DNA of 64,000 nt, from contig DDYE01000009.1 in the NCBI GenBank assembly GCA_002347855.1, forward strand, positions 90,265 through 154,264, read 5' to 3'. Each line of letters starts with the position of its first letter. Positions within the stretch are counted from its first letter, which is position 1. The notes beneath the pieces were generated by a model. The model had not been told where the DNA came from. It searched no databases and worked only from the letters and a program-made list of their open reading frames with translations. The DNA comes from Fidelibacterota bacterium UBA2242 (lineage in GTDB: Bacteria > Fidelibacterota > UBA2242). This document shows, piece after piece, positions 1-64,000 of this stretch. The translations under genes and the position numbers were made by a program.

Positions 1-36
1 GAATGATAGTCAAAAGAAAAAACCCCAGGGTTCAGG

Positions 37-666
37 ATGATAGTGCTACAATTTTTGCTCATAATACTGAGCGCACTACTCTGCCTGATAATTCTATTGC
101 TCGTCTGCCAGACTCACATAGCAGTGCAGGGTAACTTGCGTTCGCAGGCTAACACGCTCAGCGCCACCGTGACCTTTTTAGGCAGAATTTTGGGCGTCAC
201 TGTTACCACTGATTTGAAAATGATGACCGTTAGACTGGTGCTAATTTCCTGGGGCTTTCGCATTTATCATGGCAAACTTGGTTCGGCCGCTAAATCTACT
301 ACGAAACCCAAGCCGAAACCTAAACCTAAGCCAAAAACGTCGAAGGAGGAACAGCCCAAACTTTCGTTCAAAGAATGGTTAGACCTCGGCAAGGTTTTAA
401 TCCGGAAAGTTGTAAAATTTGTTCATTTCGATAAATTAAGAGCCTATCTGACCATTGGTTTAGGTGATCCCTTTAAGACTGGTATGCTAATGGGGACATT
501 TTATGCCTTGAAAGGAAGCACCGGCATCTGGGAGGATTGCTTGATAGAACCGAATTTTATGCGAAAAATGATTGAGGGTGAAGTGGAACTAGCAGCATCA
601 CTAAGGTTAGCGCGGTTAATTCCGTTGGGATTGTTTATATTTAGCAAGTTGAAACGACGCAAATAA
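37..666 (+). CDS. YtfI-like (DUF2953-like) membrane protein with internal (KP)5 repeat
   Basis: The N-terminal hydrophobic segment and the KPKPKPKPKPK linker resemble Bacillus YtfI-family proteins from memory. It sits immediately upstream of a GerW/YtfJ-like gene, as in the ytfI-ytfJ pair. The window begins only 36 nt upstream, so the start is uncertain. Confidence 0.45.
   Translation: MIVLQFLLIILSALLCLIILLLVCQTHIAVQGNLRSQANTLSATVTFLGRILGVTVTTDLKMMTVRLVLISWGFRIYHGKLGSAAKSTTKPKPKPKPKPKTSKEEQPKLSFKEWLDLGKVLIRKVVKFVHFDKLRAYLTIGLGDPFKTGMLMGTFYALKGSTGIWEDCLIEPNFMRKMIEGEVELAASLRLARLIPLGLFIFSKLKRRK
304..336 (+). repeat. Coding (AAR-CCN)5 microsatellite encoding KPKPKPKPKPK
   Basis: Read directly in the sequence: aaa ccc aag ccg aaa cct aaa cct aag cca aaa. 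Confidence 0.85.
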
Positions 667-669
667 ATA

Positions 670-1053
670 GTGAGGTGCAGGATGTTGGAGAATTTAATTG
701 ACACTCTATTGACGCGGCTTAAAGAAATTGTTAGTTCTGAAACAGTTATTGGCGAACCCATAACGGCTGGCGAAGCTACCGTGATACCAATCACCAAGAT
801 CTCATTGGGTTTTGGTGCTGGTGGTAATAATCCTGAGGAAGCGAAGGGAAAAGCTGCTGGTTCGGGGATTGGCGGTGGAGCAGTAATTGAGCCCATTGCC
901 GTCATCACGATTTTAAAAGGCGAGGTCAGGATTCATTATCTTAAGGAAAAAGAGGCTGGTTTAGAAAAAATTGCCGATCTCATCCCAAAGGTTTTAGATC
1001 GTTTTGTCAAACCTAAAGCCACTCAAGAGAGTGACCAGGCAAAGGCTGAGTAA
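670..1053 (+). CDS. GerW/YtfJ family protein
   Basis: The motif ETVIGEPITAGEATVIPITKISLGFGAGGNN matches the conserved GerW/YtfJ core (VIGEPI..G.T.IPV.KV.FGFGAGGG). It starts 4 nt after the YtfI-like ORF. The start could instead be Met-5 (nt 682). Confidence 0.7.
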   Translation: MRCRMLENLIDTLLTRLKEIVSSETVIGEPITAGEATVIPITKISLGFGAGGNNPEEAKGKAAGSGIGGGAVIEPIAVITILKGEVRIHYLKEKEAGLEKIADLIPKVLDRFVKPKATQESDQAKAE

Positions 1054-1124
1054 GTACTGGTCAGAAAATTTTTCCTTGAAAATTTCCTATATGCCTGCTA
1101 TTTTTCTACAAAAATGAGGGTAGT

Positions 1125-1802
1125 ATGGATTCGAAAGTTCTTAAAAATGTGCCTTTATTTGCCGATCTAAAGGATGAAATCATCCAGAAGATTTTCAATT
1201 TGATGCAAAAACGGGTGTACAAGAAAGGTAACCTCATCCTGATGGAAGAGGAATTTGGGGATACGCTTTTTATTCTTAATCAGGGGAGTGTCAAGATTAC
1301 CCGCCTGAGTGATGATGGTCGCGAGGTTATTTTAGCTATTATGGGTCCTGGCGATTTCTTTGGTGAGATGTCCATATTTGATGGTGAAAATCGTTCCGCC
1401 AATGTGATTGCTCTGGAAGATTCTGAGGTATTTATTCTGAAACGTGGTGATTTCCTGGATTTGTTGGAAAAATATCCGCAAATTGCCATTGTTTTACTCC
1501 AGGAAATGGCAACGCGCCTCAGACGGTCTGATCAGCAAATCGAAGGGCTCTCCCTGAGCGATGCCGAGAACCGAGTCGCAATGAGTCTTCTCCGTCTGGC
1601 TGAGGATTTAGGTGTGATTAAAATGGGGCAGGTCGTCATTGAAAACATGCCTTATCAGCAGGATATTGCCAACATGGCGGGCACTTCCCGGGAGACGGTC
1701 TCACGCATGCTCACCTTACTCCAGCGCAAAGGATATATTCAAAAGCGAGGGCGACGGTTGACAATCACCAACTATGACGAATTCGTCAAACAATTTGGAT
1801 AA
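1125..1802 (+). CDS. Crp/Fnr family transcriptional regulator
   Basis: An N-terminal cNMP-binding fold (FGEMSIFDG, RSANVIALEDS) is followed by a C-terminal HTH (QQDIANMAGTSRETVSRML). Confidence 0.9.
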   Translation: MDSKVLKNVPLFADLKDEIIQKIFNLMQKRVYKKGNLILMEEEFGDTLFILNQGSVKITRLSDDGREVILAIMGPGDFFGEMSIFDGENRSANVIALEDSEVFILKRGDFLDLLEKYPQIAIVLLQEMATRLRRSDQQIEGLSLSDAENRVAMSLLRLAEDLGVIKMGQVVIENMPYQQDIANMAGTSRETVSRMLTLLQRKGYIQKRGRRLTITNYDEFVKQFG

Positions 1803-1979
1803 TAAATTCCAGCGCTAAAACACTTCTATTTAGAAGATTGGTGGTGCGGAAGCCAGGGCGAAAGCACTCTCCATTTGGTGAAAATAGTCGAATTGACCAG
1901 GTAAATTAAGTCTGTTTTTATGTCCCTTGATAGTTATATTTACGATATGATTAGATAGTATTGATAAAAACCGATTGTT

Positions 1980-2768
1980 GTGAAAGGCATGACTAAATCT
2001 AAAACTGAACTGCCGGAAGATAACAAAGAGATGGATTTCCTGGATCATTTGGAAGAGCTGCGCTGGCGATTGATAAAATGCTTACTGACGATTGCGGTGA
2101 TGACCTGCCTCGTTTTCATTTTTTCCGATAAAATCTTGGAATGGTTAATTCTCCCAACCCAAAAGTTAAAAGTTGCGATGACTATCCAGGTTCTAAAGAT
2201 TCAGGGACTCTTGATGCTAAAATTTTCAATCGCCTTATTAGGTGGGATCGCTCTATCTCTTCCCGTCCTGGTTTATCAAATCTGGGCATTTATCTCCCCA
2301 GGATTGTATCATAGTGAGCGACGCTGGGGAGTAGGATTGATTCTTGGAGTTACATTTTCTTTTATACTCGGGGCAGTGTTTGCTTATTTCGTCATGATTC
2401 CCTATGCTCTCGAATTCCTGATAAATGTTGGTGCCGAAGGAATTGCTCGCAATATTTCGATTGAATACTACGCCAAATTTGTCATGCAGCTATTGCTGGC
2501 GACGGGATTAATTTTCCAGATGCCGGTGGTTGCTTTTATTTTGACCCGCATGGGAATTTTGACGCCGCGCTTCATGCGGCGCTACTGGCGTTATGCGGTG
2601 ATGATTATTGTTATTGTTGCGGCAATTATTACCCCACCCGACCCGGTCAGCATGATTTTAATGAGTATTCCACTCCTGTTGCTATATGAAGTGAGCATTG
2701 TGGTGTCGCGCCTGGCTCTGCCGATAAAAAAGAGTCAGGAAGGCGATGCTTCACCCTTAGCTGGTTAG
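1980..2768 (+). CDS. tatC: Twin-arginine translocase subunit TatC
   Basis: A six-TM profile with conserved TatC N-terminus (LDHLEELRWRLIK) and C-terminal PPDP motif. Confidence 0.85.
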   Translation: MKGMTKSKTELPEDNKEMDFLDHLEELRWRLIKCLLTIAVMTCLVFIFSDKILEWLILPTQKLKVAMTIQVLKIQGLLMLKFSIALLGGIALSLPVLVYQIWAFISPGLYHSERRWGVGLILGVTFSFILGAVFAYFVMIPYALEFLINVGAEGIARNISIEYYAKFVMQLLLATGLIFQMPVVAFILTRMGILTPRFMRRYWRYAVMIIVIVAAIITPPDPVSMILMSIPLLLLYEVSIVVSRLALPIKKSQEGDASPLAG

Positions 2769-2769
2769 C

Positions 2770-3747
2770 TTGATGGAAGATTTAGAAAAAATCGTAGCGC
2801 CCGTAGCCCAAGAGTTTGGTTTATTCGAACAACAGCTACCCCTTGCTTTACATTCAGGAGTAGAGCTTGTTAATAAAATTGTTGCTTATTTGCTGAGACA
2901 AGAATCCAAGCGTTTGCGACCACTGCTTGTTCTTCTCAGTGCGCGACTCTGCGGCATTCCTAATGCTGCGACCATTAATGCGGCCAGCCTGGTGGAGATT
3001 CTGCACACCGCTACCCTGGTTCACGACGATGTCATAGATGAATCCCTGAAACGGCGTGGTATGCCTTCGGTTAATGCTGTTTGGAATAATAAAATTGCGG
3101 TTTTATTAGGAGATTTTCTCTTCAGTAAATCGTTGCAAATGATGTTGCAATTGCGCGATTTTGACGCCCTTGATTTATTGGCTATAACTTCGGAATTGCT
3201 CAGTGCGGGTGAAATTTTGCAGCTCGAAAAAGCCGATAATAACACCATGAACGAAGAAATATACTATCAGATGATCTGGGCTAAAACCGCTTCCTTATTT
3301 GCCACCAGTTGTAAAATTGGCGCCATGACAGTTGGCGCTACTCCGGAAACCTGTGAGGCACTCTACGACTATGGCAGTCATCTGGGAATGGCATTTCAAA
3401 TTAAAGATGACCTTTTTGACCTCGTGGGTTCCGAATATCACCTTGGCAAGCCGATTGCCCGTGATTTAAAAAGCAATCTGATTACTCTACCGTTAATTTT
3501 CACCTTGGAGCAGCTTGACGCTAAAGCTGCCGCACACTTGCGACAAACTTTAAAACAGGATCTTTCTGACACTGAGATTTCGCAAATTCGTCAACTTATC
3601 CACGACACTGGTGGTATTAGCTATGCTCAGGAGCGGATGCAGTTTCACTCCACCCGGGCACTTGAGTCTCTAAAGCAGTTTCCCGAGTCCGATGTCAGAT
3701 CTTCCCTGCAAATCTTAGTGCAATATAATGAGTCTCGGTCACGATGA
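2770..3747 (+). CDS. Polyprenyl diphosphate synthase (IspB-like trans-IPPS)
   Basis: Contains the first DDxxD motif (LVHDDVIDES) and the second (FQIKDDLFDL). It has a TTG start, with an ATG 3 nt later. Confidence 0.9.
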   Translation: MMEDLEKIVAPVAQEFGLFEQQLPLALHSGVELVNKIVAYLLRQESKRLRPLLVLLSARLCGIPNAATINAASLVEILHTATLVHDDVIDESLKRRGMPSVNAVWNNKIAVLLGDFLFSKSLQMMLQLRDFDALDLLAITSELLSAGEILQLEKADNNTMNEEIYYQMIWAKTASLFATSCKIGAMTVGATPETCEALYDYGSHLGMAFQIKDDLFDLVGSEYHLGKPIARDLKSNLITLPLIFTLEQLDAKAAAHLRQTLKQDLSDTEISQIRQLIHDTGGISYAQERMQFHSTRALESLKQFPESDVRSSLQILVQYNESRSR

Positions 3748-4778
3748 AACACATTAGCCAACCGCAGAAGATTCTCATCGTTCGACTAAGTTCGCTGGGC
3801 GACATTGTGATTCTGACGCCTCTTTTGCAGAGTTTGCGTGAAAAATTTCCGAATGCACAGATAGATTTTTTAATAAAGCGAGAATTTGCCAACCTAGTGA
3901 CTCATAATTCCTACCTTTCGCGGGTAATAAGTTATGATGTCACAGCAGGATTGCGTGGTTTTTTAAGTCTGGCGCGCCAATTGGCACAGAACGATTACGA
4001 CCTTATTCTTGACATGCATAATAATCTGCGCAGTCACCTACTCGGCTGGATCTGTCGTACTCCAATTAGGCGTTTTCATAAGCCACGCCTGCGTCGGTTT
4101 TTATTATTTTATTGCTGGCTTGATTTTTTCCCGCGTGATTTCAATCTATTAACTGCTTACTATCGGGTAGTACGGAATCTTGGGATTTCCTACCGGAAGG
4201 ATTTTTACCCGCAAATTTATCTGCCATCAGAGTCTATAGATCGTGCCCGACAAATTCTAAAGGAGCGTGGTATCGAGGGCGACTTTGTGGTAATATTACC
4301 GATAGCGACCTGGCAGAATAAACTCTATCCCTTAGAAGGCTACCGCGAAGTTGCTGAGCGGGTCGAGCGGGAGCTCGGGCTTGCGGTGATCTGGTTAGGA
4401 GGGCGTTACGATATTCATTTGCAAAAATTAAAGAAGTTTTCGGGAGTGAAAAATGTGATAGCTGGAGAAACTAACCTAACGGAATCACTAACAATATTGA
4501 GACTGAGTCGAGCGGTGGTTGGTAATGATACCGGATTGACCTATGCGGCTGAGGCACTAGGAGTTCCCACGGTGCTAATTTTGGGTCCAACGGCCCGACA
4601 AACCGGTGCCGGGTGTTATCGTCCAACCAGTGTGACAATTGAGCGTTTACTCTGGTGCCGTCCCTGTTCCCAGAAAGGTGACCGAGCCTGTTATCGCCGC
4701 CGCCGTTATTGTTTAGAAGAAATTCACAGCGCGGAAATATTTTCTGCCCTGTGTTCAGTTATTAAGAGCAACTCATGA
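3744..4778 (+). CDS. GT9 family glycosyltransferase (LPS heptosyltransferase-like)
   Basis: The N-terminus ILIVRLSSLGDIVILTPLL is typical of RfaF/RfaC. It overlaps the upstream stop by 4 nt. It has an unusual C-terminal Cys4 cluster, CRPC..C..C. Confidence 0.8.
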   Translation: MKHISQPQKILIVRLSSLGDIVILTPLLQSLREKFPNAQIDFLIKREFANLVTHNSYLSRVISYDVTAGLRGFLSLARQLAQNDYDLILDMHNNLRSHLLGWICRTPIRRFHKPRLRRFLLFYCWLDFFPRDFNLLTAYYRVVRNLGISYRKDFYPQIYLPSESIDRARQILKERGIEGDFVVILPIATWQNKLYPLEGYREVAERVERELGLAVIWLGGRYDIHLQKLKKFSGVKNVIAGETNLTESLTILRLSRAVVGNDTGLTYAAEALGVPTVLILGPTARQTGAGCYRPTSVTIERLLWCRPCSQKGDRACYRRRRYCLEEIHSAEIFSALCSVIKSNS

Positions 4779-6055
4779 TACTTTTTTGGTTATTAGTTTA
4801 CAATATCCTGGTAGTGCCCCTTGCTTATGTGGCTTTGACTATCTTGGCGATATTTGATGAAAAGATTCGCGAGGGATTGCAGGGGCGCAAGGCTTCTTGG
4901 ATAACGCTTCGTCAATTTCGAGAAAAGCATCCTACCAGGAAGGTATTTCTCATTCATTCCGCATCGCTGGGAGAATTTGAACAGGCAAAACCTGTCATTC
5001 GTGGTCTTAAAACCTTGCGTCCTGATATTTTAATCGTGGCGAGTTTCACTTCACCCAGCGGTTTTAAACACGCAGCCCGCATCGCAGAGGTTGATTTGTT
5101 TATCTACCTGCCTCTGGATACATATATGCGTACGCGGCGTTTTATTCAAAAGCTGCGACCCAGCAAAATCATTTTCGTGACTTATGAACTCTGGCCTAAT
5201 CTGATTTTTAATGCCCGTCGTCATCATGTAACGACTTATTTGATATCGGCTCGCATCCGCGAGGGCAGTTCCAAAATGAAACCTGTTATTAATGCTTTTT
5301 TCAGTAATCTTTATCGCTCGCTGGATTATATATACGCCATTTCTGATGAACATAAGGCATCAGTGGCGAAGTTGATTGGCAGCGTCAATATAACGGTATT
5401 GACTTTAGGCGATACTCGTTATGACCAGGTCATCCAGCGTTCGCAGGAATTGGTTAAAAAAGCCCTCTTGCGTGTTTTCGCGGATGGTTTTGTTTTTATT
5501 GCCGGCAGTATTTGGCCACAGGATGCAAGGCATTTATTGCCCGCCTTAATTCGCAATCTTAAAGAACAGCCTCACCTGCGGGTTATCATTGCACCCCACG
5601 AACCCAATGATTATGCGCTGGAAATGTTAGAGGATACTTTCCATGCTGCTAATTTCAAGACAGTTCGATATTCTACTCTTACGCAGTCTATTGGCGCAGT
5701 GCGGGTGCTGCTGGTTGATCGTGTGGGAATATTAGCTGAACTGTATCATCAATGCCAGCTTGCTTTTGTGGGTGGCTCTTTCCGTGGTTCTATTCATAAT
5801 GTGATGGAACCAGCCGTGGCTGGCTTACCAGTGTTGTTTGGTCCGAGTTATCATAATTCTCATGAAGCTGAATTACTGATAAAGGCGGGTGGCGGAGTAT
5901 GTTGTCCCGATGAGAATGCGCTCTACAAGACAATTCGTCGTTTTATTACTATACCAGCAGATTATCAAAAAGCGGCAAATGCAGCGCGGCAAGTGATTTT
6001 GAGTAATCTGGGGGCTTCGGCTCGAACCGTAAAAGAAATTTTAGAATCGGAATGA
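4775..6055 (+). CDS. waaA: 3-deoxy-D-manno-octulosonic acid (Kdo) transferase
   Basis: The KdtA N-domain motif (LIHSASLGEFEQAKPVIRGLK) and a GT-B C-domain are present. It overlaps the upstream gene by 4 nt. Confidence 0.85.
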   Translation: MILFWLLVYNILVVPLAYVALTILAIFDEKIREGLQGRKASWITLRQFREKHPTRKVFLIHSASLGEFEQAKPVIRGLKTLRPDILIVASFTSPSGFKHAARIAEVDLFIYLPLDTYMRTRRFIQKLRPSKIIFVTYELWPNLIFNARRHHVTTYLISARIREGSSKMKPVINAFFSNLYRSLDYIYAISDEHKASVAKLIGSVNITVLTLGDTRYDQVIQRSQELVKKALLRVFADGFVFIAGSIWPQDARHLLPALIRNLKEQPHLRVIIAPHEPNDYALEMLEDTFHAANFKTVRYSTLTQSIGAVRVLLVDRVGILAELYHQCQLAFVGGSFRGSIHNVMEPAVAGLPVLFGPSYHNSHEAELLIKAGGGVCCPDENALYKTIRRFITIPADYQKAANAARQVILSNLGASARTVKEILESE

Positions 6056-6678
6056 ATATTATCCTGAACGCGGTAGATTTCTGGTATCGTCCGCAAGAAC
6101 CTATTTTTACCGACTTGAATTTGACCATCCCTCTCCGAAGCTGGGTTGCAATAACTGGCGAATCAGGTTGTGGCAAAACGACCTTAGTAAAGCTTTTAGC
6201 TGGTCTTTTACAGCCGTGCCGAGGCGAAATAGTTTATCCATTCAGTGATACCTTGCCCGTCGGTTTCCTTTATCAGAACCCGGAGGACCAGCTGGTGCAA
6301 CTCAATGTCGAGCGGGAGTTAGCCTTTAATCTCGAGAATCAGGGTCTGCGTGTGCCAGAAATGCGCAACCAGGTCAATAAAGTATTGCGGGTGTGGAATT
6401 TATACGAACGGCGCCTTGCCACCTCGCAGGAATTATCTGGCGGAGAAAAACAACGCCTGGCACTGGCAAGTGTGCTTATCAACAACCCGCGCATTTTGAT
6501 TCTTGACGAACCGACGGCGCGGCTGGACATTTTCACGCGTTTGGAACTTTATCAGATAATTCCGAATCTGGTTGCGAATGGCATTAGTATTGTCTGGGTT
6601 ACCCAGGATGAATATGAAATCGCCTTAGCCGAAGCGGTACTCGAGATAAGCAATGATGGAGCAATTACTTGGCGTTGA
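6052..6678 (+). CDS. ABC transporter ATP-binding subunit (short, NBD only)
   Basis: Walker A is GESGCGKTT, the signature is LSGGEKQR and Walker B is ILILDEPT. The H-loop position is Gln (VTQD). Confidence 0.85.
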   Translation: MNIILNAVDFWYRPQEPIFTDLNLTIPLRSWVAITGESGCGKTTLVKLLAGLLQPCRGEIVYPFSDTLPVGFLYQNPEDQLVQLNVERELAFNLENQGLRVPEMRNQVNKVLRVWNLYERRLATSQELSGGEKQRLALASVLINNPRILILDEPTARLDIFTRLELYQIIPNLVANGISIVWVTQDEYEIALAEAVLEISNDGAITWR

Positions 6679-7466
6679 ACATAACCAAACCTGACCGACG
6701 ATATAGCTTGATCGCCAGTGAAATGTGGTTTCGTTACCCGTCGAATCCAAAATTTCGCCTGGCGCTTGACAACCTGACGATTGAGTTTACGACCGTCTTA
6801 GGCATATATGGCTTAAGCGGTAGCGGTAAAAGTACACTTGGCAAAATCATTGGTTCGGTGTTGCAACCCACAGCCGGGACCTTCTGTTGCCAGGTGCAAA
6901 ATTGCAGTTCGACGACTTCATCACCGCCCAATTTTAAATATTTGCCACAGGAACCAGAGGAATTGTTCCTGGGCATGAAAATTGGTGAGGCCATTAATAA
7001 ATTACTTATGCCTAAAACAGATTGGTCTTTTCAACAATTCGTGGACTTCCTGAAATATCTCGGACTGCCTTTCGCTCAAGTTGAAAAACGATTTGGCTAT
7101 GAGCTCAGCACCGGGCAGTTACGCAAGGCAGCCCTGGCATTTGGTTTAGCCTTTCCCTGCGATGGGATTGTATTAGACGAACCGACTTTAGGACTAAGCC
7201 CGGCTGTCCGCCTTCAATTTGAAAAATTATTGACCGCGCGACTGACAGAGAAGGCGATTTTTATCATTTCACATGATTTTAACCTTTTAAGGAGCGTCGC
7301 TGAAAAGATAATTGTCATGGAACAGGGACAAGTCGTTTTTCAGGGTGGCGTAGAAGCCTTGCTATCAGATAAGCCGCTGGTCGAACGAGTTGGTATTAGT
7401 AAATTTGCTTTGCTAACTGCAAACAATTTGAAAATAGGGGATCAAATTTATGAGCCGTGCAAGTGA
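6669..7466 (+). CDS. ABC transporter ATP-binding subunit, partner NBD with degenerate signature
   Basis: Walker A is GLSGSGKST, Walker B is IVLDEPT and the H-loop is ISHD. The signature is degenerate (LSTGQ). It has a TTG start overlapping the upstream gene by 10 nt; ATG 6723 is an alternative. Confidence 0.8.
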   Translation: MALNITKPDRRYSLIASEMWFRYPSNPKFRLALDNLTIEFTTVLGIYGLSGSGKSTLGKIIGSVLQPTAGTFCCQVQNCSSTTSSPPNFKYLPQEPEELFLGMKIGEAINKLLMPKTDWSFQQFVDFLKYLGLPFAQVEKRFGYELSTGQLRKAALAFGLAFPCDGIVLDEPTLGLSPAVRLQFEKLLTARLTEKAIFIISHDFNLLRSVAEKIIVMEQGQVVFQGGVEALLSDKPLVERVGISKFALLTANNLKIGDQIYEPCK

Positions 7467-8067
7467 TGTCAAGAATTTAGTTACTGAAAAATATCGCGCT
7501 ATTCCTCCTCATCAGATAGTGACCACCTCGAATTTGATTTCCATCCTGCGTGCTTTTTTAACTTTACCGATTATTTACTATCTCGAGCGCGGGCGTGGTC
7601 ATGTCGCCTTCATTTTTATTGTAATCGCGATTGTGTCTGATATTCTGGATGGCTGGTTGGCACGTATCAGCCATGCTATAACGGAAATCGGAAAAGTACT
7701 TGATCCCTTTGCTGATGGGGTGGTGATTTTAAGTGTAACGCTTTATTTACTGATGGACAATAGGGTGCCGGGCTACTATTTCGGGCTTTTAGCCATCCGT
7801 TATTTTTTAATTGCTATACTCGGAATATTTTTGCTGAATAACTACGGCATCTCACCGCAGTCGAATAAATTGGGGAAGATCTCGATTGTCTTCACCGCGG
7901 CGACAGTGCTATCATTTGTTTATCAGGATAAAATTGGGAATATCGTCATTCCTTTAATGTGGGTTTCGATTCTTTTCTTAATCATTTCTGGTATATGGTA
8001 TATCTACACCTTCCTGAACCAAATTTTGCATGCTTATCGTCGCAGGAAAGCAGAGCGTAATGCCTGA
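7450..8067 (+). CDS. CDP-alcohol phosphatidyltransferase family protein
   Basis: Contains the D-G-x2-A-R-x8-G-x3-D-x3-D motif (DILDGWLARISHAITEIGKVLDPFADG) and is polytopic. Confidence 0.8.
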   Translation: MSRASDVKNLVTEKYRAIPPHQIVTTSNLISILRAFLTLPIIYYLERGRGHVAFIFIVIAIVSDILDGWLARISHAITEIGKVLDPFADGVVILSVTLYLLMDNRVPGYYFGLLAIRYFLIAILGIFLLNNYGISPQSNKLGKISIVFTAATVLSFVYQDKIGNIVIPLMWVSILFLIISGIWYIYTFLNQILHAYRRRKAERNA

Positions 8068-8941
8068 TTGGGGATTAAAAAAAACAGCCCGTTTCTTGGC
8101 TGCTAAACTGCCGCTGCTTGGGCGCTTTATCCGCCTGGATGAGACAACTTTACAGCAAGTTGAAGAAAGCTTATTGTCCTGTGACCTCGGGGTTGAACTG
8201 ACTGAACAGCTGCTGGAACGTTTGCGGCGGATTGACCGTCAGGATGCCGACCAGTTAAAAGAAATATTAAAAGCCGAATTAGCTGCCCTCATTTCTCCGA
8301 CTCAGATGAACCAAATTGTCGAGGGTAAACCATTGGTCATTCTATTCGTGGGAGTAAATGGCACAGGTAAAACGACCACCATCGGCAAATTAGCTTATTA
8401 TTTCAGCCAGAAGAATGAGAAAGTGCTCATCGCAGCCACCGATACTTTTCGCGCGGCGGCTTACGAGCAACTCCAGATTTGGGCGAAGCAAGCCGGAGCC
8501 GCCTTTCTGGGTAATCCTCAGGGCAAAGACCCGGCTGCCATTGCTTTCGACGCCGTCCAGTCCGCCTTAAAGCATAATTACGATGTCCTATTGATAGATA
8601 CGGCGGGACGTCTGCATACCAAAGCTAACTTGATGGCTGAACTGGCGAAAATTAAACGTGTCATTCAAAAAGTATTGCCTGCAGCTCCTCACGAAGTCTG
8701 GCTTGTCCTGGACGGTAATACCGGGCAGAACAGCATGGTACAGGCACAGGAATTCTTAAAGGCAGTCGGCGTAACAGGTTTAATCGTTTCAAAACTCGAT
8801 GGAACTGCCAAGGGCGGTATTGTACTCGCTATTCATCAGAAGTTGCATGTCCCGATAAAATTCATTGGTGTCGGTGAAAAAATCACCGATTTAGTTGAAT
8901 TCGAACCGCGCGGTTTTATCGAAGCGCTCCTCTCTTCCTGA
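8060..8941 (+). CDS. ftsY: Signal recognition particle receptor FtsY (short form)
   Basis: The SRP54-type GTPase has G1 (GVNGTGKTTT) and DTAGR motifs. The start is taken at ATG 8060; the longest ORF begins at 8030. Confidence 0.9.
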   Translation: MPDWGLKKTARFLAAKLPLLGRFIRLDETTLQQVEESLLSCDLGVELTEQLLERLRRIDRQDADQLKEILKAELAALISPTQMNQIVEGKPLVILFVGVNGTGKTTTIGKLAYYFSQKNEKVLIAATDTFRAAAYEQLQIWAKQAGAAFLGNPQGKDPAAIAFDAVQSALKHNYDVLLIDTAGRLHTKANLMAELAKIKRVIQKVLPAAPHEVWLVLDGNTGQNSMVQAQEFLKAVGVTGLIVSKLDGTAKGGIVLAIHQKLHVPIKFIGVGEKITDLVEFEPRGFIEALLSS

Positions 8942-8960
8942 AAAATTGTGCCTTAAACAG

Positions 8961-10265
8961 ATGAAAGTTGCTAATAGAACATTCAGTTTAATCTCCTTAG
9001 GTTGTCCTAAAAATACAGTTGACTCGGAAGTGCTCAAGGGTGAATTATTGAAGGCTGGCTGGATTTATCTTGAAAAACCCAATGAAGCCGCCCATGTCAT
9101 CATCAATACCTGTGGCTTTATTCAACCGGCAAAAGAGGAATCCATTGAGACAATTTTGGATACGATCCAATTGAAAAAAAGCGGCAAAGTCGAAAAAGTC
9201 ATCGTATGGGGTTGCTTGACTCAGCGTTATTTTGACCAATTGCGCACGGAGTTACCGGAAGTAGATTGTCTTTTCGGGGTGGATGCCCAATCCGCTATTC
9301 TCGAATATCTAACCGGACAGATGCCTTCGTGCCAGGATTTTACACACAGTCGCAATCTGCTCACGCCATCGCATTACGCTTATCTTAAAATTGCGGAAGG
9401 GTGTGACAATGCCTGTTCTTTCTGCGCCATTCCCAATATTCGCGGACCGCAAAAAAGCCGCTCTATTGATAGTCTTCTATTGGAAGCAGAATACGTGAAG
9501 TCTCAGGGGGTTAAAGAACTCATCGTCATTGCTCAGGATATAACCCGCTACGGCTCTGATTTGAAGCCCGCCTCTGGCGGGTTGTTCGATTTGTTGTCAG
9601 AGTTACTCCGTGCCCGTCTTTTTCCATGGGTACGTCTGATGTATGCCAATCCCGCTTTCTGGCAGTCGGAATTGAATAGTTTATTTAATGACTACCCGGA
9701 ATTATGTCCCTACCTTGATATTCCCATTCAACATGCCAGTAATCGTTTATTGCGTCGGATGAAGCGTGGTATAACCCGCCAAAAAATGTCACAGGTTTTG
9801 CAGCGTCTCCGGCGGGAGGTGCCGAATCTGGCGCTGCGCACTGCCGTCATGGTTGGTTATCCCTCAGAAGAAGAGCGCGATTTTGAAGCTCTGTTGGATT
9901 TCATCGAAGAGATACGCTTTGAAAGACTGGGGGTGTTCTCTTATTCAAGTGAGGAAGGTACGCCCGCAGGTTTAGAGCCCGATAATGTGCCCCCTGAAAT
10001 CAAAGAAGAGCGGCGGGAACTTTTAATGCAGGTGCAATACGATATTTCGCATGAATTTGCCCGCCAGAAAATCGGCAAAAATATTACTGTTTTAATAGAA
10101 AAGCGCGACGGCGACTACTATTTAGGAAGGACGGTATGGGATGCGCCTGAAGTAGATTGCTTTGTCAGAGTCACCAGCCAGAAATCGCTGCCGATAGGTG
10201 AGTTCCAGACAGTTCAAATTAGTGGTGTGGATGGTTTAGATTTAATCGGTTTCTGTGCGCATTAA
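8961..10265 (+). CDS. rimO: Ribosomal protein S12 methylthiotransferase RimO
   Basis: It has an MTTase N-domain (SLGCPKNTVDSE), a radical-SAM motif (CxxxCxxC, CDNACSFC) and a C-terminal TRAM domain. The start is taken at the internal Met, because the longest ORF overlaps ftsY. Confidence 0.85.
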   Translation: MKVANRTFSLISLGCPKNTVDSEVLKGELLKAGWIYLEKPNEAAHVIINTCGFIQPAKEESIETILDTIQLKKSGKVEKVIVWGCLTQRYFDQLRTELPEVDCLFGVDAQSAILEYLTGQMPSCQDFTHSRNLLTPSHYAYLKIAEGCDNACSFCAIPNIRGPQKSRSIDSLLLEAEYVKSQGVKELIVIAQDITRYGSDLKPASGGLFDLLSELLRARLFPWVRLMYANPAFWQSELNSLFNDYPELCPYLDIPIQHASNRLLRRMKRGITRQKMSQVLQRLRREVPNLALRTAVMVGYPSEEERDFEALLDFIEEIRFERLGVFSYSSEEGTPAGLEPDNVPPEIKEERRELLMQVQYDISHEFARQKIGKNITVLIEKRDGDYYLGRTVWDAPEVDCFVRVTSQKSLPIGEFQTVQISGVDGLDLIGFCAH

Positions 10266-10348
10266 CTTTTGTTTCTTTAGTCGAGTTTAGCTAATTTTCA
10301 TTGTGATTTTATCATTATTTCAATTCAGAATAAGAAAAAGGAAATGAC

Positions 10349-11413
10349 ATGAAAGCCTTAATTACAGCGGGGGGACACGGTACGCGTTTGCGTCCCATTA
10401 CCCACACTCAAAACAAACACCTCATTCCGATTGCAAATAAGCCTATTTTGAACTATGCTCTTGAATATGTCCGCGATGCGGGAATTCGCGAAGTCGGCAT
10501 CATCACGAATAAGGAAGGGGGAGAAGTTAAAGAAGTCTATGGCGACGGCAGTGCCCTCGGCTTGCATATTACTTATATTCCCCAGGATACTCCGGCTGGG
10601 TTAGCCCATTGCGTTAAGATAGCGGAACCGTTTATCAAGGGAGAAACCTTCGTTTTTTATTTGGGTGATAATATAATCGTCGGCGGCATCAAGCGTTTCA
10701 TTGAGGAATTCGAGAAGAGCAATACGAACTGCCATTTAGTGCTTGCTAAAGTCCCCGATCCTGAGCGCTTCGGTGTGCCTGAAATTAAAGATGGTCGCAT
10801 TGTGAAAATTGTTGAAAAGCCCCAAAAACCAATGAGTGATTTTGCTGTGACTGGCATCTATATCTATGACAGCCATATTTTTGAAGCGGTAAACAATATT
10901 CAACCGAGTCCGCGCGGCGAACTGGAAATTTCCGATGCTCACCAATATCTTCTTGAGAAAGGATACCGCGTTACCTTTTCGGAAATCACCGGTTGGTGGA
11001 AGGATACTGGTAAACCCAATGACCTCTTAGAAGCCAATCGCTTAGTGTTAGATAATATCACGACTCGCATTGACGGCGAAGTGGATCAGGAGAGCAATGT
11101 TACCGGGCGGGTCATCATTGAAAAAGGCGCCAAAATTAGTAATAGTAACCTGCGGGGACCGATTATTATTGGCGCCGGCTCAAAAATCATCAACTCTTAT
11201 ATCGGTCCGTACACTTCTATTGATAAAAATTGCTTGATTGAAGCAACTGAAATTGAGTTTAGCATTATTTCCTCCGGTTGTGTAATCCAGAACCAGTCCA
11301 TTCGAATTGAAGCCAGTTTGCTGGGCAAAGATGTTCATATCTTGCGAGCTAATTCTAAACCACTTGTTAATCGCTTTATTGTTGGCGACCAAAGCCAAAT
11401 CGAGATTAGATAA
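10349..11413 (+). CDS. Sugar-phosphate nucleotidyltransferase (long RmlA-like, with C-terminal LbH domain)
   Basis: The N-terminus is AGGHGTRLRPIT..K and a hexapeptide-repeat C-terminus follows. An SD (AAGGAAA) precedes the ATG. Confidence 0.75.
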   Translation: MKALITAGGHGTRLRPITHTQNKHLIPIANKPILNYALEYVRDAGIREVGIITNKEGGEVKEVYGDGSALGLHITYIPQDTPAGLAHCVKIAEPFIKGETFVFYLGDNIIVGGIKRFIEEFEKSNTNCHLVLAKVPDPERFGVPEIKDGRIVKIVEKPQKPMSDFAVTGIYIYDSHIFEAVNNIQPSPRGELEISDAHQYLLEKGYRVTFSEITGWWKDTGKPNDLLEANRLVLDNITTRIDGEVDQESNVTGRVIIEKGAKISNSNLRGPIIIGAGSKIINSYIGPYTSIDKNCLIEATEIEFSIISSGCVIQNQSIRIEASLLGKDVHILRANSKPLVNRFIVGDQSQIEIR

Positions 11414-11415
11414 AA

Positions 11416-12714
11416 GTGATTCGTACGGTGGCAATTAAGACGCTGGGGTGTCGTCTCAATCAAGCTGAATCAGAAACTATACGTTTTGACTTGGAACAGC
11501 GTGGTCTACAGGTAGTGCAGGCTAACATGCCTGCCGATTTAGTTGTTATTAATTCTTGCGCCGTGACTCAGGCCGCGGAAGCCAAAATGCGTGGGGCAAT
11601 AGCAGCAGTGCGACGCACTGCACCCGACGCTCTTATTGCCGTAGTCGGTTGCGCTGCTTATCTTGGCGCCGAGCGTTTACGACAAATGCCCGCTGTCAAA
11701 TTGATTTTAGGTAATAGCGAGAAAAATAATCTCCCGCAGTATTTGCCCCGTGTAGAAGCCGGAGAAACCATCGTAGCGCTTGACGATTTAGAAGAGTCTC
11801 CGGCAGTATTTAAGCCGACTGATAAAAAATTGCACCCCGAACGGATTCGGGTGCTTTTAAAAGTTCAAGATGGTTGTGATTACCACTGCAGCTATTGCGT
11901 GGTTCCCCATCTGCGTGGTGAACCGCGTAGCCGTCCTTTGACTGAGTGTATATCCGAGGTCAAACAATTGGTAGCGCACGGTTGCCAGGAAGTTGTACTG
12001 ACAGGCATTAACCTTGGCTTGTACCAAACCGCCGAAGGTGACTTAACGACGCTTGTAGAGCGTATTTTAACCGAGACCGATTTGCCGCGTCTGCGCCTGA
12101 GCTCCATCGAGCCCGATTTAGTAACGCCACAGCTGATTACCTTAATGCGCTCAAATAATCGTCTCTGTCAACACTGGCATATCCCATTACAGTACGGCAC
12201 TGATGCCATTCTCCGTCAGATGCGGCGGCGTTACACGACGGCTTTCTATAGCGATTTAGTGCAGAGAATCAAAGATAATTTGCCGGCTGCCTGCGTGGGA
12301 GCAGATGTCATGGTGGGTTATCCTGGCGAGACCACCGAAGCATTTGAAGAAATGCGGGGCTTTTTACAAAAATTGGCTTTAGATTATCTGCATGTTTTTC
12401 GTTATTCGCCACGACCATACACGTCCTCCATTCAAAACCGCGAATCCATTACCAGCGCTGAGAAGAAAAGACGTTCACAAATTTTGATTAATCTGAGTGC
12501 CCAAAAACGACGCCACTTCCGATCGCAATTTATCGGTCAAATATTAACGATACTTTTTGAAGAGCAAGTCGGACCGATGGAATGGCAGGGGCTGAGTGGG
12601 AATTATCTAACAGTGCGCGTTTTTCATAAAGATAACTTGTTAAATAAAATATTTCAAGTTAGAATAATAGGTGAATCGGGAAATGTTTTAAAAGGAGAGA
12701 TTGTAAGTGAATAG
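11416..12714 (+). CDS. mtaB: tRNA t6A37 methylthiotransferase MtaB-like radical SAM enzyme
   Basis: It has an MTTase N-domain (IKTLGCRLNQAESE) and a radical-SAM motif (CDYHCSYC). It has a GTG start. Confidence 0.8.
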   Translation: MIRTVAIKTLGCRLNQAESETIRFDLEQRGLQVVQANMPADLVVINSCAVTQAAEAKMRGAIAAVRRTAPDALIAVVGCAAYLGAERLRQMPAVKLILGNSEKNNLPQYLPRVEAGETIVALDDLEESPAVFKPTDKKLHPERIRVLLKVQDGCDYHCSYCVVPHLRGEPRSRPLTECISEVKQLVAHGCQEVVLTGINLGLYQTAEGDLTTLVERILTETDLPRLRLSSIEPDLVTPQLITLMRSNNRLCQHWHIPLQYGTDAILRQMRRRYTTAFYSDLVQRIKDNLPAACVGADVMVGYPGETTEAFEEMRGFLQKLALDYLHVFRYSPRPYTSSIQNRESITSAEKKRRSQILINLSAQKRRHFRSQFIGQILTILFEEQVGPMEWQGLSGNYLTVRVFHKDNLLNKIFQVRIIGESGNVLKGEIVSE

Positions 12715-13330
12715 TCCGGTCTATTTTATCGGCGTAGCAGGCAATATCGGGGTAGGGAAAACGACCATGACTGACATCATTGCACGAAACTTTGGCTGGC
12801 GTGCCTATTATGAATCGGTCATTGACAATCCGTACCTCGAGGATTTCTACGCTGATATGCGCCAGTGGAGCTTTCATCTACAGGTTTATTTTTTATCGCA
12901 TCGTTTCAAGACCCACAAGCAGATGACCGAAAGCCCGATTTCGACGGTACAAGACCGCACAATATATGAGGATGTCGAAATCTTTGCTCGCAATCTCTAC
13001 GAAATGGGCTATATGAGCAAGCGCGATTGGGATAACTATAGTGCACTTTTCGAAATCATGACTTCTTATCTTAAACGCCCCGACCTGATAATTTATTTGC
13101 GAGCCAGCGTAGATACTCTATTGACCCGCATTAAGAAACGTTCACGCGGCTTTGAACGCGACATCTCTCCTGAATATATTTATCGTCTCAATCTTTCTTA
13201 TGAACGCTGGATTAAGAGAGAACAGGAAAAGAGTCCCGTTTTGATTGTCGAGACTGACCATTTTAATGTCTTCGAGGATTTAGACGAACTGGAAAATATT
13301 CTGCATAAAATCAGAACATATTGCCCATAA
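12707..13330 (+). CDS. Deoxynucleoside kinase
   Basis: The P-loop is GNIGVGKTT, and ERS and RDW motifs of the dNK family are present. It overlaps mtaB by 8 nt. Confidence 0.85.
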   Translation: MNSPVYFIGVAGNIGVGKTTMTDIIARNFGWRAYYESVIDNPYLEDFYADMRQWSFHLQVYFLSHRFKTHKQMTESPISTVQDRTIYEDVEIFARNLYEMGYMSKRDWDNYSALFEIMTSYLKRPDLIIYLRASVDTLLTRIKKRSRGFERDISPEYIYRLNLSYERWIKREQEKSPVLIVETDHFNVFEDLDELENILHKIRTYCP

Positions 13331-13488
13331 TAACTGTACTATCTTTTAGTCTTGTTAATGGGTTAAAACCTATTTTTAGAAGATGACCCATATCCCAATA
13401 CCCTCCCGCCCAGGCGGGACGAATGGCGGACAAGTTTCACGCGGGGCTACTTATTCCTCTTTATTTTTGGATTGCCGCGATTGAATAG

Positions 13489-13508
13489 CTACGGCTTTTA
13501 AGCCGTAG
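13489..13508. terminator. 8-bp stem / 4-nt loop hairpin between convergent genes
   Basis: Seen directly as ctacggct-ttta-agccgtag. A second GC hairpin lies at about 13404–13419. No clean U-tract follows either. Confidence 0.3.
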
Positions 13509-13513
13509 GTCAA

Positions 13514-14221
13514 TTAATAAAGAATGATAATTAAATCATAAAAAGTATGCGTATATGCGGTTATGCCATAGCCGCGCAAGGCATAAAGCGAGCCTAAGAA
13601 AATGCCGGCTGCCAGACGCACCGCTCCCGAACGCAGAGTAAAAGTTTCACCGTAAGGACCCAGATAGTGAAATAAGGTAAACAGCAAGGCTGCAATGATA
13701 ATTGCTAAACCAGTAGCAAGGGCGTTATTAAACCGCAAAATATTCGCCAGGAAAAAAGTCATGCCGGTCACTAAAATAACCCGGAAAATAAATTCTTCGT
13801 AAACTCCAGCGCCTAATGCCAGCACAATCTGAAATTTAAGGTTCGAGGGACCAATGACTAATCCGAATCGCCCAGCTTGCTGGACGACAAGATAGAAAAG
13901 AATGGCGTAAACGATGCTTTCCAGCAACATTAAGATAAAAAATTGACCGCGTAGGGCAAAGTGATGTCGCGAACGATAAGTGAAATAATAAGCCAATAGA
14001 AAAGCGCTTAGAATCACGAAACCGACGGCATAAAAGCCATAGATATTAAAAAGCCTAAAAATCTGGTGAAAAATTATATCGGCGCCATTCCGTAAACCTA
14101 AAATATCCGAATGGTTAAAAGAAAAAATCAAAATTTCATAGATTAACAGCAGTGGCAGCGTGATTACAATACTATAGAGTGGTGACTTAGACTGTTCCCA
14201 GTAGGATTTGAGAATAGACAT
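13514..14221 (-). CDS. CPBP family intramembrane metalloprotease (CAAX protease-like)
   Basis: It is polytopic, with EEFIFR (motif 1), FTLFHY (motif 2) and a later H. Confidence 0.75.
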   Translation of the reverse strand: MSILKSYWEQSKSPLYSIVITLPLLLIYEILIFSFNHSDILGLRNGADIIFHQIFRLFNIYGFYAVGFVILSAFLLAYYFTYRSRHHFALRGQFFILMLLESIVYAILFYLVVQQAGRFGLVIGPSNLKFQIVLALGAGVYEEFIFRVILVTGMTFFLANILRFNNALATGLAIIIAALLFTLFHYLGPYGETFTLRSGAVRLAAGIFLGSLYALRGYGITAYTHTFYDLIIILY

Positions 14222-14253
14222 GTTTTAGCAAGGATGAATGGTACGGGGTAGCA

Positions 14254-16050
14254 TCAATGTTCCATTTTCAGGACTGCAAGAAAAGCTTCCTGCGGTACTT
14301 CGACTTTGCCAATCTGTTTCATGCGACGCTTACCTTCTTTCTGCTTTTCGAGGAGTTTGCGTTTACGGGTGATGTCGCCGCCGTAGCATTTAGCGGTCAC
14401 GTTTTTCCGCAAGGGGCTTTTGACTTCACGGGCAATAACTCGGCTTCCGATTGCCGCTTGAATGACGACTTCAAAGAGTTGCTTGGGAATCAGCTCGCGC
14501 AGCTTGGCGCATAATGCCCGACCGTGTTGGTAGGCTTTGTCGCGATGTACTATGGCGGAAAGGGCGTCCACTGGTTCGCCGGAAATGAGAATATCCAGTT
14601 TGACTAGGTCGCCCTCGCGGAAACCAATTGGTTCATAATCGAAGGAGGCATATCCTCGTGAGACCGATTTAAGCCTATCATAGAAATTGAAAATTATTTC
14701 AGATAAAGGGAATTCGTAGTTTAGTTGGACTTTTTCAGCATCAAGATAGCGGGTATTTTTATAGATACCACGCTTCTCCTGACAGAGTTTGAGAATATTG
14801 CCAAGGTAAGTGGGGGGCGTAATTATTTCGGCTTTGACATATGGTTCGCGCAGGGTTTCTATTTCACCGATGGGTGGCATGCGGGAAGGGTTATCAACTT
14901 CGAGAATTTCTCCATTTTTCAGGATTACCTGAAAGCGCACATTGGGCATGGTCGTGACTAATTCCAGATTGAATTCCCGTTCCAGGCGCTCTTGCACAAT
15001 TTCCATGTGCAGCAAGCCGAGATAACCACAGCGAAAACCGAATCCCAGCGCGCTGGAAGTTTCGGGTTCATATACCAGCGAGCTATCGTTCAACCGCATT
15101 TTTTCCAGAGAAGAGCGCAGGTTTTCGTAGTCGTCGCTATCGACGGGATACATGCCACTGAAAACCATCGGCTTGACCACGCGATAGCCGGGGAGCGGTT
15201 CATGGGCAGGACTGTCTCTAAGAGTGATCGTATCGCCAACTTTGACCTTAGAAATATCCTTGACTCCGCCGATAATATAACCAACTTCACCGGAAGCCAG
15301 CTGGTCGGTCCGCTGGCGATGCATGCGAAAAACACCTACTTCGGAAACCTCGTAGCTCATATTACTGGCGAAAAAACGAATGTAATCGCCTGTTTTGACA
15401 ACTCCTTCAAAAATGCGCACATAAGGAATAGCGCCCCGGAATGAATCAAAAGTCGAATCGAAAATCAGGGCACGCAAGGGACTGGTCAAGTCAAGACATG
15501 GCGGCGGTATGCGCGTAATTATGGCTTCAACCAGGGCTTCGATTCCTATTCCACTCTTGGCACTTGTTAACAGAATTTCATCTTCCCGACAACCGATTAA
15601 ATCTATGATTTGACGACGAGTTTCGGGAATCCGTGCTCCCTGCAAGTCAATTTTATTAATGACTGGTATCAAGGTCAAATTGTGTTCAATCGCCAGATAG
15701 GCATTGCTTACGGTCTGGGCTTCCACGCCTTGCGTGGCGTCAACTAACAACAGGGCGCCTTCGCAAGCTGCCAAACTGCGTGAAACTTCATAAGAAAAAT
15801 CCACATGTCCAGGTGTGTCAATTAAGTTGAGAATATACTCACTGCCGTCAGGTGCGGTGTAATGCATCCGTACCGGGTGAGACTTGATGGTAATACCACG
15901 CTCGCGCTCGAGATCCATGTCGTCTAAGACCTGCTCTTTCATTTCGCGCTGGCTGATTGTACCGGTATACTCTAATAGACGGTCGGCTAAGGTTGATTTG
16001 CCGTGGTCGATATGGGCGATAATGCAGAAATTTCTAATATTCCTACTCAC
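14254..16050 (-). CDS. lepA: Elongation factor 4 (LepA)
   Basis: The N-terminus [22 protein letters not shown], GTPase motifs and the LepA C-terminal domain are present. Confidence 0.95.
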
Positions 16051-16253
16051 GGCGGTGAATTTAACTCTATATGTACAAGATTAACAAGACGAAGAGCAGG
16101 GAAATTATTAACTGCAGAGGACGCGGAGAGCGCGGAGATTTATTATTTCGCCCCAGATGGACACAGATTACTACAGATGTTTATCAAATAAGCGGGGCAT
16201 ATTAGGGAAAGGAATATGATTATCAAAATTGTCGTCGTGGGAATGAGGCTATA

Positions 16254-16832
16254 TTAACGATATAGCTTATGTTCTGTAATATATTGTGCTATTGCCTGTG
16301 GCACATAGCCTTCCAGTGATTGTCCTTGGCGAACCCTATTCCGAACCAAACTGGACGAAATGGGAGACATTTGATTTTTTAAAACTATAACCTGCTGCAG
16401 GAATTTAGGCTCTACTTTATCTAAATCGCATTCCGGTCGCTTTGCAATCACGACCTGCACAGAATTTAGAATGGCTTCTGGTTCGCGCCAGTTGGCGAAG
16501 TCCAGCAGACTGTCTGCGCCAATCAGGAGATAGTACTCGGCTTGGGGCTCTTGCGCTTTTAGAAAACGGATAGTGTCAATAGTATAGGAGATGCCTTCAC
16601 GCTCAATTTCGACCGTGTTGATACGAAAATGGGGATGTCCCGCGAGAGCAAGGCGCAGCATATTCAAGCGGTCTGCGGCAGTAGCATAAGTACGGTGACC
16701 TTTTTGAGGGGCGATATAGGCGGGAATGAAAAGCACTTCGTCTAATTGCAGCTCTTTCAGAAAAGATGTCGCGATGGTCAGATGTCCGTTATGCGGCGGA
16801 TCGAAGCTGCCACCGAATAAGCCGATTTTCAT
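16254..16832 (-). CDS. nadD: Nicotinate-nucleotide adenylyltransferase
   Basis: The N-terminus is GLFGGSFDPPHNGHL. Its start overlaps the bamD stop as ATGA. Confidence 0.9.
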   Translation of the reverse strand: MKIGLFGGSFDPPHNGHLTIATSFLKELQLDEVLFIPAYIAPQKGHRTYATAADRLNMLRLALAGHPHFRINTVEIEREGISYTIDTIRFLKAQEPQAEYYLLIGADSLLDFANWREPEAILNSVQVVIAKRPECDLDKVEPKFLQQVIVLKNQMSPISSSLVRNRVRQGQSLEGYVPQAIAQYITEHKLYR

Positions 16833-17632
16833 GGATTATTTTTCTTCAACTCTTTTTCGAGTTGCTTTTTTTCGCGATTGTAGGAAAGTTGCAAATACAC
16901 CATTTGTTCGGCAGGGATACGCTCTTTGTACTTGCTGTTGAGAATCTGGCGCACCTGTTCGTATTCATCGAAGCGCCGCAAGCGGATAAGGCAATAGGCT
17001 TTTTCCAGATAGGCTGGCAGGACCCAATCGGTGTCGTAATAGAGTTCAAGAACTTTATCGAAGTAAATGATGGCTGACTCCCACTCGCGCAGTTTGCGGT
17101 AGAGTCGTCCGCTTTCGAAAAGTTTTCGTCCTAAACGATTGCGGATTTCGATAATCATTTTTTCAGCAGCAGGACGATATTTGCTATTGGAATAAGTTTC
17201 AACAAAATCCTGAAAACTCTGCAAAGCCTTCAAGGTATATTCCTGGTCAAGTTGATATTGAGGCGCATTTTTAAATTGCGAGAGCGCGATTTTGTAACTG
17301 GCATCTTCGACTAGCGAGCTATACGGATAGCGCTCCGTCAATTTCTGATACTCGGCAATGGCTAAAAGATACTCTTTGCGATTGAAATAACATTCACCAA
17401 TATAAAATTGGGCATCATCGGCTAAATCACTGCCTGGATTATTGAGCACGACCAGAGTGAAATATTCAATGGCTTTGTCCCATTTTTTCTTATTGAAAGC
17501 CTCGGTTCCCTTTTGATAGGTTTTATTGAAATCAGTCACAATTTTCGGCTGATTGCTCGAACAGCTCGTCATTATCAATATCAGATAAATTAGACTCGTC
17601 AGGCTAATTTTTTCCAGAAGACTATTTTTCAT
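16829..17632 (-). CDS. bamD: Outer membrane protein assembly factor BamD-like TPR lipoprotein
   Basis: It has a lipoprotein signal (LILIMTSCSS) and YfiO/BamD-like TPRs (DDAQFYIGECYFNRKEY..AIAEYQKL). Confidence 0.8.
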   Translation of the reverse strand: MKNSLLEKISLTSLIYLILIMTSCSSNQPKIVTDFNKTYQKGTEAFNKKKWDKAIEYFTLVVLNNPGSDLADDAQFYIGECYFNRKEYLLAIAEYQKLTERYPYSSLVEDASYKIALSQFKNAPQYQLDQEYTLKALQSFQDFVETYSNSKYRPAAEKMIIEIRNRLGRKLFESGRLYRKLREWESAIIYFDKVLELYYDTDWVLPAYLEKAYCLIRLRRFDEYEQVRQILNSKYKERIPAEQMVYLQLSYNREKKQLEKELKKNNP

Positions 17633-17673
17633 GCTGCTACTTTCTAAAAACTTTGAGAGACGATGACAATTGG

Positions 17674-18585
17674 CTAAAACGAGAGGGAGACATTAATTCC
17701 CCGAATTGGATAGCGATAACGGTAATCGGCGACTAAGTCTAATGACCAGCTGACAGACTTGCTTTCCGGTGGACGATAATGTTTGGCAGCAATCTGAGCA
17801 TGAAAGGCGCTAATAAGATGGTTAAACATGATTACCGTAGCGAAATTGGTCGCCATTTTCAATGCCTGATTCGATTTGTAGCGGTCATTGAGATATTTAT
17901 TGCGTTCAGGGCTATTCTTGACCGGTTCAATCTGGGTAGTATCTACATAATCAGTGGAAAAATCATCCCAGCCAGTCGCAAATTGGTCATACTTGCCGAT
18001 ATTTTCATAAAAATCGCGCGTACGTATCGGGCGCAAGGTCTGCTGTTCAAAGGGTAAATCCTTTTCGTTGGCGAGAATGCTTGCCCAGGTAGGTATGTAA
18101 AGGTTAAGGGTATCCTCATGAGCAGGATATTCCATCCCATTATATTCAATCCAGATGGAATGGGAACCAAAGCCTTTGCGCGTCAAGCCAAATAAATCTG
18201 GATAAGTCAAGCTATTAGCGTACCAGTTCCACAAACTCCAATGATTATTGGCAAAGTGCTTATAACTTTTTTCGATTTTATTACCGGTACTTTTTTGATT
18301 GAAGTAAACAGCCCATGAGATAGCCTCGACGCTGGCAAAAGCAATGGCGCGATAGCGGGCGCCAGCATAAAATTCACCTGCACCTGGAATCGCTGCCGAT
18401 AGCAAAAAGGCTACGCCCGGTGATTTGGCATAATTGAATTCGAAAGTATCAGATTGCACTTGGGCATAACGCAAATTATAGAGTAAGCGTTCCCGTGTAG
18501 TGGCATCGTCCTTGTCCCAGCCACCGAGTTGTTGCGAAAATGCTAAGTAAGGGATGAAAATCGCGAATAATAAACGTGATTTCAT
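17674..18585 (-). CDS. Secreted protein, DUF5683-like (SAxIPGAGEFY motif)
   Basis: A signal peptide starts at MKSRLLFAIF. A strong SD (AAGGAGG) lies 5 nt upstream of ATG 18585 and overlaps the stop of the upstream gene. The protein ends in F. The DUF assignment is from memory. Confidence 0.4.
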   Translation of the reverse strand: MKSRLLFAIFIPYLAFSQQLGGWDKDDATTRERLLYNLRYAQVQSDTFEFNYAKSPGVAFLLSAAIPGAGEFYAGARYRAIAFASVEAISWAVYFNQKSTGNKIEKSYKHFANNHWSLWNWYANSLTYPDLFGLTRKGFGSHSIWIEYNGMEYPAHEDTLNLYIPTWASILANEKDLPFEQQTLRPIRTRDFYENIGKYDQFATGWDDFSTDYVDTTQIEPVKNSPERNKYLNDRYKSNQALKMATNFATVIMFNHLISAFHAQIAAKHYRPPESKSVSWSLDLVADYRYRYPIRGINVSLSF

Positions 18586-18595
18586 AGCGCCTCCT

Positions 18596-21500
18596 TTATA
18601 GTCCAAATAAAATAGTTAAATAAGTCTGCCATTCTTTGCCGTAGCGATGAGCTTTTCCCTGGCGGTCTGTCAGATCGAACTGATCGAGACCATAGACAAA
18701 ATCCCAGCTGATAGCGGTTGGGTAAGCATAGAAGGAAAAGCCACTCAGGCGGAGCTGCACGCCGGCATCGCGTTTAAAATCACCTACTATCCGGCGGGTT
18801 ATTTTTAATGGATTTGTACTGATATCGCTCAACTGCACTTTTGGATACCCTCTAACTCCATTCCAGGCGTTTCCGGCTTCAATATAAAAACCAAGGAAGG
18901 CATTTTGCAAATTAAAAGATAACAAGGGAAAAGATTTTTCTCGAAAAAGCGGCACCCGCCAGGTATATTGTCCTATCAAGAGGTTGCGCCCTTCGATGCT
19001 ATAATAGGGATAGCCTTTTAATCCATCCAGCCCACCGGCAAAGAAGTAGAAAAAGGAATCAACATCCGGTTTGGAAATAAAGCCCCATCGCCAATGCAAA
19101 TTGCCCGTCAAATTCTTTATCAAAGGATATTTGTGGTACCAATCGCCAGTTTGTTCAATACGCCAGTAGTAGTTTTTACGAAAGTCCACATTGAGTGTGC
19201 TGTAGGCTTGGTTGGTACTAAAGCCGCGAATGAATTGGTCATAATTGCGGGCAACGAGCGTATTGACGACAATGCCGTTGTCGGGATTGGTTTCGGCATT
19301 GATACTTGGCAGAGTGGTATTGTGCTGCCATAGCATCTTAAAATTCAGTCCCCGATAGTAGTCGTAAGAAAAGCCATTCTGGTAAATAGCCTGAGAGGGA
19401 ATGCGTTCGTTGGTTGAGGTCCTATATTTAGCGAAAGAAACATCAAAACGAAGGCGATTGACGCCCGACACTGGCAGCGCCATTCCCAAATCAGCTTCGC
19501 TCAGATAATAGGTGTAATCCAGTTCAGCAGGGTAACTATTAATCGTTTCTTTTATATTCTTGATATGCCGACTAAGGTTATAAAGTTCGATGTAGAAAGT
19601 CGGATACCACTGGCGATATTCGAGAATAGTGAACAAGTCGCGGTCAAAGTATTGATTGACGGCGGCACCGCCGAAAATATTAAAGCGGTTGAGAATTTCT
19701 GAAGAATAAAAGTAGAACCCCGGTTTGGCTTTTTTATAATCCCACATTAGGCGCGGCAGGAAAAAAAGACGGGCAAACTGCTCCTTATAAGGTTCAGCCT
19801 GTGTCACAGTGACTTCGGGCGCAGGTAGGAGCCCGGGATTAGTCGCAGGTTGGCGATTGTAAGTGGCATTCTGTAAGTCGAGAGATTGTGGGTTTTTTAT
19901 CAAGCTGATTTTGAAAGCAGTGTCGTCAAAAAGCACATAGGCTAATTCGCCCGCGCTATTGACAGCCGGCATAAAAGCCCCGCCGAGGACATTGGTCACT
20001 AATTCTTTTTCGCCAGAAATCAGGTTCAGGCGATAGAGATTAAAAATGCCAGTCTCATCGGAAGAATAGTAGAGCCACTTGCCGTCGGGACTGAAGAAGG
20101 GATGGCGCGTATCGCAATCACTCTCATTCCGATAGATGATTGAGTCGCAACTCAGGTCATAAAGCGCTAAATTGCGTCCGTGACTGACTAAGTAATCGAA
20201 GGCAATTAAGCGTCCATCAGGTGACCAGCTGGCAGTAAAGACTTGGGTACCGTCGGTAAAATGAGTGAGATTGCGCTTGCTTTTATTTTCTAAGTTATAC
20301 ATCACCAGATTGGAAGTGCCATCGCGTCCCGTGATGTAAACTAATTCCTTTCCATTGGGTGCCAGGGCAGGGTTATATGCTCTGGCTTCTTTTGTCAAAC
20401 GTTCTTCTTTTCGGCGCCGCAAATCGTAGCGATAGAGGTCATAAAAAATTGAACCACGGCGATTAGGACGACTGGGACGGGAGTAGTAAATATAACGACC
20501 ATCGGGAGAAAGCGAAAGGCTGGAATTGACCCGCGCCACGAGGCGTTTAGTTTTGCCGCTGCGCCGGTCAAAACGAAAAAGCGCCGTCTGTGAAAAGTAG
20601 TCACGCCCTTCGTTGGATACATAATAAAGGCAGCTATCACCACTCCAGGTAGGATAAAACTGAGTGCTGCCTTTTTGCAGTAACACTTCGCCAGCGAAAA
20701 CGTGAGGCTTTATAAAACGAGTGAGCTCGGCATAATGCTTATCAAGATACTGCCCCCACTCTTGATAAAGCAGGTCGCCCGGAGAAGCCGTGGCGCCTTT
20801 CATTGCCGAGCTCACTGAATATTGGTTTGGTTTTGCAAGCTCTGCCGCCAGTTTTGAAAGAACATCAGTACCAAATCTGTTACTAATATAATATACAAAA
20901 GAAAAACCTAAATTGTAAACACTTTCGTTACCAATTCCTCTTTTTCCGAATGATCCCATCTCGGAAAAGGTCAATAATTTTTTATGCAAAACCCGATCAC
21001 GCAACAACATATCGCGGTGCGAGTCCCAGTAATCGTTGGGATTGCCAGGATACATATACTGCGCCATGCCTTCTGCCAACCACATCGGAATAACTAAACC
21101 CGGAACCGGGTAGGAACAAATAATTCTCGGATAACCGTAAATTACATCCTGTCGCTTTTCTTTTTCGTAATCAATCATTTGCAGGTAAAAGCCGGGGATT
21201 GCGCGCCCAAACTTCATGGCTTTCTGCAAGGAAACGATATGGGTAAACTCGTGGGTGATGACATCTCTTAGCCAGCTGTGACTGCCGCGCATCGGGAAAT
21301 CAAGAGGCGTTGCCCAGATTTCGATTTTGTTGTCATAGTAGTAAGCCGCTCCGTTAGAGATGTCGTCCGTATCTTTAATAATGAGCGCGGTTTTTTCGCG
21401 CGGCGCAAAATTATAAAAATTGGTAACCGGTCCATAAATAGCTTCGGCAATGCGGGCGCTTTCATAAGCCGTCCATTCCGTGCCTTCATGATAATGCACT

Positions 21501-21634
21501 TTGAAATGCGCAGTTTCAAAGGTCAACCATTTCAGCTCGGGATGATTGAATTCACTAAATTGGGCAAAAGCCCCCTGAAAGATACCTAACAGCAACCAGC
21601 AGAATAAAAAAAATTTATGCGGCGTAATAAACAT
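18596..21634 (-). CDS. Secreted zinc-metallopeptidase-like (HEFTH) protein fused to TolB/PD40-like beta-propeller repeats
   Basis: The HExxH motif is at nt 21239–21253, with a downstream Glu-rich MA-clan-like region. There are multiple SPDG(R/K)..Y PD40-like repeats. The start is taken at the Met that gives a signal peptide (MFITPHKFFLFCWLLLGIFQGAFA), whose ATG overlaps the upstream stop as TAATG. The 6-frame ORF runs to 21739. Confidence 0.6.
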   Translation of the reverse strand: MFITPHKFFLFCWLLLGIFQGAFAQFSEFNHPELKWLTFETAHFKVHYHEGTEWTAYESARIAEAIYGPVTNFYNFAPREKTALIIKDTDDISNGAAYYYDNKIEIWATPLDFPMRGSHSWLRDVITHEFTHIVSLQKAMKFGRAIPGFYLQMIDYEKEKRQDVIYGYPRIICSYPVPGLVIPMWLAEGMAQYMYPGNPNDYWDSHRDMLLRDRVLHKKLLTFSEMGSFGKRGIGNESVYNLGFSFVYYISNRFGTDVLSKLAAELAKPNQYSVSSAMKGATASPGDLLYQEWGQYLDKHYAELTRFIKPHVFAGEVLLQKGSTQFYPTWSGDSCLYYVSNEGRDYFSQTALFRFDRRSGKTKRLVARVNSSLSLSPDGRYIYYSRPSRPNRRGSIFYDLYRYDLRRRKEERLTKEARAYNPALAPNGKELVYITGRDGTSNLVMYNLENKSKRNLTHFTDGTQVFTASWSPDGRLIAFDYLVSHGRNLALYDLSCDSIIYRNESDCDTRHPFFSPDGKWLYYSSDETGIFNLYRLNLISGEKELVTNVLGGAFMPAVNSAGELAYVLFDDTAFKISLIKNPQSLDLQNATYNRQPATNPGLLPAPEVTVTQAEPYKEQFARLFFLPRLMWDYKKAKPGFYFYSSEILNRFNIFGGAAVNQYFDRDLFTILEYRQWYPTFYIELYNLSRHIKNIKETINSYPAELDYTYYLSEADLGMALPVSGVNRLRFDVSFAKYRTSTNERIPSQAIYQNGFSYDYYRGLNFKMLWQHNTTLPSINAETNPDNGIVVNTLVARNYDQFIRGFSTNQAYSTLNVDFRKNYYWRIEQTGDWYHKYPLIKNLTGNLHWRWGFISKPDVDSFFYFFAGGLDGLKGYPYYSIEGRNLLIGQYTWRVPLFREKSFPLLSFNLQNAFLGFYIEAGNAWNGVRGYPKVQLSDISTNPLKITRRIVGDFKRDAGVQLRLSGFSFYAYPTAISWDFVYGLDQFDLTDRQGKAHRYGKEWQTYLTILFGL

Positions 21635-24600
21635 TATTTGATGACGATAATTTTGATGATTTTTATGTCGGTCTGCGCTCCAACACTGGCTTTGACCACA
21701 GCGAAATAGACCCCGCTCTTTATCTCTCCGACATACCATTCTTTTTCGTTGAAATCACCACTGCGGGGATGATTGTCTTCGAAAGAAGTGATTAAGTCGC
21801 CGGCTAAGTCGTAAATATCGATGTTGATTTTGCACGAAGAATTAACAAAGTAACGAATAAAAGTACGATTATCGCGAGCCGGATTGGGCCAGTTAAAAGT
21901 CAATTCATGATTGAGCAAGCCCTTGGCATTTTTACCCGAGGTGATTGGTAAAACAGGATAAAAGTAGCGCCGGCTGGCATTGCCTCCCTGACAAACCCAG
22001 TCCGTGCTTGTCAGTGCCGCCGCCGCTAAGAGCGCGCCACCAATCTGGCGATAATCAGACTGCCCGATTGGCTGAGTGGCGCCCAGCAAAAGCTGTCCAC
22101 CGGCTGAATTGATTAAAATTCCCGAACCAGCACGCGGCTGGACAAAATTCAGGGGGAAATTAGCAATTAGTCTGCCCTGCTTGTTGAAAGCAACAACGCC
22201 CCTTTGGGTTGTCAGCAAAACGTCCTTGATGCCATCACCGTCAAGGTCGCTTAAACAAAGGTTGCTACTGAATTCGTCGCCTTTTAAAATGTTGGGCAAG
22301 CTAATCGGGAAATTGTATTTGAACTTTAAATCCTGGTTAAAAGCGTAAACCGCATTGGCGTCGTAGGCGATAATTTCGTTTTTACCATCACCGTCAATAT
22401 CCGCACAGGCTAAGTCACCGCTTAGAACGATATTCCGGGTGATGGTTTTTTGACTTTCATCAATGTCAAAAATTATTTCTAAATGTCCATTATAGTAATG
22501 AATTATATCAGGAAGCTCATTGCCGTCAATAAATGCCAGTAAATGTTCACCCTGACCGAGATTTGCCGATTGCCCCAGGGAAGTAATGCCGAAGGGCTGC
22601 GGCTGAATTCTAAGCAGCTCATTGGCGTCGGTGATGCCGTATAAAAAGGTAGAATCACCTAAAAAACGTGCGATAGGAGCAGACAAATACACCGATTGGA
22701 CGGAGGAGGATTGCGGCAAGTAATAGCCCAATTCGTATTGCTTGACATCCGTTGCCAGAACACAATATATGATGCCCTTGCCAATGGGAAGTGGTTGACC
22801 ATACAGGTTTTTTTTCTGCCAATTGGTCTGTGCTAAAACCTGCCATTTGCCGTTGGAATCAATCTGCCAGGTGGTAATAGTGAGGTCATCGCCCGGTTGC
22901 GGTTGGAAGCCGGTGATTTGAGAGCCATTAATGGCATAAGTCGTGTTGGCGACGGCGGTGGAAAGCAAATACCCTTCGTCATTGAATATATAAGCGCTAT
23001 CAGCGCAAACTAAAAAAGCGTCGGGAATCCTATTCATATTTAGGGAAAGTGGTAAAAGATGCGTGATAGTAGTCGGGAAATTGAGAGGAAAATTTTCCGG
23101 TGTAGTTGCTCGCCTGATCTGAAAATACATGACCATACCTGCCGGACCAATACTGTCAATGCTGACCCCGGTGTAAAGATAGGCGTTGGTAGTTGTAGCG
23201 GGATTAGTGAAAGGAGTGAAGCCCACATGTTGCGCGGCGTCGCGCGGATAATCAGGATTCAAGTGGAAAAAGCCTTCATTACCGGCAAACCACGGGTCGA
23301 AATACCAACCAATGTTGATATTTGCTCCTAAGATACCGGTGTCGTAACCTAAATCCTGTGCGCCATCACCTTCTTCGAGATCAACACCGCGGTAGTTGCG
23401 GTTGATATTGACTTGGTTCTTGGCGAGATTGCTTTGGATAATTGATTCGTCAATGTGCCAGATGAGGAGACCGGAACCGGGCAATCCGTAATCATATTTG
23501 GGAACACTAAGCATAACCCCTGTTTGGGGAGAAAAGACTGCTCGCAGGGAGTCACGCAGAAGCGGAAAAAGGGATGGCCAGGTTTGACTGGGGCTTTGTA
23601 GATAAAGCCGATATTGAATGCTATCTAAACTAACACCAGGTCGCACATGCGCACAGCGATTTTCGATTAAAAAGTATTCAGAAGCATTTAAAGTCACTTT
23701 CCAAATAGTAGTATCGGAACCGGATTCGATTTCAGGCAGGTGAATTGTAGCGCTATTCGGTGACTCGATTGGTTCTTCCCATCCCATGAAAAAGCGTTCC
23801 CAGGCAGATGGTACCGCGGGCACCAAGCCATTGAGGTTGGCTGAGCCCTGGTCCATGAGCCCAAATTTCCCAATACCGGTTGTGCCAGTCTGGGTATCGT
23901 AAAGAGCTGGTAATCCCAAATAAAACCCGAAAATAAAGGCGAAGGTACCATTTAACCCAATCTGGTATTCGCAAGGTGTTGCTGCTGAACCAAAAACTTC
24001 CTGCCAATTGTCAAAAAGCAGATGATTTTGCGTTTCCGGCAAAATTAGACCACGGTCGAGATGATAATTACCTTTTTCGACCGCAATACCGAAAAAATCA
24101 GGATCATCCGGAGCCAGCAGGTTTTTCAAGTCAGTGCGGTTAATGAAAACCGAGGGAATATCATAAGGCGTTGGATCGAGAAAAAGGTCGAAGTCCTGCC
24201 CGACCCCCGCGTGAAAAACGACCACTACATCATATTGACGGAAATCTACTTCAGAATCAGCAGCTTGGATAGCATCATAAAATAGCTCCGCTAAGCGTAA
24301 ATCAATCGAGTCTTTCTGTAAAAAAGGATGATAATAAGCCATCCGGTGCGGCACGGTATAGGTCGAATCGTCTTGTATGGGAAAAACCTGCGAATTAACT
24401 GTGTCAATGGTTACTTTGCCATGGGAAACTTTGGAATAGTAATTGTTTAACGCGCGCAAATGGTCAATGAAATAGGCGCGATTATGGGGCGGTGGATCAA
24501 TTACAAAATCAGAACAGGGTGTATTCGTGTCATTTAGAAATTGACCATTGCCAGTTGTTCCAGGGTCTGCATCGCTCGGAAAGCTGACTCGTAATGCGCA

Positions 24601-24738
24601 GATTTTCAAATTTGTAGTAGTAGTGACACTCGCACGGCTCTTTTTATGATAAAAGTTGGGTTTTATAGATTCGGCGCCCTGCGTAAGAGTCGCCAGAAAA
24701 GTCAGAACACTAATGAAGATTAAGGAGGATTTTGGCAT
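21634..24738 (-). CDS. T9SS C-terminal sorting domain cargo protein with FG-GAP/VCBS-like repeats and N-terminal peptidase-like domain
   Basis: The C-terminal ~88 aa (NWPNPARDNRTFIRYF..IDIYDLAGDLITSF..SGVYFAVVKA..KIIKIIVIK) match the Por secretion tail pattern. FG-GAP-like motifs are present (DIDGDGKNEII, DLDGDGIKDVLL). The start is taken at ATG 24738, which gives the signal peptide MPKSSLIFISVLTFLATLTQGA; the ORF extends to TTG 24777. Confidence 0.7.
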   Translation of the reverse strand: MPKSSLIFISVLTFLATLTQGAESIKPNFYHKKSRASVTTTTNLKICALRVSFPSDADPGTTGNGQFLNDTNTPCSDFVIDPPPHNRAYFIDHLRALNNYYSKVSHGKVTIDTVNSQVFPIQDDSTYTVPHRMAYYHPFLQKDSIDLRLAELFYDAIQAADSEVDFRQYDVVVVFHAGVGQDFDLFLDPTPYDIPSVFINRTDLKNLLAPDDPDFFGIAVEKGNYHLDRGLILPETQNHLLFDNWQEVFGSAATPCEYQIGLNGTFAFIFGFYLGLPALYDTQTGTTGIGKFGLMDQGSANLNGLVPAVPSAWERFFMGWEEPIESPNSATIHLPEIESGSDTTIWKVTLNASEYFLIENRCAHVRPGVSLDSIQYRLYLQSPSQTWPSLFPLLRDSLRAVFSPQTGVMLSVPKYDYGLPGSGLLIWHIDESIIQSNLAKNQVNINRNYRGVDLEEGDGAQDLGYDTGILGANINIGWYFDPWFAGNEGFFHLNPDYPRDAAQHVGFTPFTNPATTTNAYLYTGVSIDSIGPAGMVMYFQIRRATTPENFPLNFPTTITHLLPLSLNMNRIPDAFLVCADSAYIFNDEGYLLSTAVANTTYAINGSQITGFQPQPGDDLTITTWQIDSNGKWQVLAQTNWQKKNLYGQPLPIGKGIIYCVLATDVKQYELGYYLPQSSSVQSVYLSAPIARFLGDSTFLYGITDANELLRIQPQPFGITSLGQSANLGQGEHLLAFIDGNELPDIIHYYNGHLEIIFDIDESQKTITRNIVLSGDLACADIDGDGKNEIIAYDANAVYAFNQDLKFKYNFPISLPNILKGDEFSSNLCLSDLDGDGIKDVLLTTQRGVVAFNKQGRLIANFPLNFVQPRAGSGILINSAGGQLLLGATQPIGQSDYRQIGGALLAAAALTSTDWVCQGGNASRRYFYPVLPITSGKNAKGLLNHELTFNWPNPARDNRTFIRYFVNSSCKINIDIYDLAGDLITSFEDNHPRSGDFNEKEWYVGEIKSGVYFAVVKASVGAQTDIKIIKIIVIK

Positions 24739-24790
24739 CAGATCTTTTTTGATTTGAGGTATCGTTAGAGTGGTCAAACTCAGAGCATTA

Positions 24791-26014
24791 TCAGAATTTT
24801 ATATTAAGGGAAAACAACATAGTATTCTGCCGCGGGTGACCGGCTTCGCCTGCAGTGTAGCCGAAATCGAAGCCCAAGCCTGCCCAGCGTAAACCGGCTC
24901 CAAAAGTCGGCACCGGAAGATTATTTTTCATGACAATCTTCCCGATTTTGTCATAGATACATCCCACCCGAATGGCAAACAGGTCGGAATACCAGTATTC
25001 GATGCCAAAATTGTGTACTAATTTCTCGAATTCTCTTTTCAGAGAGCCGTCGTTGGTATTGCCGTCCTCATCGTTAGCACCTATGCCATCCGAAGCGGAA
25101 TCGTAGGTCAATAGCCAATCATCAATCCACGAAGTGAAGATGCCTTTGTACCAGTCATCAGAATAAGCCGTTTCGCGTTGTCCTTTTTTATTGTAATCGC
25201 CGCCGGCTATGCGATGACCATCGGCATCATAGCCGCCCACTTTGCCATCGCCGTCAATATCACGGTCAGGGTAAGAAGCCACGAGGAGTTTATTGACGTC
25301 GTAGGCAATGGTCACGCGGTTATATTCGCCGCCTAAGGTATAGCTGAGACCAAACTTAAGATTAGTTGGCATGGGGTCAGCCTGCGAAACATCGATAAAG
25401 GCGATTTTCGGTCCGATATTAGCAATCGTGGCGCCCATAGTCAAATTTCTTAACAGGAATTGCTTCTTTAGATAGCCGACATCAAAGCAAAAGTTGGTCG
25501 AAGTTCCCTTCCCTTTTTCATGACCGGCGCCGCGGTCGGTAAGATGTTGGTGAACCATTTTGACATTGACGCCTAAGGATGAATTGCGGGTCAGAGCTGT
25601 CCCATAGGATGCTGTTACCGCCATCATATAAGAGCTAAAATCTCCTAAATAATTGCCGCGCTCATCCATACGAGCTTGTTCTCCCAGGTTCATCAAAATG
25701 ATATTGCCACCCAAAGTCCCGACGTCTTTTAAAAATTGCCGATAGCTCACGAATTCGTAGTACATATCGGAAGCCAGATTTGGTAACCAGTTGGTATGCG
25801 TCAAACCGGCTTCGCGTCCCCGCAGGAAACCCAAGCCAGCTGGATTATAGTAGGTAGCGTAGGCGTCGTCGGTAAAACCGGCACCGGCTTCGCCCATACC
25901 GCAGTACCGTGCCCCGGGATTGATTAAAAGCCAGACCGCACCAGCCTCACTCTGGGAGTAAGCCATCAAAGTCATACTCAATATTAAAAGCGATATGCTC
26001 AAAAATCTATGCAT
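24791..26014 (-). CDS. PorV/PorQ/PorP-superfamily (FadL-like) outer-membrane beta-barrel
   Basis: It has a signal peptide, GARYCGMGEAGAG and YYNPAGLG motifs like T9SS shuttle proteins, and a C-terminal Phe (NIKF). A strong SD (AGGAGG) precedes the ATG. Confidence 0.55.
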   Translation of the reverse strand: MHRFLSISLLILSMTLMAYSQSEAGAVWLLINPGARYCGMGEAGAGFTDDAYATYYNPAGLGFLRGREAGLTHTNWLPNLASDMYYEFVSYRQFLKDVGTLGGNIILMNLGEQARMDERGNYLGDFSSYMMAVTASYGTALTRNSSLGVNVKMVHQHLTDRGAGHEKGKGTSTNFCFDVGYLKKQFLLRNLTMGATIANIGPKIAFIDVSQADPMPTNLKFGLSYTLGGEYNRVTIAYDVNKLLVASYPDRDIDGDGKVGGYDADGHRIAGGDYNKKGQRETAYSDDWYKGIFTSWIDDWLLTYDSASDGIGANDEDGNTNDGSLKREFEKLVHNFGIEYWYSDLFAIRVGCIYDKIGKIVMKNNLPVPTFGAGLRWAGLGFDFGYTAGEAGHPRQNTMLFSLNIKF

Positions 26015-26155
26015 CTATTCCTCCTGACAAACGAATAATATATTGCTCTCTAAATATACGCAAACGTTGATATATGTAGTACTATTGAAAAAAGATAGGT
26101 TGTAACAATTAGAAGATTGTCGGTCCCCCTGTGCTTATATGGTAAAAACAGGCGC

Positions 26156-26320
26156 TCAAAATTTCTGTGCCTCCTCGACAAGCATGATGGGAATATCGTC
26201 TTCGATTGCATATATTAATCGGCAATTCGAGCAGATTAATTTCTGATTTTCGGCGTCGTAGGTCAGTTCGCCTTTACATTGTGGACAGACTAAGATTTCG
26301 AGTAGGTCTTGACTTAACAT
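26156..26320 (-). CDS. Trm112/UPF0434 family small zinc-ribbon protein (54 aa)
   Basis: It is not in the ORF track because it is under 60 aa. I translated it as MLSQDLLEILVCPQCKGELTYDAENQKLICSNCRLIYAIEDDIPIMLVEEAQKF, which is a classic Trm112 sequence (LLEILVCP.CKG.L, C.NC...Y.I.DGIP.ML). Confidence 0.75.
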   Translation of the reverse strand: MLSQDLLEILVCPQCKGELTYDAENQKLICSNCRLIYAIEDDIPIMLVEEAQKF

Positions 26321-26411
26321 TGGTTTCCCATTTCTTTAATATCTAAAAGTCCTCTTTGCATTGCATAGTTTTCCTACCTGTAGAATGGCAAAAAGTTCCA
26401 ATTGATTTACC

Positions 26412-26861
26412 TTAATTGTTGAGTTGCGCGATATGGTCACGGAATTCATCTAAGTCCTTGAATTTTTTATAGACTGACGCAAAACGGATATAGGCGACCT
26501 CGTCAAGCTGCCGCAGTTTTTGCATCACTAATTCCCCAATCTGGCTGGAACGGACTTCACCGCCAGCGTGTTCTTCAATTTCTTTTTCGATGTCCATCAC
26601 CAGCATTTCAAGTTTTTCCCGAGGAATAGGGCGTTTATTACAGGCAATTTTGATACTATTGAGCAATTTAGTGCGGTCATACTCTTCGCGCCGACCATCA
26701 TTTTTTATGACCTGAAGGGGGTATTCGACGACATATTCATAGGTGGTAAAACGATGCCCACAATCAAGGCATTCTCGGCGCCGACGAATAGCATTATTTT
26801 TTTGCGCAGTGCGTGAATCTATCACTTTTGTATCTCGCGAGTTGCAAAAAGGGCACTTCAT
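26412..26861 (-). CDS. nrdR: Transcriptional repressor NrdR
   Basis: It has a zinc ribbon (MKCPFCNSRDTKVIDSR..C.DCGHRFTTYE) and an ATP-cone. Confidence 0.9.
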   Translation of the reverse strand: MKCPFCNSRDTKVIDSRTAQKNNAIRRRRECLDCGHRFTTYEYVVEYPLQVIKNDGRREEYDRTKLLNSIKIACNKRPIPREKLEMLVMDIEKEIEEHAGGEVRSSQIGELVMQKLRQLDEVAYIRFASVYKKFKDLDEFRDHIAQLNN

Positions 26862-26869
26862 AGACATAC

Positions 26870-28174
26870 CTATATTTTGATTTCTTGATATAAAGGAAAC
26901 TGTCTACAGAGCTCGAGCACTTCTTTCCGCACAGTCTTTTTCACATTCTTATCGTCAGGATGGCTAATGACTCGATTAATCAAGTGCGCGATATGTTTCA
27001 TCTCGTTTTCGCGCATACCGCGGGTTGTCATAGCGGCGGTGCCGATGCGAATACCACTGGTAACGAAAGGGCTTTTCTGGTCAAAGGGCACCATATTTTT
27101 ATTGGTTGTGATGCCACTCTCTTCCAGGGCTGTTTCGGCGGCTTTGCCGGTGAGGTTTTTATTGGTCAAATCTATCAGCAATAGATGATTATCTGTACCG
27201 CCCGAGATTAACTGAAAATCAAATTTGAGCAATTCCTCCGCCAGAGTCTGTGCATTGATAATAATCTGGCGGATGTAAGCCTTGAAACTTGGCTGAAGCG
27301 CCTCACCAAAGGCAACCGCTTTGGCAGCAATGATATGCATCAAAGGTCCGCCCTGAATACCTGGCATGACATTGGAGTCAATTATTTCTGACATCATCTT
27401 TAAGCGACCGGTTTTGGCAACAACCTGTCCGAAAGGATTCTCCCAATCGCGGCCCATTAAAATTAAACCCCCGCGGGGACCACGCAGCGTCTTATGAGTG
27501 GTTGAAGTAACAACATGGCAATAGGGTAAGGGAGAAGGATGCCAGCCCGCAGCTATCAATCCTGCTGGATGAGCAATATCGGCAACTAAAAAGGCGCCAA
27601 CTTCATCGGCGATTTCCCGAAATCGGGCAAAGTCTATCTGACGTGGATAAGCACTGCCACCAGCAATTATCAATTTAGGGCGATGCTCACGCGCTAAGTG
27701 CACCATCTGGTCAAAATCTATCCTGCCGGTTTCTTTTTTCACGCCATAGGAAACTACTTTAAAAAGCTTACCTGAAAAATTGACCGGGCTGCCATGAGTC
27801 AGGTGCCCGCCATGCGCTAAATCCATTCCCATTAGCGTATCACCCGGCGCGATTAACGAGAAAAATGCTGCCATATTTGCCTGGGAACCAGAATGCGGTT
27901 GCACATTGGCGTACTCAGCGCCGAAAAGTTTTTTCACCCTTTCACGGGCTAAATTTTCTGCCTGATCTACAGCATAGCAGCCGCCATAATAGCGTTTACC
28001 GGGGTAACCCTCGGCATATTTATTGGTCATTGTGCAGCCTGCAGCTTCCAAAACAGCCGGGCTAACGAAATTTTCGGAAGCAATTAATTCCAGAGTATAG
28101 CGTTCACGCTCTAATTCATTTTGAATTGCATTAAAAAGTTCGGCATCCTGCTGCTTAATGAATTTGTAATCCAC
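26870..28174 (-). CDS. glyA: Serine hydroxymethyltransferase
   Basis: It is full-length SHMT with the PLP lysine motif [12 protein letters not shown]. Confidence 0.95.
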
Positions 28175-28615
28175 CTATTCCTCCAGAGCCTGAATTTTCT
28201 TAATCCGTCTGAGATGACGTTCTTCACCTGAAAAAGAGGTAGTGAGCCATAATTGGAGATATTCTTTGGCTTTTTCTGGTAAAATAAAATCGGCACCGAA
28301 ACAGAGCACATTTGAATCATTATGCTGACGACTTAAAGTGACGACCTGGGGATTGTAGGCAATTGCTGCCCGGACGCCATGTATTTTATTGGCCGATATG
28401 CACATTCCGATGCCAGTGCGGCAAATCAGGACTCCATAATCGGCAGTTCGGGACTGAATAGCAGTACCTACAGCTTGGGCGAAGTCTGGATAATCAACCG
28501 GGTTATCTGAATCGGTGCCTGCATCCAGGACGGTATGCCCGAGCTGCTGGGCAAATGCGCTAAGCTGCTTTTTCAGGTTCACACCACCGTGATCAGCACC
28601 AAAAATGATACGCAT
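28175..28615 (-). CDS. rpiB: Ribose-5-phosphate isomerase B
   Basis: The N-terminus is MRIIFGADHGG, it is RpiB/LacAB sized, and the stop abuts the glyA start. Confidence 0.9.
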   Translation of the reverse strand: MRIIFGADHGGVNLKKQLSAFAQQLGHTVLDAGTDSDNPVDYPDFAQAVGTAIQSRTADYGVLICRTGIGMCISANKIHGVRAAIAYNPQVVTLSRQHNDSNVLCFGADFILPEKAKEYLQLWLTTSFSGEERHLRRIKKIQALEE

Positions 28616-29892
28616 TAATCCTTCTTTGCTTCGGTAGTTATCCAGTTATAGCAGGCTTTATTGGGACGAAAACTTGTGCGACGATTGCCCAGGGCGTCGA
28701 AATTATTGAAAAACCATTCTTCGGTGGTCGGGATGAGGTAGTCTTTCAAATGGTCGATACGATTTTTTACTGAACTATCGCCTAATTCAAGGGCTTTCTT
28801 ATAGTCGTCATAAGCTAATTTATAAACTAATTTGTCTTCGAAAGTCATTTTCTCCGAGCCGATACAATAGTCAGCGGCAGTATAATAGAGATCAGCCCGA
28901 ATTTTATAGGCTTGAGCGCCACCAATGCTAACGGCTTTTTCTGCCCAGGAATAAGCAGCCGGGAAATTGGCGAGTCTGATGTAATTGGTGCAGATTTTCT
29001 GGATGACATCTAAATCACGTGGTGCCAGGTTTTTAGCAATGAATTCCAGGGCATTGATTGCCTCCGGAATGCTGTTCTTATTCTGGTAAAGATCAGCAAG
29101 ATTTTGCCAGGCTTCGAGGTTACGCGAATCGATTTGCGTAACTTTTTGATAAACCTGGATAGCGCGTTCAAAGTCGCGTGCTTGCTTCAAGGCAGTAGCA
29201 TATTCTAAGCCGGAGCGCACGGAAGGCGATTTTTCCCAGTTATCCCGAATAATCTGAATCGGGTCCTTGCCTAATTTCTGATAGGCTAAAATCAGGTCGT
29301 TTTTCGCCTGCTCATCATTCGGACTGATTTTTAAAATTTCGTTGGAGATGTAGACTACATCATTCCAACGCTGATTGGAAAAATACAATTTAGCCAGAGT
29401 GCGATAAAGCTCTATATCATTGGGATTGAGCTCAATCATTTTTTCATATTCGCGAATTTCCAGGTCAATTTTGTTCTGCAAGTGGTATATGTAAGCGATG
29501 TATTTTTTTAAGTACAGATCATTAGGAAGATATTTTTCTCCCTTTAAATAGACAAATAAGGCGCTATCTAAATAAACAGGGTTCTCGGATGCCAACTGTT
29601 GATAGGCTCTACCCCAATAGATGAAAATATCCTGGGCATATTCCTCTTCGCAACCATGATCTATCATTTTTCGATAATTTTCGATGGCGCTCTTCCAGTT
29701 CTGGTTCTGATAATAGCTGTAAGCAAAACTAAGGTAGAGATCGCACTTGGTGTGATCCATAGGTGGTTTAGGGGCAGCTGGAGCGGTTTTTTCGACTGGT
29801 TCCGGCGATGGCGGAACGCAACCGACTAAACCTAAACCCGTTACTAATAAGAGGATAATTAAAAAGTTAAAAACAATCCGACTTTTCATCAA
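28615..29892 (-). CDS. TPR-repeat lipoprotein
   Basis: It has a lipobox (LVGC) and multiple TPR-like repeats. Its stop overlaps the rpiB start. Confidence 0.6.
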   Translation of the reverse strand: MMKSRIVFNFLIILLLVTGLGLVGCVPPSPEPVEKTAPAAPKPPMDHTKCDLYLSFAYSYYQNQNWKSAIENYRKMIDHGCEEEYAQDIFIYWGRAYQQLASENPVYLDSALFVYLKGEKYLPNDLYLKKYIAYIYHLQNKIDLEIREYEKMIELNPNDIELYRTLAKLYFSNQRWNDVVYISNEILKISPNDEQAKNDLILAYQKLGKDPIQIIRDNWEKSPSVRSGLEYATALKQARDFERAIQVYQKVTQIDSRNLEAWQNLADLYQNKNSIPEAINALEFIAKNLAPRDLDVIQKICTNYIRLANFPAAYSWAEKAVSIGGAQAYKIRADLYYTAADYCIGSEKMTFEDKLVYKLAYDDYKKALELGDSSVKNRIDHLKDYLIPTTEEWFFNNFDALGNRRTSFRPNKACYNWITTEAKKD

Positions 29893-29905
29893 TGCACCTC
29901 ACAAA

Positions 29906-31114
29906 TTAGCGTCGTTTATATTTCAAAAACCATAGTTCACCTGTCGTTAACCCGCACGACAAGGTAAAGAATTTTTCATTACTTAAAAAGCCCTTGCGCA
30001 ACCCATAAGTTAAGGCAAAATCAATGCGATTCAAATCATTAAAAATTGGCAACCCGATTCCCGCCGTCAAACCCCTTTCGCTTATCTGAGTACCCGCCCA
30101 ATAGACTGGTTCTGTACGATAATAAAGACCGAAGCGATAGGCAAAGCGGCTGATTTCAGGATGTTTTTCGTCAATAACGGGAGTTAATTCAATGCCGACT
30201 CCAATATACTGAGCATTTTGCCATTTAACAGGAGTGAAGAGGTAGAAATCTTGGAAAACTGAGTGATCGGTGTAGGTATAATGCCACTCGAGATTCAACC
30301 GCAAGAAATTAGAGAACTTATTGGTCAGAGCCAGGCGCAGAGTGCCGGGATAGGCGAGTGGCCGGGATGGAGCGGTGGTATCGGGACCATAAGAATAGTC
30401 AATGCTTTTTTGGTAAGAAAATTTTAGATTTTTATCAAAAGTGAATGCCATAGTAAGATGGGTTCGCGGTACATTCCACAGGCTGCCGACTTCTAATGAA
30501 GTGCCCTTTACAACCGAGTTCATCTGCCAGTAGCTATAGACCTTGTTGGTGCCACTTAAGGTCGTATTGTAATTGACGACATAATTGCCCAAAAGGAAGC
30601 GCGCTTTTGCTCCCAAGTTTAGATAAGGTGATAAGCGAAAGCCTCCGCCCAGAAAAAATTCCGAAATGCCACCTGTTAGGAGCAAATCAGATTGACTGCT
30701 GATTTTAATGCCATCAAAAAGCAAGGTATCTATAAAAGTGCGATTAGCGTCCATCCGCGTAACGGGATTTAATCCCAAGCCAATGCCGATCTTTTTACCA
30801 ATCGGGAACTTGAAGGCAAAACCAACGAAACGCCCGAAGTTAGTAGTGTAATCGAGGTTGGGAACGGCAATGTTAGAGAAGTACATTTGCCCCTGCAGCG
30901 AGGTGCTCACAAAATTAGTCCAGAGAGCAGGATTGACGCTATTGAGACTGATGGAATCAGGAAGAGCAGCACCGGTCAAACCCAGACCAAGCGAACGCAC
31001 TGGCTGAACCGGAGACGCAATACCGAAGCCGTACATCGAATAATGCGAAAACTGACCTAATGCCGGTAAAGCAATTAAGCCAATGGCGGTGACTATGGCA
31101 AATATTCGTTTCAT
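29906..31114 (-). CDS. Outer-membrane beta-barrel, second PorV/FadL-like paralog
   Basis: It has a signal peptide (ALPALGQ) and an N-terminal VRSLGLGLTGAAL...NPALW motif like the 24791–26014 protein, with an alternating β-strand pattern. Confidence 0.45.
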   Translation of the reverse strand: MKRIFAIVTAIGLIALPALGQFSHYSMYGFGIASPVQPVRSLGLGLTGAALPDSISLNSVNPALWTNFVSTSLQGQMYFSNIAVPNLDYTTNFGRFVGFAFKFPIGKKIGIGLGLNPVTRMDANRTFIDTLLFDGIKISSQSDLLLTGGISEFFLGGGFRLSPYLNLGAKARFLLGNYVVNYNTTLSGTNKVYSYWQMNSVVKGTSLEVGSLWNVPRTHLTMAFTFDKNLKFSYQKSIDYSYGPDTTAPSRPLAYPGTLRLALTNKFSNFLRLNLEWHYTYTDHSVFQDFYLFTPVKWQNAQYIGVGIELTPVIDEKHPEISRFAYRFGLYYRTEPVYWAGTQISERGLTAGIGLPIFNDLNRIDFALTYGLRKGFLSNEKFFTLSCGLTTGELWFLKYKRR

Positions 31115-32352
31115 CGTTCTTTCATTAAAAATAGTTTGAGATAAGGCTGCCTGGCGGAATCTGCTGTAGTATAAAGGCTATAGAGAATGGGATTGTAAGA
31201 TGATGGCGCTAACCAGATTACAAAACCGAAATTTTTAGAATAACCACTGGTAATATTCTGAATTGTCCTCGGCAAATTCATTTTTAATATTTGACTACCT
31301 GCTGTAAGAGTGTGGCTCGCCTCATAGGTGCTTGGGGTAGTAAAATCAGAGGCGTTCCAGGCGGTCGAATCCAACATGTTCAGGTAAACCGTAATACTTT
31401 TATTGTAAGACATAGATAAAGAAGAGTCAATATAGAGATACAAATTAGCATCGCCGACGACCCAGTTTTTATCAATATTTAACTCATCGAGATTAACTTT
31501 CAGGAAAGCGTAGCCTGTTAAACCTGCCGAAAGTACCAGTCGCTGATTGTTAATTTTGGCTGAGTTGTATTTCAAGATTGCGACATCGTTGGTTGCCGCG
31601 ATAGTCCGCGTGAGAGTGTCGCCCTGGTAAATGTACTGAACAATGAGAGTGGGAGCGTAAACGGTACTGCGGGTATAGATACAACCGATGGCGGTTTCGG
31701 TCTGATTAGCAGTCTGGAGAATCAACCCGTAATTAGTTTTGCTCGTATCCAGCCAGTCATTAATCATTGCTTTGGCAAAATTAGTGATGTCGAGCTGGAC
31801 GGTATCTGATATTTGGAAATCGAATTCTGTAAAAGGTGTTACCCGGTATGAGGTTAAATCGAAATTCTTATCGGAAACACTATCTTCTTCCCAATTGGGT
31901 GCTGCATTAGATTGGAGCAGTCCAATTTTTATAGTTGGATTTAGCACCTGGTTGGTGTCGGTTGCTAAACTGGTGGCAGTATAAAGATTCAAGGTACAAC
32001 TCAGGAGGGTGTCGAGAGTGTCAGGCAGTAGACTAAGATTGGAAAAGCGCAATAAAGAATAAGCGGTCACCCACTCGTTTTGTCCAACATAAAGATAGAA
32101 GTAGCTGCCTAATTTGCCGGGGACAATTAAATTGCGGGTCTGAATCAGACTTGCCGGTACGACTAGAGTATCAAAATATGCCAGAGGCTGGTCGTACGGA
32201 AGTGTCGGTAATTTTTCCTCACAACCGCTGCTAATTATCAGCATTAGTCCCACCACGATAAATATTAAAAGGTGGTGTGGTGGGTTAGAAGTTGCCTGCG
32301 CGAGTTGGTTAAAGCGAGCTTTACATGCGTTCCATGAGTGCGATAATTTCAT
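31111..32352 (-). CDS. Lipoprotein of unknown function (DUF4270-like)
   Basis: The lipobox is ISSGC. Its size and its position next to a short glycogen-synthase-like gene match the conserved Bacteroidota pair (from memory). It overlaps the downstream gene by 4 nt. Confidence 0.4.
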   Translation of the reverse strand: MKLSHSWNACKARFNQLAQATSNPPHHLLIFIVVGLMLIISSGCEEKLPTLPYDQPLAYFDTLVVPASLIQTRNLIVPGKLGSYFYLYVGQNEWVTAYSLLRFSNLSLLPDTLDTLLSCTLNLYTATSLATDTNQVLNPTIKIGLLQSNAAPNWEEDSVSDKNFDLTSYRVTPFTEFDFQISDTVQLDITNFAKAMINDWLDTSKTNYGLILQTANQTETAIGCIYTRSTVYAPTLIVQYIYQGDTLTRTIAATNDVAILKYNSAKINNQRLVLSAGLTGYAFLKVNLDELNIDKNWVVGDANLYLYIDSSLSMSYNKSITVYLNMLDSTAWNASDFTTPSTYEASHTLTAGSQILKMNLPRTIQNITSGYSKNFGFVIWLAPSSYNPILYSLYTTADSARQPYLKLFLMKER

Positions 32353-33163
32353 CTGCTAATTTCTGCCAATCTTCTGGTTCATTACCGGTTAAGTTATAAA
32401 TCGAATATTTTTTCTTGTCTCGTTTTAAAATTTCAGTGAAGTGAGCATCTTGCTGAAAGGCATCCCATATATTTTCTTTATGATTAATAAATAGAGTGTG
32501 ATGGCAGAAAGGTAGCGCTGCCGCCAGGCAATCAATCGTCTCATTAGTAGAAGCAGGGTTCAAATTGTTAATTCCAATAGCTTCATATTCTGAGCGACGG
32601 TACAAAGCATGCTCTGATTTGGAATGCACAATCTGTAGGATTTTGACTCCATCTAAATAATCAGGATTGAGTTGCCCGGAGTTAATCAGGAGAGGAATCA
32701 GACTCATCTGCCAGTCGTTACAGATAATGACTTCTGGTTTCCAGCGTAAATAATTGAGGGTGACCAATGCGGCGGTAGCAAAATATCCGAAGCGAGAAGC
32801 ATTATTTTGCTCAGCATTGGAAGGCTCATTGTAGTAGAGGTTATTATCGGGCAAGTTGAAATAGAGATTATGCTCTAAGAAATAGACCTGCACCTTAGTA
32901 TTGGGGATAAAGGCGGATTTAACTGCGGCTTTCACCGGTTGATTTTTGTACAACAAATCCATTTCGCGCAGGCGGATGACTTCGCGCAAAATATAGCGCC
33001 GCTCGCTGATGAAATTGTACTTGGGCATCATCAAGCGGAAGTCATATTTACGCTCATTAAAGATGATGGAAATTTCTTTGGAGAAGGTCGCAAGAGAATA
33101 AGTCTCAGCAAAGGGTACGATTTCAGAGGTGAGAAAATAGATTCTTTTTATCATAGTAGTCAT
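32321..33163 (-). CDS. Truncated glycogen/starch synthase-like protein (GT5 N-domain only, degenerate KTGGL)
   Basis: Its N-terminus IYFLTSEIVPFAETYSLATF corresponds to GlgA's FV.SE..PFAKTGGLADV, with KTGGL changed to ETYSL. It is about 280 aa and lacks the C-terminal GT-B half. Its ATG overlaps the upstream TGA as ATGA. Confidence 0.55.
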   Translation of the reverse strand: MTTMIKRIYFLTSEIVPFAETYSLATFSKEISIIFNERKYDFRLMMPKYNFISERRYILREVIRLREMDLLYKNQPVKAAVKSAFIPNTKVQVYFLEHNLYFNLPDNNLYYNEPSNAEQNNASRFGYFATAALVTLNYLRWKPEVIICNDWQMSLIPLLINSGQLNPDYLDGVKILQIVHSKSEHALYRRSEYEAIGINNLNPASTNETIDCLAAALPFCHHTLFINHKENIWDAFQQDAHFTEILKRDKKKYSIYNLTGNEPEDWQKLADEIIALMERM

Positions 33164-34041
33164 TTCATTAGTTGTTTAGCATTTTCCACGAATTCACTCT
33201 GCGGATAGGTTTCAATTAAGGTTTTAAATTCAGCGCGGGCACGTTCCTGGTTGCCGAGTTGACGATAACATAGACCCAGTTTATACTGAGCATCATCACC
33301 TTTATCTGTATTTGGAAAAGAGCGTACTTTTTCAAATTCAATGATGGCGCGTTGATATTGTTTCATGGAGTAGTAACATTCTCCCATCCAATATTGGGCA
33401 TTGTCGGCTAATTCATTGCTACGATCTTCAGCGATGAGTCGGCGAAACTGCTCGGCAGCTTCTTCGTGATGACCATTTTGGTGGAGGGCAAGGGCATTGA
33501 GGTAGCGTTCGCGAAATGAAGCCGGAAGGTTGGTAGGTGTACGGTTGTCTTTGAGGCTCATGCTATTGAATTCTGAGAGGCTATTGCTAAGGGAGACGAT
33601 GCGATTCTCGAGAATGACCAGCTGGGATAGGATTTCAAAATTGATGCTGTCGGCGTAAGTGGCGCGCTTTTCGGCGATAGCCATGCGGTTCTGGAGTCTA
33701 TTGATTTCGTTATTGAGAGATTTCAAGCCGATTTCCAGATTGCCGATGGTCTTTTGCAAATTATCGACTTGTTTTTTTAATTCGATCTGGATCGAGTCAG
33801 AAGCTTTGCTGCTTGCCAGTTGGCGAGCAGAAGCATTAGCAAGGTTGATGACGGCATTGAGCTTATTTTTCAGGTTGGCGATTTCCTTATCCAATTGGTC
33901 GAATTTCTGGGCAATCTCTGCATTCGATAGTTTGGTATCAGCGGGTGAGTTAGCATAGCCAGGCAAAGCATTGGCAATTATTAAACTCAGCCCGATGAGT
34001 GCATAACTAATTAATTTGATGTGTCTCATAATATTATTCAT
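33160..34041 (-). CDS. CpoB/YbgF-like periplasmic protein (coiled coil + C-terminal TPR)
   Basis: It has a signal peptide, a long heptad-rich middle (LQKTIGNLEIGLKSLNNEINRLQNRM) and C-terminal TPRs (YWMGECYYSMKQYQRAIIEFEKV). Confidence 0.55.
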   Translation of the reverse strand: MNNIMRHIKLISYALIGLSLIIANALPGYANSPADTKLSNAEIAQKFDQLDKEIANLKNKLNAVINLANASARQLASSKASDSIQIELKKQVDNLQKTIGNLEIGLKSLNNEINRLQNRMAIAEKRATYADSINFEILSQLVILENRIVSLSNSLSEFNSMSLKDNRTPTNLPASFRERYLNALALHQNGHHEEAAEQFRRLIAEDRSNELADNAQYWMGECYYSMKQYQRAIIEFEKVRSFPNTDKGDDAQYKLGLCYRQLGNQERARAEFKTLIETYPQSEFVENAKQLMK

Positions 34042-34126
34042 ATAGACGACTGTTCACATTTGTTGTTTAAAGCTAAGCAATTTAACGGTAAAATAAAACT
34101 AAAATTTAGAAGCGGGAGTGAGGGAA

Positions 34127-35377
34127 CTAATATTGTTTACCACCTGCAATATTTAGAATCAAGCCCAGCAAAATAAAGCAGGTTATGATAAATGAACCGC
34201 CATAACTGAAAAAAGGCAGCGGTAAGCCCGTAACCGGCATTAAGCCAATTGTCATTGCCACATTGATTGCGACATGAATGAAAATAATACTAGCAGCACC
34301 GACGATAACAAGGGCGCAGAAGCGGTCTTTAAGGCGATAAGCAGTATAAAAACATAACAGTAAAAAGGCAAGGAATAAAACCAGAATAAATACTACTCCC
34401 ACAAAACCATACTCTTCACCAATTACTGAGAAGATAAAATCAGTATGTCCTTCCGGTAAAAATTTTAAGTGGGTCTGAGTACCATGCCCGATTCCCTTGC
34501 CGAAAAGACCGCCAGAACCAATGGCAATCTTCGATTGAATTATTTGATAGCCAGAACCCTGCGGATCTGCTTCGACATTAAATAGGGTGAGGATGCGTTC
34601 CTGTTGATAGGGTTTGAGATGATTCCAGATTAGGGGTGTCGCCGAACCCAATACTAAATTGAGCAAAAAAACAGTTAGGGAAACCCACAATTTTTCATGA
34701 GTGAGGTAGAGTATCGTGATGATTATGATAATCCAGACGAAATAAGTGTAAAAGTTGAAAGCAGTTACAATACTGAGGACGGGGGCAATGATGATAAACA
34801 GATGAAATAGACGAGCGCCTGCCCAAAATAGCATCGGGAAAAGTAACCCAAAATAAACAATTGATGTGCCTAAATCGGGTTGCTTTAAAACAATGACCAT
34901 CGGAGTCAGAGCAAAAAAGAGAGGGAAAAGTAGTGCTTTGAAATCAAGAATAGAATAAGGTGTGGTAGCCAGATATTTGGCAATGGCTAACATTACCAAG
35001 ACCTTCATGAACTCCGAAGGTTGGACGCCAAAGGAACCGATACCAATCCAGCGAGCTGTGCCTCCGATGCGCGCACCCAAAAAGTAGGGCAGGATAAGGA
35101 AAATCAAGCCAAGACCATATAGAAAATATGTTGAGACGAAGATTATTTTTTGATTTAAATAATAGATTATCGCCGCTACTCCTGATCCAACCAGCACCCA
35201 AAGTATTTGCCGTCCAATAGGTCGGCGGAAAAAGGGCTGTGGGTCGAAAAGCGAGGCGCTGTAAAGGGTGATGAGCCCGGCAAGACATAATATGGCTACT
35301 ATCACCAGAATGATAGTATGCGTGTCGGAAAGAGAATCAGTAATTTTTTTAATTGTGCGGATATAGCGGTTCAGCAT
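34127..35377 (-). CDS. rodA: Rod shape-determining protein RodA (SEDS family)
   Basis: It is a polytopic FtsW/RodA family protein (QPSEFMK, GSGG.FGKG motifs) and sits next to mrdA and mreBCD. Confidence 0.85.
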   Translation of the reverse strand: MLNRYIRTIKKITDSLSDTHTIILVIVAILCLAGLITLYSASLFDPQPFFRRPIGRQILWVLVGSGVAAIIYYLNQKIIFVSTYFLYGLGLIFLILPYFLGARIGGTARWIGIGSFGVQPSEFMKVLVMLAIAKYLATTPYSILDFKALLFPLFFALTPMVIVLKQPDLGTSIVYFGLLFPMLFWAGARLFHLFIIIAPVLSIVTAFNFYTYFVWIIIIITILYLTHEKLWVSLTVFLLNLVLGSATPLIWNHLKPYQQERILTLFNVEADPQGSGYQIIQSKIAIGSGGLFGKGIGHGTQTHLKFLPEGHTDFIFSVIGEEYGFVGVVFILVLFLAFLLLCFYTAYRLKDRFCALVIVGAASIIFIHVAINVAMTIGLMPVTGLPLPFFSYGGSFIITCFILLGLILNIAGGKQY

Positions 35378-37163
35378 TGGCGGCTACCAATTGAATGCGG
35401 GATTGTTGGTGCAGAAAGTTGAAGATTTTTCCGGCAATTTGGGCAGCGATACCGCCTCCCGATTTGCCATGCTCGATGAGGATTGCCAGGGCAATCGTCT
35501 GCTGGGGTTCTTTGAGATATCCGATAAACCAGGCATGCGCTTCGCCGTGCGGGTTTTGGGCGGTACCCGTCTTGCCACCCACGAGAGCACCTTTGACTTT
35601 AGCAGCCCGCCCGGTTCCCATTTCGACCACATCGAACATAGCTTGTTCCAGGAATTCCCAGCTGGATGAAGAGATACTACTGATAGAATCACTCTTGAAT
35701 TCAAAACTAATCATCTGGTCACTTTTTTTATCGAAATATTTCAAACCGACATGGGGTTGAACAAGTTTGCCGCGGGTCGCAAGAGCAGCACAGAACCGTG
35801 CCATCTGGATTGGAGTCGTCAGGACATCACCCTGTCCGATGACCAGATTTAGTTTATTGCCATCGGTCCAGCCATTTTCGCCATATTTCTTGTTTAGAAA
35901 GGCGACATCGGGTAAGACACCGGGTGATTCACTGGGTAAATCTATATTGGTTACTTTGCCAAATTGAAAGAGTTTAGCCATATTTGCCCAGTCGTCCAGC
36001 TCTTCGTGGCGGATAAGATTATAAAAATAGACATTACAGGAATGGACAATGGCGTCGTGCAAGTTCATCCGTCCATGCCCTTTGGCTTCCCAGCATTTGA
36101 AAATCCGACGCCCAAGGCGGTATTGACCGGTACAGAAAACCGACCAATTCGGCTCTACCGCCTTTTTTCCCAGGGCAGTAAGTACAGCTACAATTTTAAA
36201 GGTTGAACCCGGAGGATAAGTGCCCTGAGTAGCACGATTATAGAGCGGCTGGTCAGGGTCAGTGCGCAATTTATTCCAGAGTTCAGCGGATATTACTCCC
36301 GAAAAAACTTCCGGTGGATAATCAGGCTTACTTACCATTGATAATATTTCGCCAGTATTGGCATCTAAAACGATCGCGGCACCCTTTCGGTTTTCCATTA
36401 ACGATTCCACCAGCAGTTGTAAGTCGCGGTCAATGGTCAGATAAAGGTCATTGCCTGGTTGCGGCGGCAAGTTTTGACGATCTCGCAGACGACCAATTTC
36501 TCGCCCAAGCGCATCTACCTGGATATAAGTGTACCCGCGTATGCCTCGCAAGATGGATTCATATTGGCGTTCTACGCCTCGCCAACCAATCAAATCCTCC
36601 TTTTTATAACCCAGTCCTTCGACCCGCAGTAAGTCGTCCTTACCAATTTCCCGGACATAACCTAAAACCTGTGATAAATGCACTCCTGAGGGGCTGTACC
36701 GAATCGGTTCAATCGAATAATATACTCCCGGCAAATCAATTTTGTGTTCTTCCAGTGTCATAAGGGTTGCCAAATCAACATCAGCGGCAACCTTGATAGG
36801 GACAAATTGTCCACGCCAGTTATTTTTTATGCGTTGTGATAATTGTTCCCGAGCCAATTTTAAGATGCAGGCTAAGTTTGAGTCAGTATTGGGCGTATGG
36901 CTCAATTCAAAGGGAATGACATTGATGTTATATTGCGATTTATTGTCGAGTAATATCAATCCATTGCGGTCGTAAATAATACCTCGCGGGGCTTCAATCG
37001 GTACTAAGCGTACCCGATTAGCTTCAGCAATATCCCGATAACGAGGCCCCTTCACAATCTGGAGATAATAAAGTCGTCCGACTAAAACAATAAAAGTCAA
37101 GACAATGATGCCCAGGATGGTGTTTTTTCGGATGCTTGTGATATGATTGGTCGAAATATACAT
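35349..37163 (-). CDS. mrdA: Penicillin-binding protein 2
   Basis: The transpeptidase motifs STFK, SCN and KTGT are present, with a PBP dimerisation domain. Confidence 0.9.
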   Translation of the reverse strand: MYISTNHITSIRKNTILGIIVLTFIVLVGRLYYLQIVKGPRYRDIAEANRVRLVPIEAPRGIIYDRNGLILLDNKSQYNINVIPFELSHTPNTDSNLACILKLAREQLSQRIKNNWRGQFVPIKVAADVDLATLMTLEEHKIDLPGVYYSIEPIRYSPSGVHLSQVLGYVREIGKDDLLRVEGLGYKKEDLIGWRGVERQYESILRGIRGYTYIQVDALGREIGRLRDRQNLPPQPGNDLYLTIDRDLQLLVESLMENRKGAAIVLDANTGEILSMVSKPDYPPEVFSGVISAELWNKLRTDPDQPLYNRATQGTYPPGSTFKIVAVLTALGKKAVEPNWSVFCTGQYRLGRRIFKCWEAKGHGRMNLHDAIVHSCNVYFYNLIRHEELDDWANMAKLFQFGKVTNIDLPSESPGVLPDVAFLNKKYGENGWTDGNKLNLVIGQGDVLTTPIQMARFCAALATRGKLVQPHVGLKYFDKKSDQMISFEFKSDSISSISSSSWEFLEQAMFDVVEMGTGRAAKVKGALVGGKTGTAQNPHGEAHAWFIGYLKEPQQTIALAILIEHGKSGGGIAAQIAGKIFNFLHQQSRIQLVAANAEPLYPHN

Positions 37164-37165
37164 GA

Positions 37166-37645
37166 CTAATCGGGTTCCAGCGCCGCAAAATGTTTTATCA
37201 GATAATAGAATATGATGGTGTAAAGACTGGAAGGAAGAATGTAGCGGAGAAATATGTACTGGTACGATAAATCGCTATTTTTAAAATTTATCAGGAAAAT
37301 GATGCTAAAGTGCATAATGATTATTAAAACCTCGGAGCCATATAGTAAAAAGGGATTCCAGCGCCGCTGCTTTTTCCTTAATAGACCGGCACAGAAACCA
37401 GCGATAGTCTTTGCCAATGCCGATAACCCGAGAAAAGACCCAATGCCTACACCGTCAACCAATAAACCGCTGCCAAAACCGAATAGTTGTCCCGCTACTT
37501 TGCCCTGTAGCCGTCCGACAAATAGCACTAAAATCAGCATGAAGTCGGGACGTATATCACGAATACTAAGCCACGGTCCAACCAGAATCTGGATTAACAA
37601 AATCAACAGAGTAAATGCAACTATTATGAGGGTTTTACGAACCAT
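37166..37645 (-). CDS. mreD: Rod shape-determining protein MreD
   Basis: It is a small polytopic membrane protein lying between mreC and mrdA. Confidence 0.65.
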   Translation of the reverse strand: MVRKTLIIVAFTLLILLIQILVGPWLSIRDIRPDFMLILVLFVGRLQGKVAGQLFGFGSGLLVDGVGIGSFLGLSALAKTIAGFCAGLLRKKQRRWNPFLLYGSEVLIIIMHFSIIFLINFKNSDLSYQYIFLRYILPSSLYTIIFYYLIKHFAALEPD

Positions 37646-38433
37646 CTATTATTCCGTACCACAAAAACTTCTTCGAGAGCATTTAATAAAACACTGGGCT
37701 TAATCACTGCAATCTGGAACAATTCCGATGCCGATTGACGGATTTCCAGAACTTCACCGACAAGGATATTGGGGGGATAAATTTCACTATAGCCTGAGGT
37801 GAGTACTTTTTCTCCAGGGTAAATGATGGCGGTCTTGGGGATTTCTCTTACCTCGCCGTAGCCATCAGGATGCCAGCGCATAATACCATAGACCCGTGAG
37901 ACTTGAAACTTGACTCCTAAACGGAAATTGACATCCAGGAATATCTGCACGATGGTATTGTTTTGCCCGACGGAAACCGTCTTTCCGACGATGCCGTGTT
38001 GTGAAATTACCGCCATATTAGGTTTAATGCCGTCTTTCTGTCCGACGTTGATGAGGATAGAATTGAAAAGCGGGGTAACACCCTGGTTAATTACTTCGGC
38101 TGGCATCAAATCAAGGCGCGTGGTATCTTTAAAGTTCAACAACTCCCGCAGGCGCTGGTTTTCGAGATAGGCTTCTTTTAAAGAGGCATTCATTAGACTT
38201 AGACGCAGATTCTCTTCTTTCAGGGTTTCATTTTCGCGCATCAAGTTTGACAAGTCATCAATCCATATTTTAGGGTAATGAACAAAAGCAAATAAATCGG
38301 TAAAATTGCCCTGTAAGCTGCGGATTTGAGGTGCTTCATTTGACATGAGAATGATAAAAGAAATGCCAATTAGAAGAGCCAGCAAAAGGTATTCATAAAT
38401 ACTTACCAGAAACCGGAGAATTTTAATGAACAT
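37624..38433 (-). CDS. mreC: Rod shape-determining protein MreC
   Basis: It has an N-terminal TM and a coiled coil (ENETLKEENLRL), followed by MreC β-domains. Confidence 0.85.
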   Translation of the reverse strand: MFIKILRFLVSIYEYLLLALLIGISFIILMSNEAPQIRSLQGNFTDLFAFVHYPKIWIDDLSNLMRENETLKEENLRLSLMNASLKEAYLENQRLRELLNFKDTTRLDLMPAEVINQGVTPLFNSILINVGQKDGIKPNMAVISQHGIVGKTVSVGQNNTIVQIFLDVNFRLGVKFQVSRVYGIMRWHPDGYGEVREIPKTAIIYPGEKVLTSGYSEIYPPNILVGEVLEIRQSASELFQIAVIKPSVLLNALEEVFVVRNNRWFVKPS

Positions 38434-38438
38434 GGCTT

Positions 38439-39458
38439 TTAGACCAGAACGTCCCGGTATTTCTCGGGATCGTCAATAATCATCCCCGCCCCTTTTACTA
38501 CCGACAGTAACGGTTCTTCAGCAACATTGACTGGCAAATCGGTTTCGACGCGAATACGCTGGTCCAAGCCTTTTAAAAGGGCACCTCCGCCCGTTAGAAT
38601 TATCCCACGATCTAAAATATCAGATGAAAGTTCCGGTGGTGTCATCTCCAGGGCTTGTTTGATAGCCTGAATTATTAAATCTACGGTGTCTTTCAGACAT
38701 TCGCGGATTTCCACAGACGAGATTTCTATTGTTTTGGGAATGCCGGCGACCAGACTGCGCCCTTTGACTTGAATAGTAGTATCGGCGATTGGCATTGCGG
38801 AACCGACCGTGCACTTAATCCACTCCGCCGTTCTTTCTCCAATTAAAAGATTATGCTCAGTCTTAAAATATTGCACAATGGCATCATCCATCTCGTCACC
38901 AGCAACCCGAATTGCCTGTTTTGTTACAATACCATTCAAAGCAATCACGGCAATTTCCGTCGTGCCGCCGCCAATATCTACAATAATATTGCCGACAGGT
39001 TTGGAAATATCGATACCAATTCCAATTGCTGCCGCAACCGGTTCCTCAACCAGAAAAACCTCTCGCGCATTAGCGCGGTCGGCTGAATCGCGTACCGCCC
39101 GCTTCTCGACTTCGGTGATACCGGAAGGGATGCAAAAAACCATCCGGGGACGAGCAATGCGGCTGAGATTTATTTTGTGGATAAAACCACGGATCATGGC
39201 ATCAGTCATTTCAAAATCGGCGATAACGCCATCCTTTAATGGACGAATAGTGATAATATCGCGGTGCGTTTTGCCCAGCATCTCTTTGGCATCTTCACCT
39301 ACCGCTACTACTTCACCATTATGAATAGACCGGGCAACGATAGACGGCTCATTCAGAAGAATGCCCCTGCCTTTCATATAAATCAAGGTGTTGGCAGTCC
39401 CTAAATCAATGGCAATATCGCCCGTAAAAATATTAAAAAGGTTCAATGGCATATTCAC
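38439..39458 (-). CDS. mreB: Rod shape-determining protein MreB
   Basis: It is an actin-like ATPase with the motifs DLGTANTLIY and DIGGGTTE. Confidence 0.95.
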   Translation of the reverse strand: MNMPLNLFNIFTGDIAIDLGTANTLIYMKGRGILLNEPSIVARSIHNGEVVAVGEDAKEMLGKTHRDIITIRPLKDGVIADFEMTDAMIRGFIHKINLSRIARPRMVFCIPSGITEVEKRAVRDSADRANAREVFLVEEPVAAAIGIGIDISKPVGNIIVDIGGGTTEIAVIALNGIVTKQAIRVAGDEMDDAIVQYFKTEHNLLIGERTAEWIKCTVGSAMPIADTTIQVKGRSLVAGIPKTIEISSVEIRECLKDTVDLIIQAIKQALEMTPPELSSDILDRGIILTGGGALLKGLDQRIRVETDLPVNVAEEPLLSVVKGAGMIIDDPEKYRDVLV

Positions 39459-39467
39459 TCCGTTGGA

Positions 39468-41024
39468 TTAATGTTTGAAAACTCTTCGACCTGTAAATAT
39501 CATAAAAAGATGATGTTCGTTGCAAGCAGTTATTGAATCCTGATCTCGAAGACTGCCGCCCGGCTGAATTATTCCGGCAATTTGGTGTTCTGCCGCCACA
39601 TCGACTGAGTCCCGAAATGGGAAAAAGGCGTCGGATGCCATGACCGTGTTGGTCAGGTCCAAGCCAGCTTCCTGTGCTTTGCGAATAGCAATTTTGACCG
39701 CATCGACACGCGACATCTGACCAGCACCTATTCCTACCGAACCGTTCGCATCACAAAAGACAATTGCATTCGATTTGACATGCTTGACCAGTTGCCAGGC
39801 AAGCCGAATCGCCGACCAATGCTCGGGCGCCGGTTGCCGTTCCGTCACAACCCGCCAGGTACTTTCGTCATCAGGCGCGGCTGAGATGGTCTGGACTAAA
39901 AGACCACTGCCATAATTGCGAATGTCAAGATTCATCGCCAGACATTCAGGGCAAGGCACTAAAAGTCGCAGATTCTTTTTCTTGCTGAGAATAAACAAAG
40001 CATTCTCGTCAAACTCGGGGGCAACAATACATTCTAAAAAACTTGCCGATAATTCCTGAGCAAATTCAGCATTTATAGGTTGATTGGCGCCGACAATTCC
40101 GCCAAAATAACTTACTGGATCGGCGGCTACTGCCCGACGATAGGCTGCCAGAGCTGTGTTCCCGACTCCCAATCCGCAGGGATTAGTATGCTTGACATTG
40201 ACGACGACAGCTTGTTCCGTTTTAAAACTTGTAATAAGGCGGTAGGCTGCCAGGCAATCATAGTAATTGTTATAGGAAATTTCCTTGCCCTGGAGCTGCT
40301 TAAAAGGCTGCCAATCGAGCTGGAAATAGGGCGCGTAAAGAGCCGCTGTTTGATCTGGATTTTCGCCGTACCGGAGGGTTTGCACACGACGAAAATTCTC
40401 ATGCCAGATTTGGGGTAAATCAGACTTATCACTACTCAGGAAACGGGATATCTCAGCATCATAAGCGGTTGTTTTTTCAAAAACCTGCTGCGCCAGCTGC
40501 TGGCGATAATCGAGACTAATGGCGTTCTCTGCCAGACGCCGCTGAAATTCAGGATATTGGGTTGGGTCAGAAAGAACTGCGACATTGCGAAAATTTTTCG
40601 CTGCCGCGCGTAACATTGCTGGTCCGCCGATGTCTATCATTTCAATCATTTCGTCAAAAGTTTTTTCGCCTTTGCGAAGCGATTCAACAAAAGGATAAAG
40701 ATTGACTACCACCAGCTGAAAAGGCGCCAGGGCTGCGCGCTGTAAATCATTGACATGCTGGGAATTGTCCACATCGGCTAAAATTCCGCCAAAAATAGCC
40801 GGGTGCAAAGTTTTGACGCGTCCTCCTAATATTTCCGGGAAATTAGTCAATTCTTCGACGCGGGTGACAGCCAATCCATGGGTTTTAAGGGCATCATAAG
40901 TACCACCGGTTGAAAAAATCGTTACCTGCCGGGCAACGAGCATTTCCGCCAGCGGCAAAATCCCGCTCTTGTCCCACACACTAATAATAGCACGTTCAAT
41001 AGGGAATTGGTCTAATTTTGCCAT
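39468..41024 (-). CDS. purH: Bifunctional AICAR transformylase / IMP cyclohydrolase
   Basis: An MGS-like domain (ISVWDKSGI..STGGT) is followed by an AICARFT domain. Confidence 0.95.
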   Translation of the reverse strand: MAKLDQFPIERAIISVWDKSGILPLAEMLVARQVTIFSTGGTYDALKTHGLAVTRVEELTNFPEILGGRVKTLHPAIFGGILADVDNSQHVNDLQRAALAPFQLVVVNLYPFVESLRKGEKTFDEMIEMIDIGGPAMLRAAAKNFRNVAVLSDPTQYPEFQRRLAENAISLDYRQQLAQQVFEKTTAYDAEISRFLSSDKSDLPQIWHENFRRVQTLRYGENPDQTAALYAPYFQLDWQPFKQLQGKEISYNNYYDCLAAYRLITSFKTEQAVVVNVKHTNPCGLGVGNTALAAYRRAVAADPVSYFGGIVGANQPINAEFAQELSASFLECIVAPEFDENALFILSKKKNLRLLVPCPECLAMNLDIRNYGSGLLVQTISAAPDDESTWRVVTERQPAPEHWSAIRLAWQLVKHVKSNAIVFCDANGSVGIGAGQMSRVDAVKIAIRKAQEAGLDLTNTVMASDAFFPFRDSVDVAAEHQIAGIIQPGGSLRDQDSITACNEHHLFMIFTGRRVFKH

Positions 41025-41647
41025 ATTACCTTTCTATCAACGAGTTTCAAGCGTCCTTCGCACCAGGCTTTGATAACTTCAGGATAAATGCGGTGTTCGA
41101 CTGCCAGCACGCGCTCCGCCAGTGATTCGGGAGTGTCGTTAGGCAGAACCGCGACTTTTTCCTGCCGGATGATTGCACCGGTATCATAATGTTCATCAAC
41201 AAAATGCACCGTGACACCGGTGACTTTTAGACCGGCAGCGAGAACTGCTTCGTGTACTTTCATTCCATAAAAGCCTTTGCCGCCAAAATTCGGTAAAAGT
41301 GCCGGATGAATATTGATAATCGCTCCGGGATATTGCTGCACTACGGTAGACGGAATCAGTTTTAAATAACCGGCTAAGACGATTAAATTGGTTTCATGTC
41401 GTTTCAAAATTGCCAGAAGGTAAGCAGCATAATCTTCCGGCAATGAGAATTGCTTGCGATTTATCCAATAGGTCGGAATGCCGGCCTTGGTAGCGTGGTC
41501 AAAAACGGGTGGATGAGGATTGTCGCTAATGACGCACGCTATCCTTGCTGGAATCTCTCCCTTCTGAATTCTGGTCAAAATGGCAACGAAGTTGGAACCA
41601 CGCCCCGATGCCAAGACGGCGATGTTTTTCAAGGTCCTCACTTTCAC
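41012..41647 (-). CDS. purN: Phosphoribosylglycinamide formyltransferase
   Basis: It has the GAR transformylase fold (LASGRGSN, NIHPALLP). It overlaps purH by 13 nt. Confidence 0.9.
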   Translation of the reverse strand: MKVRTLKNIAVLASGRGSNFVAILTRIQKGEIPARIACVISDNPHPPVFDHATKAGIPTYWINRKQFSLPEDYAAYLLAILKRHETNLIVLAGYLKLIPSTVVQQYPGAIINIHPALLPNFGGKGFYGMKVHEAVLAAGLKVTGVTVHFVDEHYDTGAIIRQEKVAVLPNDTPESLAERVLAVEHRIYPEVIKAWCEGRLKLVDRKVIWQN

Positions 41648-41851
41648 AAAACCTCCTCAAATTTAGCTAAATATATACGGATAATCAACCAAGACTTAAT
41701 TAAGTTTTGAAGAAATTGCTGCCAGGCTGGTAGATAAATGAAAAAATCGCCTGTCAATGTCAATCTGCGAATAAATGAGTGCCATTTTCTTAATGCAGAT
41801 ACTACTCTACAAAATCGGGAGAGAAAATTAAAAGTTATTGATAAAATTGAG

Positions 41852-41941
41852 CGGAGAGACCGGGATTCGAACCCGGGGTACCGCTTTTAACGATACAACT
41901 GCTTAGCAGGCAGCTGCCTTCAGCCGCTCGGCCATCTCTCC
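41852..41941 (-). tRNA. tRNA-Ser (anticodon GCT)
   Basis: I folded it by hand. The acceptor is GGAGAGA/TCTCTCC and the D-stem is 3 bp. The anticodon stem is GCTGC/GCAGT with loop CTGCTAA, giving anticodon GCT. A long variable arm pairs TATCG with CGGTA. The T-arm is CCGGG-TTCGAAT-CCCGG, and the discriminator is G. Confidence 0.8.
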
Positions 41942-42016
41942 ATAAATTCGTCGCCTTTAAAAAACGAAATGAATTTATGGAATTAATTCTATAAATTCAA
42001 AACAATAAGCAAGGAG

Positions 42017-43801
42017 TTGAGGATGAATAAAGATGTCATTGCTCAAAGATTTTTTGAGAATGTTGCCCGCCTCGGAGATAAGCCTGCTCTCCTTTCCAAG
42101 ATCAATGGTCAGTATGTGCCTCTTTCCTATCGGAAGTTAGGTGAAATTGTGCGCGCGATTGCCTTGACGCTCGATTCTTGGGGCATCCGCAAAGGAGACC
42201 GCTGTGCTATCATTTCGGATAATCGGCAGGAATGGATTATGGCGGATATGGCAAATCAAGCCCTCGGTGTACCTTCGGTACCTATCTATCCGACCCTATC
42301 AAGCGTTCAGATAGATGAATTGCTGAAACATTCGGAACCGCGCGTGATTTATGTTGGTACTCCTGAATTACTCAAAAAAGTGCTGGCATGTCAATATCGC
42401 CCGGAATATTATGTGGGTTTTGATCCGCAAATGGCGAGCGCGGAGGTTGTTTCGCTCGAACAGGTTATTACTAAAGGTTCGCAGCTCGACCCAGAGCATT
42501 TCAATTCTATCCTTGCTGCGGTGGAACCTGGTGACCTTGCTTGTATCAATTACACTTCAGGAACTACCGGTGTGCCGAAAGGAGTCATGCTCACCAACGA
42601 AAATTTTGTGCGGGATGTTGATAATAGTGTCCAGAATTTGCAAATATTTGAAAGTGATGTATTCCTTTCATTCTTGCCCTTGAGCCATGTTCTGGAACGC
42701 ATGGGGGGGTATTATGTGCCCATGTTGGTGGGAGCCACGATAGGTTTTGCGGAGAGTATAGAGAAAGTGCTTGATAATATGGCAGAGGTCAAGCCCACCA
42801 TTTTAATCAGTGTGCCTCGTCTTTTTGAAAAGATATACGCTACGGTCATGTCTGGGGTTGAATCAGGCTCCTTTTTAAAAAAGAAAATATTCTTCTGGGC
42901 TTTAAAAGCGGGCCGCGAGCGGATGAATGCCGAAATCTACGGTACTCCTTTAAGTTGGTGGACGCAACGCAAAATCAAAATTGCTGATAAATTAGTGTTT
43001 AGCAAGCTGCAAAATCGCACCGGAGGACGCTTACAACGCTTTGTATCCGGTGGTGCGCCGCTATCCAAAGAGATTGCCGAATTTCTTTTTGCTGCCGGTT
43101 TGCGGGTCTACGAGGGTTATGGTCTGACCGAAACCAGTCCGGTGGTGACTGTAAATGGTCCGGGGCATGTGCGCCTCGGTTCGGTGGGAATTGCCATCCC
43201 TGAGACTGAGTTCAAGATTTCCGAAGATAATGAGATTTTGGTGCGCGGTCCGCAAGTCATGAGGGGGTATTATAAAAATGAAGAAGCAACCCGCGAGGTC
43301 ATCGATTCGGACGGTTTTTTACACACCGGAGATATAGGTTATTTTGATGAAGACGGTTTCCTGTTTTTAACCGACCGCAAGAAAAATATTTTAATTACCG
43401 CGGGAGGCAAGAATGTTGCTCCTCAACCGATAGAGGACGCAATCAAACTGAGCCCCTACATTGCCGAAGTAGTGCTGATTGGTGACCGACGCAATTTTAT
43501 TTCGGCTCTGATTGTGCTTGACCAGGCGATGATCCGCAAATGGGCGGAGAGCCACCAGATTACATTTGAGCCTTATAGTGAATTTATCAAACGCCCCGAG
43601 GTCTATCGACTAATCGAATCGGAAATTGAACGGTTGACGCCTCATCTGTCGCGTTTTGAGAAAGTAAAGAAATTTAGTATTGTGCCGCACGATTTCAGTA
43701 TCGAGACTGGCGAATTGACTCCATCCTTGAAAGTCAAGCGGAAAATCGTTCTCGAAAAGTACGCCGATTTGATTGACGAAATGTACCGAGAGACCGTGTA
43801 A
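42017..43801 (+). CDS. Long-chain fatty acid–CoA ligase (AMP-dependent synthetase)
   Basis: The AMP-binding motif is YTSGTTGVPKGV, and GYGLTE and the C-terminal K are present. An SD (AAGGAG) precedes the ATG. Confidence 0.85.
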   Translation: MRMNKDVIAQRFFENVARLGDKPALLSKINGQYVPLSYRKLGEIVRAIALTLDSWGIRKGDRCAIISDNRQEWIMADMANQALGVPSVPIYPTLSSVQIDELLKHSEPRVIYVGTPELLKKVLACQYRPEYYVGFDPQMASAEVVSLEQVITKGSQLDPEHFNSILAAVEPGDLACINYTSGTTGVPKGVMLTNENFVRDVDNSVQNLQIFESDVFLSFLPLSHVLERMGGYYVPMLVGATIGFAESIEKVLDNMAEVKPTILISVPRLFEKIYATVMSGVESGSFLKKKIFFWALKAGRERMNAEIYGTPLSWWTQRKIKIADKLVFSKLQNRTGGRLQRFVSGGAPLSKEIAEFLFAAGLRVYEGYGLTETSPVVTVNGPGHVRLGSVGIAIPETEFKISEDNEILVRGPQVMRGYYKNEEATREVIDSDGFLHTGDIGYFDEDGFLFLTDRKKNILITAGGKNVAPQPIEDAIKLSPYIAEVVLIGDRRNFISALIVLDQAMIRKWAESHQITFEPYSEFIKRPEVYRLIESEIERLTPHLSRFEKVKKFSIVPHDFSIETGELTPSLKVKRKIVLEKYADLIDEMYRETV

Positions 43802-43859
43802 AAGCCTTGTCTTAGACGGGCGGATAAATTAATTTCTGCCGCGTCTGGCTCTTTGTTTT

Positions 43860-43943
43860 GGAGGTATAGACCTAACTGGTAAGGCAGCGGTCTTGAAAAC
43901 CGCCGGGTTTACGCCCTTGGGGGTTCGAGTCCCTCTACCTCCG
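43860..43943 (+). tRNA. tRNA-Ser (anticodon TGA)
   Basis: I folded it by hand. The acceptor is GGAGGTA/TACCTCC. The anticodon stem is GCGGT/ACCGC with loop CTTGAAA, giving anticodon TGA. It has a long variable arm, and the T-arm is GGGGG-TTCGAGT-CCCTC. Confidence 0.75.
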
Positions 43944-44187
43944 CTCTCTTTCGATCCGGTTGAAAGTTCCCAATCATCCAAAAGCCTTTGGACTGCGCTA
44001 GAACCACCTTGATATGTTCCCGTCGCCTTCAGTTGAGAAAAGATTTATGGCGAGTGATAGCCGGCAAATCCAGATGCCAAAGCAGGGAACAATTCATCAC
44101 AACCGAATTTGAATAGAACGAGCAGGACGAGACTTTGTTGGAGAATTGCAGTTAGATAGCTAAATTAAACCGCAAAGTGAGTCGCCA

Positions 44188-47100
44188 TTGAAAAAAGTAT
44201 TAAAAATAGCACTTTATACTCTGGTCATCGGCATCTTTCTGCTGAGCGTTTTAGGTTTTGTAATTCTTAAAACCACCTGGTGGCAAACCACATTTTTAGC
44301 GTATGTCAATCGTCAATTAGGACAACGTTATAATTTGGCTCTCCAGGTCAAAGAATTTAGAGGCAACCTTTTTTTTCGCTTGCGCTTTTCAGATTGGCGT
44401 CTCCTGACAGACAAGCAAACTCCATTATTGCAGGGTGAGGAGCTGAACCTGACTTACAATCTCAAAGCACTACTAAAGCAAAAGCCAACTATTCAAGCTA
44501 TCCAGGGTAATGGGATTTCTCTGACTTATCCTAATAGTCTTGATTCCCTGCGAACTCATCTGGCGCTTTACAAAGACACCACCCGCGCGCTTCAATTAAC
44601 TGTGAAGAAAATTAAACTCACAGATATAACTGTTCTCGCTTCTGATTCTATAAATGAGGCGCTCGTCAAGCAAGCCTATATGCAGGGAACGCTATCCATT
44701 GTAGGTCAAGAACTGACCGCTGAATTTGATTCGCTGGGATTAGCGTTGCCCAGAATCCAGGAAAAGCTGCTCGTACGGCATCTCAATCTCGTTCTAAGAC
44801 AAGATACGCTCTGGGTTAAGGATTGTCAGTTAAAAAACCGCGCCGCGGGAGTAAGAATCGCCGGCCAGGTACTCCTTCGGCAGCCTATCAAAAGTCATTT
44901 AGCTTTTCAGGTTGATAATTTACTCGTCAGAGAACGACTGGCTGCTTACCAAAAGATATTTGCCCTGAACGATTTCTTGAATTTGCGCGGTGAGGCTGAC
45001 ATTTCATCAAATAGTGTTGACCTGAGCGCGCAATTCGACGGCAAATTCCGCAATCGTTCCATTACCGCCGGCAGAATCAAGGGCAGCTTTATCAATTCTC
45101 ATTTCCAGATTAAAAACTTTGCTTGCAAGGTCGATTCAGAAGAGGTACAAGGAATCCTCGAAGGAGACTTTAACCAAAAACTTGAAGCTGTGCTGAATTT
45201 CAAGGGATTGAATGCTTATGATTGGGGGGTGACAGAGCAGACGACCAATTTAACCGGCTCTTTATTTTTATCGAGTTTGGGGCAATTGAATCGTCCTGAA
45301 CGAATAACAGCACAGGTGGATTTGAATGATGCCACCATCTCGACTTTTAACTTCAATCGCATCCACGGGACTATTGTTTATGAAAAAGGGTACCTGACGA
45401 TAACTGATACATTGCATTTTCAATTGGGGGAGACGGAATTGATGCTGGATGGGTTGGTGGATTTAAATGATAATACTCTCGATACCCGCGCTTATTTTAA
45501 AAATATCGATGCCAATTTAGCAGCGAATTGGCTGAAGCTTGATACGCTTTTAGGTAAGGTGGATGGTTTTATTGAAGCGACTGGCAGCTTGAGTGCTCCC
45601 GATTTGCGCGGCTGGATTAAAGGCAAGGCATTCGGTGTCCCCAACTTAGTTTTTAGTGAAGGTATTGCTCGTTTCGGGTTAGTCAATCTTCAGCAACATA
45701 GGTTTGGTGACATTTTCATCGAAGCCACGAATGCTCGTATACCGTTGATTGCGGAGGAAATACCTCTCACCTCTCTGATTGTCCGCTTTGAAGGTGACAC
45801 TACCATTGTCCAATCCCTCAAAATTGTTAGCGATAACTTAGATATTGAAGCCCAAGGTAGAGTCGTAAACTTTACTGAGGTTAACCTGCAGAGCATCAAA
45901 ATTCGGCGGGGCGCCAATCTCCTGAGCAGTATTGACCCCATTCATTTTTCTTTGGACAAAGATACTCTGCAACTGAATCAGGTCAGGTTTGCTCTTAATC
46001 AGGGTCGCTTGACTTTATCGGCAAAATTCCTGAAACGCATACCGCAGGATATTAAAGTCGAATTTGCCGACCTTTCGCTGGAGCCGTTGAATCAATTTAT
46101 TAAGGGGACGCCGGATATTTCCGGCAAGCTACAGGGAGTAATCGAATACCATAACGGCATTCGCCGACCATATTTTAAAGGTAATTTAGTCGTTGATAAC
46201 GCTAGATTCTTAGGGCAACGTTTTAAAAGGGTAAATTTTAATGGCAAATTGAGCGAGCACCGCCTGGAAATCGAGCAAGTGACAATCCAGGATATGCAGA
46301 AAGGCGTACTCAATGGTCAGGGCTTTGTGGGCTGCAATTTTAATTGGAATGCCAAGCGGCCTTTAATCGTGGCGCAAGACAGCGTCAATTTGACTTTAAA
46401 TCTCGACGATTTTGATTTAAAAGTGTTTCAGAAGTTCTTAAGACAGCAGCGCGCAATTGATGGCAAACTGTCCGGCAATTTGATTGTCTATAATTTTTTA
46501 GGGGCACCGCGTCTGAGCTACGATTTTGAACTCGCTAAACCCATCTTTGACAAGTTAAAAGGTGAAACCCTGAAAATTAAGGGAATCTACCAGGACAATA
46601 AACTAACTTTTTCGGATATTCAATTACTCGACGAGGGAGGAGTAACTCGTGGGCGTGGCTATTTTGGTACTATCATCTCACTATTTCCTCTTCGCTTTGA
46701 AATCGGTCAGGATGCCCCTATCAGTATGAATTTTACTATGCACACTACCGCCCTAAATTTTCTAAGTGCCTATATTAAAGGTTTGGAGAGCGCTACCGGT
46801 AATTTCGATTTGGCATTGAGTATCTCTGGCACCCCTCGCCAACCTATTCGCTCAGGTAATTTAATAGCCAAGGATGCTACTCTCAATATTAGTACTCTCG
46901 AAAATCCTATTACTGGGGTCGCTGGTAGCGCCGTGCTGAGAAATAACATTCTGGAAATTGTTACACTCACCGGCTTTATGAAAAAGCCCCTGCCACCAGC
47001 CCGCTTTGAACGCCTTAAGGACAAAATAAAAGCATATACCTGGGATATTATCTTTCCGCCTAAGGTTGCTCCGGAACAACCCAATCTGGTGGTTACTGGC

Positions 47101-48111
47101 AATATTGATTTTTCATCATTCTTTCACCCCAAATATGATATCAAGGTCAAAGGGGAGGAACTGTACTTACGTACTCTCCTTGCTGAACAAGAGGGAGTGC
47201 TTGACGCTGAAATTAGTCTACGAGGACGCGATTCGCTTCTAATTGATGGCGAACTCGATATAATTGATTTCGTTTTACGCAATGAATTTACTAGCTCATC
47301 CAAAATTCAATTACCACCCGCACCACCAAGCAGCACTTATACTTCCGTGAATCTGCACACAGTCATTCCGGGTAATTTCTACTTCCAAAATTCACAACTG
47401 GATTGTGAACTGGAAGGTGAAATATGGATAATACAAACCGGCGATGAGCCCTATCGCTTTGCAGGCACGCTGGATGTTCGCAAAGGCAAATTTTTCTACT
47501 ATGGCTGGGAATTTGAAATATTAAACGGTACGATTGTTTTCGAGCCGACGGAGTTCAACCCGATTCTCGATATTGAAGCGCAGGTTGATTTAGCAGCTTA
47601 CGGCTTAGGTGATACCACGATTTCGCAAAGTAGTACCACTAGCGAATATGCCATTGTAAAGTTAACTGGCTACTTAGACGATCCCGCCCTTTCGTTCGAA
47701 TCGCAGAACTATTCCCAGAGTGATATCTTGATGTTCCTTACTCGTACCCAAAATCTAACCAGTCAGGGATTGAGTCAGGAAAATATATCAGCGGATGCCT
47801 TAAATATGTTCGGAATGTACTTTGAGCGCCAGCTGGAAAAGAACATAACACGCTTAAGCGGATTGGACGAATTTGAATTACGAACCAGAGGCAATCTCTT
47901 GGCTAATCAACAACCCGAGCAATGGAGCATCCTTTTAGGACGCAAAATTGCTCCCAACCTTTACTTTAAATATGAACGTACTTTTAGTCTGGCAGAACCT
48001 TACCAGCAATTTGGTCTCGAATACCGGTTGAATCGTAATATGTCGCTGGTGGGCGATGTCGATCAAAATGGCTCGTTAAGAATTAATTACCGTTTTAGAT
48101 TCCGCTATTGA
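44188..48111 (+). CDS. tamB: TamB-like translocation and assembly module protein (1307 aa)
   Basis: It has a single N-terminal TM anchor, then a very long β-rich body with a DUF490-like C-terminus. It has a TTG start. It is immediately upstream of an Omp85 gene. Confidence 0.7.
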   Translation: MKKVLKIALYTLVIGIFLLSVLGFVILKTTWWQTTFLAYVNRQLGQRYNLALQVKEFRGNLFFRLRFSDWRLLTDKQTPLLQGEELNLTYNLKALLKQKPTIQAIQGNGISLTYPNSLDSLRTHLALYKDTTRALQLTVKKIKLTDITVLASDSINEALVKQAYMQGTLSIVGQELTAEFDSLGLALPRIQEKLLVRHLNLVLRQDTLWVKDCQLKNRAAGVRIAGQVLLRQPIKSHLAFQVDNLLVRERLAAYQKIFALNDFLNLRGEADISSNSVDLSAQFDGKFRNRSITAGRIKGSFINSHFQIKNFACKVDSEEVQGILEGDFNQKLEAVLNFKGLNAYDWGVTEQTTNLTGSLFLSSLGQLNRPERITAQVDLNDATISTFNFNRIHGTIVYEKGYLTITDTLHFQLGETELMLDGLVDLNDNTLDTRAYFKNIDANLAANWLKLDTLLGKVDGFIEATGSLSAPDLRGWIKGKAFGVPNLVFSEGIARFGLVNLQQHRFGDIFIEATNARIPLIAEEIPLTSLIVRFEGDTTIVQSLKIVSDNLDIEAQGRVVNFTEVNLQSIKIRRGANLLSSIDPIHFSLDKDTLQLNQVRFALNQGRLTLSAKFLKRIPQDIKVEFADLSLEPLNQFIKGTPDISGKLQGVIEYHNGIRRPYFKGNLVVDNARFLGQRFKRVNFNGKLSEHRLEIEQVTIQDMQKGVLNGQGFVGCNFNWNAKRPLIVAQDSVNLTLNLDDFDLKVFQKFLRQQRAIDGKLSGNLIVYNFLGAPRLSYDFELAKPIFDKLKGETLKIKGIYQDNKLTFSDIQLLDEGGVTRGRGYFGTIISLFPLRFEIGQDAPISMNFTMHTTALNFLSAYIKGLESATGNFDLALSISGTPRQPIRSGNLIAKDATLNISTLENPITGVAGSAVLRNNILEIVTLTGFMKKPLPPARFERLKDKIKAYTWDIIFPPKVAPEQPNLVVTGNIDFSSFFHPKYDIKVKGEELYLRTLLAEQEGVLDAEISLRGRDSLLIDGELDIIDFVLRNEFTSSSKIQLPPAPPSSTYTSVNLHTVIPGNFYFQNSQLDCELEGEIWIIQTGDEPYRFAGTLDVRKGKFFYYGWEFEILNGTIVFEPTEFNPILDIEAQVDLAAYGLGDTTISQSSTTSEYAIVKLTGYLDDPALSFESQNYSQSDILMFLTRTQNLTSQGLSQENISADALNMFGMYFERQLEKNITRLSGLDEFELRTRGNLLANQQPEQWSILLGRKIAPNLYFKYERTFSLAEPYQQFGLEYRLNRNMSLVGDVDQNGSLRINYRFRFRY

Positions 48112-49952
48112 AGTATTTTCTTTTATTCGGAAGATTGATTATTGCTCTAATAGGGATTGAAATGATATCTCAAACCCTTTGGGCAAAAAGCGAGTTCCGT
48201 TCTACCGAATACATTGTGCGAAATATCCTTTTGCATGGAAATGAACGCTATACAAATCGTCAGATAAAGCGTCAGCTAAAGCTCAAGGCTAAAAGTTTTT
48301 GGAGTTCGACGACCTTTACCCGGCGCTTATTAGAATTAGACCGCCTCAACCTGGAGACTTTCTACATCAAGAATGGCTATCTCTATTGCAGTGTGACCGA
48401 TTCCTTCAGCGTCCAGTCCAATAATGAAGTTGATGTCTTTTTTAGTATAAAGGAAGGTCCCCAATTTTATCTTAAAACTATCCAGGTCCAGGGGGCAAAA
48501 TCTATTCCTAAAGCGAAAATCATTGCTATGATTGACCATAAATTGAATCATCCTTATAATCCTATTCAGGTAAGGGAGGGTATCAAGAAGATTAAAAGGG
48601 AATACGCTAACCTGGGCAAGCCATTGGCAACCATTGTCGATTCACTGCAGGTCAATCATGACATAAATCTTTTTCTGATTATCAACGAAAATCAGACCCT
48701 GTTTGTTGACAATATCAAGGTCGTTAATAACAATAAAGTCAAAGAGAAGCCGATTCGACGAGAAATTATCTTCAAAACCGGTGACCCATTTTCGCAGGAA
48801 AAATTGGAAATATCCGAACGGCATGTCTACGAAACAGGGCTGTTTTCCAGCGTGCGTATTCGGCCGGTAGACATTGATACCGCCCGTCAACACTTAAACC
48901 TGCTGGTTGATGTCCGTGAATTGGACATGCGCTATCTTGGTTTGAATTTTGGTCTGGGTCAGGATCGCGGATTAACTCCTGGTAGCGAACCATATACTTC
49001 CTTCGATATTTCAGGTGAATGGTTGAACCGCAATATTAGCGGGGTCGGACGGCGTCTCAGCCTGAAATTGCAAACTGCTTTGAACCTGACGGTTGATAAT
49101 TTACTGCGACCGCGCACTGCTGCCGAAATTTATTATGTTGAACCATGGTTATTGGGTTTTCGCTCTTCAACCACCTTTCGTCTCTTTATCGAGAATCAAG
49201 AACTGCGTGAGCAATCCACAACGAATTATGGTGGCGCAATCAGTTTGATTTATCAACCGGATCGCCGTTCTTATCTCGAAACTGGAGTAGAAATCAAAGG
49301 TATCCGCTTTAGCACCCTCGTTGCCAATCAGTCTGTCAATCCGCTTGACCAAGAGCGTGCTCTGACAATGACCTTGCGGCGTGACCAGCGCGATGATTTT
49401 ATTTTTCCGAAAAAGGGCACATTACTATCTGCAAATGGTAAATTGGTGGGAACATTTTTAGGTGGCACCCAAGACTATTATAAATTGGAGGCGTCCTTTA
49501 GTCATTATTTTACATTTTGGAAACCAGTGACCATTGCCTATCGAGCTAAAATCGGCTGGATGGATACTTTTCGTGCTGGTGAAGCCACTCCTGCTTACGA
49601 AAAATTTTATTTGGGTGGTTCGAATAGTTTGAGAGGCTGGCCAGAGCGTAAGTTTCTTACTGATGCCAAAGGTTACCCACTGGGTAGTGATATCAAGGTA
49701 CTCACAAGTGCAGAAATACGCTTCCCTTTGTTCTGGCTTCTTGGTGGGGAGATTTTTATCGACGGCGGGAACCTGGTGGCGGATTTTCAGGAATTAAAAG
49801 CTAAGCAATATCGCTGGAATTGGGGAATTGGCTTGACAATTGCTACTCCTTTAGGACCAATAAGGATTGACTATGCGAAGAAGATCAGTCCAAGAGGTGA
49901 TGAAAAAGAGAACCTCAATCAGGTTCAGTTCGGGATACCCTATGCTTTTTAG
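48108..49952 (+). CDS. Omp85 family outer-membrane protein (TamA/BamA-like; POTRA + bacterial surface antigen barrel)
   Basis: It has a signal peptide and POTRA-like repeats. The barrel is β-rich and ends in ..GIPYAF. The TTG start overlaps the tamB TGA; ATG 48162 is an alternative. Confidence 0.8.
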   Translation: MKYFLLFGRLIIALIGIEMISQTLWAKSEFRSTEYIVRNILLHGNERYTNRQIKRQLKLKAKSFWSSTTFTRRLLELDRLNLETFYIKNGYLYCSVTDSFSVQSNNEVDVFFSIKEGPQFYLKTIQVQGAKSIPKAKIIAMIDHKLNHPYNPIQVREGIKKIKREYANLGKPLATIVDSLQVNHDINLFLIINENQTLFVDNIKVVNNNKVKEKPIRREIIFKTGDPFSQEKLEISERHVYETGLFSSVRIRPVDIDTARQHLNLLVDVRELDMRYLGLNFGLGQDRGLTPGSEPYTSFDISGEWLNRNISGVGRRLSLKLQTALNLTVDNLLRPRTAAEIYYVEPWLLGFRSSTTFRLFIENQELREQSTTNYGGAISLIYQPDRRSYLETGVEIKGIRFSTLVANQSVNPLDQERALTMTLRRDQRDDFIFPKKGTLLSANGKLVGTFLGGTQDYYKLEASFSHYFTFWKPVTIAYRAKIGWMDTFRAGEATPAYEKFYLGGSNSLRGWPERKFLTDAKGYPLGSDIKVLTSAEIRFPLFWLLGGEIFIDGGNLVADFQELKAKQYRWNWGIGLTIATPLGPIRIDYAKKISPRGDEKENLNQVQFGIPYAF

Positions 49953-49967
49953 AAGGAGGAGCAGACT

Positions 49968-52589
49968 ATGATAGCCTTTGACCGTTTTACGATTAAAGCC
50001 CAGGAAATTTTAAAAAACACTTTAGAGACCGCCAGTCGATTGGGCAATCAGCAAATTGAGCCGGCGCATTTACTTTATGCCATTTTGACCACTCCGGAAA
50101 ATGTTGGCTTAATTGTTTTGAGCAAATTGATGGGCAACCCTGACGGATTTACCAAAGCTGTGGAAAAATTGCTCGACCGTCTGCCGAAAATTTCGGGTGG
50201 TGTCGGACAACCTTACTTAACCCCGGCTACCGATAAGCTTATTCAGGGCGCTGAACAGCAAGCTCAGCAATTTGGCGATGAGTATATCAGCGCTGAGCAT
50301 CTACTATTGAGTCTAACAGAGGGAGCCACGGGCGAAATTAAGCAGCTATTCAGGCAGTATGGCATCACCACTGAGAATATCTTAGCGGCATTGAAAGAAA
50401 TCCGTGGCTCGCAAATTATCCGTGACCAGTCACCGGAGGATAAATATCAGGCGTTGAAACGCTATTGTCGGGATTTGAACGATTTAGCGCGGCGTGGCAA
50501 ACTCGACCCGGTCATCGGACGGGAAGAGGAGATTCGGCGCGTGCTCCAAGTCCTCGCACGTCGGACAAAAAATAACCCGGTACTTATCGGTGAACCCGGT
50601 GTTGGTAAGACCGCTATTGCCGAAGGTTTAGCTTTACGGATTGTGGCGGCTGATGTGCCGGAAGGAATGCGAGACAAACGTATCCTCGCCCTTGATATGG
50701 GAGCTCTCATTGCCGGTGCCAAATTTCGGGGTGAATTTGAAGAGCGTCTCAAGTCAGTTTTACGGGAAATCAGTGAGGCGCAGGGAGCGATTATTCTGTT
50801 CATTGACGAAATCCATACAGTGGTGGGGGCAGGGGCGGCGGAAGGAGCCGTGGATGCATCTAACCTTTTGAAGCCAGCTTTAGCGCGGGGCGAATTACGC
50901 TGTATTGGTGCCACTACTTTCAATGAATACCGCAAGTACATCGAAAAGGATAAAGCCTTAGAAAGACGTTTTCAGCCGGTGATAATCGATGAGCCTTCCG
51001 TCGAAGATTCGATTTCGATTTTGCGGGGCATCAAAGAGCGCTATGAAATTCATCACGGCATCCGTATTACTGATGCTGCTATCGTCGCGGCGGTCGAGCT
51101 TTCACATCGCTATATCACCGACCGGTTTTTACCGGACAAAGCTATTGATTTAATTGATGAAGCCGCCAGCCGTTTACGCCTGGAAAGTGAATCTCTGCCG
51201 GCTGAATTAGACGAGGTCGAACGCCGCATTAGTCAGATGGAAATCGAGAGTCGCGCGCTCGCCAAAGAGAAGGATATTGAAGAATCCCGTCAGCGCTACG
51301 AAAAAATCCAGGCTGAATTAGCGCAACTAAAAGAACAAGCTGCAGTTTTACGCAGTCGCTGGCAGGAGGAGAAGCGTTACCTCTCCGCCATCAATGAATT
51401 ACAAAGGGAAATCGAAGCCAAACGCCTCGAAGCCGAAAAAGCCGAGCGCGAAAGTAATTGGGAAAAAGCCGCCCAGCTGCTCCATGCTGATTTAGTTATT
51501 CTGAATAAAAAGCTACAGACTGCCAAAGAGGCGCTCCGCGAGTTACAGGGAAAACGCGCTTTGCTGCGCCAGGAAGTGACTGAAGAAGACATTGCCGAAA
51601 TTGTGTCTAAGTGGACGCATATTCCCGTTGCGCGTCTGATAGAAGGTGAACGCCAGAAGCTCCTGCACATGGAAGAGAATCTCCATAAACGAGTGGTAGG
51701 ACAGGACGAGGCGATTCAAGCTGTCTCTAATGCTGTTCGTCGTGCCCGAGCCGGTCTCCAGGATGAGAACCGACCTCTGGCAACCTTCATTTTTACCGGT
51801 TCGACGGGGGTAGGCAAAACGGAACTTGCCAAAGCCTTAGCCGAATTCCTATTCGATGATGAAAACGCCATGATTCGAATAGACATGTCAGAATATATGG
51901 AAAAACACGCCGTCTCACGCCTGATTGGTGCTCCACCGGGCTATGTCGGTTACGATGAGGGAGGCCAGCTGACTGAAGCCGTGCGACGCAAGCCATATTC
52001 AGTAGTCTTATTAGATGAAATCGAGAAAGCTCACCCCGATGTTTTCAATATCCTCTTGCAGGTTCTGGAAGATGGTCGTTTGACCGATAACAAAGGACGC
52101 GTCGCCAATTTTAAAAATACCATCATCATCATGACTTCCAACCTTGGTTCACAGACCATTATGGGACAAACAACTGAGGTAGATGAAGACAATATCAATG
52201 TCATTTACGCCAATATCCAGGAAACTATCTTGAGTCAACTGCGCGAATTACTGAAGCCTGAATTTCTCAACCGCATTGACGAAATCATCGTCTTTAAACC
52301 GTTGCTACCACGTGAAATTCGTCAAATCGTACGCCTCCAGTTCCAGCGCCTGATGGAACGCGTCGAGAGTCGCGGCTTGCATGTCGAGCTCTCCGAAGCC
52401 GCTTGTGATTTAATTGCTCAGGCAGGCTGGGACCCGGCTTTTGGGGCTCGCCCAATTAAACGGGTCATTCAGCGTCAGATTACTGACCCATTAGCTCTGG
52501 CAGTCCTCGAAGAAAAGTTTCAACCGGGCGATAAAATTCGCATTGATATTCGTGAAGGGCAGATTGTCTTTGACAAAATAGCGGCTTAG
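49968..52589 (+). CDS. clpB: ATP-dependent chaperone ClpB
   Basis: It has two AAA+ modules ([16 protein letters not shown]), a long middle coiled coil and a Clp N-domain. An SD (GGAGGAG) is present. Confidence 0.95.
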
Positions 52590-52702
52590 TAAGGAACCTT
52601 TGGGATTGTAAGAAAGTTTAAACCCAAAGTTTGCACCGTAGCCGATTCAATTAAAAGTGGGATTCAAAATTGTAGATCAACTTTTTGAGGAGGATTGAAA
52701 TC

Positions 52703-53206
52703 ATGCGAAAGCTTGGTAATCTCTTTTTTTTAGTAATTGTAACGGCGCTGGTCTGGAATTGTGGTAAAAAACCGGCGGAAAACGCCCAGGCTCTCTGGGA
52801 ACAAGCTGAAATGAATTTTAATGCCGGCGAATATCAAAAATCCCTTACAATTTATAACCAAATTGCCCAAAAATTTCCTAAAGATAGTTTGGCTGTGCCC
52901 GCTCTTTTCACCATGGCTGACATCTACAAGAATAACCTGAATGATGTGAACAAAGCCGTAAAAATATACCATAAAATCCTGCGCAAATATCGTCGCGATA
53001 GCAGAGCCCCTAATGCGCTTTTTATGATTGGCTACACCTATGCCAATGATACCAAAGATTTAAAAAAAGCCGAAAAGTACTATCGACTTTTTATTAAAAA
53101 ATATCCTGAGCATATCTTGAGACCATCCGCGGAATGGGAATTAAAATACCTTGGGAAAAGCCTGGAGGAAATCCCGGAGTTACAAACTCTAAGTAAAGAA
53201 CAGTAG
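52703..53206 (+). CDS. TPR-repeat lipoprotein
   Basis: A GAGGAGG SD lies 8 nt upstream of ATG 52703. It has a lipobox (VWNCG) and TPRs. Confidence 0.55.
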   Translation: MRKLGNLFFLVIVTALVWNCGKKPAENAQALWEQAEMNFNAGEYQKSLTIYNQIAQKFPKDSLAVPALFTMADIYKNNLNDVNKAVKIYHKILRKYRRDSRAPNALFMIGYTYANDTKDLKKAEKYYRLFIKKYPEHILRPSAEWELKYLGKSLEEIPELQTLSKEQ

Positions 53207-53222
53207 CAAACGGAGTCGTACT

Positions 53223-54215
53223 ATGGCATTTAATCTGGCAGAAATGAGTGAAAGAGTCAAGCAGGAGAGTGCTTTTGTCAAAGATATAAAAGCCGAAATG
53301 GCGAAGGTCATCGTTGGCCAAACCGCCATGATTGACCGGCTGATTATTGGGTTGCTGACGAATGGACATATTCTTCTCGAAGGTGTTCCGGGATTAGCCA
53401 AATCCCTGACAGTCAGTACCTTAGCTAAAGTCATCCAGGTTGGCTTTCGCCGCATTCAGTTTACCCCCGACCTTCTGCCCGCCGACTTGATTGGTACCAT
53501 GATTTACAATCAGAAGAGCGGCACTTTTGAGACAAAGAAGGGCCCCATTTTTAGCAATATTATTCTGGCCGATGAAATCAACCGCTCCCCAGCGAAAGTG
53601 CAGTCCGCCCTGCTCGAAGCCATGCAAGAACGACAGGTTACTATCGGAGAAAATAGTCACAAACTGGATGACCCTTTCCTGGTCTTAGCAACCCAGAATC
53701 CCATCGAACAGGAAGGAACCTATCCCTTACCGGAAGCCCAGGTTGACCGCTTTATGCTCAAGGTGATTGTTGGCTATCCTGATAAAGAAGAAGAGCTGGA
53801 AATAATGCGGCGCATGGCGCATCCCGATAATATGCTAAGTGTCAATGCCGTCATTACACCGGAAGCGATTCGCCGTGCCCGCAAAGTCGTTGACGATATT
53901 TATATTGATGAAAAAATTCATAAATATATCCTGGATTTAGTATTCGCCAGTCGTGACCCGAAGGCTTACCATTTAGCGGAACTGGCGGATTTGGTTCAGT
54001 ACGGTGCTTCCCCGCGGGCTTCCATTTATTTAGCTCTGGCAAGTAAAGCCCGGGCTTTTCTCCAGGGACGAAGTTATGTCACACCGGAAGATGTGCGGGA
54101 AGTTCTGCCGGATGTACTTCGTCATCGTCTTATTTTGACATTTGAAGCCGAAGCCGAAGAGGTCACTGTCGAAAATGTCATTCAGCGCATTGTCGAAACT
54201 GTGACAGTACCGTAA
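53223..54215 (+). CDS. MoxR-family AAA+ ATPase
   Basis: It is AAA_3 type, with the motifs HILLEGVPGLAKS and ILADEINRS. Confidence 0.9.
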   Translation: MAFNLAEMSERVKQESAFVKDIKAEMAKVIVGQTAMIDRLIIGLLTNGHILLEGVPGLAKSLTVSTLAKVIQVGFRRIQFTPDLLPADLIGTMIYNQKSGTFETKKGPIFSNIILADEINRSPAKVQSALLEAMQERQVTIGENSHKLDDPFLVLATQNPIEQEGTYPLPEAQVDRFMLKVIVGYPDKEEELEIMRRMAHPDNMLSVNAVITPEAIRRARKVVDDIYIDEKIHKYILDLVFASRDPKAYHLAELADLVQYGASPRASIYLALASKARAFLQGRSYVTPEDVREVLPDVLRHRLILTFEAEAEEVTVENVIQRIVETVTVP

Positions 54216-54238
54216 GCCGTACCTTTTTACTAATCAAT

Positions 54239-55117
54239 ATGCTTACCCGTGAAATATTAAAAGCGGTCCGACAAATTGAACTCCGTACACGACATCTGGT
54301 GAACGATGTTTTCAGTGGCGAGTACCATTCGGTGTTTAAAGGTAGAGGAATGGAGTTCGCGGAAGTACGCGAATATCAATATGGCGACGATTTCCGGAGC
54401 ATTGACTGGAATGTCACGGCGCGCTATGCTCATCCTTACGTTAAAGTACTCGAAGAAGAACGGGAACTGACGGTCATGCTCGCTGTCGATGTTTCGCGTT
54501 CTACTGCCTTCGGCAGCGTACGGAAATTCAAGTCTGAAATAGCCGCCGAAATCAGTGCACTACTCTCATTTGCGGCGATTAAAAACAACGATAAAGTTGG
54601 CTTGTTGCTGTTTACTGACCGCGTGGAAAGATTTATTCCACCTCGAAAAGGTACTTCACATGGCTTGCGCGTCATTCGAGAGGTACTGTATAATCAGCCT
54701 CAATCGACCCAGACCGATCTCAAAACCGGCATCGAGTTTTTATTGAAAGGATTAAAGCGGCGCGCTATCGTGTTCCTTATCTCGGACTTTATTGATGAAA
54801 ATTTTGAGCGTTCGTTGCGCATCCTTAATCGCAAGCACGATGTCATCACCATTCATTTAATTGATCGTCGCGATGAAGAAATCCCCGATTTGGGATTGTT
54901 AAAAATGCAAGATGCCGAAACTGGCAGGGAAATGTGGCTGGATACCAGTGCATCTGACTTTCGGCAGCAATACTCAGAAATGGTTCGCCAGCGACGCCAG
55001 GAATTTTATCAGTCTGCTCAGCAGATGGATTTAGATATAATCCCAATTGATACCGCTCTTTCATATGTTGACCCGTTAGTAGCATTTTTCAAAATGCGGG
55101 AGCGACGCTGGCGTTAG
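54239..55117 (+). CDS. DUF58 domain protein (vWA-like MoxR partner)
   Basis: It has the typical DUF58 N-terminus (F.G...S..KG.G.EF...REYQ.GDD.R.IDW) and is a canonical MoxR neighbour. Confidence 0.8.
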   Translation: MLTREILKAVRQIELRTRHLVNDVFSGEYHSVFKGRGMEFAEVREYQYGDDFRSIDWNVTARYAHPYVKVLEEERELTVMLAVDVSRSTAFGSVRKFKSEIAAEISALLSFAAIKNNDKVGLLLFTDRVERFIPPRKGTSHGLRVIREVLYNQPQSTQTDLKTGIEFLLKGLKRRAIVFLISDFIDENFERSLRILNRKHDVITIHLIDRRDEEIPDLGLLKMQDAETGREMWLDTSASDFRQQYSEMVRQRRQEFYQSAQQMDLDIIPIDTALSYVDPLVAFFKMRERRWR

Positions 55118-55120
55118 TTT

Positions 55121-56083
55121 TTGCTAATTATGTATAGTAAGCTCAGAAAATATCTATTACTCTCGGTTCTAACAGTCAGTGTACTTAACTTTACCAGAGC
55201 GAGCGAGCCCGGCATTAGCGTCCAGACAACCGTTGATACCACTATCGCCACCGTTGGTGACCGCTTGAATTTGCGCATAAAGTTGAGTTATCCAGCGGGT
55301 ACGACTTTTCAATTACCAGAGTTGCAGGGTAATCTGGATAAATTCGAGATAGTAGATAATCAACTTACTTCTCCGCAACGGCGTGGTGGTTTAATTCAGC
55401 AGGAATGGCAGTTGGTTTTAGCTGTGTTTGATACGGGCAAAATTACCATTCCTGCTTTAGAATTACTGGCGCGTAAAGTCTCTGATACGACGCAAGTCTG
55501 GCGTTTCAAGACAGCTCCGCAGACCATTACGGTCTACTCGGTACTCGCTCCTGGTTCGAGAGAATTGAAAGAAATTAAGCCACCTTTTCAACTACGCCGC
55601 TATCTGCCATGGCGCTGGGTAATTTTGCTTTTACTTCTCGGCGGAATTGTAACGGGAGCAGTCTTTTACTACCGTGCTTGGAAACGGCGCCATCCGCCCA
55701 TTGTGCTGAACGAAACTTATCTTGACCCACCGCATGTCGTTGCCCTGCGCCAATTGCAGGAACTTTTACAGCGCAGACCTGAGACCGTGGACGAACGGCG
55801 CGGCTATTATTTTGCCCTGTCTCAGATATTACGTCTTTACTTAGAGCGCCGCTTTTTTATCCGTGCCCTCGAAATGACCACGGGTGAAATCAAATTGGTA
55901 TTACCTGAACTCGAGATTGAGCCGCGTCCAGCGGCTGAGATAGTCACGCTGCTAAACGATCTCGATTTAATCAAATATACCGGCATTGATCCTGACCCAA
56001 ATAACATAAACCAGTCGGCTAATCAAGCCATTAAGATAATCGAACAAACCAAACGAGAATCATTTTTAAGGAGGACGATGTGA
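55121..56083 (+). CDS. Bitopic membrane protein of unknown function (Bat-operon-like position)
   Basis: It has a signal peptide, a periplasmic domain, one TM (WRWVILLLLLGGIVTGAVFYY) and a cytoplasmic tail. It ends in ATGTGA overlapping the next gene. Confidence 0.4.
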   Translation: MLIMYSKLRKYLLLSVLTVSVLNFTRASEPGISVQTTVDTTIATVGDRLNLRIKLSYPAGTTFQLPELQGNLDKFEIVDNQLTSPQRRGGLIQQEWQLVLAVFDTGKITIPALELLARKVSDTTQVWRFKTAPQTITVYSVLAPGSRELKEIKPPFQLRRYLPWRWVILLLLLGGIVTGAVFYYRAWKRRHPPIVLNETYLDPPHVVALRQLQELLQRRPETVDERRGYYFALSQILRLYLERRFFIRALEMTTGEIKLVLPELEIEPRPAAEIVTLLNDLDLIKYTGIDPDPNNINQSANQAIKIIEQTKRESFLRRTM

Positions 56084-57027
56084 TAGAAGTAAAAAATCTG
56101 GTCAAGCACTACGGCAGCGTCCGTGCCGTGGATGATATTTCTTTCTCCGTCGAGAAAGGAGAAATTCTCGGTTTTTTGGGACCAAATGCTGCTGGCAAGA
56201 CTACTACCATGCGCATCATAACAGGTTACATGCCTGCTACCAGCGGGACGGTACGCGTTGCCGGTTACGATGTATTTGAAGATAGCCTGGAAGTCAAGCG
56301 CCGCATTGGTTATTTACCGGAAACTCCGCCGCTTTACTTCGATATGCGGGTGCGTGATTATCTGAAGTTCGTAGCCCGCATTAAAGGCGTCGAACCAAAA
56401 ACTATTCCTGTAGAAATCGAGCGGGTCGCCGAGCGCATCTCAATTACGGATGTCCTTGATAATCATATTGGAAAACTCTCCAAGGGTTACAAACAGCGGG
56501 TCGGTTTCGCTCAGGCACTTTTGAATAACCCGCCTGTGCTGATTTTCGACGAGCCGACCAACGGGCTCGATCCTCGTCAGATTATCGAAGTACGCGAAAT
56601 CATTAAAAGCCTCAGCTTCGACCACACGATTATTCTTTCAACCCACATCTTGCCGGAAGTCAGCATGACCTGCAATCGGGTCGCGATTATCAACGAGGGC
56701 AAGTTGGTGAAAATTGACACACCGGATAATTTGCAAACCCAATTGCAGGGTTCGGAAGCCGTGACTCTCGAAGTCGAAGGACCCATTGAAGAAGTGCAAG
56801 CCGCTATCCAGCAACTCAATCAAGTGACAGCAATAACCGTTCAACCGAGCAGAAAAGAAAATGTCGCTACTTATCGCGTCGAAACAGCGGCAGGAACCGA
56901 TTTGCGCAAGGAGTTAGCCGCCACGGTGGTCCAGAACAGCTGGGGACTGCTGGGCTTGAAATCGGAAGGCTTGAGTCTGGAAGATATCTTCCTGCGCTTA
57001 ACTACCAAAGAAGAGGAGGTCAATTAA
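56080..57027 (+). CDS. ABC transporter ATP-binding protein (GldA-like, ABC-2 type)
   Basis: Walker A is GPNAAGKTT, the signature is LSKGYKQR and Walker B is LIFDEPT. It has a GTG start. Confidence 0.85.
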   Translation: MIEVKNLVKHYGSVRAVDDISFSVEKGEILGFLGPNAAGKTTTMRIITGYMPATSGTVRVAGYDVFEDSLEVKRRIGYLPETPPLYFDMRVRDYLKFVARIKGVEPKTIPVEIERVAERISITDVLDNHIGKLSKGYKQRVGFAQALLNNPPVLIFDEPTNGLDPRQIIEVREIIKSLSFDHTIILSTHILPEVSMTCNRVAIINEGKLVKIDTPDNLQTQLQGSEAVTLEVEGPIEEVQAAIQQLNQVTAITVQPSRKENVATYRVETAAGTDLRKELAATVVQNSWGLLGLKSEGLSLEDIFLRLTTKEEEVN

Positions 57028-57028
57028 T

Positions 57029-57799
57029 ATGGGTAATATTTGGACAATCTTCAAACGCGACCTCAAAGGCTATTTTTCTTCACCTATCGCCTATGTCGTG
57101 ATTGGACTATTTTTAATCGTTACAGGCATTTTCTTTTATCTCTTGCTTTCCAGCTTTTTACAATATAGCTACGCCGTCATGATGCAACAGCGCGGGGGCA
57201 TGGCAGTCAATGTTAACCTGATGATGATTCGCCCCTTCCTGCTAAATATGAGTGTCATCGTACTATTTGTAATTCCAATGATAACCATGCGCAGTTTCAG
57301 CGAAGAAAAAAAGAGTGGCACAGTGGAACTGTTATTGACTTCACCGCTGACCACCACCCAGATCGTCTTCGGGAAATTTCTGGCGACTTATTTACTCTAT
57401 TTCGTCATGGTGGCAGTCACCTTTCTTTTCATGGTGTTTCTGTTCATCTGGGGTAAACCGGCATTCTGGCCCATTTTCCTGGGTTATTGTGGAATATTGT
57501 TGATGGGTGGTGGTCTGGTCGCGCTCGGCAACTTTATTTCCTCATTGACCGAGAACCAGATTGTCGCCGCCGTAGGGACCTTCGGTGCTACTATGCTCTT
57601 ATGGGTAATTGGTTTTGCAGGTGATCTGTCGGGCAAGGTTCTGGGGGAAATTTTCAGGTATCTTTCGATTGTCAACCACTTCGAGGATTTCTCGAAGGGT
57701 GTTTTTGATACCAGTCACCTCGTTTATTACTTGTCCCTGTCTTTCTTGATGTTGTTTCTTACCTACCAATCCATTGAATCTTCCAAATGGAGGGGCTAA
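57029..57799 (+). CDS. ABC-2 family permease (GldF-like)
   Basis: It is a six-TM ABC-2 permease lying 2 nt after the ATPase. Confidence 0.75.
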   Translation: MGNIWTIFKRDLKGYFSSPIAYVVIGLFLIVTGIFFYLLLSSFLQYSYAVMMQQRGGMAVNVNLMMIRPFLLNMSVIVLFVIPMITMRSFSEEKKSGTVELLLTSPLTTTQIVFGKFLATYLLYFVMVAVTFLFMVFLFIWGKPAFWPIFLGYCGILLMGGGLVALGNFISSLTENQIVAAVGTFGATMLLWVIGFAGDLSGKVLGEIFRYLSIVNHFEDFSKGVFDTSHLVYYLSLSFLMLFLTYQSIESSKWRG

Positions 57800-57802
57800 A
57801 CC

Positions 57803-59335
57803 ATGAAAGTGAATGCGATGAAACTTAGTAAATGGATTTTGATTGCCGGACTCCTGCTGATAACGGTTGGTTTGATTATCTATTCCGTGATGAATGTCTG
57901 GAGCTGGAAAAGTCTGATTTTTATTGCCGCAGGTTTGATAGCGACGGTCTATGCCCTTATCAAACTTGACCTGCGCAATTTAATCAAGAGCCGTCGTTTC
58001 ATTTACGGCGGGAATATGGCGTTGGTCATTATCCTGGTAATTGCCAGCCTTGGCTTAGTAAATTTTTTCTTAGCGCGGCATACCTGGCGCCTCGATACGA
58101 CCAGCAGTGGCACTTTTAGTCTTTCACCCCAGACCAAGAAAATCCTGAAGGAACTGAAAAATGATGTGCAGATTTATGCCTTCGCTAAGAATATTACCAA
58201 GGGACCAATTATTGACCAGCTCAATGAATATCGCCATTTCTCAAAACGCCTGAAATGGGAAGTGATTGACCCTGATGAAAAACCAGCGCTGGCACGGCAG
58301 TATAAAGTAAAGGACTATGGCAATTTGGTGGTTTTATGCGAAGGAAAAGAGGAAATTGTCCCGAGTTACTCCGAACAATCGCTGACCAACGCCATTATTA
58401 AAGTCACTCGCGAAGGTCAAAAACGGGTGGCATTTTTAACTGGTCATGGCGAAGGGAATATCAATTCTGCTGACCGCAACGGTTATGAACGCGCGAAAAA
58501 GGCAATTGAGGAGCAAAATTATTTAGTGGAAGAGTTACTCCTGGCTGATAAGGATTCCATTCCCAGTGACTATGCCGTAGTGATTGTCGCCGGACCGAAG
58601 AAAGATCTGTTCGACAAAGAGAAGCAATTGCTCACTGATTATTTAGACAATGGTGGGGGAGTGCTTTTCATGCTCGATCCTCGTCCAGCAGTGGGCTTGG
58701 CGGATTTCTTGAAAAAATGGTACATCGAGGTCGGCGATAACCTGGTGATAGATGCCAGTGGCTTTGGACGCATTTTCGGGGCGAGTCCCGATGTGCCACT
58801 TGTTTCTAATTATACCAGCCACCCCATCGTCAAGGACATGCAGGGCGTGATGACTTTCTTCCCGGTGACGCGTTCGGTGCGAGCAATGGATACCGGCGAC
58901 AACTATCAGGTAACAGTTGAGGAATTAGCTCGCACCAGTGCGCAGAGTTTTGCCGTGCGGAATATCGAAGAAGTTTACCGCACTGGTCGCGTAGCGCTGG
59001 GACCTAATGACATGCGTGGACCGATTTCGGTAGCAGTTGCTATGTCTAAAGATGCTCGAGTTGCCAATCGCAAAACCCGCATCGTGGCGGTAGGCGATTC
59101 CGATTTTGCTTCTAATGCTTATTTTGGTACCCAGGCTAATGGCGACCTGTTCATGAATATGGTTTCCTGGCTTCTGGCGGACGAGGATTTAATTTCTATT
59201 CGTCCCAAAGACCCGGAAATTCGCCTGGTCAATATGACCCCCGGACAGACTAAGTCCGTCTTCTGGTTGACGGTAGTGGTTCTGCCGGCAATTGCTTTTG
59301 GCGTGGCGATTTTAGTGTTTGTAAGGAGGAAATAG
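57803..59335 (+). CDS. GldG-like ABC-transporter auxiliary component
   Basis: It has N- and C-terminal TM anchors flanking a large periplasmic domain. Its size and gene context match GldG-family proteins. Confidence 0.7.
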   Translation: MKVNAMKLSKWILIAGLLLITVGLIIYSVMNVWSWKSLIFIAAGLIATVYALIKLDLRNLIKSRRFIYGGNMALVIILVIASLGLVNFFLARHTWRLDTTSSGTFSLSPQTKKILKELKNDVQIYAFAKNITKGPIIDQLNEYRHFSKRLKWEVIDPDEKPALARQYKVKDYGNLVVLCEGKEEIVPSYSEQSLTNAIIKVTREGQKRVAFLTGHGEGNINSADRNGYERAKKAIEEQNYLVEELLLADKDSIPSDYAVVIVAGPKKDLFDKEKQLLTDYLDNGGGVLFMLDPRPAVGLADFLKKWYIEVGDNLVIDASGFGRIFGASPDVPLVSNYTSHPIVKDMQGVMTFFPVTRSVRAMDTGDNYQVTVEELARTSAQSFAVRNIEEVYRTGRVALGPNDMRGPISVAVAMSKDARVANRKTRIVAVGDSDFASNAYFGTQANGDLFMNMVSWLLADEDLISIRPKDPEIRLVNMTPGQTKSVFWLTVVVLPAIAFGVAILVFVRRK

Positions 59336-59338
59336 GGA

Positions 59339-60724
59339 ATGGCTACCAAATACCTAGGAGGGAAAGGTAAAAAAACCCTGATTTTGTTTGGGATTTTTCT
59401 CGCTTTGCTGGCTTTTGTTTATTTTTACGAAATCAAAGGCGGTGCTCAGCGTGAGGCACGCGAGAAAAGCTCTAACCAGTTGTTCCCGATAGAAAGAGAC
59501 AACGTCAGACGGCTGGAGTTAATTACCGCTAAAGACAGCATTGTCTGCGAACGCAAGGGTAACGCCTGGGTAATAACGGCGCCAGTTCAGACCGAAGGTG
59601 ATTCTTCGCTGATTAATTCCTACCTCGGTTCAATCGTCGAAAGCACCATCGAGCGCAAGGTGTTGGATACTCTCGATGCGCCGGAAGCATATGGATTGCA
59701 GGCGCCACGCGGGAAGGTACGTCTGACGACCCGTACCAATCAGGTCTATACCCTTGCGATTGGTGATGAAAATCCCACCGGCAGCGCTCTCTATGTTAAA
59801 TATCCCGAAAAGCCGGCAGTCTATACCACCAGCACCTCGCTCTGGACTTATGCCAGCAAGAGCCTTTATGACCTGCGTGATAAACGGACAATGCATATCA
59901 ATGTAAACGAGGTACGAAAAATTGAAATCCATTCCCGCAAGAAAGGAACGGTCAAATTAGAAAAGGTTGGCAATGACTGGCAAATTACCAGTCCAGTGTT
60001 GCTTGCTGCCAATAATAGTGAAGTTCAGTCGCTGCTAAATCGGCTAGCAAACGGTAGAGTGAAAAATTTCATCAGTGAGACGCCAGAACGTTCGGCGAAG
60101 TACGGTTTTGCTAAACCGCAATTGCAGATTGTGCTCTATCTTGGAGAAAGTTTAGCCAAAACCAGCTTTACAGTTGGCGATACGGCTCGCGATGATGGGG
60201 GCGGGTTCTATGCTTACGAAGAGAATAGGGCGCCCGTATTTACCATCGAAAACTGGGCAAAAGATAATCTAATAAAGGGAGCATTTGAACTACAGAACAA
60301 GAAATTACTGGATTTCGCTCCGGAAAGTCCTGACCGTATCGTCTGGCGCCTCGGAAATCGGGAATACGCAGCAATTAAGATTGATACTACCAATTGGCTG
60401 ATTGTTTTGCCCGATACCGTACAGGTAGACAATAGCCAGATGAATCGCTGGCTGGAGATGCTGGGTAACTTTAGCGCGGACGAGATGGAATCCTACCAGC
60501 CTAAATCGCTGGTAAATTATGGTCTCGACCTACCGCGCCTACAGATAACCGTATTCAAAAAAGATCAGCAACTCGGAACCATCCTGGTTGGCAAAGAAAC
60601 CAAGGAAAACTTCTATACCAAAGCTGGGTCGGCGCCCTACATTTATAAAATCCGAAAATATTCCTACCAGCGTATTGCCAAAACACCAGACGACCTCAAG
60701 GTGAAGACGCCTGAGAAGAAATAA
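59339..60724 (+). CDS. DUF4340-like protein (common GldG neighbour)
   Basis: It has an N-terminal TM and repeated β-rich modules. It directly follows the GldG-like gene, as in many genomes (from memory). Confidence 0.5.
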   Translation: MATKYLGGKGKKTLILFGIFLALLAFVYFYEIKGGAQREAREKSSNQLFPIERDNVRRLELITAKDSIVCERKGNAWVITAPVQTEGDSSLINSYLGSIVESTIERKVLDTLDAPEAYGLQAPRGKVRLTTRTNQVYTLAIGDENPTGSALYVKYPEKPAVYTTSTSLWTYASKSLYDLRDKRTMHINVNEVRKIEIHSRKKGTVKLEKVGNDWQITSPVLLAANNSEVQSLLNRLANGRVKNFISETPERSAKYGFAKPQLQIVLYLGESLAKTSFTVGDTARDDGGGFYAYEENRAPVFTIENWAKDNLIKGAFELQNKKLLDFAPESPDRIVWRLGNREYAAIKIDTTNWLIVLPDTVQVDNSQMNRWLEMLGNFSADEMESYQPKSLVNYGLDLPRLQITVFKKDQQLGTILVGKETKENFYTKAGSAPYIYKIRKYSYQRIAKTPDDLKVKTPEKK

Positions 60725-60777
60725 GATTGAAAAACAGAACTTCCTGAAGGTTTTCTTCCCCCTCTTATCAGAGGGGA

Positions 60778-60915
60778 AATTCAAAATTTCAAATTCCAAA
60801 CAATTTCAAAATTCCAATATCCAATTTTTTAAACCGGTGATGGTTGGGCAACACGCGTTTAGAATTTAGAATTTTGGTCATTGAATATTGTTTTTGATTT
60901 AAGATTTAAGATTTT
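60778..60915. repeat. AT-rich short tandem repeats (ttcaaa/ttccaa units; tagaattt x2; ttaagat x2) downstream of a GC hairpin
   Basis: Seen directly. The hairpin is cccctc-ttatca-gagggg at 60759–60776. It is followed by tcaaaatttcaaattccaaacaatttcaaaattccaatatccaa, then tttagaatttagaatttt, then gatttaagatttaagatttt. Confidence 0.4.
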
Positions 60916-61769
60916 GCTCTTTCCTTGTCGGCGAAGTATTTACTAAGCAGCAAGAGGGTGGTTTTTTCCTGTTCGCTCAAACTGTCATAACCGCTGTGAC
61001 TAATTTGGTCGAGAATGCGGTCGAGTTCTTCCCGCATGGTTTCTTCGGTCTGATATTGAGGCGTGCGGGGTTTGGCAGGTCGAGATTTGTGTTTCCACGG
61101 TCTGACTCGAAATAGACGCCACTTGATATGCGGCAGGCGCAGAGTAAAATGGGAGAGCAATGTTCTTCGTTTCAGGTAAATATAACCGATTGCCAGACCG
61201 CCAAGGTGAGTAAGATGACTGATGTTACTGATATTTGGAGAGAGAGTCGCAAAGAAAGTGATGGCGACGATAATCCAGACGAAATATTTGGCCCGGATTG
61301 GTATTAGGAAGTAAAAATAAATGTACCGTTCGGGAAACATCAGGGCGAAAGCCACGAGAACAGCATAAATTGCCCCACTAGCACCAACTACCGGAATACT
61401 TGAATTGAGGCTGAACAGAAAGGTTATCAAACCGGAGCCAATGCCGCAAAGTAGATAGAATTTTAAGAATTCGCGACGACCCCAGTAATTTTCGATTTCG
61501 GTGCCGAACATCCAGAGAACAAACATATTCCAGAACAGGTGCCAGAATCCACCGTGAATAAAAAGGTAGGTCAATAATTGCCAGATGTAGCCCTTTAAAA
61601 CCAGCTGCGGCACTAATCCAAAATAGCGGAGAAAGAAAGTTTGCGTCCGCAGGAGATACATGATGACAAAAACCACAACGTTAATGATGATAATTTCCCG
61701 TACGACTCCCCGTAGAAGTTTAGGACGGACGTAATGATATTGTTGACCAGGATATTGATAATAATTCAT
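60906..61769 (-). CDS. Rhomboid family intramembrane serine protease
   Basis: It has a GASGAIYAV motif (GxSG) in TM4 and a conserved His in TM6 (SHLTHLGG). Confidence 0.85.
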   Translation of the reverse strand: MNYYQYPGQQYHYVRPKLLRGVVREIIIINVVVFVIMYLLRTQTFFLRYFGLVPQLVLKGYIWQLLTYLFIHGGFWHLFWNMFVLWMFGTEIENYWGRREFLKFYLLCGIGSGLITFLFSLNSSIPVVGASGAIYAVLVAFALMFPERYIYFYFLIPIRAKYFVWIIVAITFFATLSPNISNISHLTHLGGLAIGYIYLKRRTLLSHFTLRLPHIKWRLFRVRPWKHKSRPAKPRTPQYQTEETMREELDRILDQISHSGYDSLSEQEKTTLLLLSKYFADKERAKS

Positions 61770-62542
61770 GGCTGTTTTTCCTGAGTATGAGGGTTTATCA
61801 TGTTTATCAAGATGTCCAGACTTTTGAGGTGCGTATTGAGATCATGCTGGTAGGTCAAATAATGCACCAGCATTTGCTCAAGGAATGCATTTTCCTGAAA
61901 ATGCGGCGCAGCGGGTAGAGTAGTCTCCCAGTCGGAATTCTGGAGATGGCGGAGAAACTGCAATTCGCTATTATCGAGAGAGAGTCTCTTCGGTAAAGGG
62001 TGACTGCAATCGGTGCACAACAGAAGGGCGCGGGCTTCGTCGAAGAAAGACTGCTCCATAGCCCGATGACAAATTGCACAGCTCCATAAATCTATGCGAT
62101 AGCCGGATAATTCAGCCAGCTGCAGCAGAAATTTTACCAATGCAGAACGCAGGAGATTAGGGTGTTGACTCATATAATTGAGAGTTGCAACTGCCAGCTG
62201 AAAGACGGCTTTATCGGGTTGATGGGTAGTTAGTTTGTCGAGTGCTTCCAATACGACGCTGCCGTAAATAGCGAATTGCCAGTCGGTGGTATCAGCTCCG
62301 AATGTTTGGAGTTTTTCGATTTTGCTCAAGGTCTGGATGTCGCGGGTAGGTTTGTAGTAGTAGATTATTTCCAGGCAGGCGAATAGTTCCAGATAGCCGC
62401 GGAAGGGGCTTTTTAAGCGACGGGCGCCTTTGGCAATGGCAGCGACCTTGCCATGTTTTTCAGTATAAAAATGGACGACTGAGCTGCTGTCTCCAAAATG
62501 GATGACTTTCAAAATCAGCGCGCGGGTTTTAAGAATACTCAT
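61766..62542 (-). CDS. recO: DNA repair protein RecO
   Basis: It has an N-terminal OB fold (ALILKVIHFGDSS) and a C-terminal Cys4 zinc motif (C.IC...C..C). It overlaps the rhomboid gene by 4 nt. Confidence 0.85.
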   Translation of the reverse strand: MSILKTRALILKVIHFGDSSSVVHFYTEKHGKVAAIAKGARRLKSPFRGYLELFACLEIIYYYKPTRDIQTLSKIEKLQTFGADTTDWQFAIYGSVVLEALDKLTTHQPDKAVFQLAVATLNYMSQHPNLLRSALVKFLLQLAELSGYRIDLWSCAICHRAMEQSFFDEARALLLCTDCSHPLPKRLSLDNSELQFLRHLQNSDWETTLPAAPHFQENAFLEQMLVHYLTYQHDLNTHLKSLDILINMINPHTQEKQP

Positions 62543-62617
62543 TCCGATTGGAATTTCTGTTAGATTTAGTGAAAAGTCAACCGCTAAAATCCGGTTTGGC
62601 AGGTTTGCCCTGTGCCA

Positions 62618-64000
62618 TTAATAAGCTTTAGCGAAAACGACAATTTTATCAGCCGATTTGCCGGTGTAGAAACAGGTACCTTTCTGGTTTTGCTCAAAAG
62701 GAATGACTCGGATGGTGGCTTTGGTTTCTTCTTGAATCCTAGCTTCGGCGGCGGTATCTCCTCCCCAGAAAGCCTGAACGAAACGCCCTTCTTCAATTGC
62801 CTGGCAAAACTGGTGATAATTTTCGACTGTGACCGTATTTTCTGTCCTGAATTGGAGTGCCTTCTGGAAAAGGTCACGATGGAAGGTGTCGAGTAGAGGT
62901 GCGATTTGTTCAACAGCTGCGTCGAGAGGCAGCATTTGCCTGGTCAATTGGTCACGGCGCACAATGACAATTTTATTCTGGGTTGCTTCGCGGGGACCGA
63001 TTTCGATGCGGAGTGGAGTCCCTCTCATTTCCCAGTGATTGAATTTCCAGCCGGGAGTATTTTGCTCGCTGTCATCATAGTAAAAGCGAATTTGCTGAGC
63101 CTGGAGGGCTTCAGTGAGACGCGCTACCAGTTCATTGATTTGCGATTTTTCCGAATCATTTTTCCAGATTGGGACGATTACTACCTGATAAGGTGCGACG
63201 CGTGGAGGCAAAATTAAACCTTTATCGTCACCATGCGCCATAATAATTCCGCCGATTAGACGGGTACTCACACCCCAACTTGTTGCCCAGACATATTCGA
63301 GTTGGTTTTCGCGATTTAGAAAAGTGACATCAAAAGCCTTGGCGAAATTTTGCCCCAGAAAATGGGAAGTTCCCGCTTGTAGTGCTTTTTTATCGCCCAT
63401 CATGGCCTCGATAGCGTAGGTGCGAACGGCTCCGGCAAATTTTTGTGATTCGGATTTCTGGCCGACCAGCACCGGCATAGCCAGATAATCTTCAGCCAGC
63501 TGGCGATAGATTTCCAGTATGCGCTGAGCTTCCTCTTCGGCTTCCCGGGCGTCTGCGTGCGCGGTATGTCCCTCCTGCCAGAGGAATTCGGTCGTGCGTA
63601 AAAAGAGACGGGTGCGCATTTCCCAACGCACGACATTAGCCCACTGATTGATGAGTAAGGGTAAATCACGGTAGGATTTAATCCACCTCTTATACATAGC
63701 CCAGATGATGGTCTCGGAAGTGGGGCGGATATAAAGCGGTTCAGTTAGCTTTTTGCCTCCTCCATGGGTGACAACGGCACACTCGGGTGCAAAGCCGGCT
63801 ACATGTTCTGCCTCCCGCTTCATATAACTTTCAGGAATGAAGAGTGGAAAATAGGCGTTCACATGACCGGTAGCTTTGAACATGCGATCAGCAATGTTGC
63901 GGATATTTTCCCAGATGGCATAGCCATAAGGGCGAATGACCATGGTACCTTTGACCGGTCCATAATCCGCTAATTCGGCTTTTTGGACGACATCAGTGTA
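62618..64000 (-). CDS. proS: Prolyl-tRNA synthetase, archaeal/eukaryotic-type (5' end beyond window)
   Basis: It has class II aaRS motifs and a ProRS C-terminal zinc-binding domain. The reading frame continues through nt 64000 (..[27 protein letters not shown]), so the N-terminus is missing. Confidence 0.9.

Follow-up and report, generated by a model that had tools for sequence, protein, structure and literature searches.

The feature of interest lies on the minus strand of the window, by which we mean the whole 64-kb stretch of DNA that was analysed, part of a Marinimicrobia (Fidelibacterota) genome, and was originally predicted to be one unit of four overlapping genes. All four open reading frames are present, and are given here with the other features of the window to which we refer.

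33160-34041, minus strand: CpoB-architecture protein, 293 aa
32321-33163, minus strand: short GT5 protein, GlgA-derived, 280 aa
31111-32352, minus strand: lipoprotein, assigned below as BamH, 413 aa
29906-31114, minus strand: barrel, assigned below as BamG, 402 aa
28615-29892, minus strand: TPR lipoprotein, fifth gene of the module, 425 aa, lipobox LVGC
34127-39458, minus strand: mreB-mreC-mreD-PBP2(mrdA)-rodA cluster, upstream and co-directional (open reading frames, Pfam labels and an NCBIfam match for MreB)
16829-17632, minus strand: BamD proper, TIGR03302 at 151.3 bits (cut-off 81.4)
24791-26014: genuine PorV, scoring 240 bits (cut-off 90), 4 kb downstream of the barrel

Two junctions read ATGA in the sequence, at 33163-33160 between the CpoB-like and GT5 genes and at 31114-31111 between the bamH stop and the bamG start, and the GT5 and lipoprotein genes overlap by 32 nt (32321-32352). 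Because the majority of GT5 orthologues begin at the position of Met4 of the window protein ('MIKRIYFLT'), its real start may be 33154, which would leave a 5-nt gap and no ATGA overlap with the CpoB-like gene. Gene callers are split over the lipoprotein start (413 versus 377 aa); since the ATG at 32352 is the sole canonical start giving a signal peptide before the lipobox cysteine, Cys44, the 32-nt overlap is probably real. Promoter and terminator scans performed no better than chance. This gene order is seen again in ~30 divergent loci and co-occurrence of the genes is far above chance, in agreement with the prediction of a single unit. The grouping of four was correct but incomplete, as the TPR lipoprotein is a fifth conserved member; it follows bamG in ~25 Marinimicrobia-type loci and in locus L035, and returns generic TPR matches only. 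BamD proper is a partner in trans, outside the unit.

The barrel was initially read as PorV/FadL-like. Its only family match is to BamG (NCBIfam NF053685, 2e-48, model positions 6-397 of 397); the score of 165 bits is below the cut-off of 250, and the orthologue that fills this slot in Ignavibacteriota reaches 284 bits, above this equivalog cut-off. Among PDB entries the barrel matches best to the BamG chain 9n2d_B ('Bam G'; E=8e-17, residues 5-400 against 7-407), and 9hiv_F also matches (E=2e-12). The former alignment is full length and takes in the BamG-specific N-terminal tail, S-x-Y-S-x-Y-G-x-G. Like the BamG proteins of Bacteroidota and the wider FCB group (Fjoh_1412, BT_4367), the barrel combines a FadL fold with a conserved N-terminal tail. 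Were it instead a PorV/FadL-type shuttle or transporter, with the lipoprotein as its cargo or partner and no relation to BAM, this would suit the membership of BamG in the FadL superfamily and the homology of PorV to FadL (PMC12578637), as well as the T9SS cargo proteins that are also encoded in the window. However, no PorV or FadL profile matches the barrel at E<=1 and a bona fide PorV is encoded elsewhere in the window. We rejected the PorV assignment, and regard this explanation as largely refuted and extremely improbable. On its sequence matches the barrel is assigned as BamG, a FadL-fold outer-membrane subunit of the FCB-type BAM complex.

For the lipoprotein, a DUF4270-like identity was predicted. 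Direct comparison with the Pfam DUF4270 and NCBIfam BamH models gave no match, but profile-profile comparison of the window family with Bacteroidota DUF4270 (hhalign) did bear out the relationship over the full length (98.9%, E=1.5e-17, 378 columns). A jackhmmer search seeded with the window lipoprotein also picks up the genes that lie downstream of the short GT5 gene in Bacteroidota; these genes match the NCBIfam BamH_bt and BamH_fj models and, in five of the five tested, Pfam DUF4270. The lipobox (...ISSG-C44) is followed by EEK, and all 24 homologues retain Cys44 and acidic residues after it, resembling the acidic surface-export N-terminus of BamH from Bacteroidota and the FCB group (Fjoh_0823, BT_4306). 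An NCBIfam DNRLRE domain is present (62.7 bits, cut-off 34), and the AF2 model is unusable (pLDDT 43.6). In Marinimicrobia-type loci the gene is invariably flanked by the GT5 gene on one side and bamG on the other. Taken from profile-profile comparison, synteny and N-terminal features, the assignment is to the BamH/DUF4270 family, with an N-terminus of the surface-export type.

The original prediction described DUF4270 as uncharacterised, which no longer holds: BamG and BamH were described in 2025 (PMC12611786, PMC12578637), DUF4270 being BamH and the FadL-like barrel BamG (also bioRxiv 10.1101/2025.01.31.636011). Structures of the pair come from F. johnsoniae (PDB 9n2d) and from B. thetaiotaomicron as well as P. 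gingivalis (PDB 9hiv/9hj3). Going by the accession numbers in PMC12611786 Supplementary Table 1, bamH and bamG adjoin, as they do in the window, in Ignavibacterium, Salinibacter, Fibrobacter, Gemmatimonas and Caldithrix; Marinimicrobia are absent from that distribution table. The window pair nevertheless differs from the published proteins in being very divergent, with a BamG below the NCBIfam cut-off, a BamH invisible to Pfam DUF4270 and shorter (~370 mature residues versus 450-600), and genes that sit in a five-gene module beside mreBCD-mrdA-rodA.

The GT5 protein matches Pfam Glyco_transf_5 (PF08323) with E=8e-32 over model positions 1-212 of 239, and is colinear with residues 1-281 of a 495-aa GlgA with no match beyond. 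Starch and glycogen synthases in acceptor-bound structures are the top Foldseek matches (TMq 0.74) of its AF2 model (pLDDT 90.2). It descends from the FCB-type, full-length GlgA lineage: it shares with FCB-type GlgA (PRK14098) the N-terminal Rossmann domain and the motifs ER(R/K)xxL(R/H)EVIRL and QVYF, and occupies the syntenic slot of the intact Ignavibacteriota GlgA. Unlike GlgA, it has no counterpart of residues ~282-495, the donor-binding half, nor any of the C-terminal motifs; the KTGGL position reads SEIVPFAETYSLATF (ETYSL) and HNxxYQG has become HSKSEHA. A tblastn search of all frames of the window with a GlgA C-terminal half returned nothing (E>2). Because the donor-binding half and both motifs are gone, the protein cannot be a glycogen synthase; as predicted, it is a truncated, catalytically degenerate GlgA relative comprising the N-domain only. 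No signal peptide was found in it.

Short proteins annotated as 'glycogen/starch synthase' in Bacteroidota (BT_4307, Fjoh_0824 and numerous RefSeq proteins 252-283 aa long) share its truncation point, and our alignment confirmed that KTGGL is lost from the short forms of both Marinimicrobia and Bacteroidota. Both forms are encoded immediately upstream of a DUF4270/BamH gene, in accordance with the predicted conservation of the pair in Bacteroidota; in Bacteroides thetaiotaomicron, BT_4307 adjoins BT_4306 (PMC10797578; bioRxiv 10.1101/2025.01.31.636011). The window protein and the Bacteroidota form are only 20-26% identical, and a single truncation event shared by the two short clades has a bootstrap value of 81/200. 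Residues that line the active site differ between these clades: Bacteroidota have G for the D of HDW, and the HN motif is variable.

Split GT-B glycosyltransferases exist, and Alg14 pairs with Alg13. By this precedent the GT5 protein could be half of a split GT-B enzyme with a separately encoded donor-binding C-half, for example one that makes an envelope-protein glycan; its N-half fold is intact (pLDDT 90), and in Bacteroidota both BamG and BamH carry O-linked glycans (PMC12611786). Yet the donor- and acceptor-contacting motifs of the N-half are themselves degenerate, the conserved neighbourhood holds no GT1-type C-half gene across ~90 loci, and no remnant of the C-terminal half occurs in the window, so that we consider such an enzyme highly improbable.

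The GT5 protein is under purifying selection, dN/dS in orthologue pairs being 0.07-0.12 along the full length. This bears on whether the reading frame persists chiefly as a cis element, carrying the promoter, leader or translational coupling of bamH, rather than for the protein it encodes, as its tight packing on, or overlap with, bamH might suggest. The 100-bp segment upstream of fjoh_0824 served as one of two inducible promoters in F. johnsoniae work, in which bamH was placed behind the fjoh_0824 promoter, the weaker of the two driving bamH (PMC12611786). Against such a role stand the dN/dS values, 42 invariant columns in Marinimicrobia, the confident fold, a length held at 252-283 aa in two phyla, and detection by proteomics of the B. 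thetaiotaomicron 'starch synthase' BT_4307, neighbour of BamH BT_4306 (PMC12578637 supplementary file 3; PMC10797578). The endosymbiont Cardinium also keeps the short GT5 gene, with uvrD, not bamH, downstream of it. A mainly cis-acting role is very unlikely.

Comparison of gene order across phyla revealed several arrangements. In Marinimicrobia the order is TPR protein, short GT5, bamH, bamG and TPR lipoprotein. In Bacteroidota the short GT5 gene is followed by bamH, with panC divergent on the other side, and bamG is encoded away from the pair; in Flavobacteriia the pair is also flanked by glmS. In Ignavibacteriota the GT5 slot is filled by a full-length, intact glgA, then come bamH and bamG, and the slot of KSB1-like loci holds an intact or motif-dead full-length GlgA. 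The upstream order mreB-mreC-mreD-mrdA-rodA is likewise present in loci L005-L007, L091-L093 and L095.

The intact Ignavibacteriota gene indicates that the glgA-bamH adjacency is older than the loss of catalysis, which is the starting point for a different explanation: that the short GT5 protein still serves alpha-glucan metabolism, where it would bind glucan or primer, or act as a regulator, without catalysis, its position before bamH being a frozen ancestral glgA-bamH-bamG order with no functional link to BAM. The acceptor site of GlgA sits in the N-terminal domain, the part that is kept, and the Foldseek matches are acceptor-bound; the Cardinium gene without an adjoining bamH fits as well. 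However, adjacency to bamH (0-30 nt or overlap) has been kept after the loss of catalysis in two phyla, which speaks against a frozen remnant because neutral synteny is rarely so lasting. Moreover, the active-site-lining residues are not shared by the two short clades, and the window contains no glycogen genes, its NTP-transferase being RmlA and not GlgC. We consider a remaining glucan role unlikely.

The first gene of the unit was predicted to encode a CpoB-like protein associated with Tol-Pal. The architecture is indeed that of CpoB (YbgF): behind a Sec signal peptide come a long N-terminal coiled coil and, towards the C-terminus, a TPR_6-type domain. CpoB 6g5s heads the PDB sequence matches (8e-10), followed by BamD 3qky. 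Unlike CpoB, it falls below the TIGR02795 YbgF (77.5 bits, cut-off 90.1) and PRK10803 cut-offs, and its TPR domain is about as BamD-like (TIGR03302, 55.7 bits, below the cut-off of 81.4). The protein is predicted to be periplasmic and has no lipobox, and the CpoB/YbgF label describes its architecture only. The Tol-Pal association did not survive comparison: in Marinimicrobia and KSB1-like loci the gene immediately precedes the GT5 gene, is never beside tol-pal, and is downstream of rodA in nearly all loci (L094 is the exception), whereas CpoB belongs to the tol-pal operon. This protein and the downstream TPR lipoprotein are lineage-conserved flanking members.

Taken together, we read the locus, with a probability of roughly 0.8, as the Marinimicrobia version of a BamH-BamG accessory BAM module, with a GlgA-derived, probably envelope-linked pseudoenzyme encoded just upstream of bamH. 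Going by the homologous structures of F. johnsoniae, B. thetaiotaomicron and P. gingivalis, BamG would pack against the back of BamA and hold the lipid-anchored N-terminus of BamH, which would roof an extracellular canopy above the site of outer-membrane protein folding. The proposed link of the pseudo-GlgA to BAM is purely syntenic, and no protein confined to the cytoplasm can stably partner a surface lipoprotein such as BamH, which counts against the reading. BamG is also reported to be absent from endosymbiotic Bacteroidota (PMC12578637); together with the Cardinium short GT5 gene, this suggests that the GT5 function is not strictly dependent on BamGH. The envelope role favoured over glycogen metabolism in the original prediction is supported, by inference from synteny with bamH.

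An analogy may be drawn with B. subtilis UgtP and E. coli OpgH, glucosyltransferases that moonlight as growth regulators on FtsZ. As with these, a sugar-nucleotide transferase lineage is found among envelope growth genes and would retain a function separable from catalysis, although UgtP and OpgH remain active enzymes. BamG and BamH are already known, and the 2025 papers describing them make no mention of a GlgA-derived pseudoenzyme persistently linked to bamH. The short GT5 protein would be cytoplasmic and non-catalytic, with a second, N-domain-borne function inherited from the GlgA lineage that most probably has to do with growth of the envelope or with BAM biogenesis, and not with glucan synthesis.

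The four minus-strand genes of the original prediction lie where they had been placed, and a fifth gene completes the module:

33160-34041, minus strand, CpoB-like TPR protein (293 aa)
32321-33163, minus strand, short GT5 protein (280 aa)
31111-32352, minus strand, lipoprotein (413 aa)
29906-31114, minus strand, outer-membrane barrel (402 aa)
28615-29892, minus strand, TPR lipoprotein (425 aa)

The claimed ATGA junctions, at 33163-33160 and 31114-31111, were seen directly in the sequence, as was the 32-nt overlap. Most GT5 orthologues start where the window protein has Met4, so the GT5 gene may be set off from the one upstream by 5 nt, in place of the ATGA overlap. Gene callers give the lipoprotein a length of either 413 or 377 aa; since the 377-aa start lies only seven residues ahead of the lipobox cysteine, the ATG at 32352 is the sole start that yields a signal peptide. 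Counts from a promoter and terminator scan equalled the shuffled expectation. By the names of its close homologues, the window belongs to the Marinimicrobia (Neomarinimicrobiota, Fidelibacterota).

The barrel had earlier been labelled PorV/FadL-like. We found no PorV family match for it in Pfam or NCBIfam and rejected that identity; its sole family match is NCBIfam NF053685, the BamG family of beta-barrel-assembly machinery proteins (E=2e-48, model positions 6-397 of 397). Searched by plain sequence against the PDB, the barrel likewise matched 9n2d_B, ‘Bam G’ (E=8.4e-17, residues 5-400 vs 7-407), with 9hiv_F as a second match (E=1.9e-12). The window barrel scores below the equivalog cut-off of NF053685 (165.4 bits vs 250), which the syntenic BamG orthologue of an Ignavibacteriota locus, L034, clears (284 bits vs 250). 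Past the signal peptide, its tail QFSHYSMYGFG aligns at the sequence level to GTASPYSFYGIG of F. johnsoniae BamG, and a Y-S-x-Y-G-x-G tail is the conserved feature following the signal peptide in the alignment of the barrel with 9n2d_B. The adjacency of bamG to a bamH-like gene is conserved across loci. A PorV-type system, the rival explanation to which the earlier label would lead, has to be set against these BamG matches and against a genuine PorV at 24791-26014 (PorV_fam 239.7 bits vs cut-off 90), which is followed by T9SS cargo. Judged by its sequence matches, the window barrel is a BamG. BamG is a FadL-fold 14-stranded barrel which sits on the back of BamA and anchors the surface lipoprotein BamH, the latter forming an extracellular canopy (PMC12611786; PMC12578637). 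By homology, the window BamG would dock on BamA and hold BamH, which would roof the site of OMP folding.

Identification of the lipoprotein required profile comparison. Neither the window protein (at E<=1) nor other non-Bacteroidota BamH-like orthologues matched Pfam PF14092 or the NCBIfam BamH models (BamH_bt and BamH_fj for the window protein), and the NCBIfam DNRLRE beta-sandwich domain was found in two stretches of the window lipoprotein (62.7 bits). A k-mer homologue search gave 3 relatives only, a profile search led to one redundant SAR406 clade, a PDB sequence search gave only a chance VP7 match, and the AF2 model, built from 21 admissible sequences of two clades, was unusable (pLDDT 43.6). 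We aligned the gene that follows GT5 in 24 non-Bacteroidota loci (alignment A5) and its counterpart in 18 Bacteroidota loci (A6). Comparison of the two by hhalign gave a probability of 98.9% (E=1.5e-17) over 378 columns, joining both profiles end to end, and jackhmmer convergence also ties the lipoprotein to the DUF4270 family. All five Bacteroidota post-GT5 genes tested are Pfam DUF4270 (E 1e-41 to 1e-114), and three tested also match NCBIfam BamH_bt or BamH_fj. The preprint of PMC12578637 identifies Bt4306, now BamH, as DUF4270 (10.1101/2025.01.31.636011). The lipobox of the window protein reads ISSG-C44-E-E-K-L-P; the lipid-anchor cysteine is invariant in 24/24 homologues of A5, acidic residues follow it in every one, and a few have just one among the first six positions. 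The surface-lipoprotein rule has been applied to BamH-K (PMC12578637), and the C-E-E-K of the window protein fits it. We assign the lipoprotein, by profile similarity, as a very divergent BamH.

The GT5 product had been described as an N-domain only, with KTGGL changed to ETYSL and the C-terminal half absent, and this is confirmed. The protein matches Pfam Glyco_transf_5 (PF08323) at 8e-32 and gives a confident AF2 model (pLDDT 90.2, pTM 0.91), whose Foldseek neighbours are starch synthase IV and the E. coli, Agrobacterium and Pyrococcus glycogen synthases (matches include 6gne, 3cop and 2qzs), with about half of each target covered. Aligned by hhalign to its full-length neighbours, it is plainly colinear with GlgA residues 1-281 of 495. 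An internal deletion that would join the N-domain to the GlgA C-terminal helix is unsupported, the alignment being colinear over 1-281 and the alternative alignment insignificant. ETYSL replaces the KTGGL donor-binding loop and HSKSEHA replaces HNxxYQG; the C-terminal motifs RxxxQKG, FEPCGL and GGLxDTV have no counterpart in the protein, which also lacks a signal peptide. Loss of KTGGL proved lineage-wide, the loop being degenerate in 27/27 Marinimicrobia and 18/18 Bacteroidota short forms examined. The well-predicted half-fold would suit a split GT-B enzyme; set against this rival, tblastn with the GlgA C-terminal half had no match in the 64-kb window, all frames included. The window holds no glycogen genes, its sole sugar-nucleotide enzyme being RmlA-long and not GlgC. 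Forty-two columns are invariant across the Marinimicrobia GT5 orthologues (35-96% identical) and orthologue pairs whose dS is unsaturated give a dN/dS of 0.07-0.12, so the gene is no decaying relic. A role in cis only, for which the tight packing against bamH would speak, must be weighed beside this constraint on the protein. The GT5 protein is thus incapable of acting as a GlgA enzyme and is under purifying selection.

We examined how widely this arrangement recurs. An exhaustive GT5 profile search gave 4047 relatives in two length classes, ∼270-285 aa and ∼490 aa, and a scan of GTDB representative genomes with a reduced alignment (A4) gave 80 loci, whose genes were annotated by means of HMMs made from the proteins of the window. 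The Marinimicrobia-type order (CpoB-like TPR protein, short GT5, bamH-like, bamG-like, TPR lipoprotein) was found in ∼27 GTDB loci and in the comparison loci L001-L007 and L093-L095, so that the module recurs as a unit beyond the window; mreBCD-mrdA-rodA usually lies ahead of it and rpiB-glyA behind, and in L094 it does not adjoin rodA. In the Ignavibacteriota loci L033, L034, L036 and L037 the position is held by a GlgA of 494-495 aa that retains all of its catalytic motifs, and bamH-like and bamG genes come next. L035 (‘Bacteroidetes MAG.504’) carries a full-length GlgA that keeps KTGGL and has degenerate C-terminal motifs, then bamH-like, bamG, TPR lipoprotein and rpiB genes; a 190-aa HAD-type (GmhB-like) gene lies at 8461-9033 between this half-degenerate GlgA and the bamH-like gene. 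KSB1-like loci have rodA, a TPR protein and a full-length GT5, with an EPS-export cluster in place of bamHG. That GT5 is intact in L023 and L032 and motif-dead throughout in P0142, P0156 and P0145, GlgA-like proteins of 492-493 aa whose genes, on KSB1-like contigs, have rodA, a TPR protein gene and a GalT-like gene ahead of them and a STAS-Wza-Wzc EPS cluster behind:

L091, 6001-7479, motif-dead full-length GlgA-like
L092, 6001-7482, motif-dead full-length GlgA-like
L090, 388-1866, motif-dead full-length GlgA-like

The pairing of a short glgA with DUF4270 in Bacteroidota, previously claimed as conserved, was borne out in ∼50 loci, where a divergent panC is followed by a short GT5 (252-283 aa) and then a lipoprotein gene, often at a spacing of 0-30 nt or overlapping, with bamG elsewhere; the lipoprotein gene is DUF4270/BamH wherever tested (5/5). 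In B. thetaiotaomicron the pair is BT_4307 then BT_4306, the former termed a ‘potential glycogen synthase’ (PMC10797578) and seen in membrane proteomics (PMC12578637). The promoter of fjoh_0824, the F. johnsoniae counterpart, has been used in an inducible depletion system for BAM subunits including bamH (Fjoh_0823) (PMC12611786). Glycogen or GlgA is mentioned in neither 2025 BAM paper (PMC12611786; PMC12578637), and a literature search under BT4307, Fjoh_0824 and the PG183x locus tags found no functional study of the short GlgA.

In the 293-aa protein, a Sec-type signal is followed by a stretch heptad-rich in sequence (38-170), with weak coiled-coil family matches, and by TPRs at 175-293. It thereby shares with CpoB/YbgF a signal peptide, an N-terminal coiled coil and a C-terminal TPR region; unlike CpoB/YbgF, it is encoded after rodA, here and in more than 20 loci, without a tol-pal operon. 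No tol-pal cluster occurs in the window and the gene never adjoins one in the compared loci. Its best matches are to YbgF/CpoB (PDB 6g5s, 8e-10), with BamD nearly as close, and it falls below the YbgF cut-offs (TIGR02795 77.5 bits vs 90.1; PRK10803 45 vs 383). Hence the CpoB-like description holds for architecture and fails for family membership and for the supposed Tol-Pal association. The 425-aa TPR lipoprotein gave generic TPR matches only, and its position is as conserved as that of bamG.

Further genes of the window are these:

16829-17632, minus strand, BamD proper (TIGR03302, 151 bits), overlapping nadD (16254-16832)
18596-26014, minus strand, PorV (24791-26014), then two ORFs of exactly 1047 aa each
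44188-49952, plus strand, TamB-like protein (1307 aa), 4-nt overlap, then a 614-aa Omp85
49968-52589, ClpB, after the 614-aa Omp85
52685-53206, plus strand, small TPR protein (173 aa), resembling BamD and YbgF below both cut-offs
56080-59335, plus strand, GldA-like ABC ATPase and GldG-like proteins (gliding-associated ABC transporter components)

The 614-aa Omp85 scores 291 bits against the BamA model (cut-off 297). As that model is matched from position 148 onward, the protein resembles a partner of TamA/TamL type that has fewer POTRA domains, and 44188-49952 is probably a TAM module. BamD, BamG, BamH and the TAM-like pair all lie in the window, within 35 kb of one another. The 173-aa protein is the third TPR_6-type protein of the window. 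Of the two ORFs after PorV, one is a T9SS-dependent M6-like inactivated metalloprotease bearing a Por_Secre_tail and the other a TolB-like beta-propeller protein; since the two calls share 106 nt (21634-21739), one of the starts was probably called wrongly. Taken together, the GldA/GldG-like proteins, PorV and T9SS cargo indicate that this Marinimicrobia genome has an envelope toolkit like that of Bacteroidota.

An NJ analysis of the N-terminal domain recovered the Bacteroidota short forms as monophyletic in 200/200 bootstraps and the Marinimicrobia short forms in 195/200; the two were sisters in 81/200, the alternative being separate origin from motif-dead full-length forms. Catalysis has been lost with the gene kept on at least two occasions, through truncation in one case and in full-length proteins in the other. 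The endosymbiont Candidatus Cardinium keeps a 268-aa short GT5 (L088, 4107-4913; L089, 4140-4946) with uvrD as the next gene, a divergent MsbA-like ABC transporter on the other flank and no DUF4270 gene adjoining; genes for lipid A acyltransferase, PS decarboxylase and CDP-diglyceride synthase lie near it. No BamG is reported in endosymbiotic Bacteroidota (PMC12578637). The Cardinium gene, standing apart from bamH, argues that the function of pseudo-GlgA is not strictly dedicated to BamH.

We infer that a non-catalytic function of the N-domain explains the retention of pseudo-GlgA beside bamH. Frozen synteny with residual glucan binding is a rival account, to which the intact Ignavibacteriota enzymes ahead of bamH-like genes and the Cardinium gene away from bamH would lend themselves; the adjacency that outlived catalysis in two phyla and the want of glycogen genes in the window speak against it. 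Our broader reading, to which we give about one chance in four, is that the GlgA N-domain of the FCB group has a second, non-catalytic function tied to outer-membrane or envelope biogenesis, the short form being a dedicated pseudoenzyme that goes with bamH. On this reading Marinimicrobia and Bacteroidota would have discarded the enzymatic half, leaving a cytoplasmic pseudoenzyme co-expressed with bamH, and a repeated, independent loss of catalysis (truncated forms, KSB1-like motif-dead forms, the half-degenerate L035 protein) would be the footprint of the second function. The envelope role or pseudoenzyme first proposed was right in direction.

A conserved GlgA-derived pseudoenzyme linked to bamH across phyla is apparently unreported, and the protein is annotated everywhere as ‘glycogen/starch synthase’. 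BT_4307 has been cited as evidence of glycogen storage in B. thetaiotaomicron (PMC10797578). Because the donor-binding half and catalytic motifs are missing, this annotation is very probably wrong, and, with KTGGL and the entire C-terminal half absent from the Bacteroidota family, glycogen storage inferred from BT_4307 is unsafe. The link with bamH is testable, since genetic tools for fjoh_0824 and BT_4307 exist; Ignavibacteriota hold the intact enzyme in the same slot. BamG and BamH are essential or important for OMP assembly in Bacteroidota, in a field of two papers (2025). The bamHG core here is a new, divergent instance of the system described that year; as part of a tight five-gene Marinimicrobia unit it extends the known range of that system, makes highly divergent BamG and BamH sequences available for comparison, and raises three candidate partners, namely the CpoB-like TPR protein, the TPR lipoprotein and the pseudoenzyme. 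On the broader reading, the last of these would be an unrecognised and perhaps essential contributor to the FCB BAM pathway, or would couple carbon status, elongasome and BAM.
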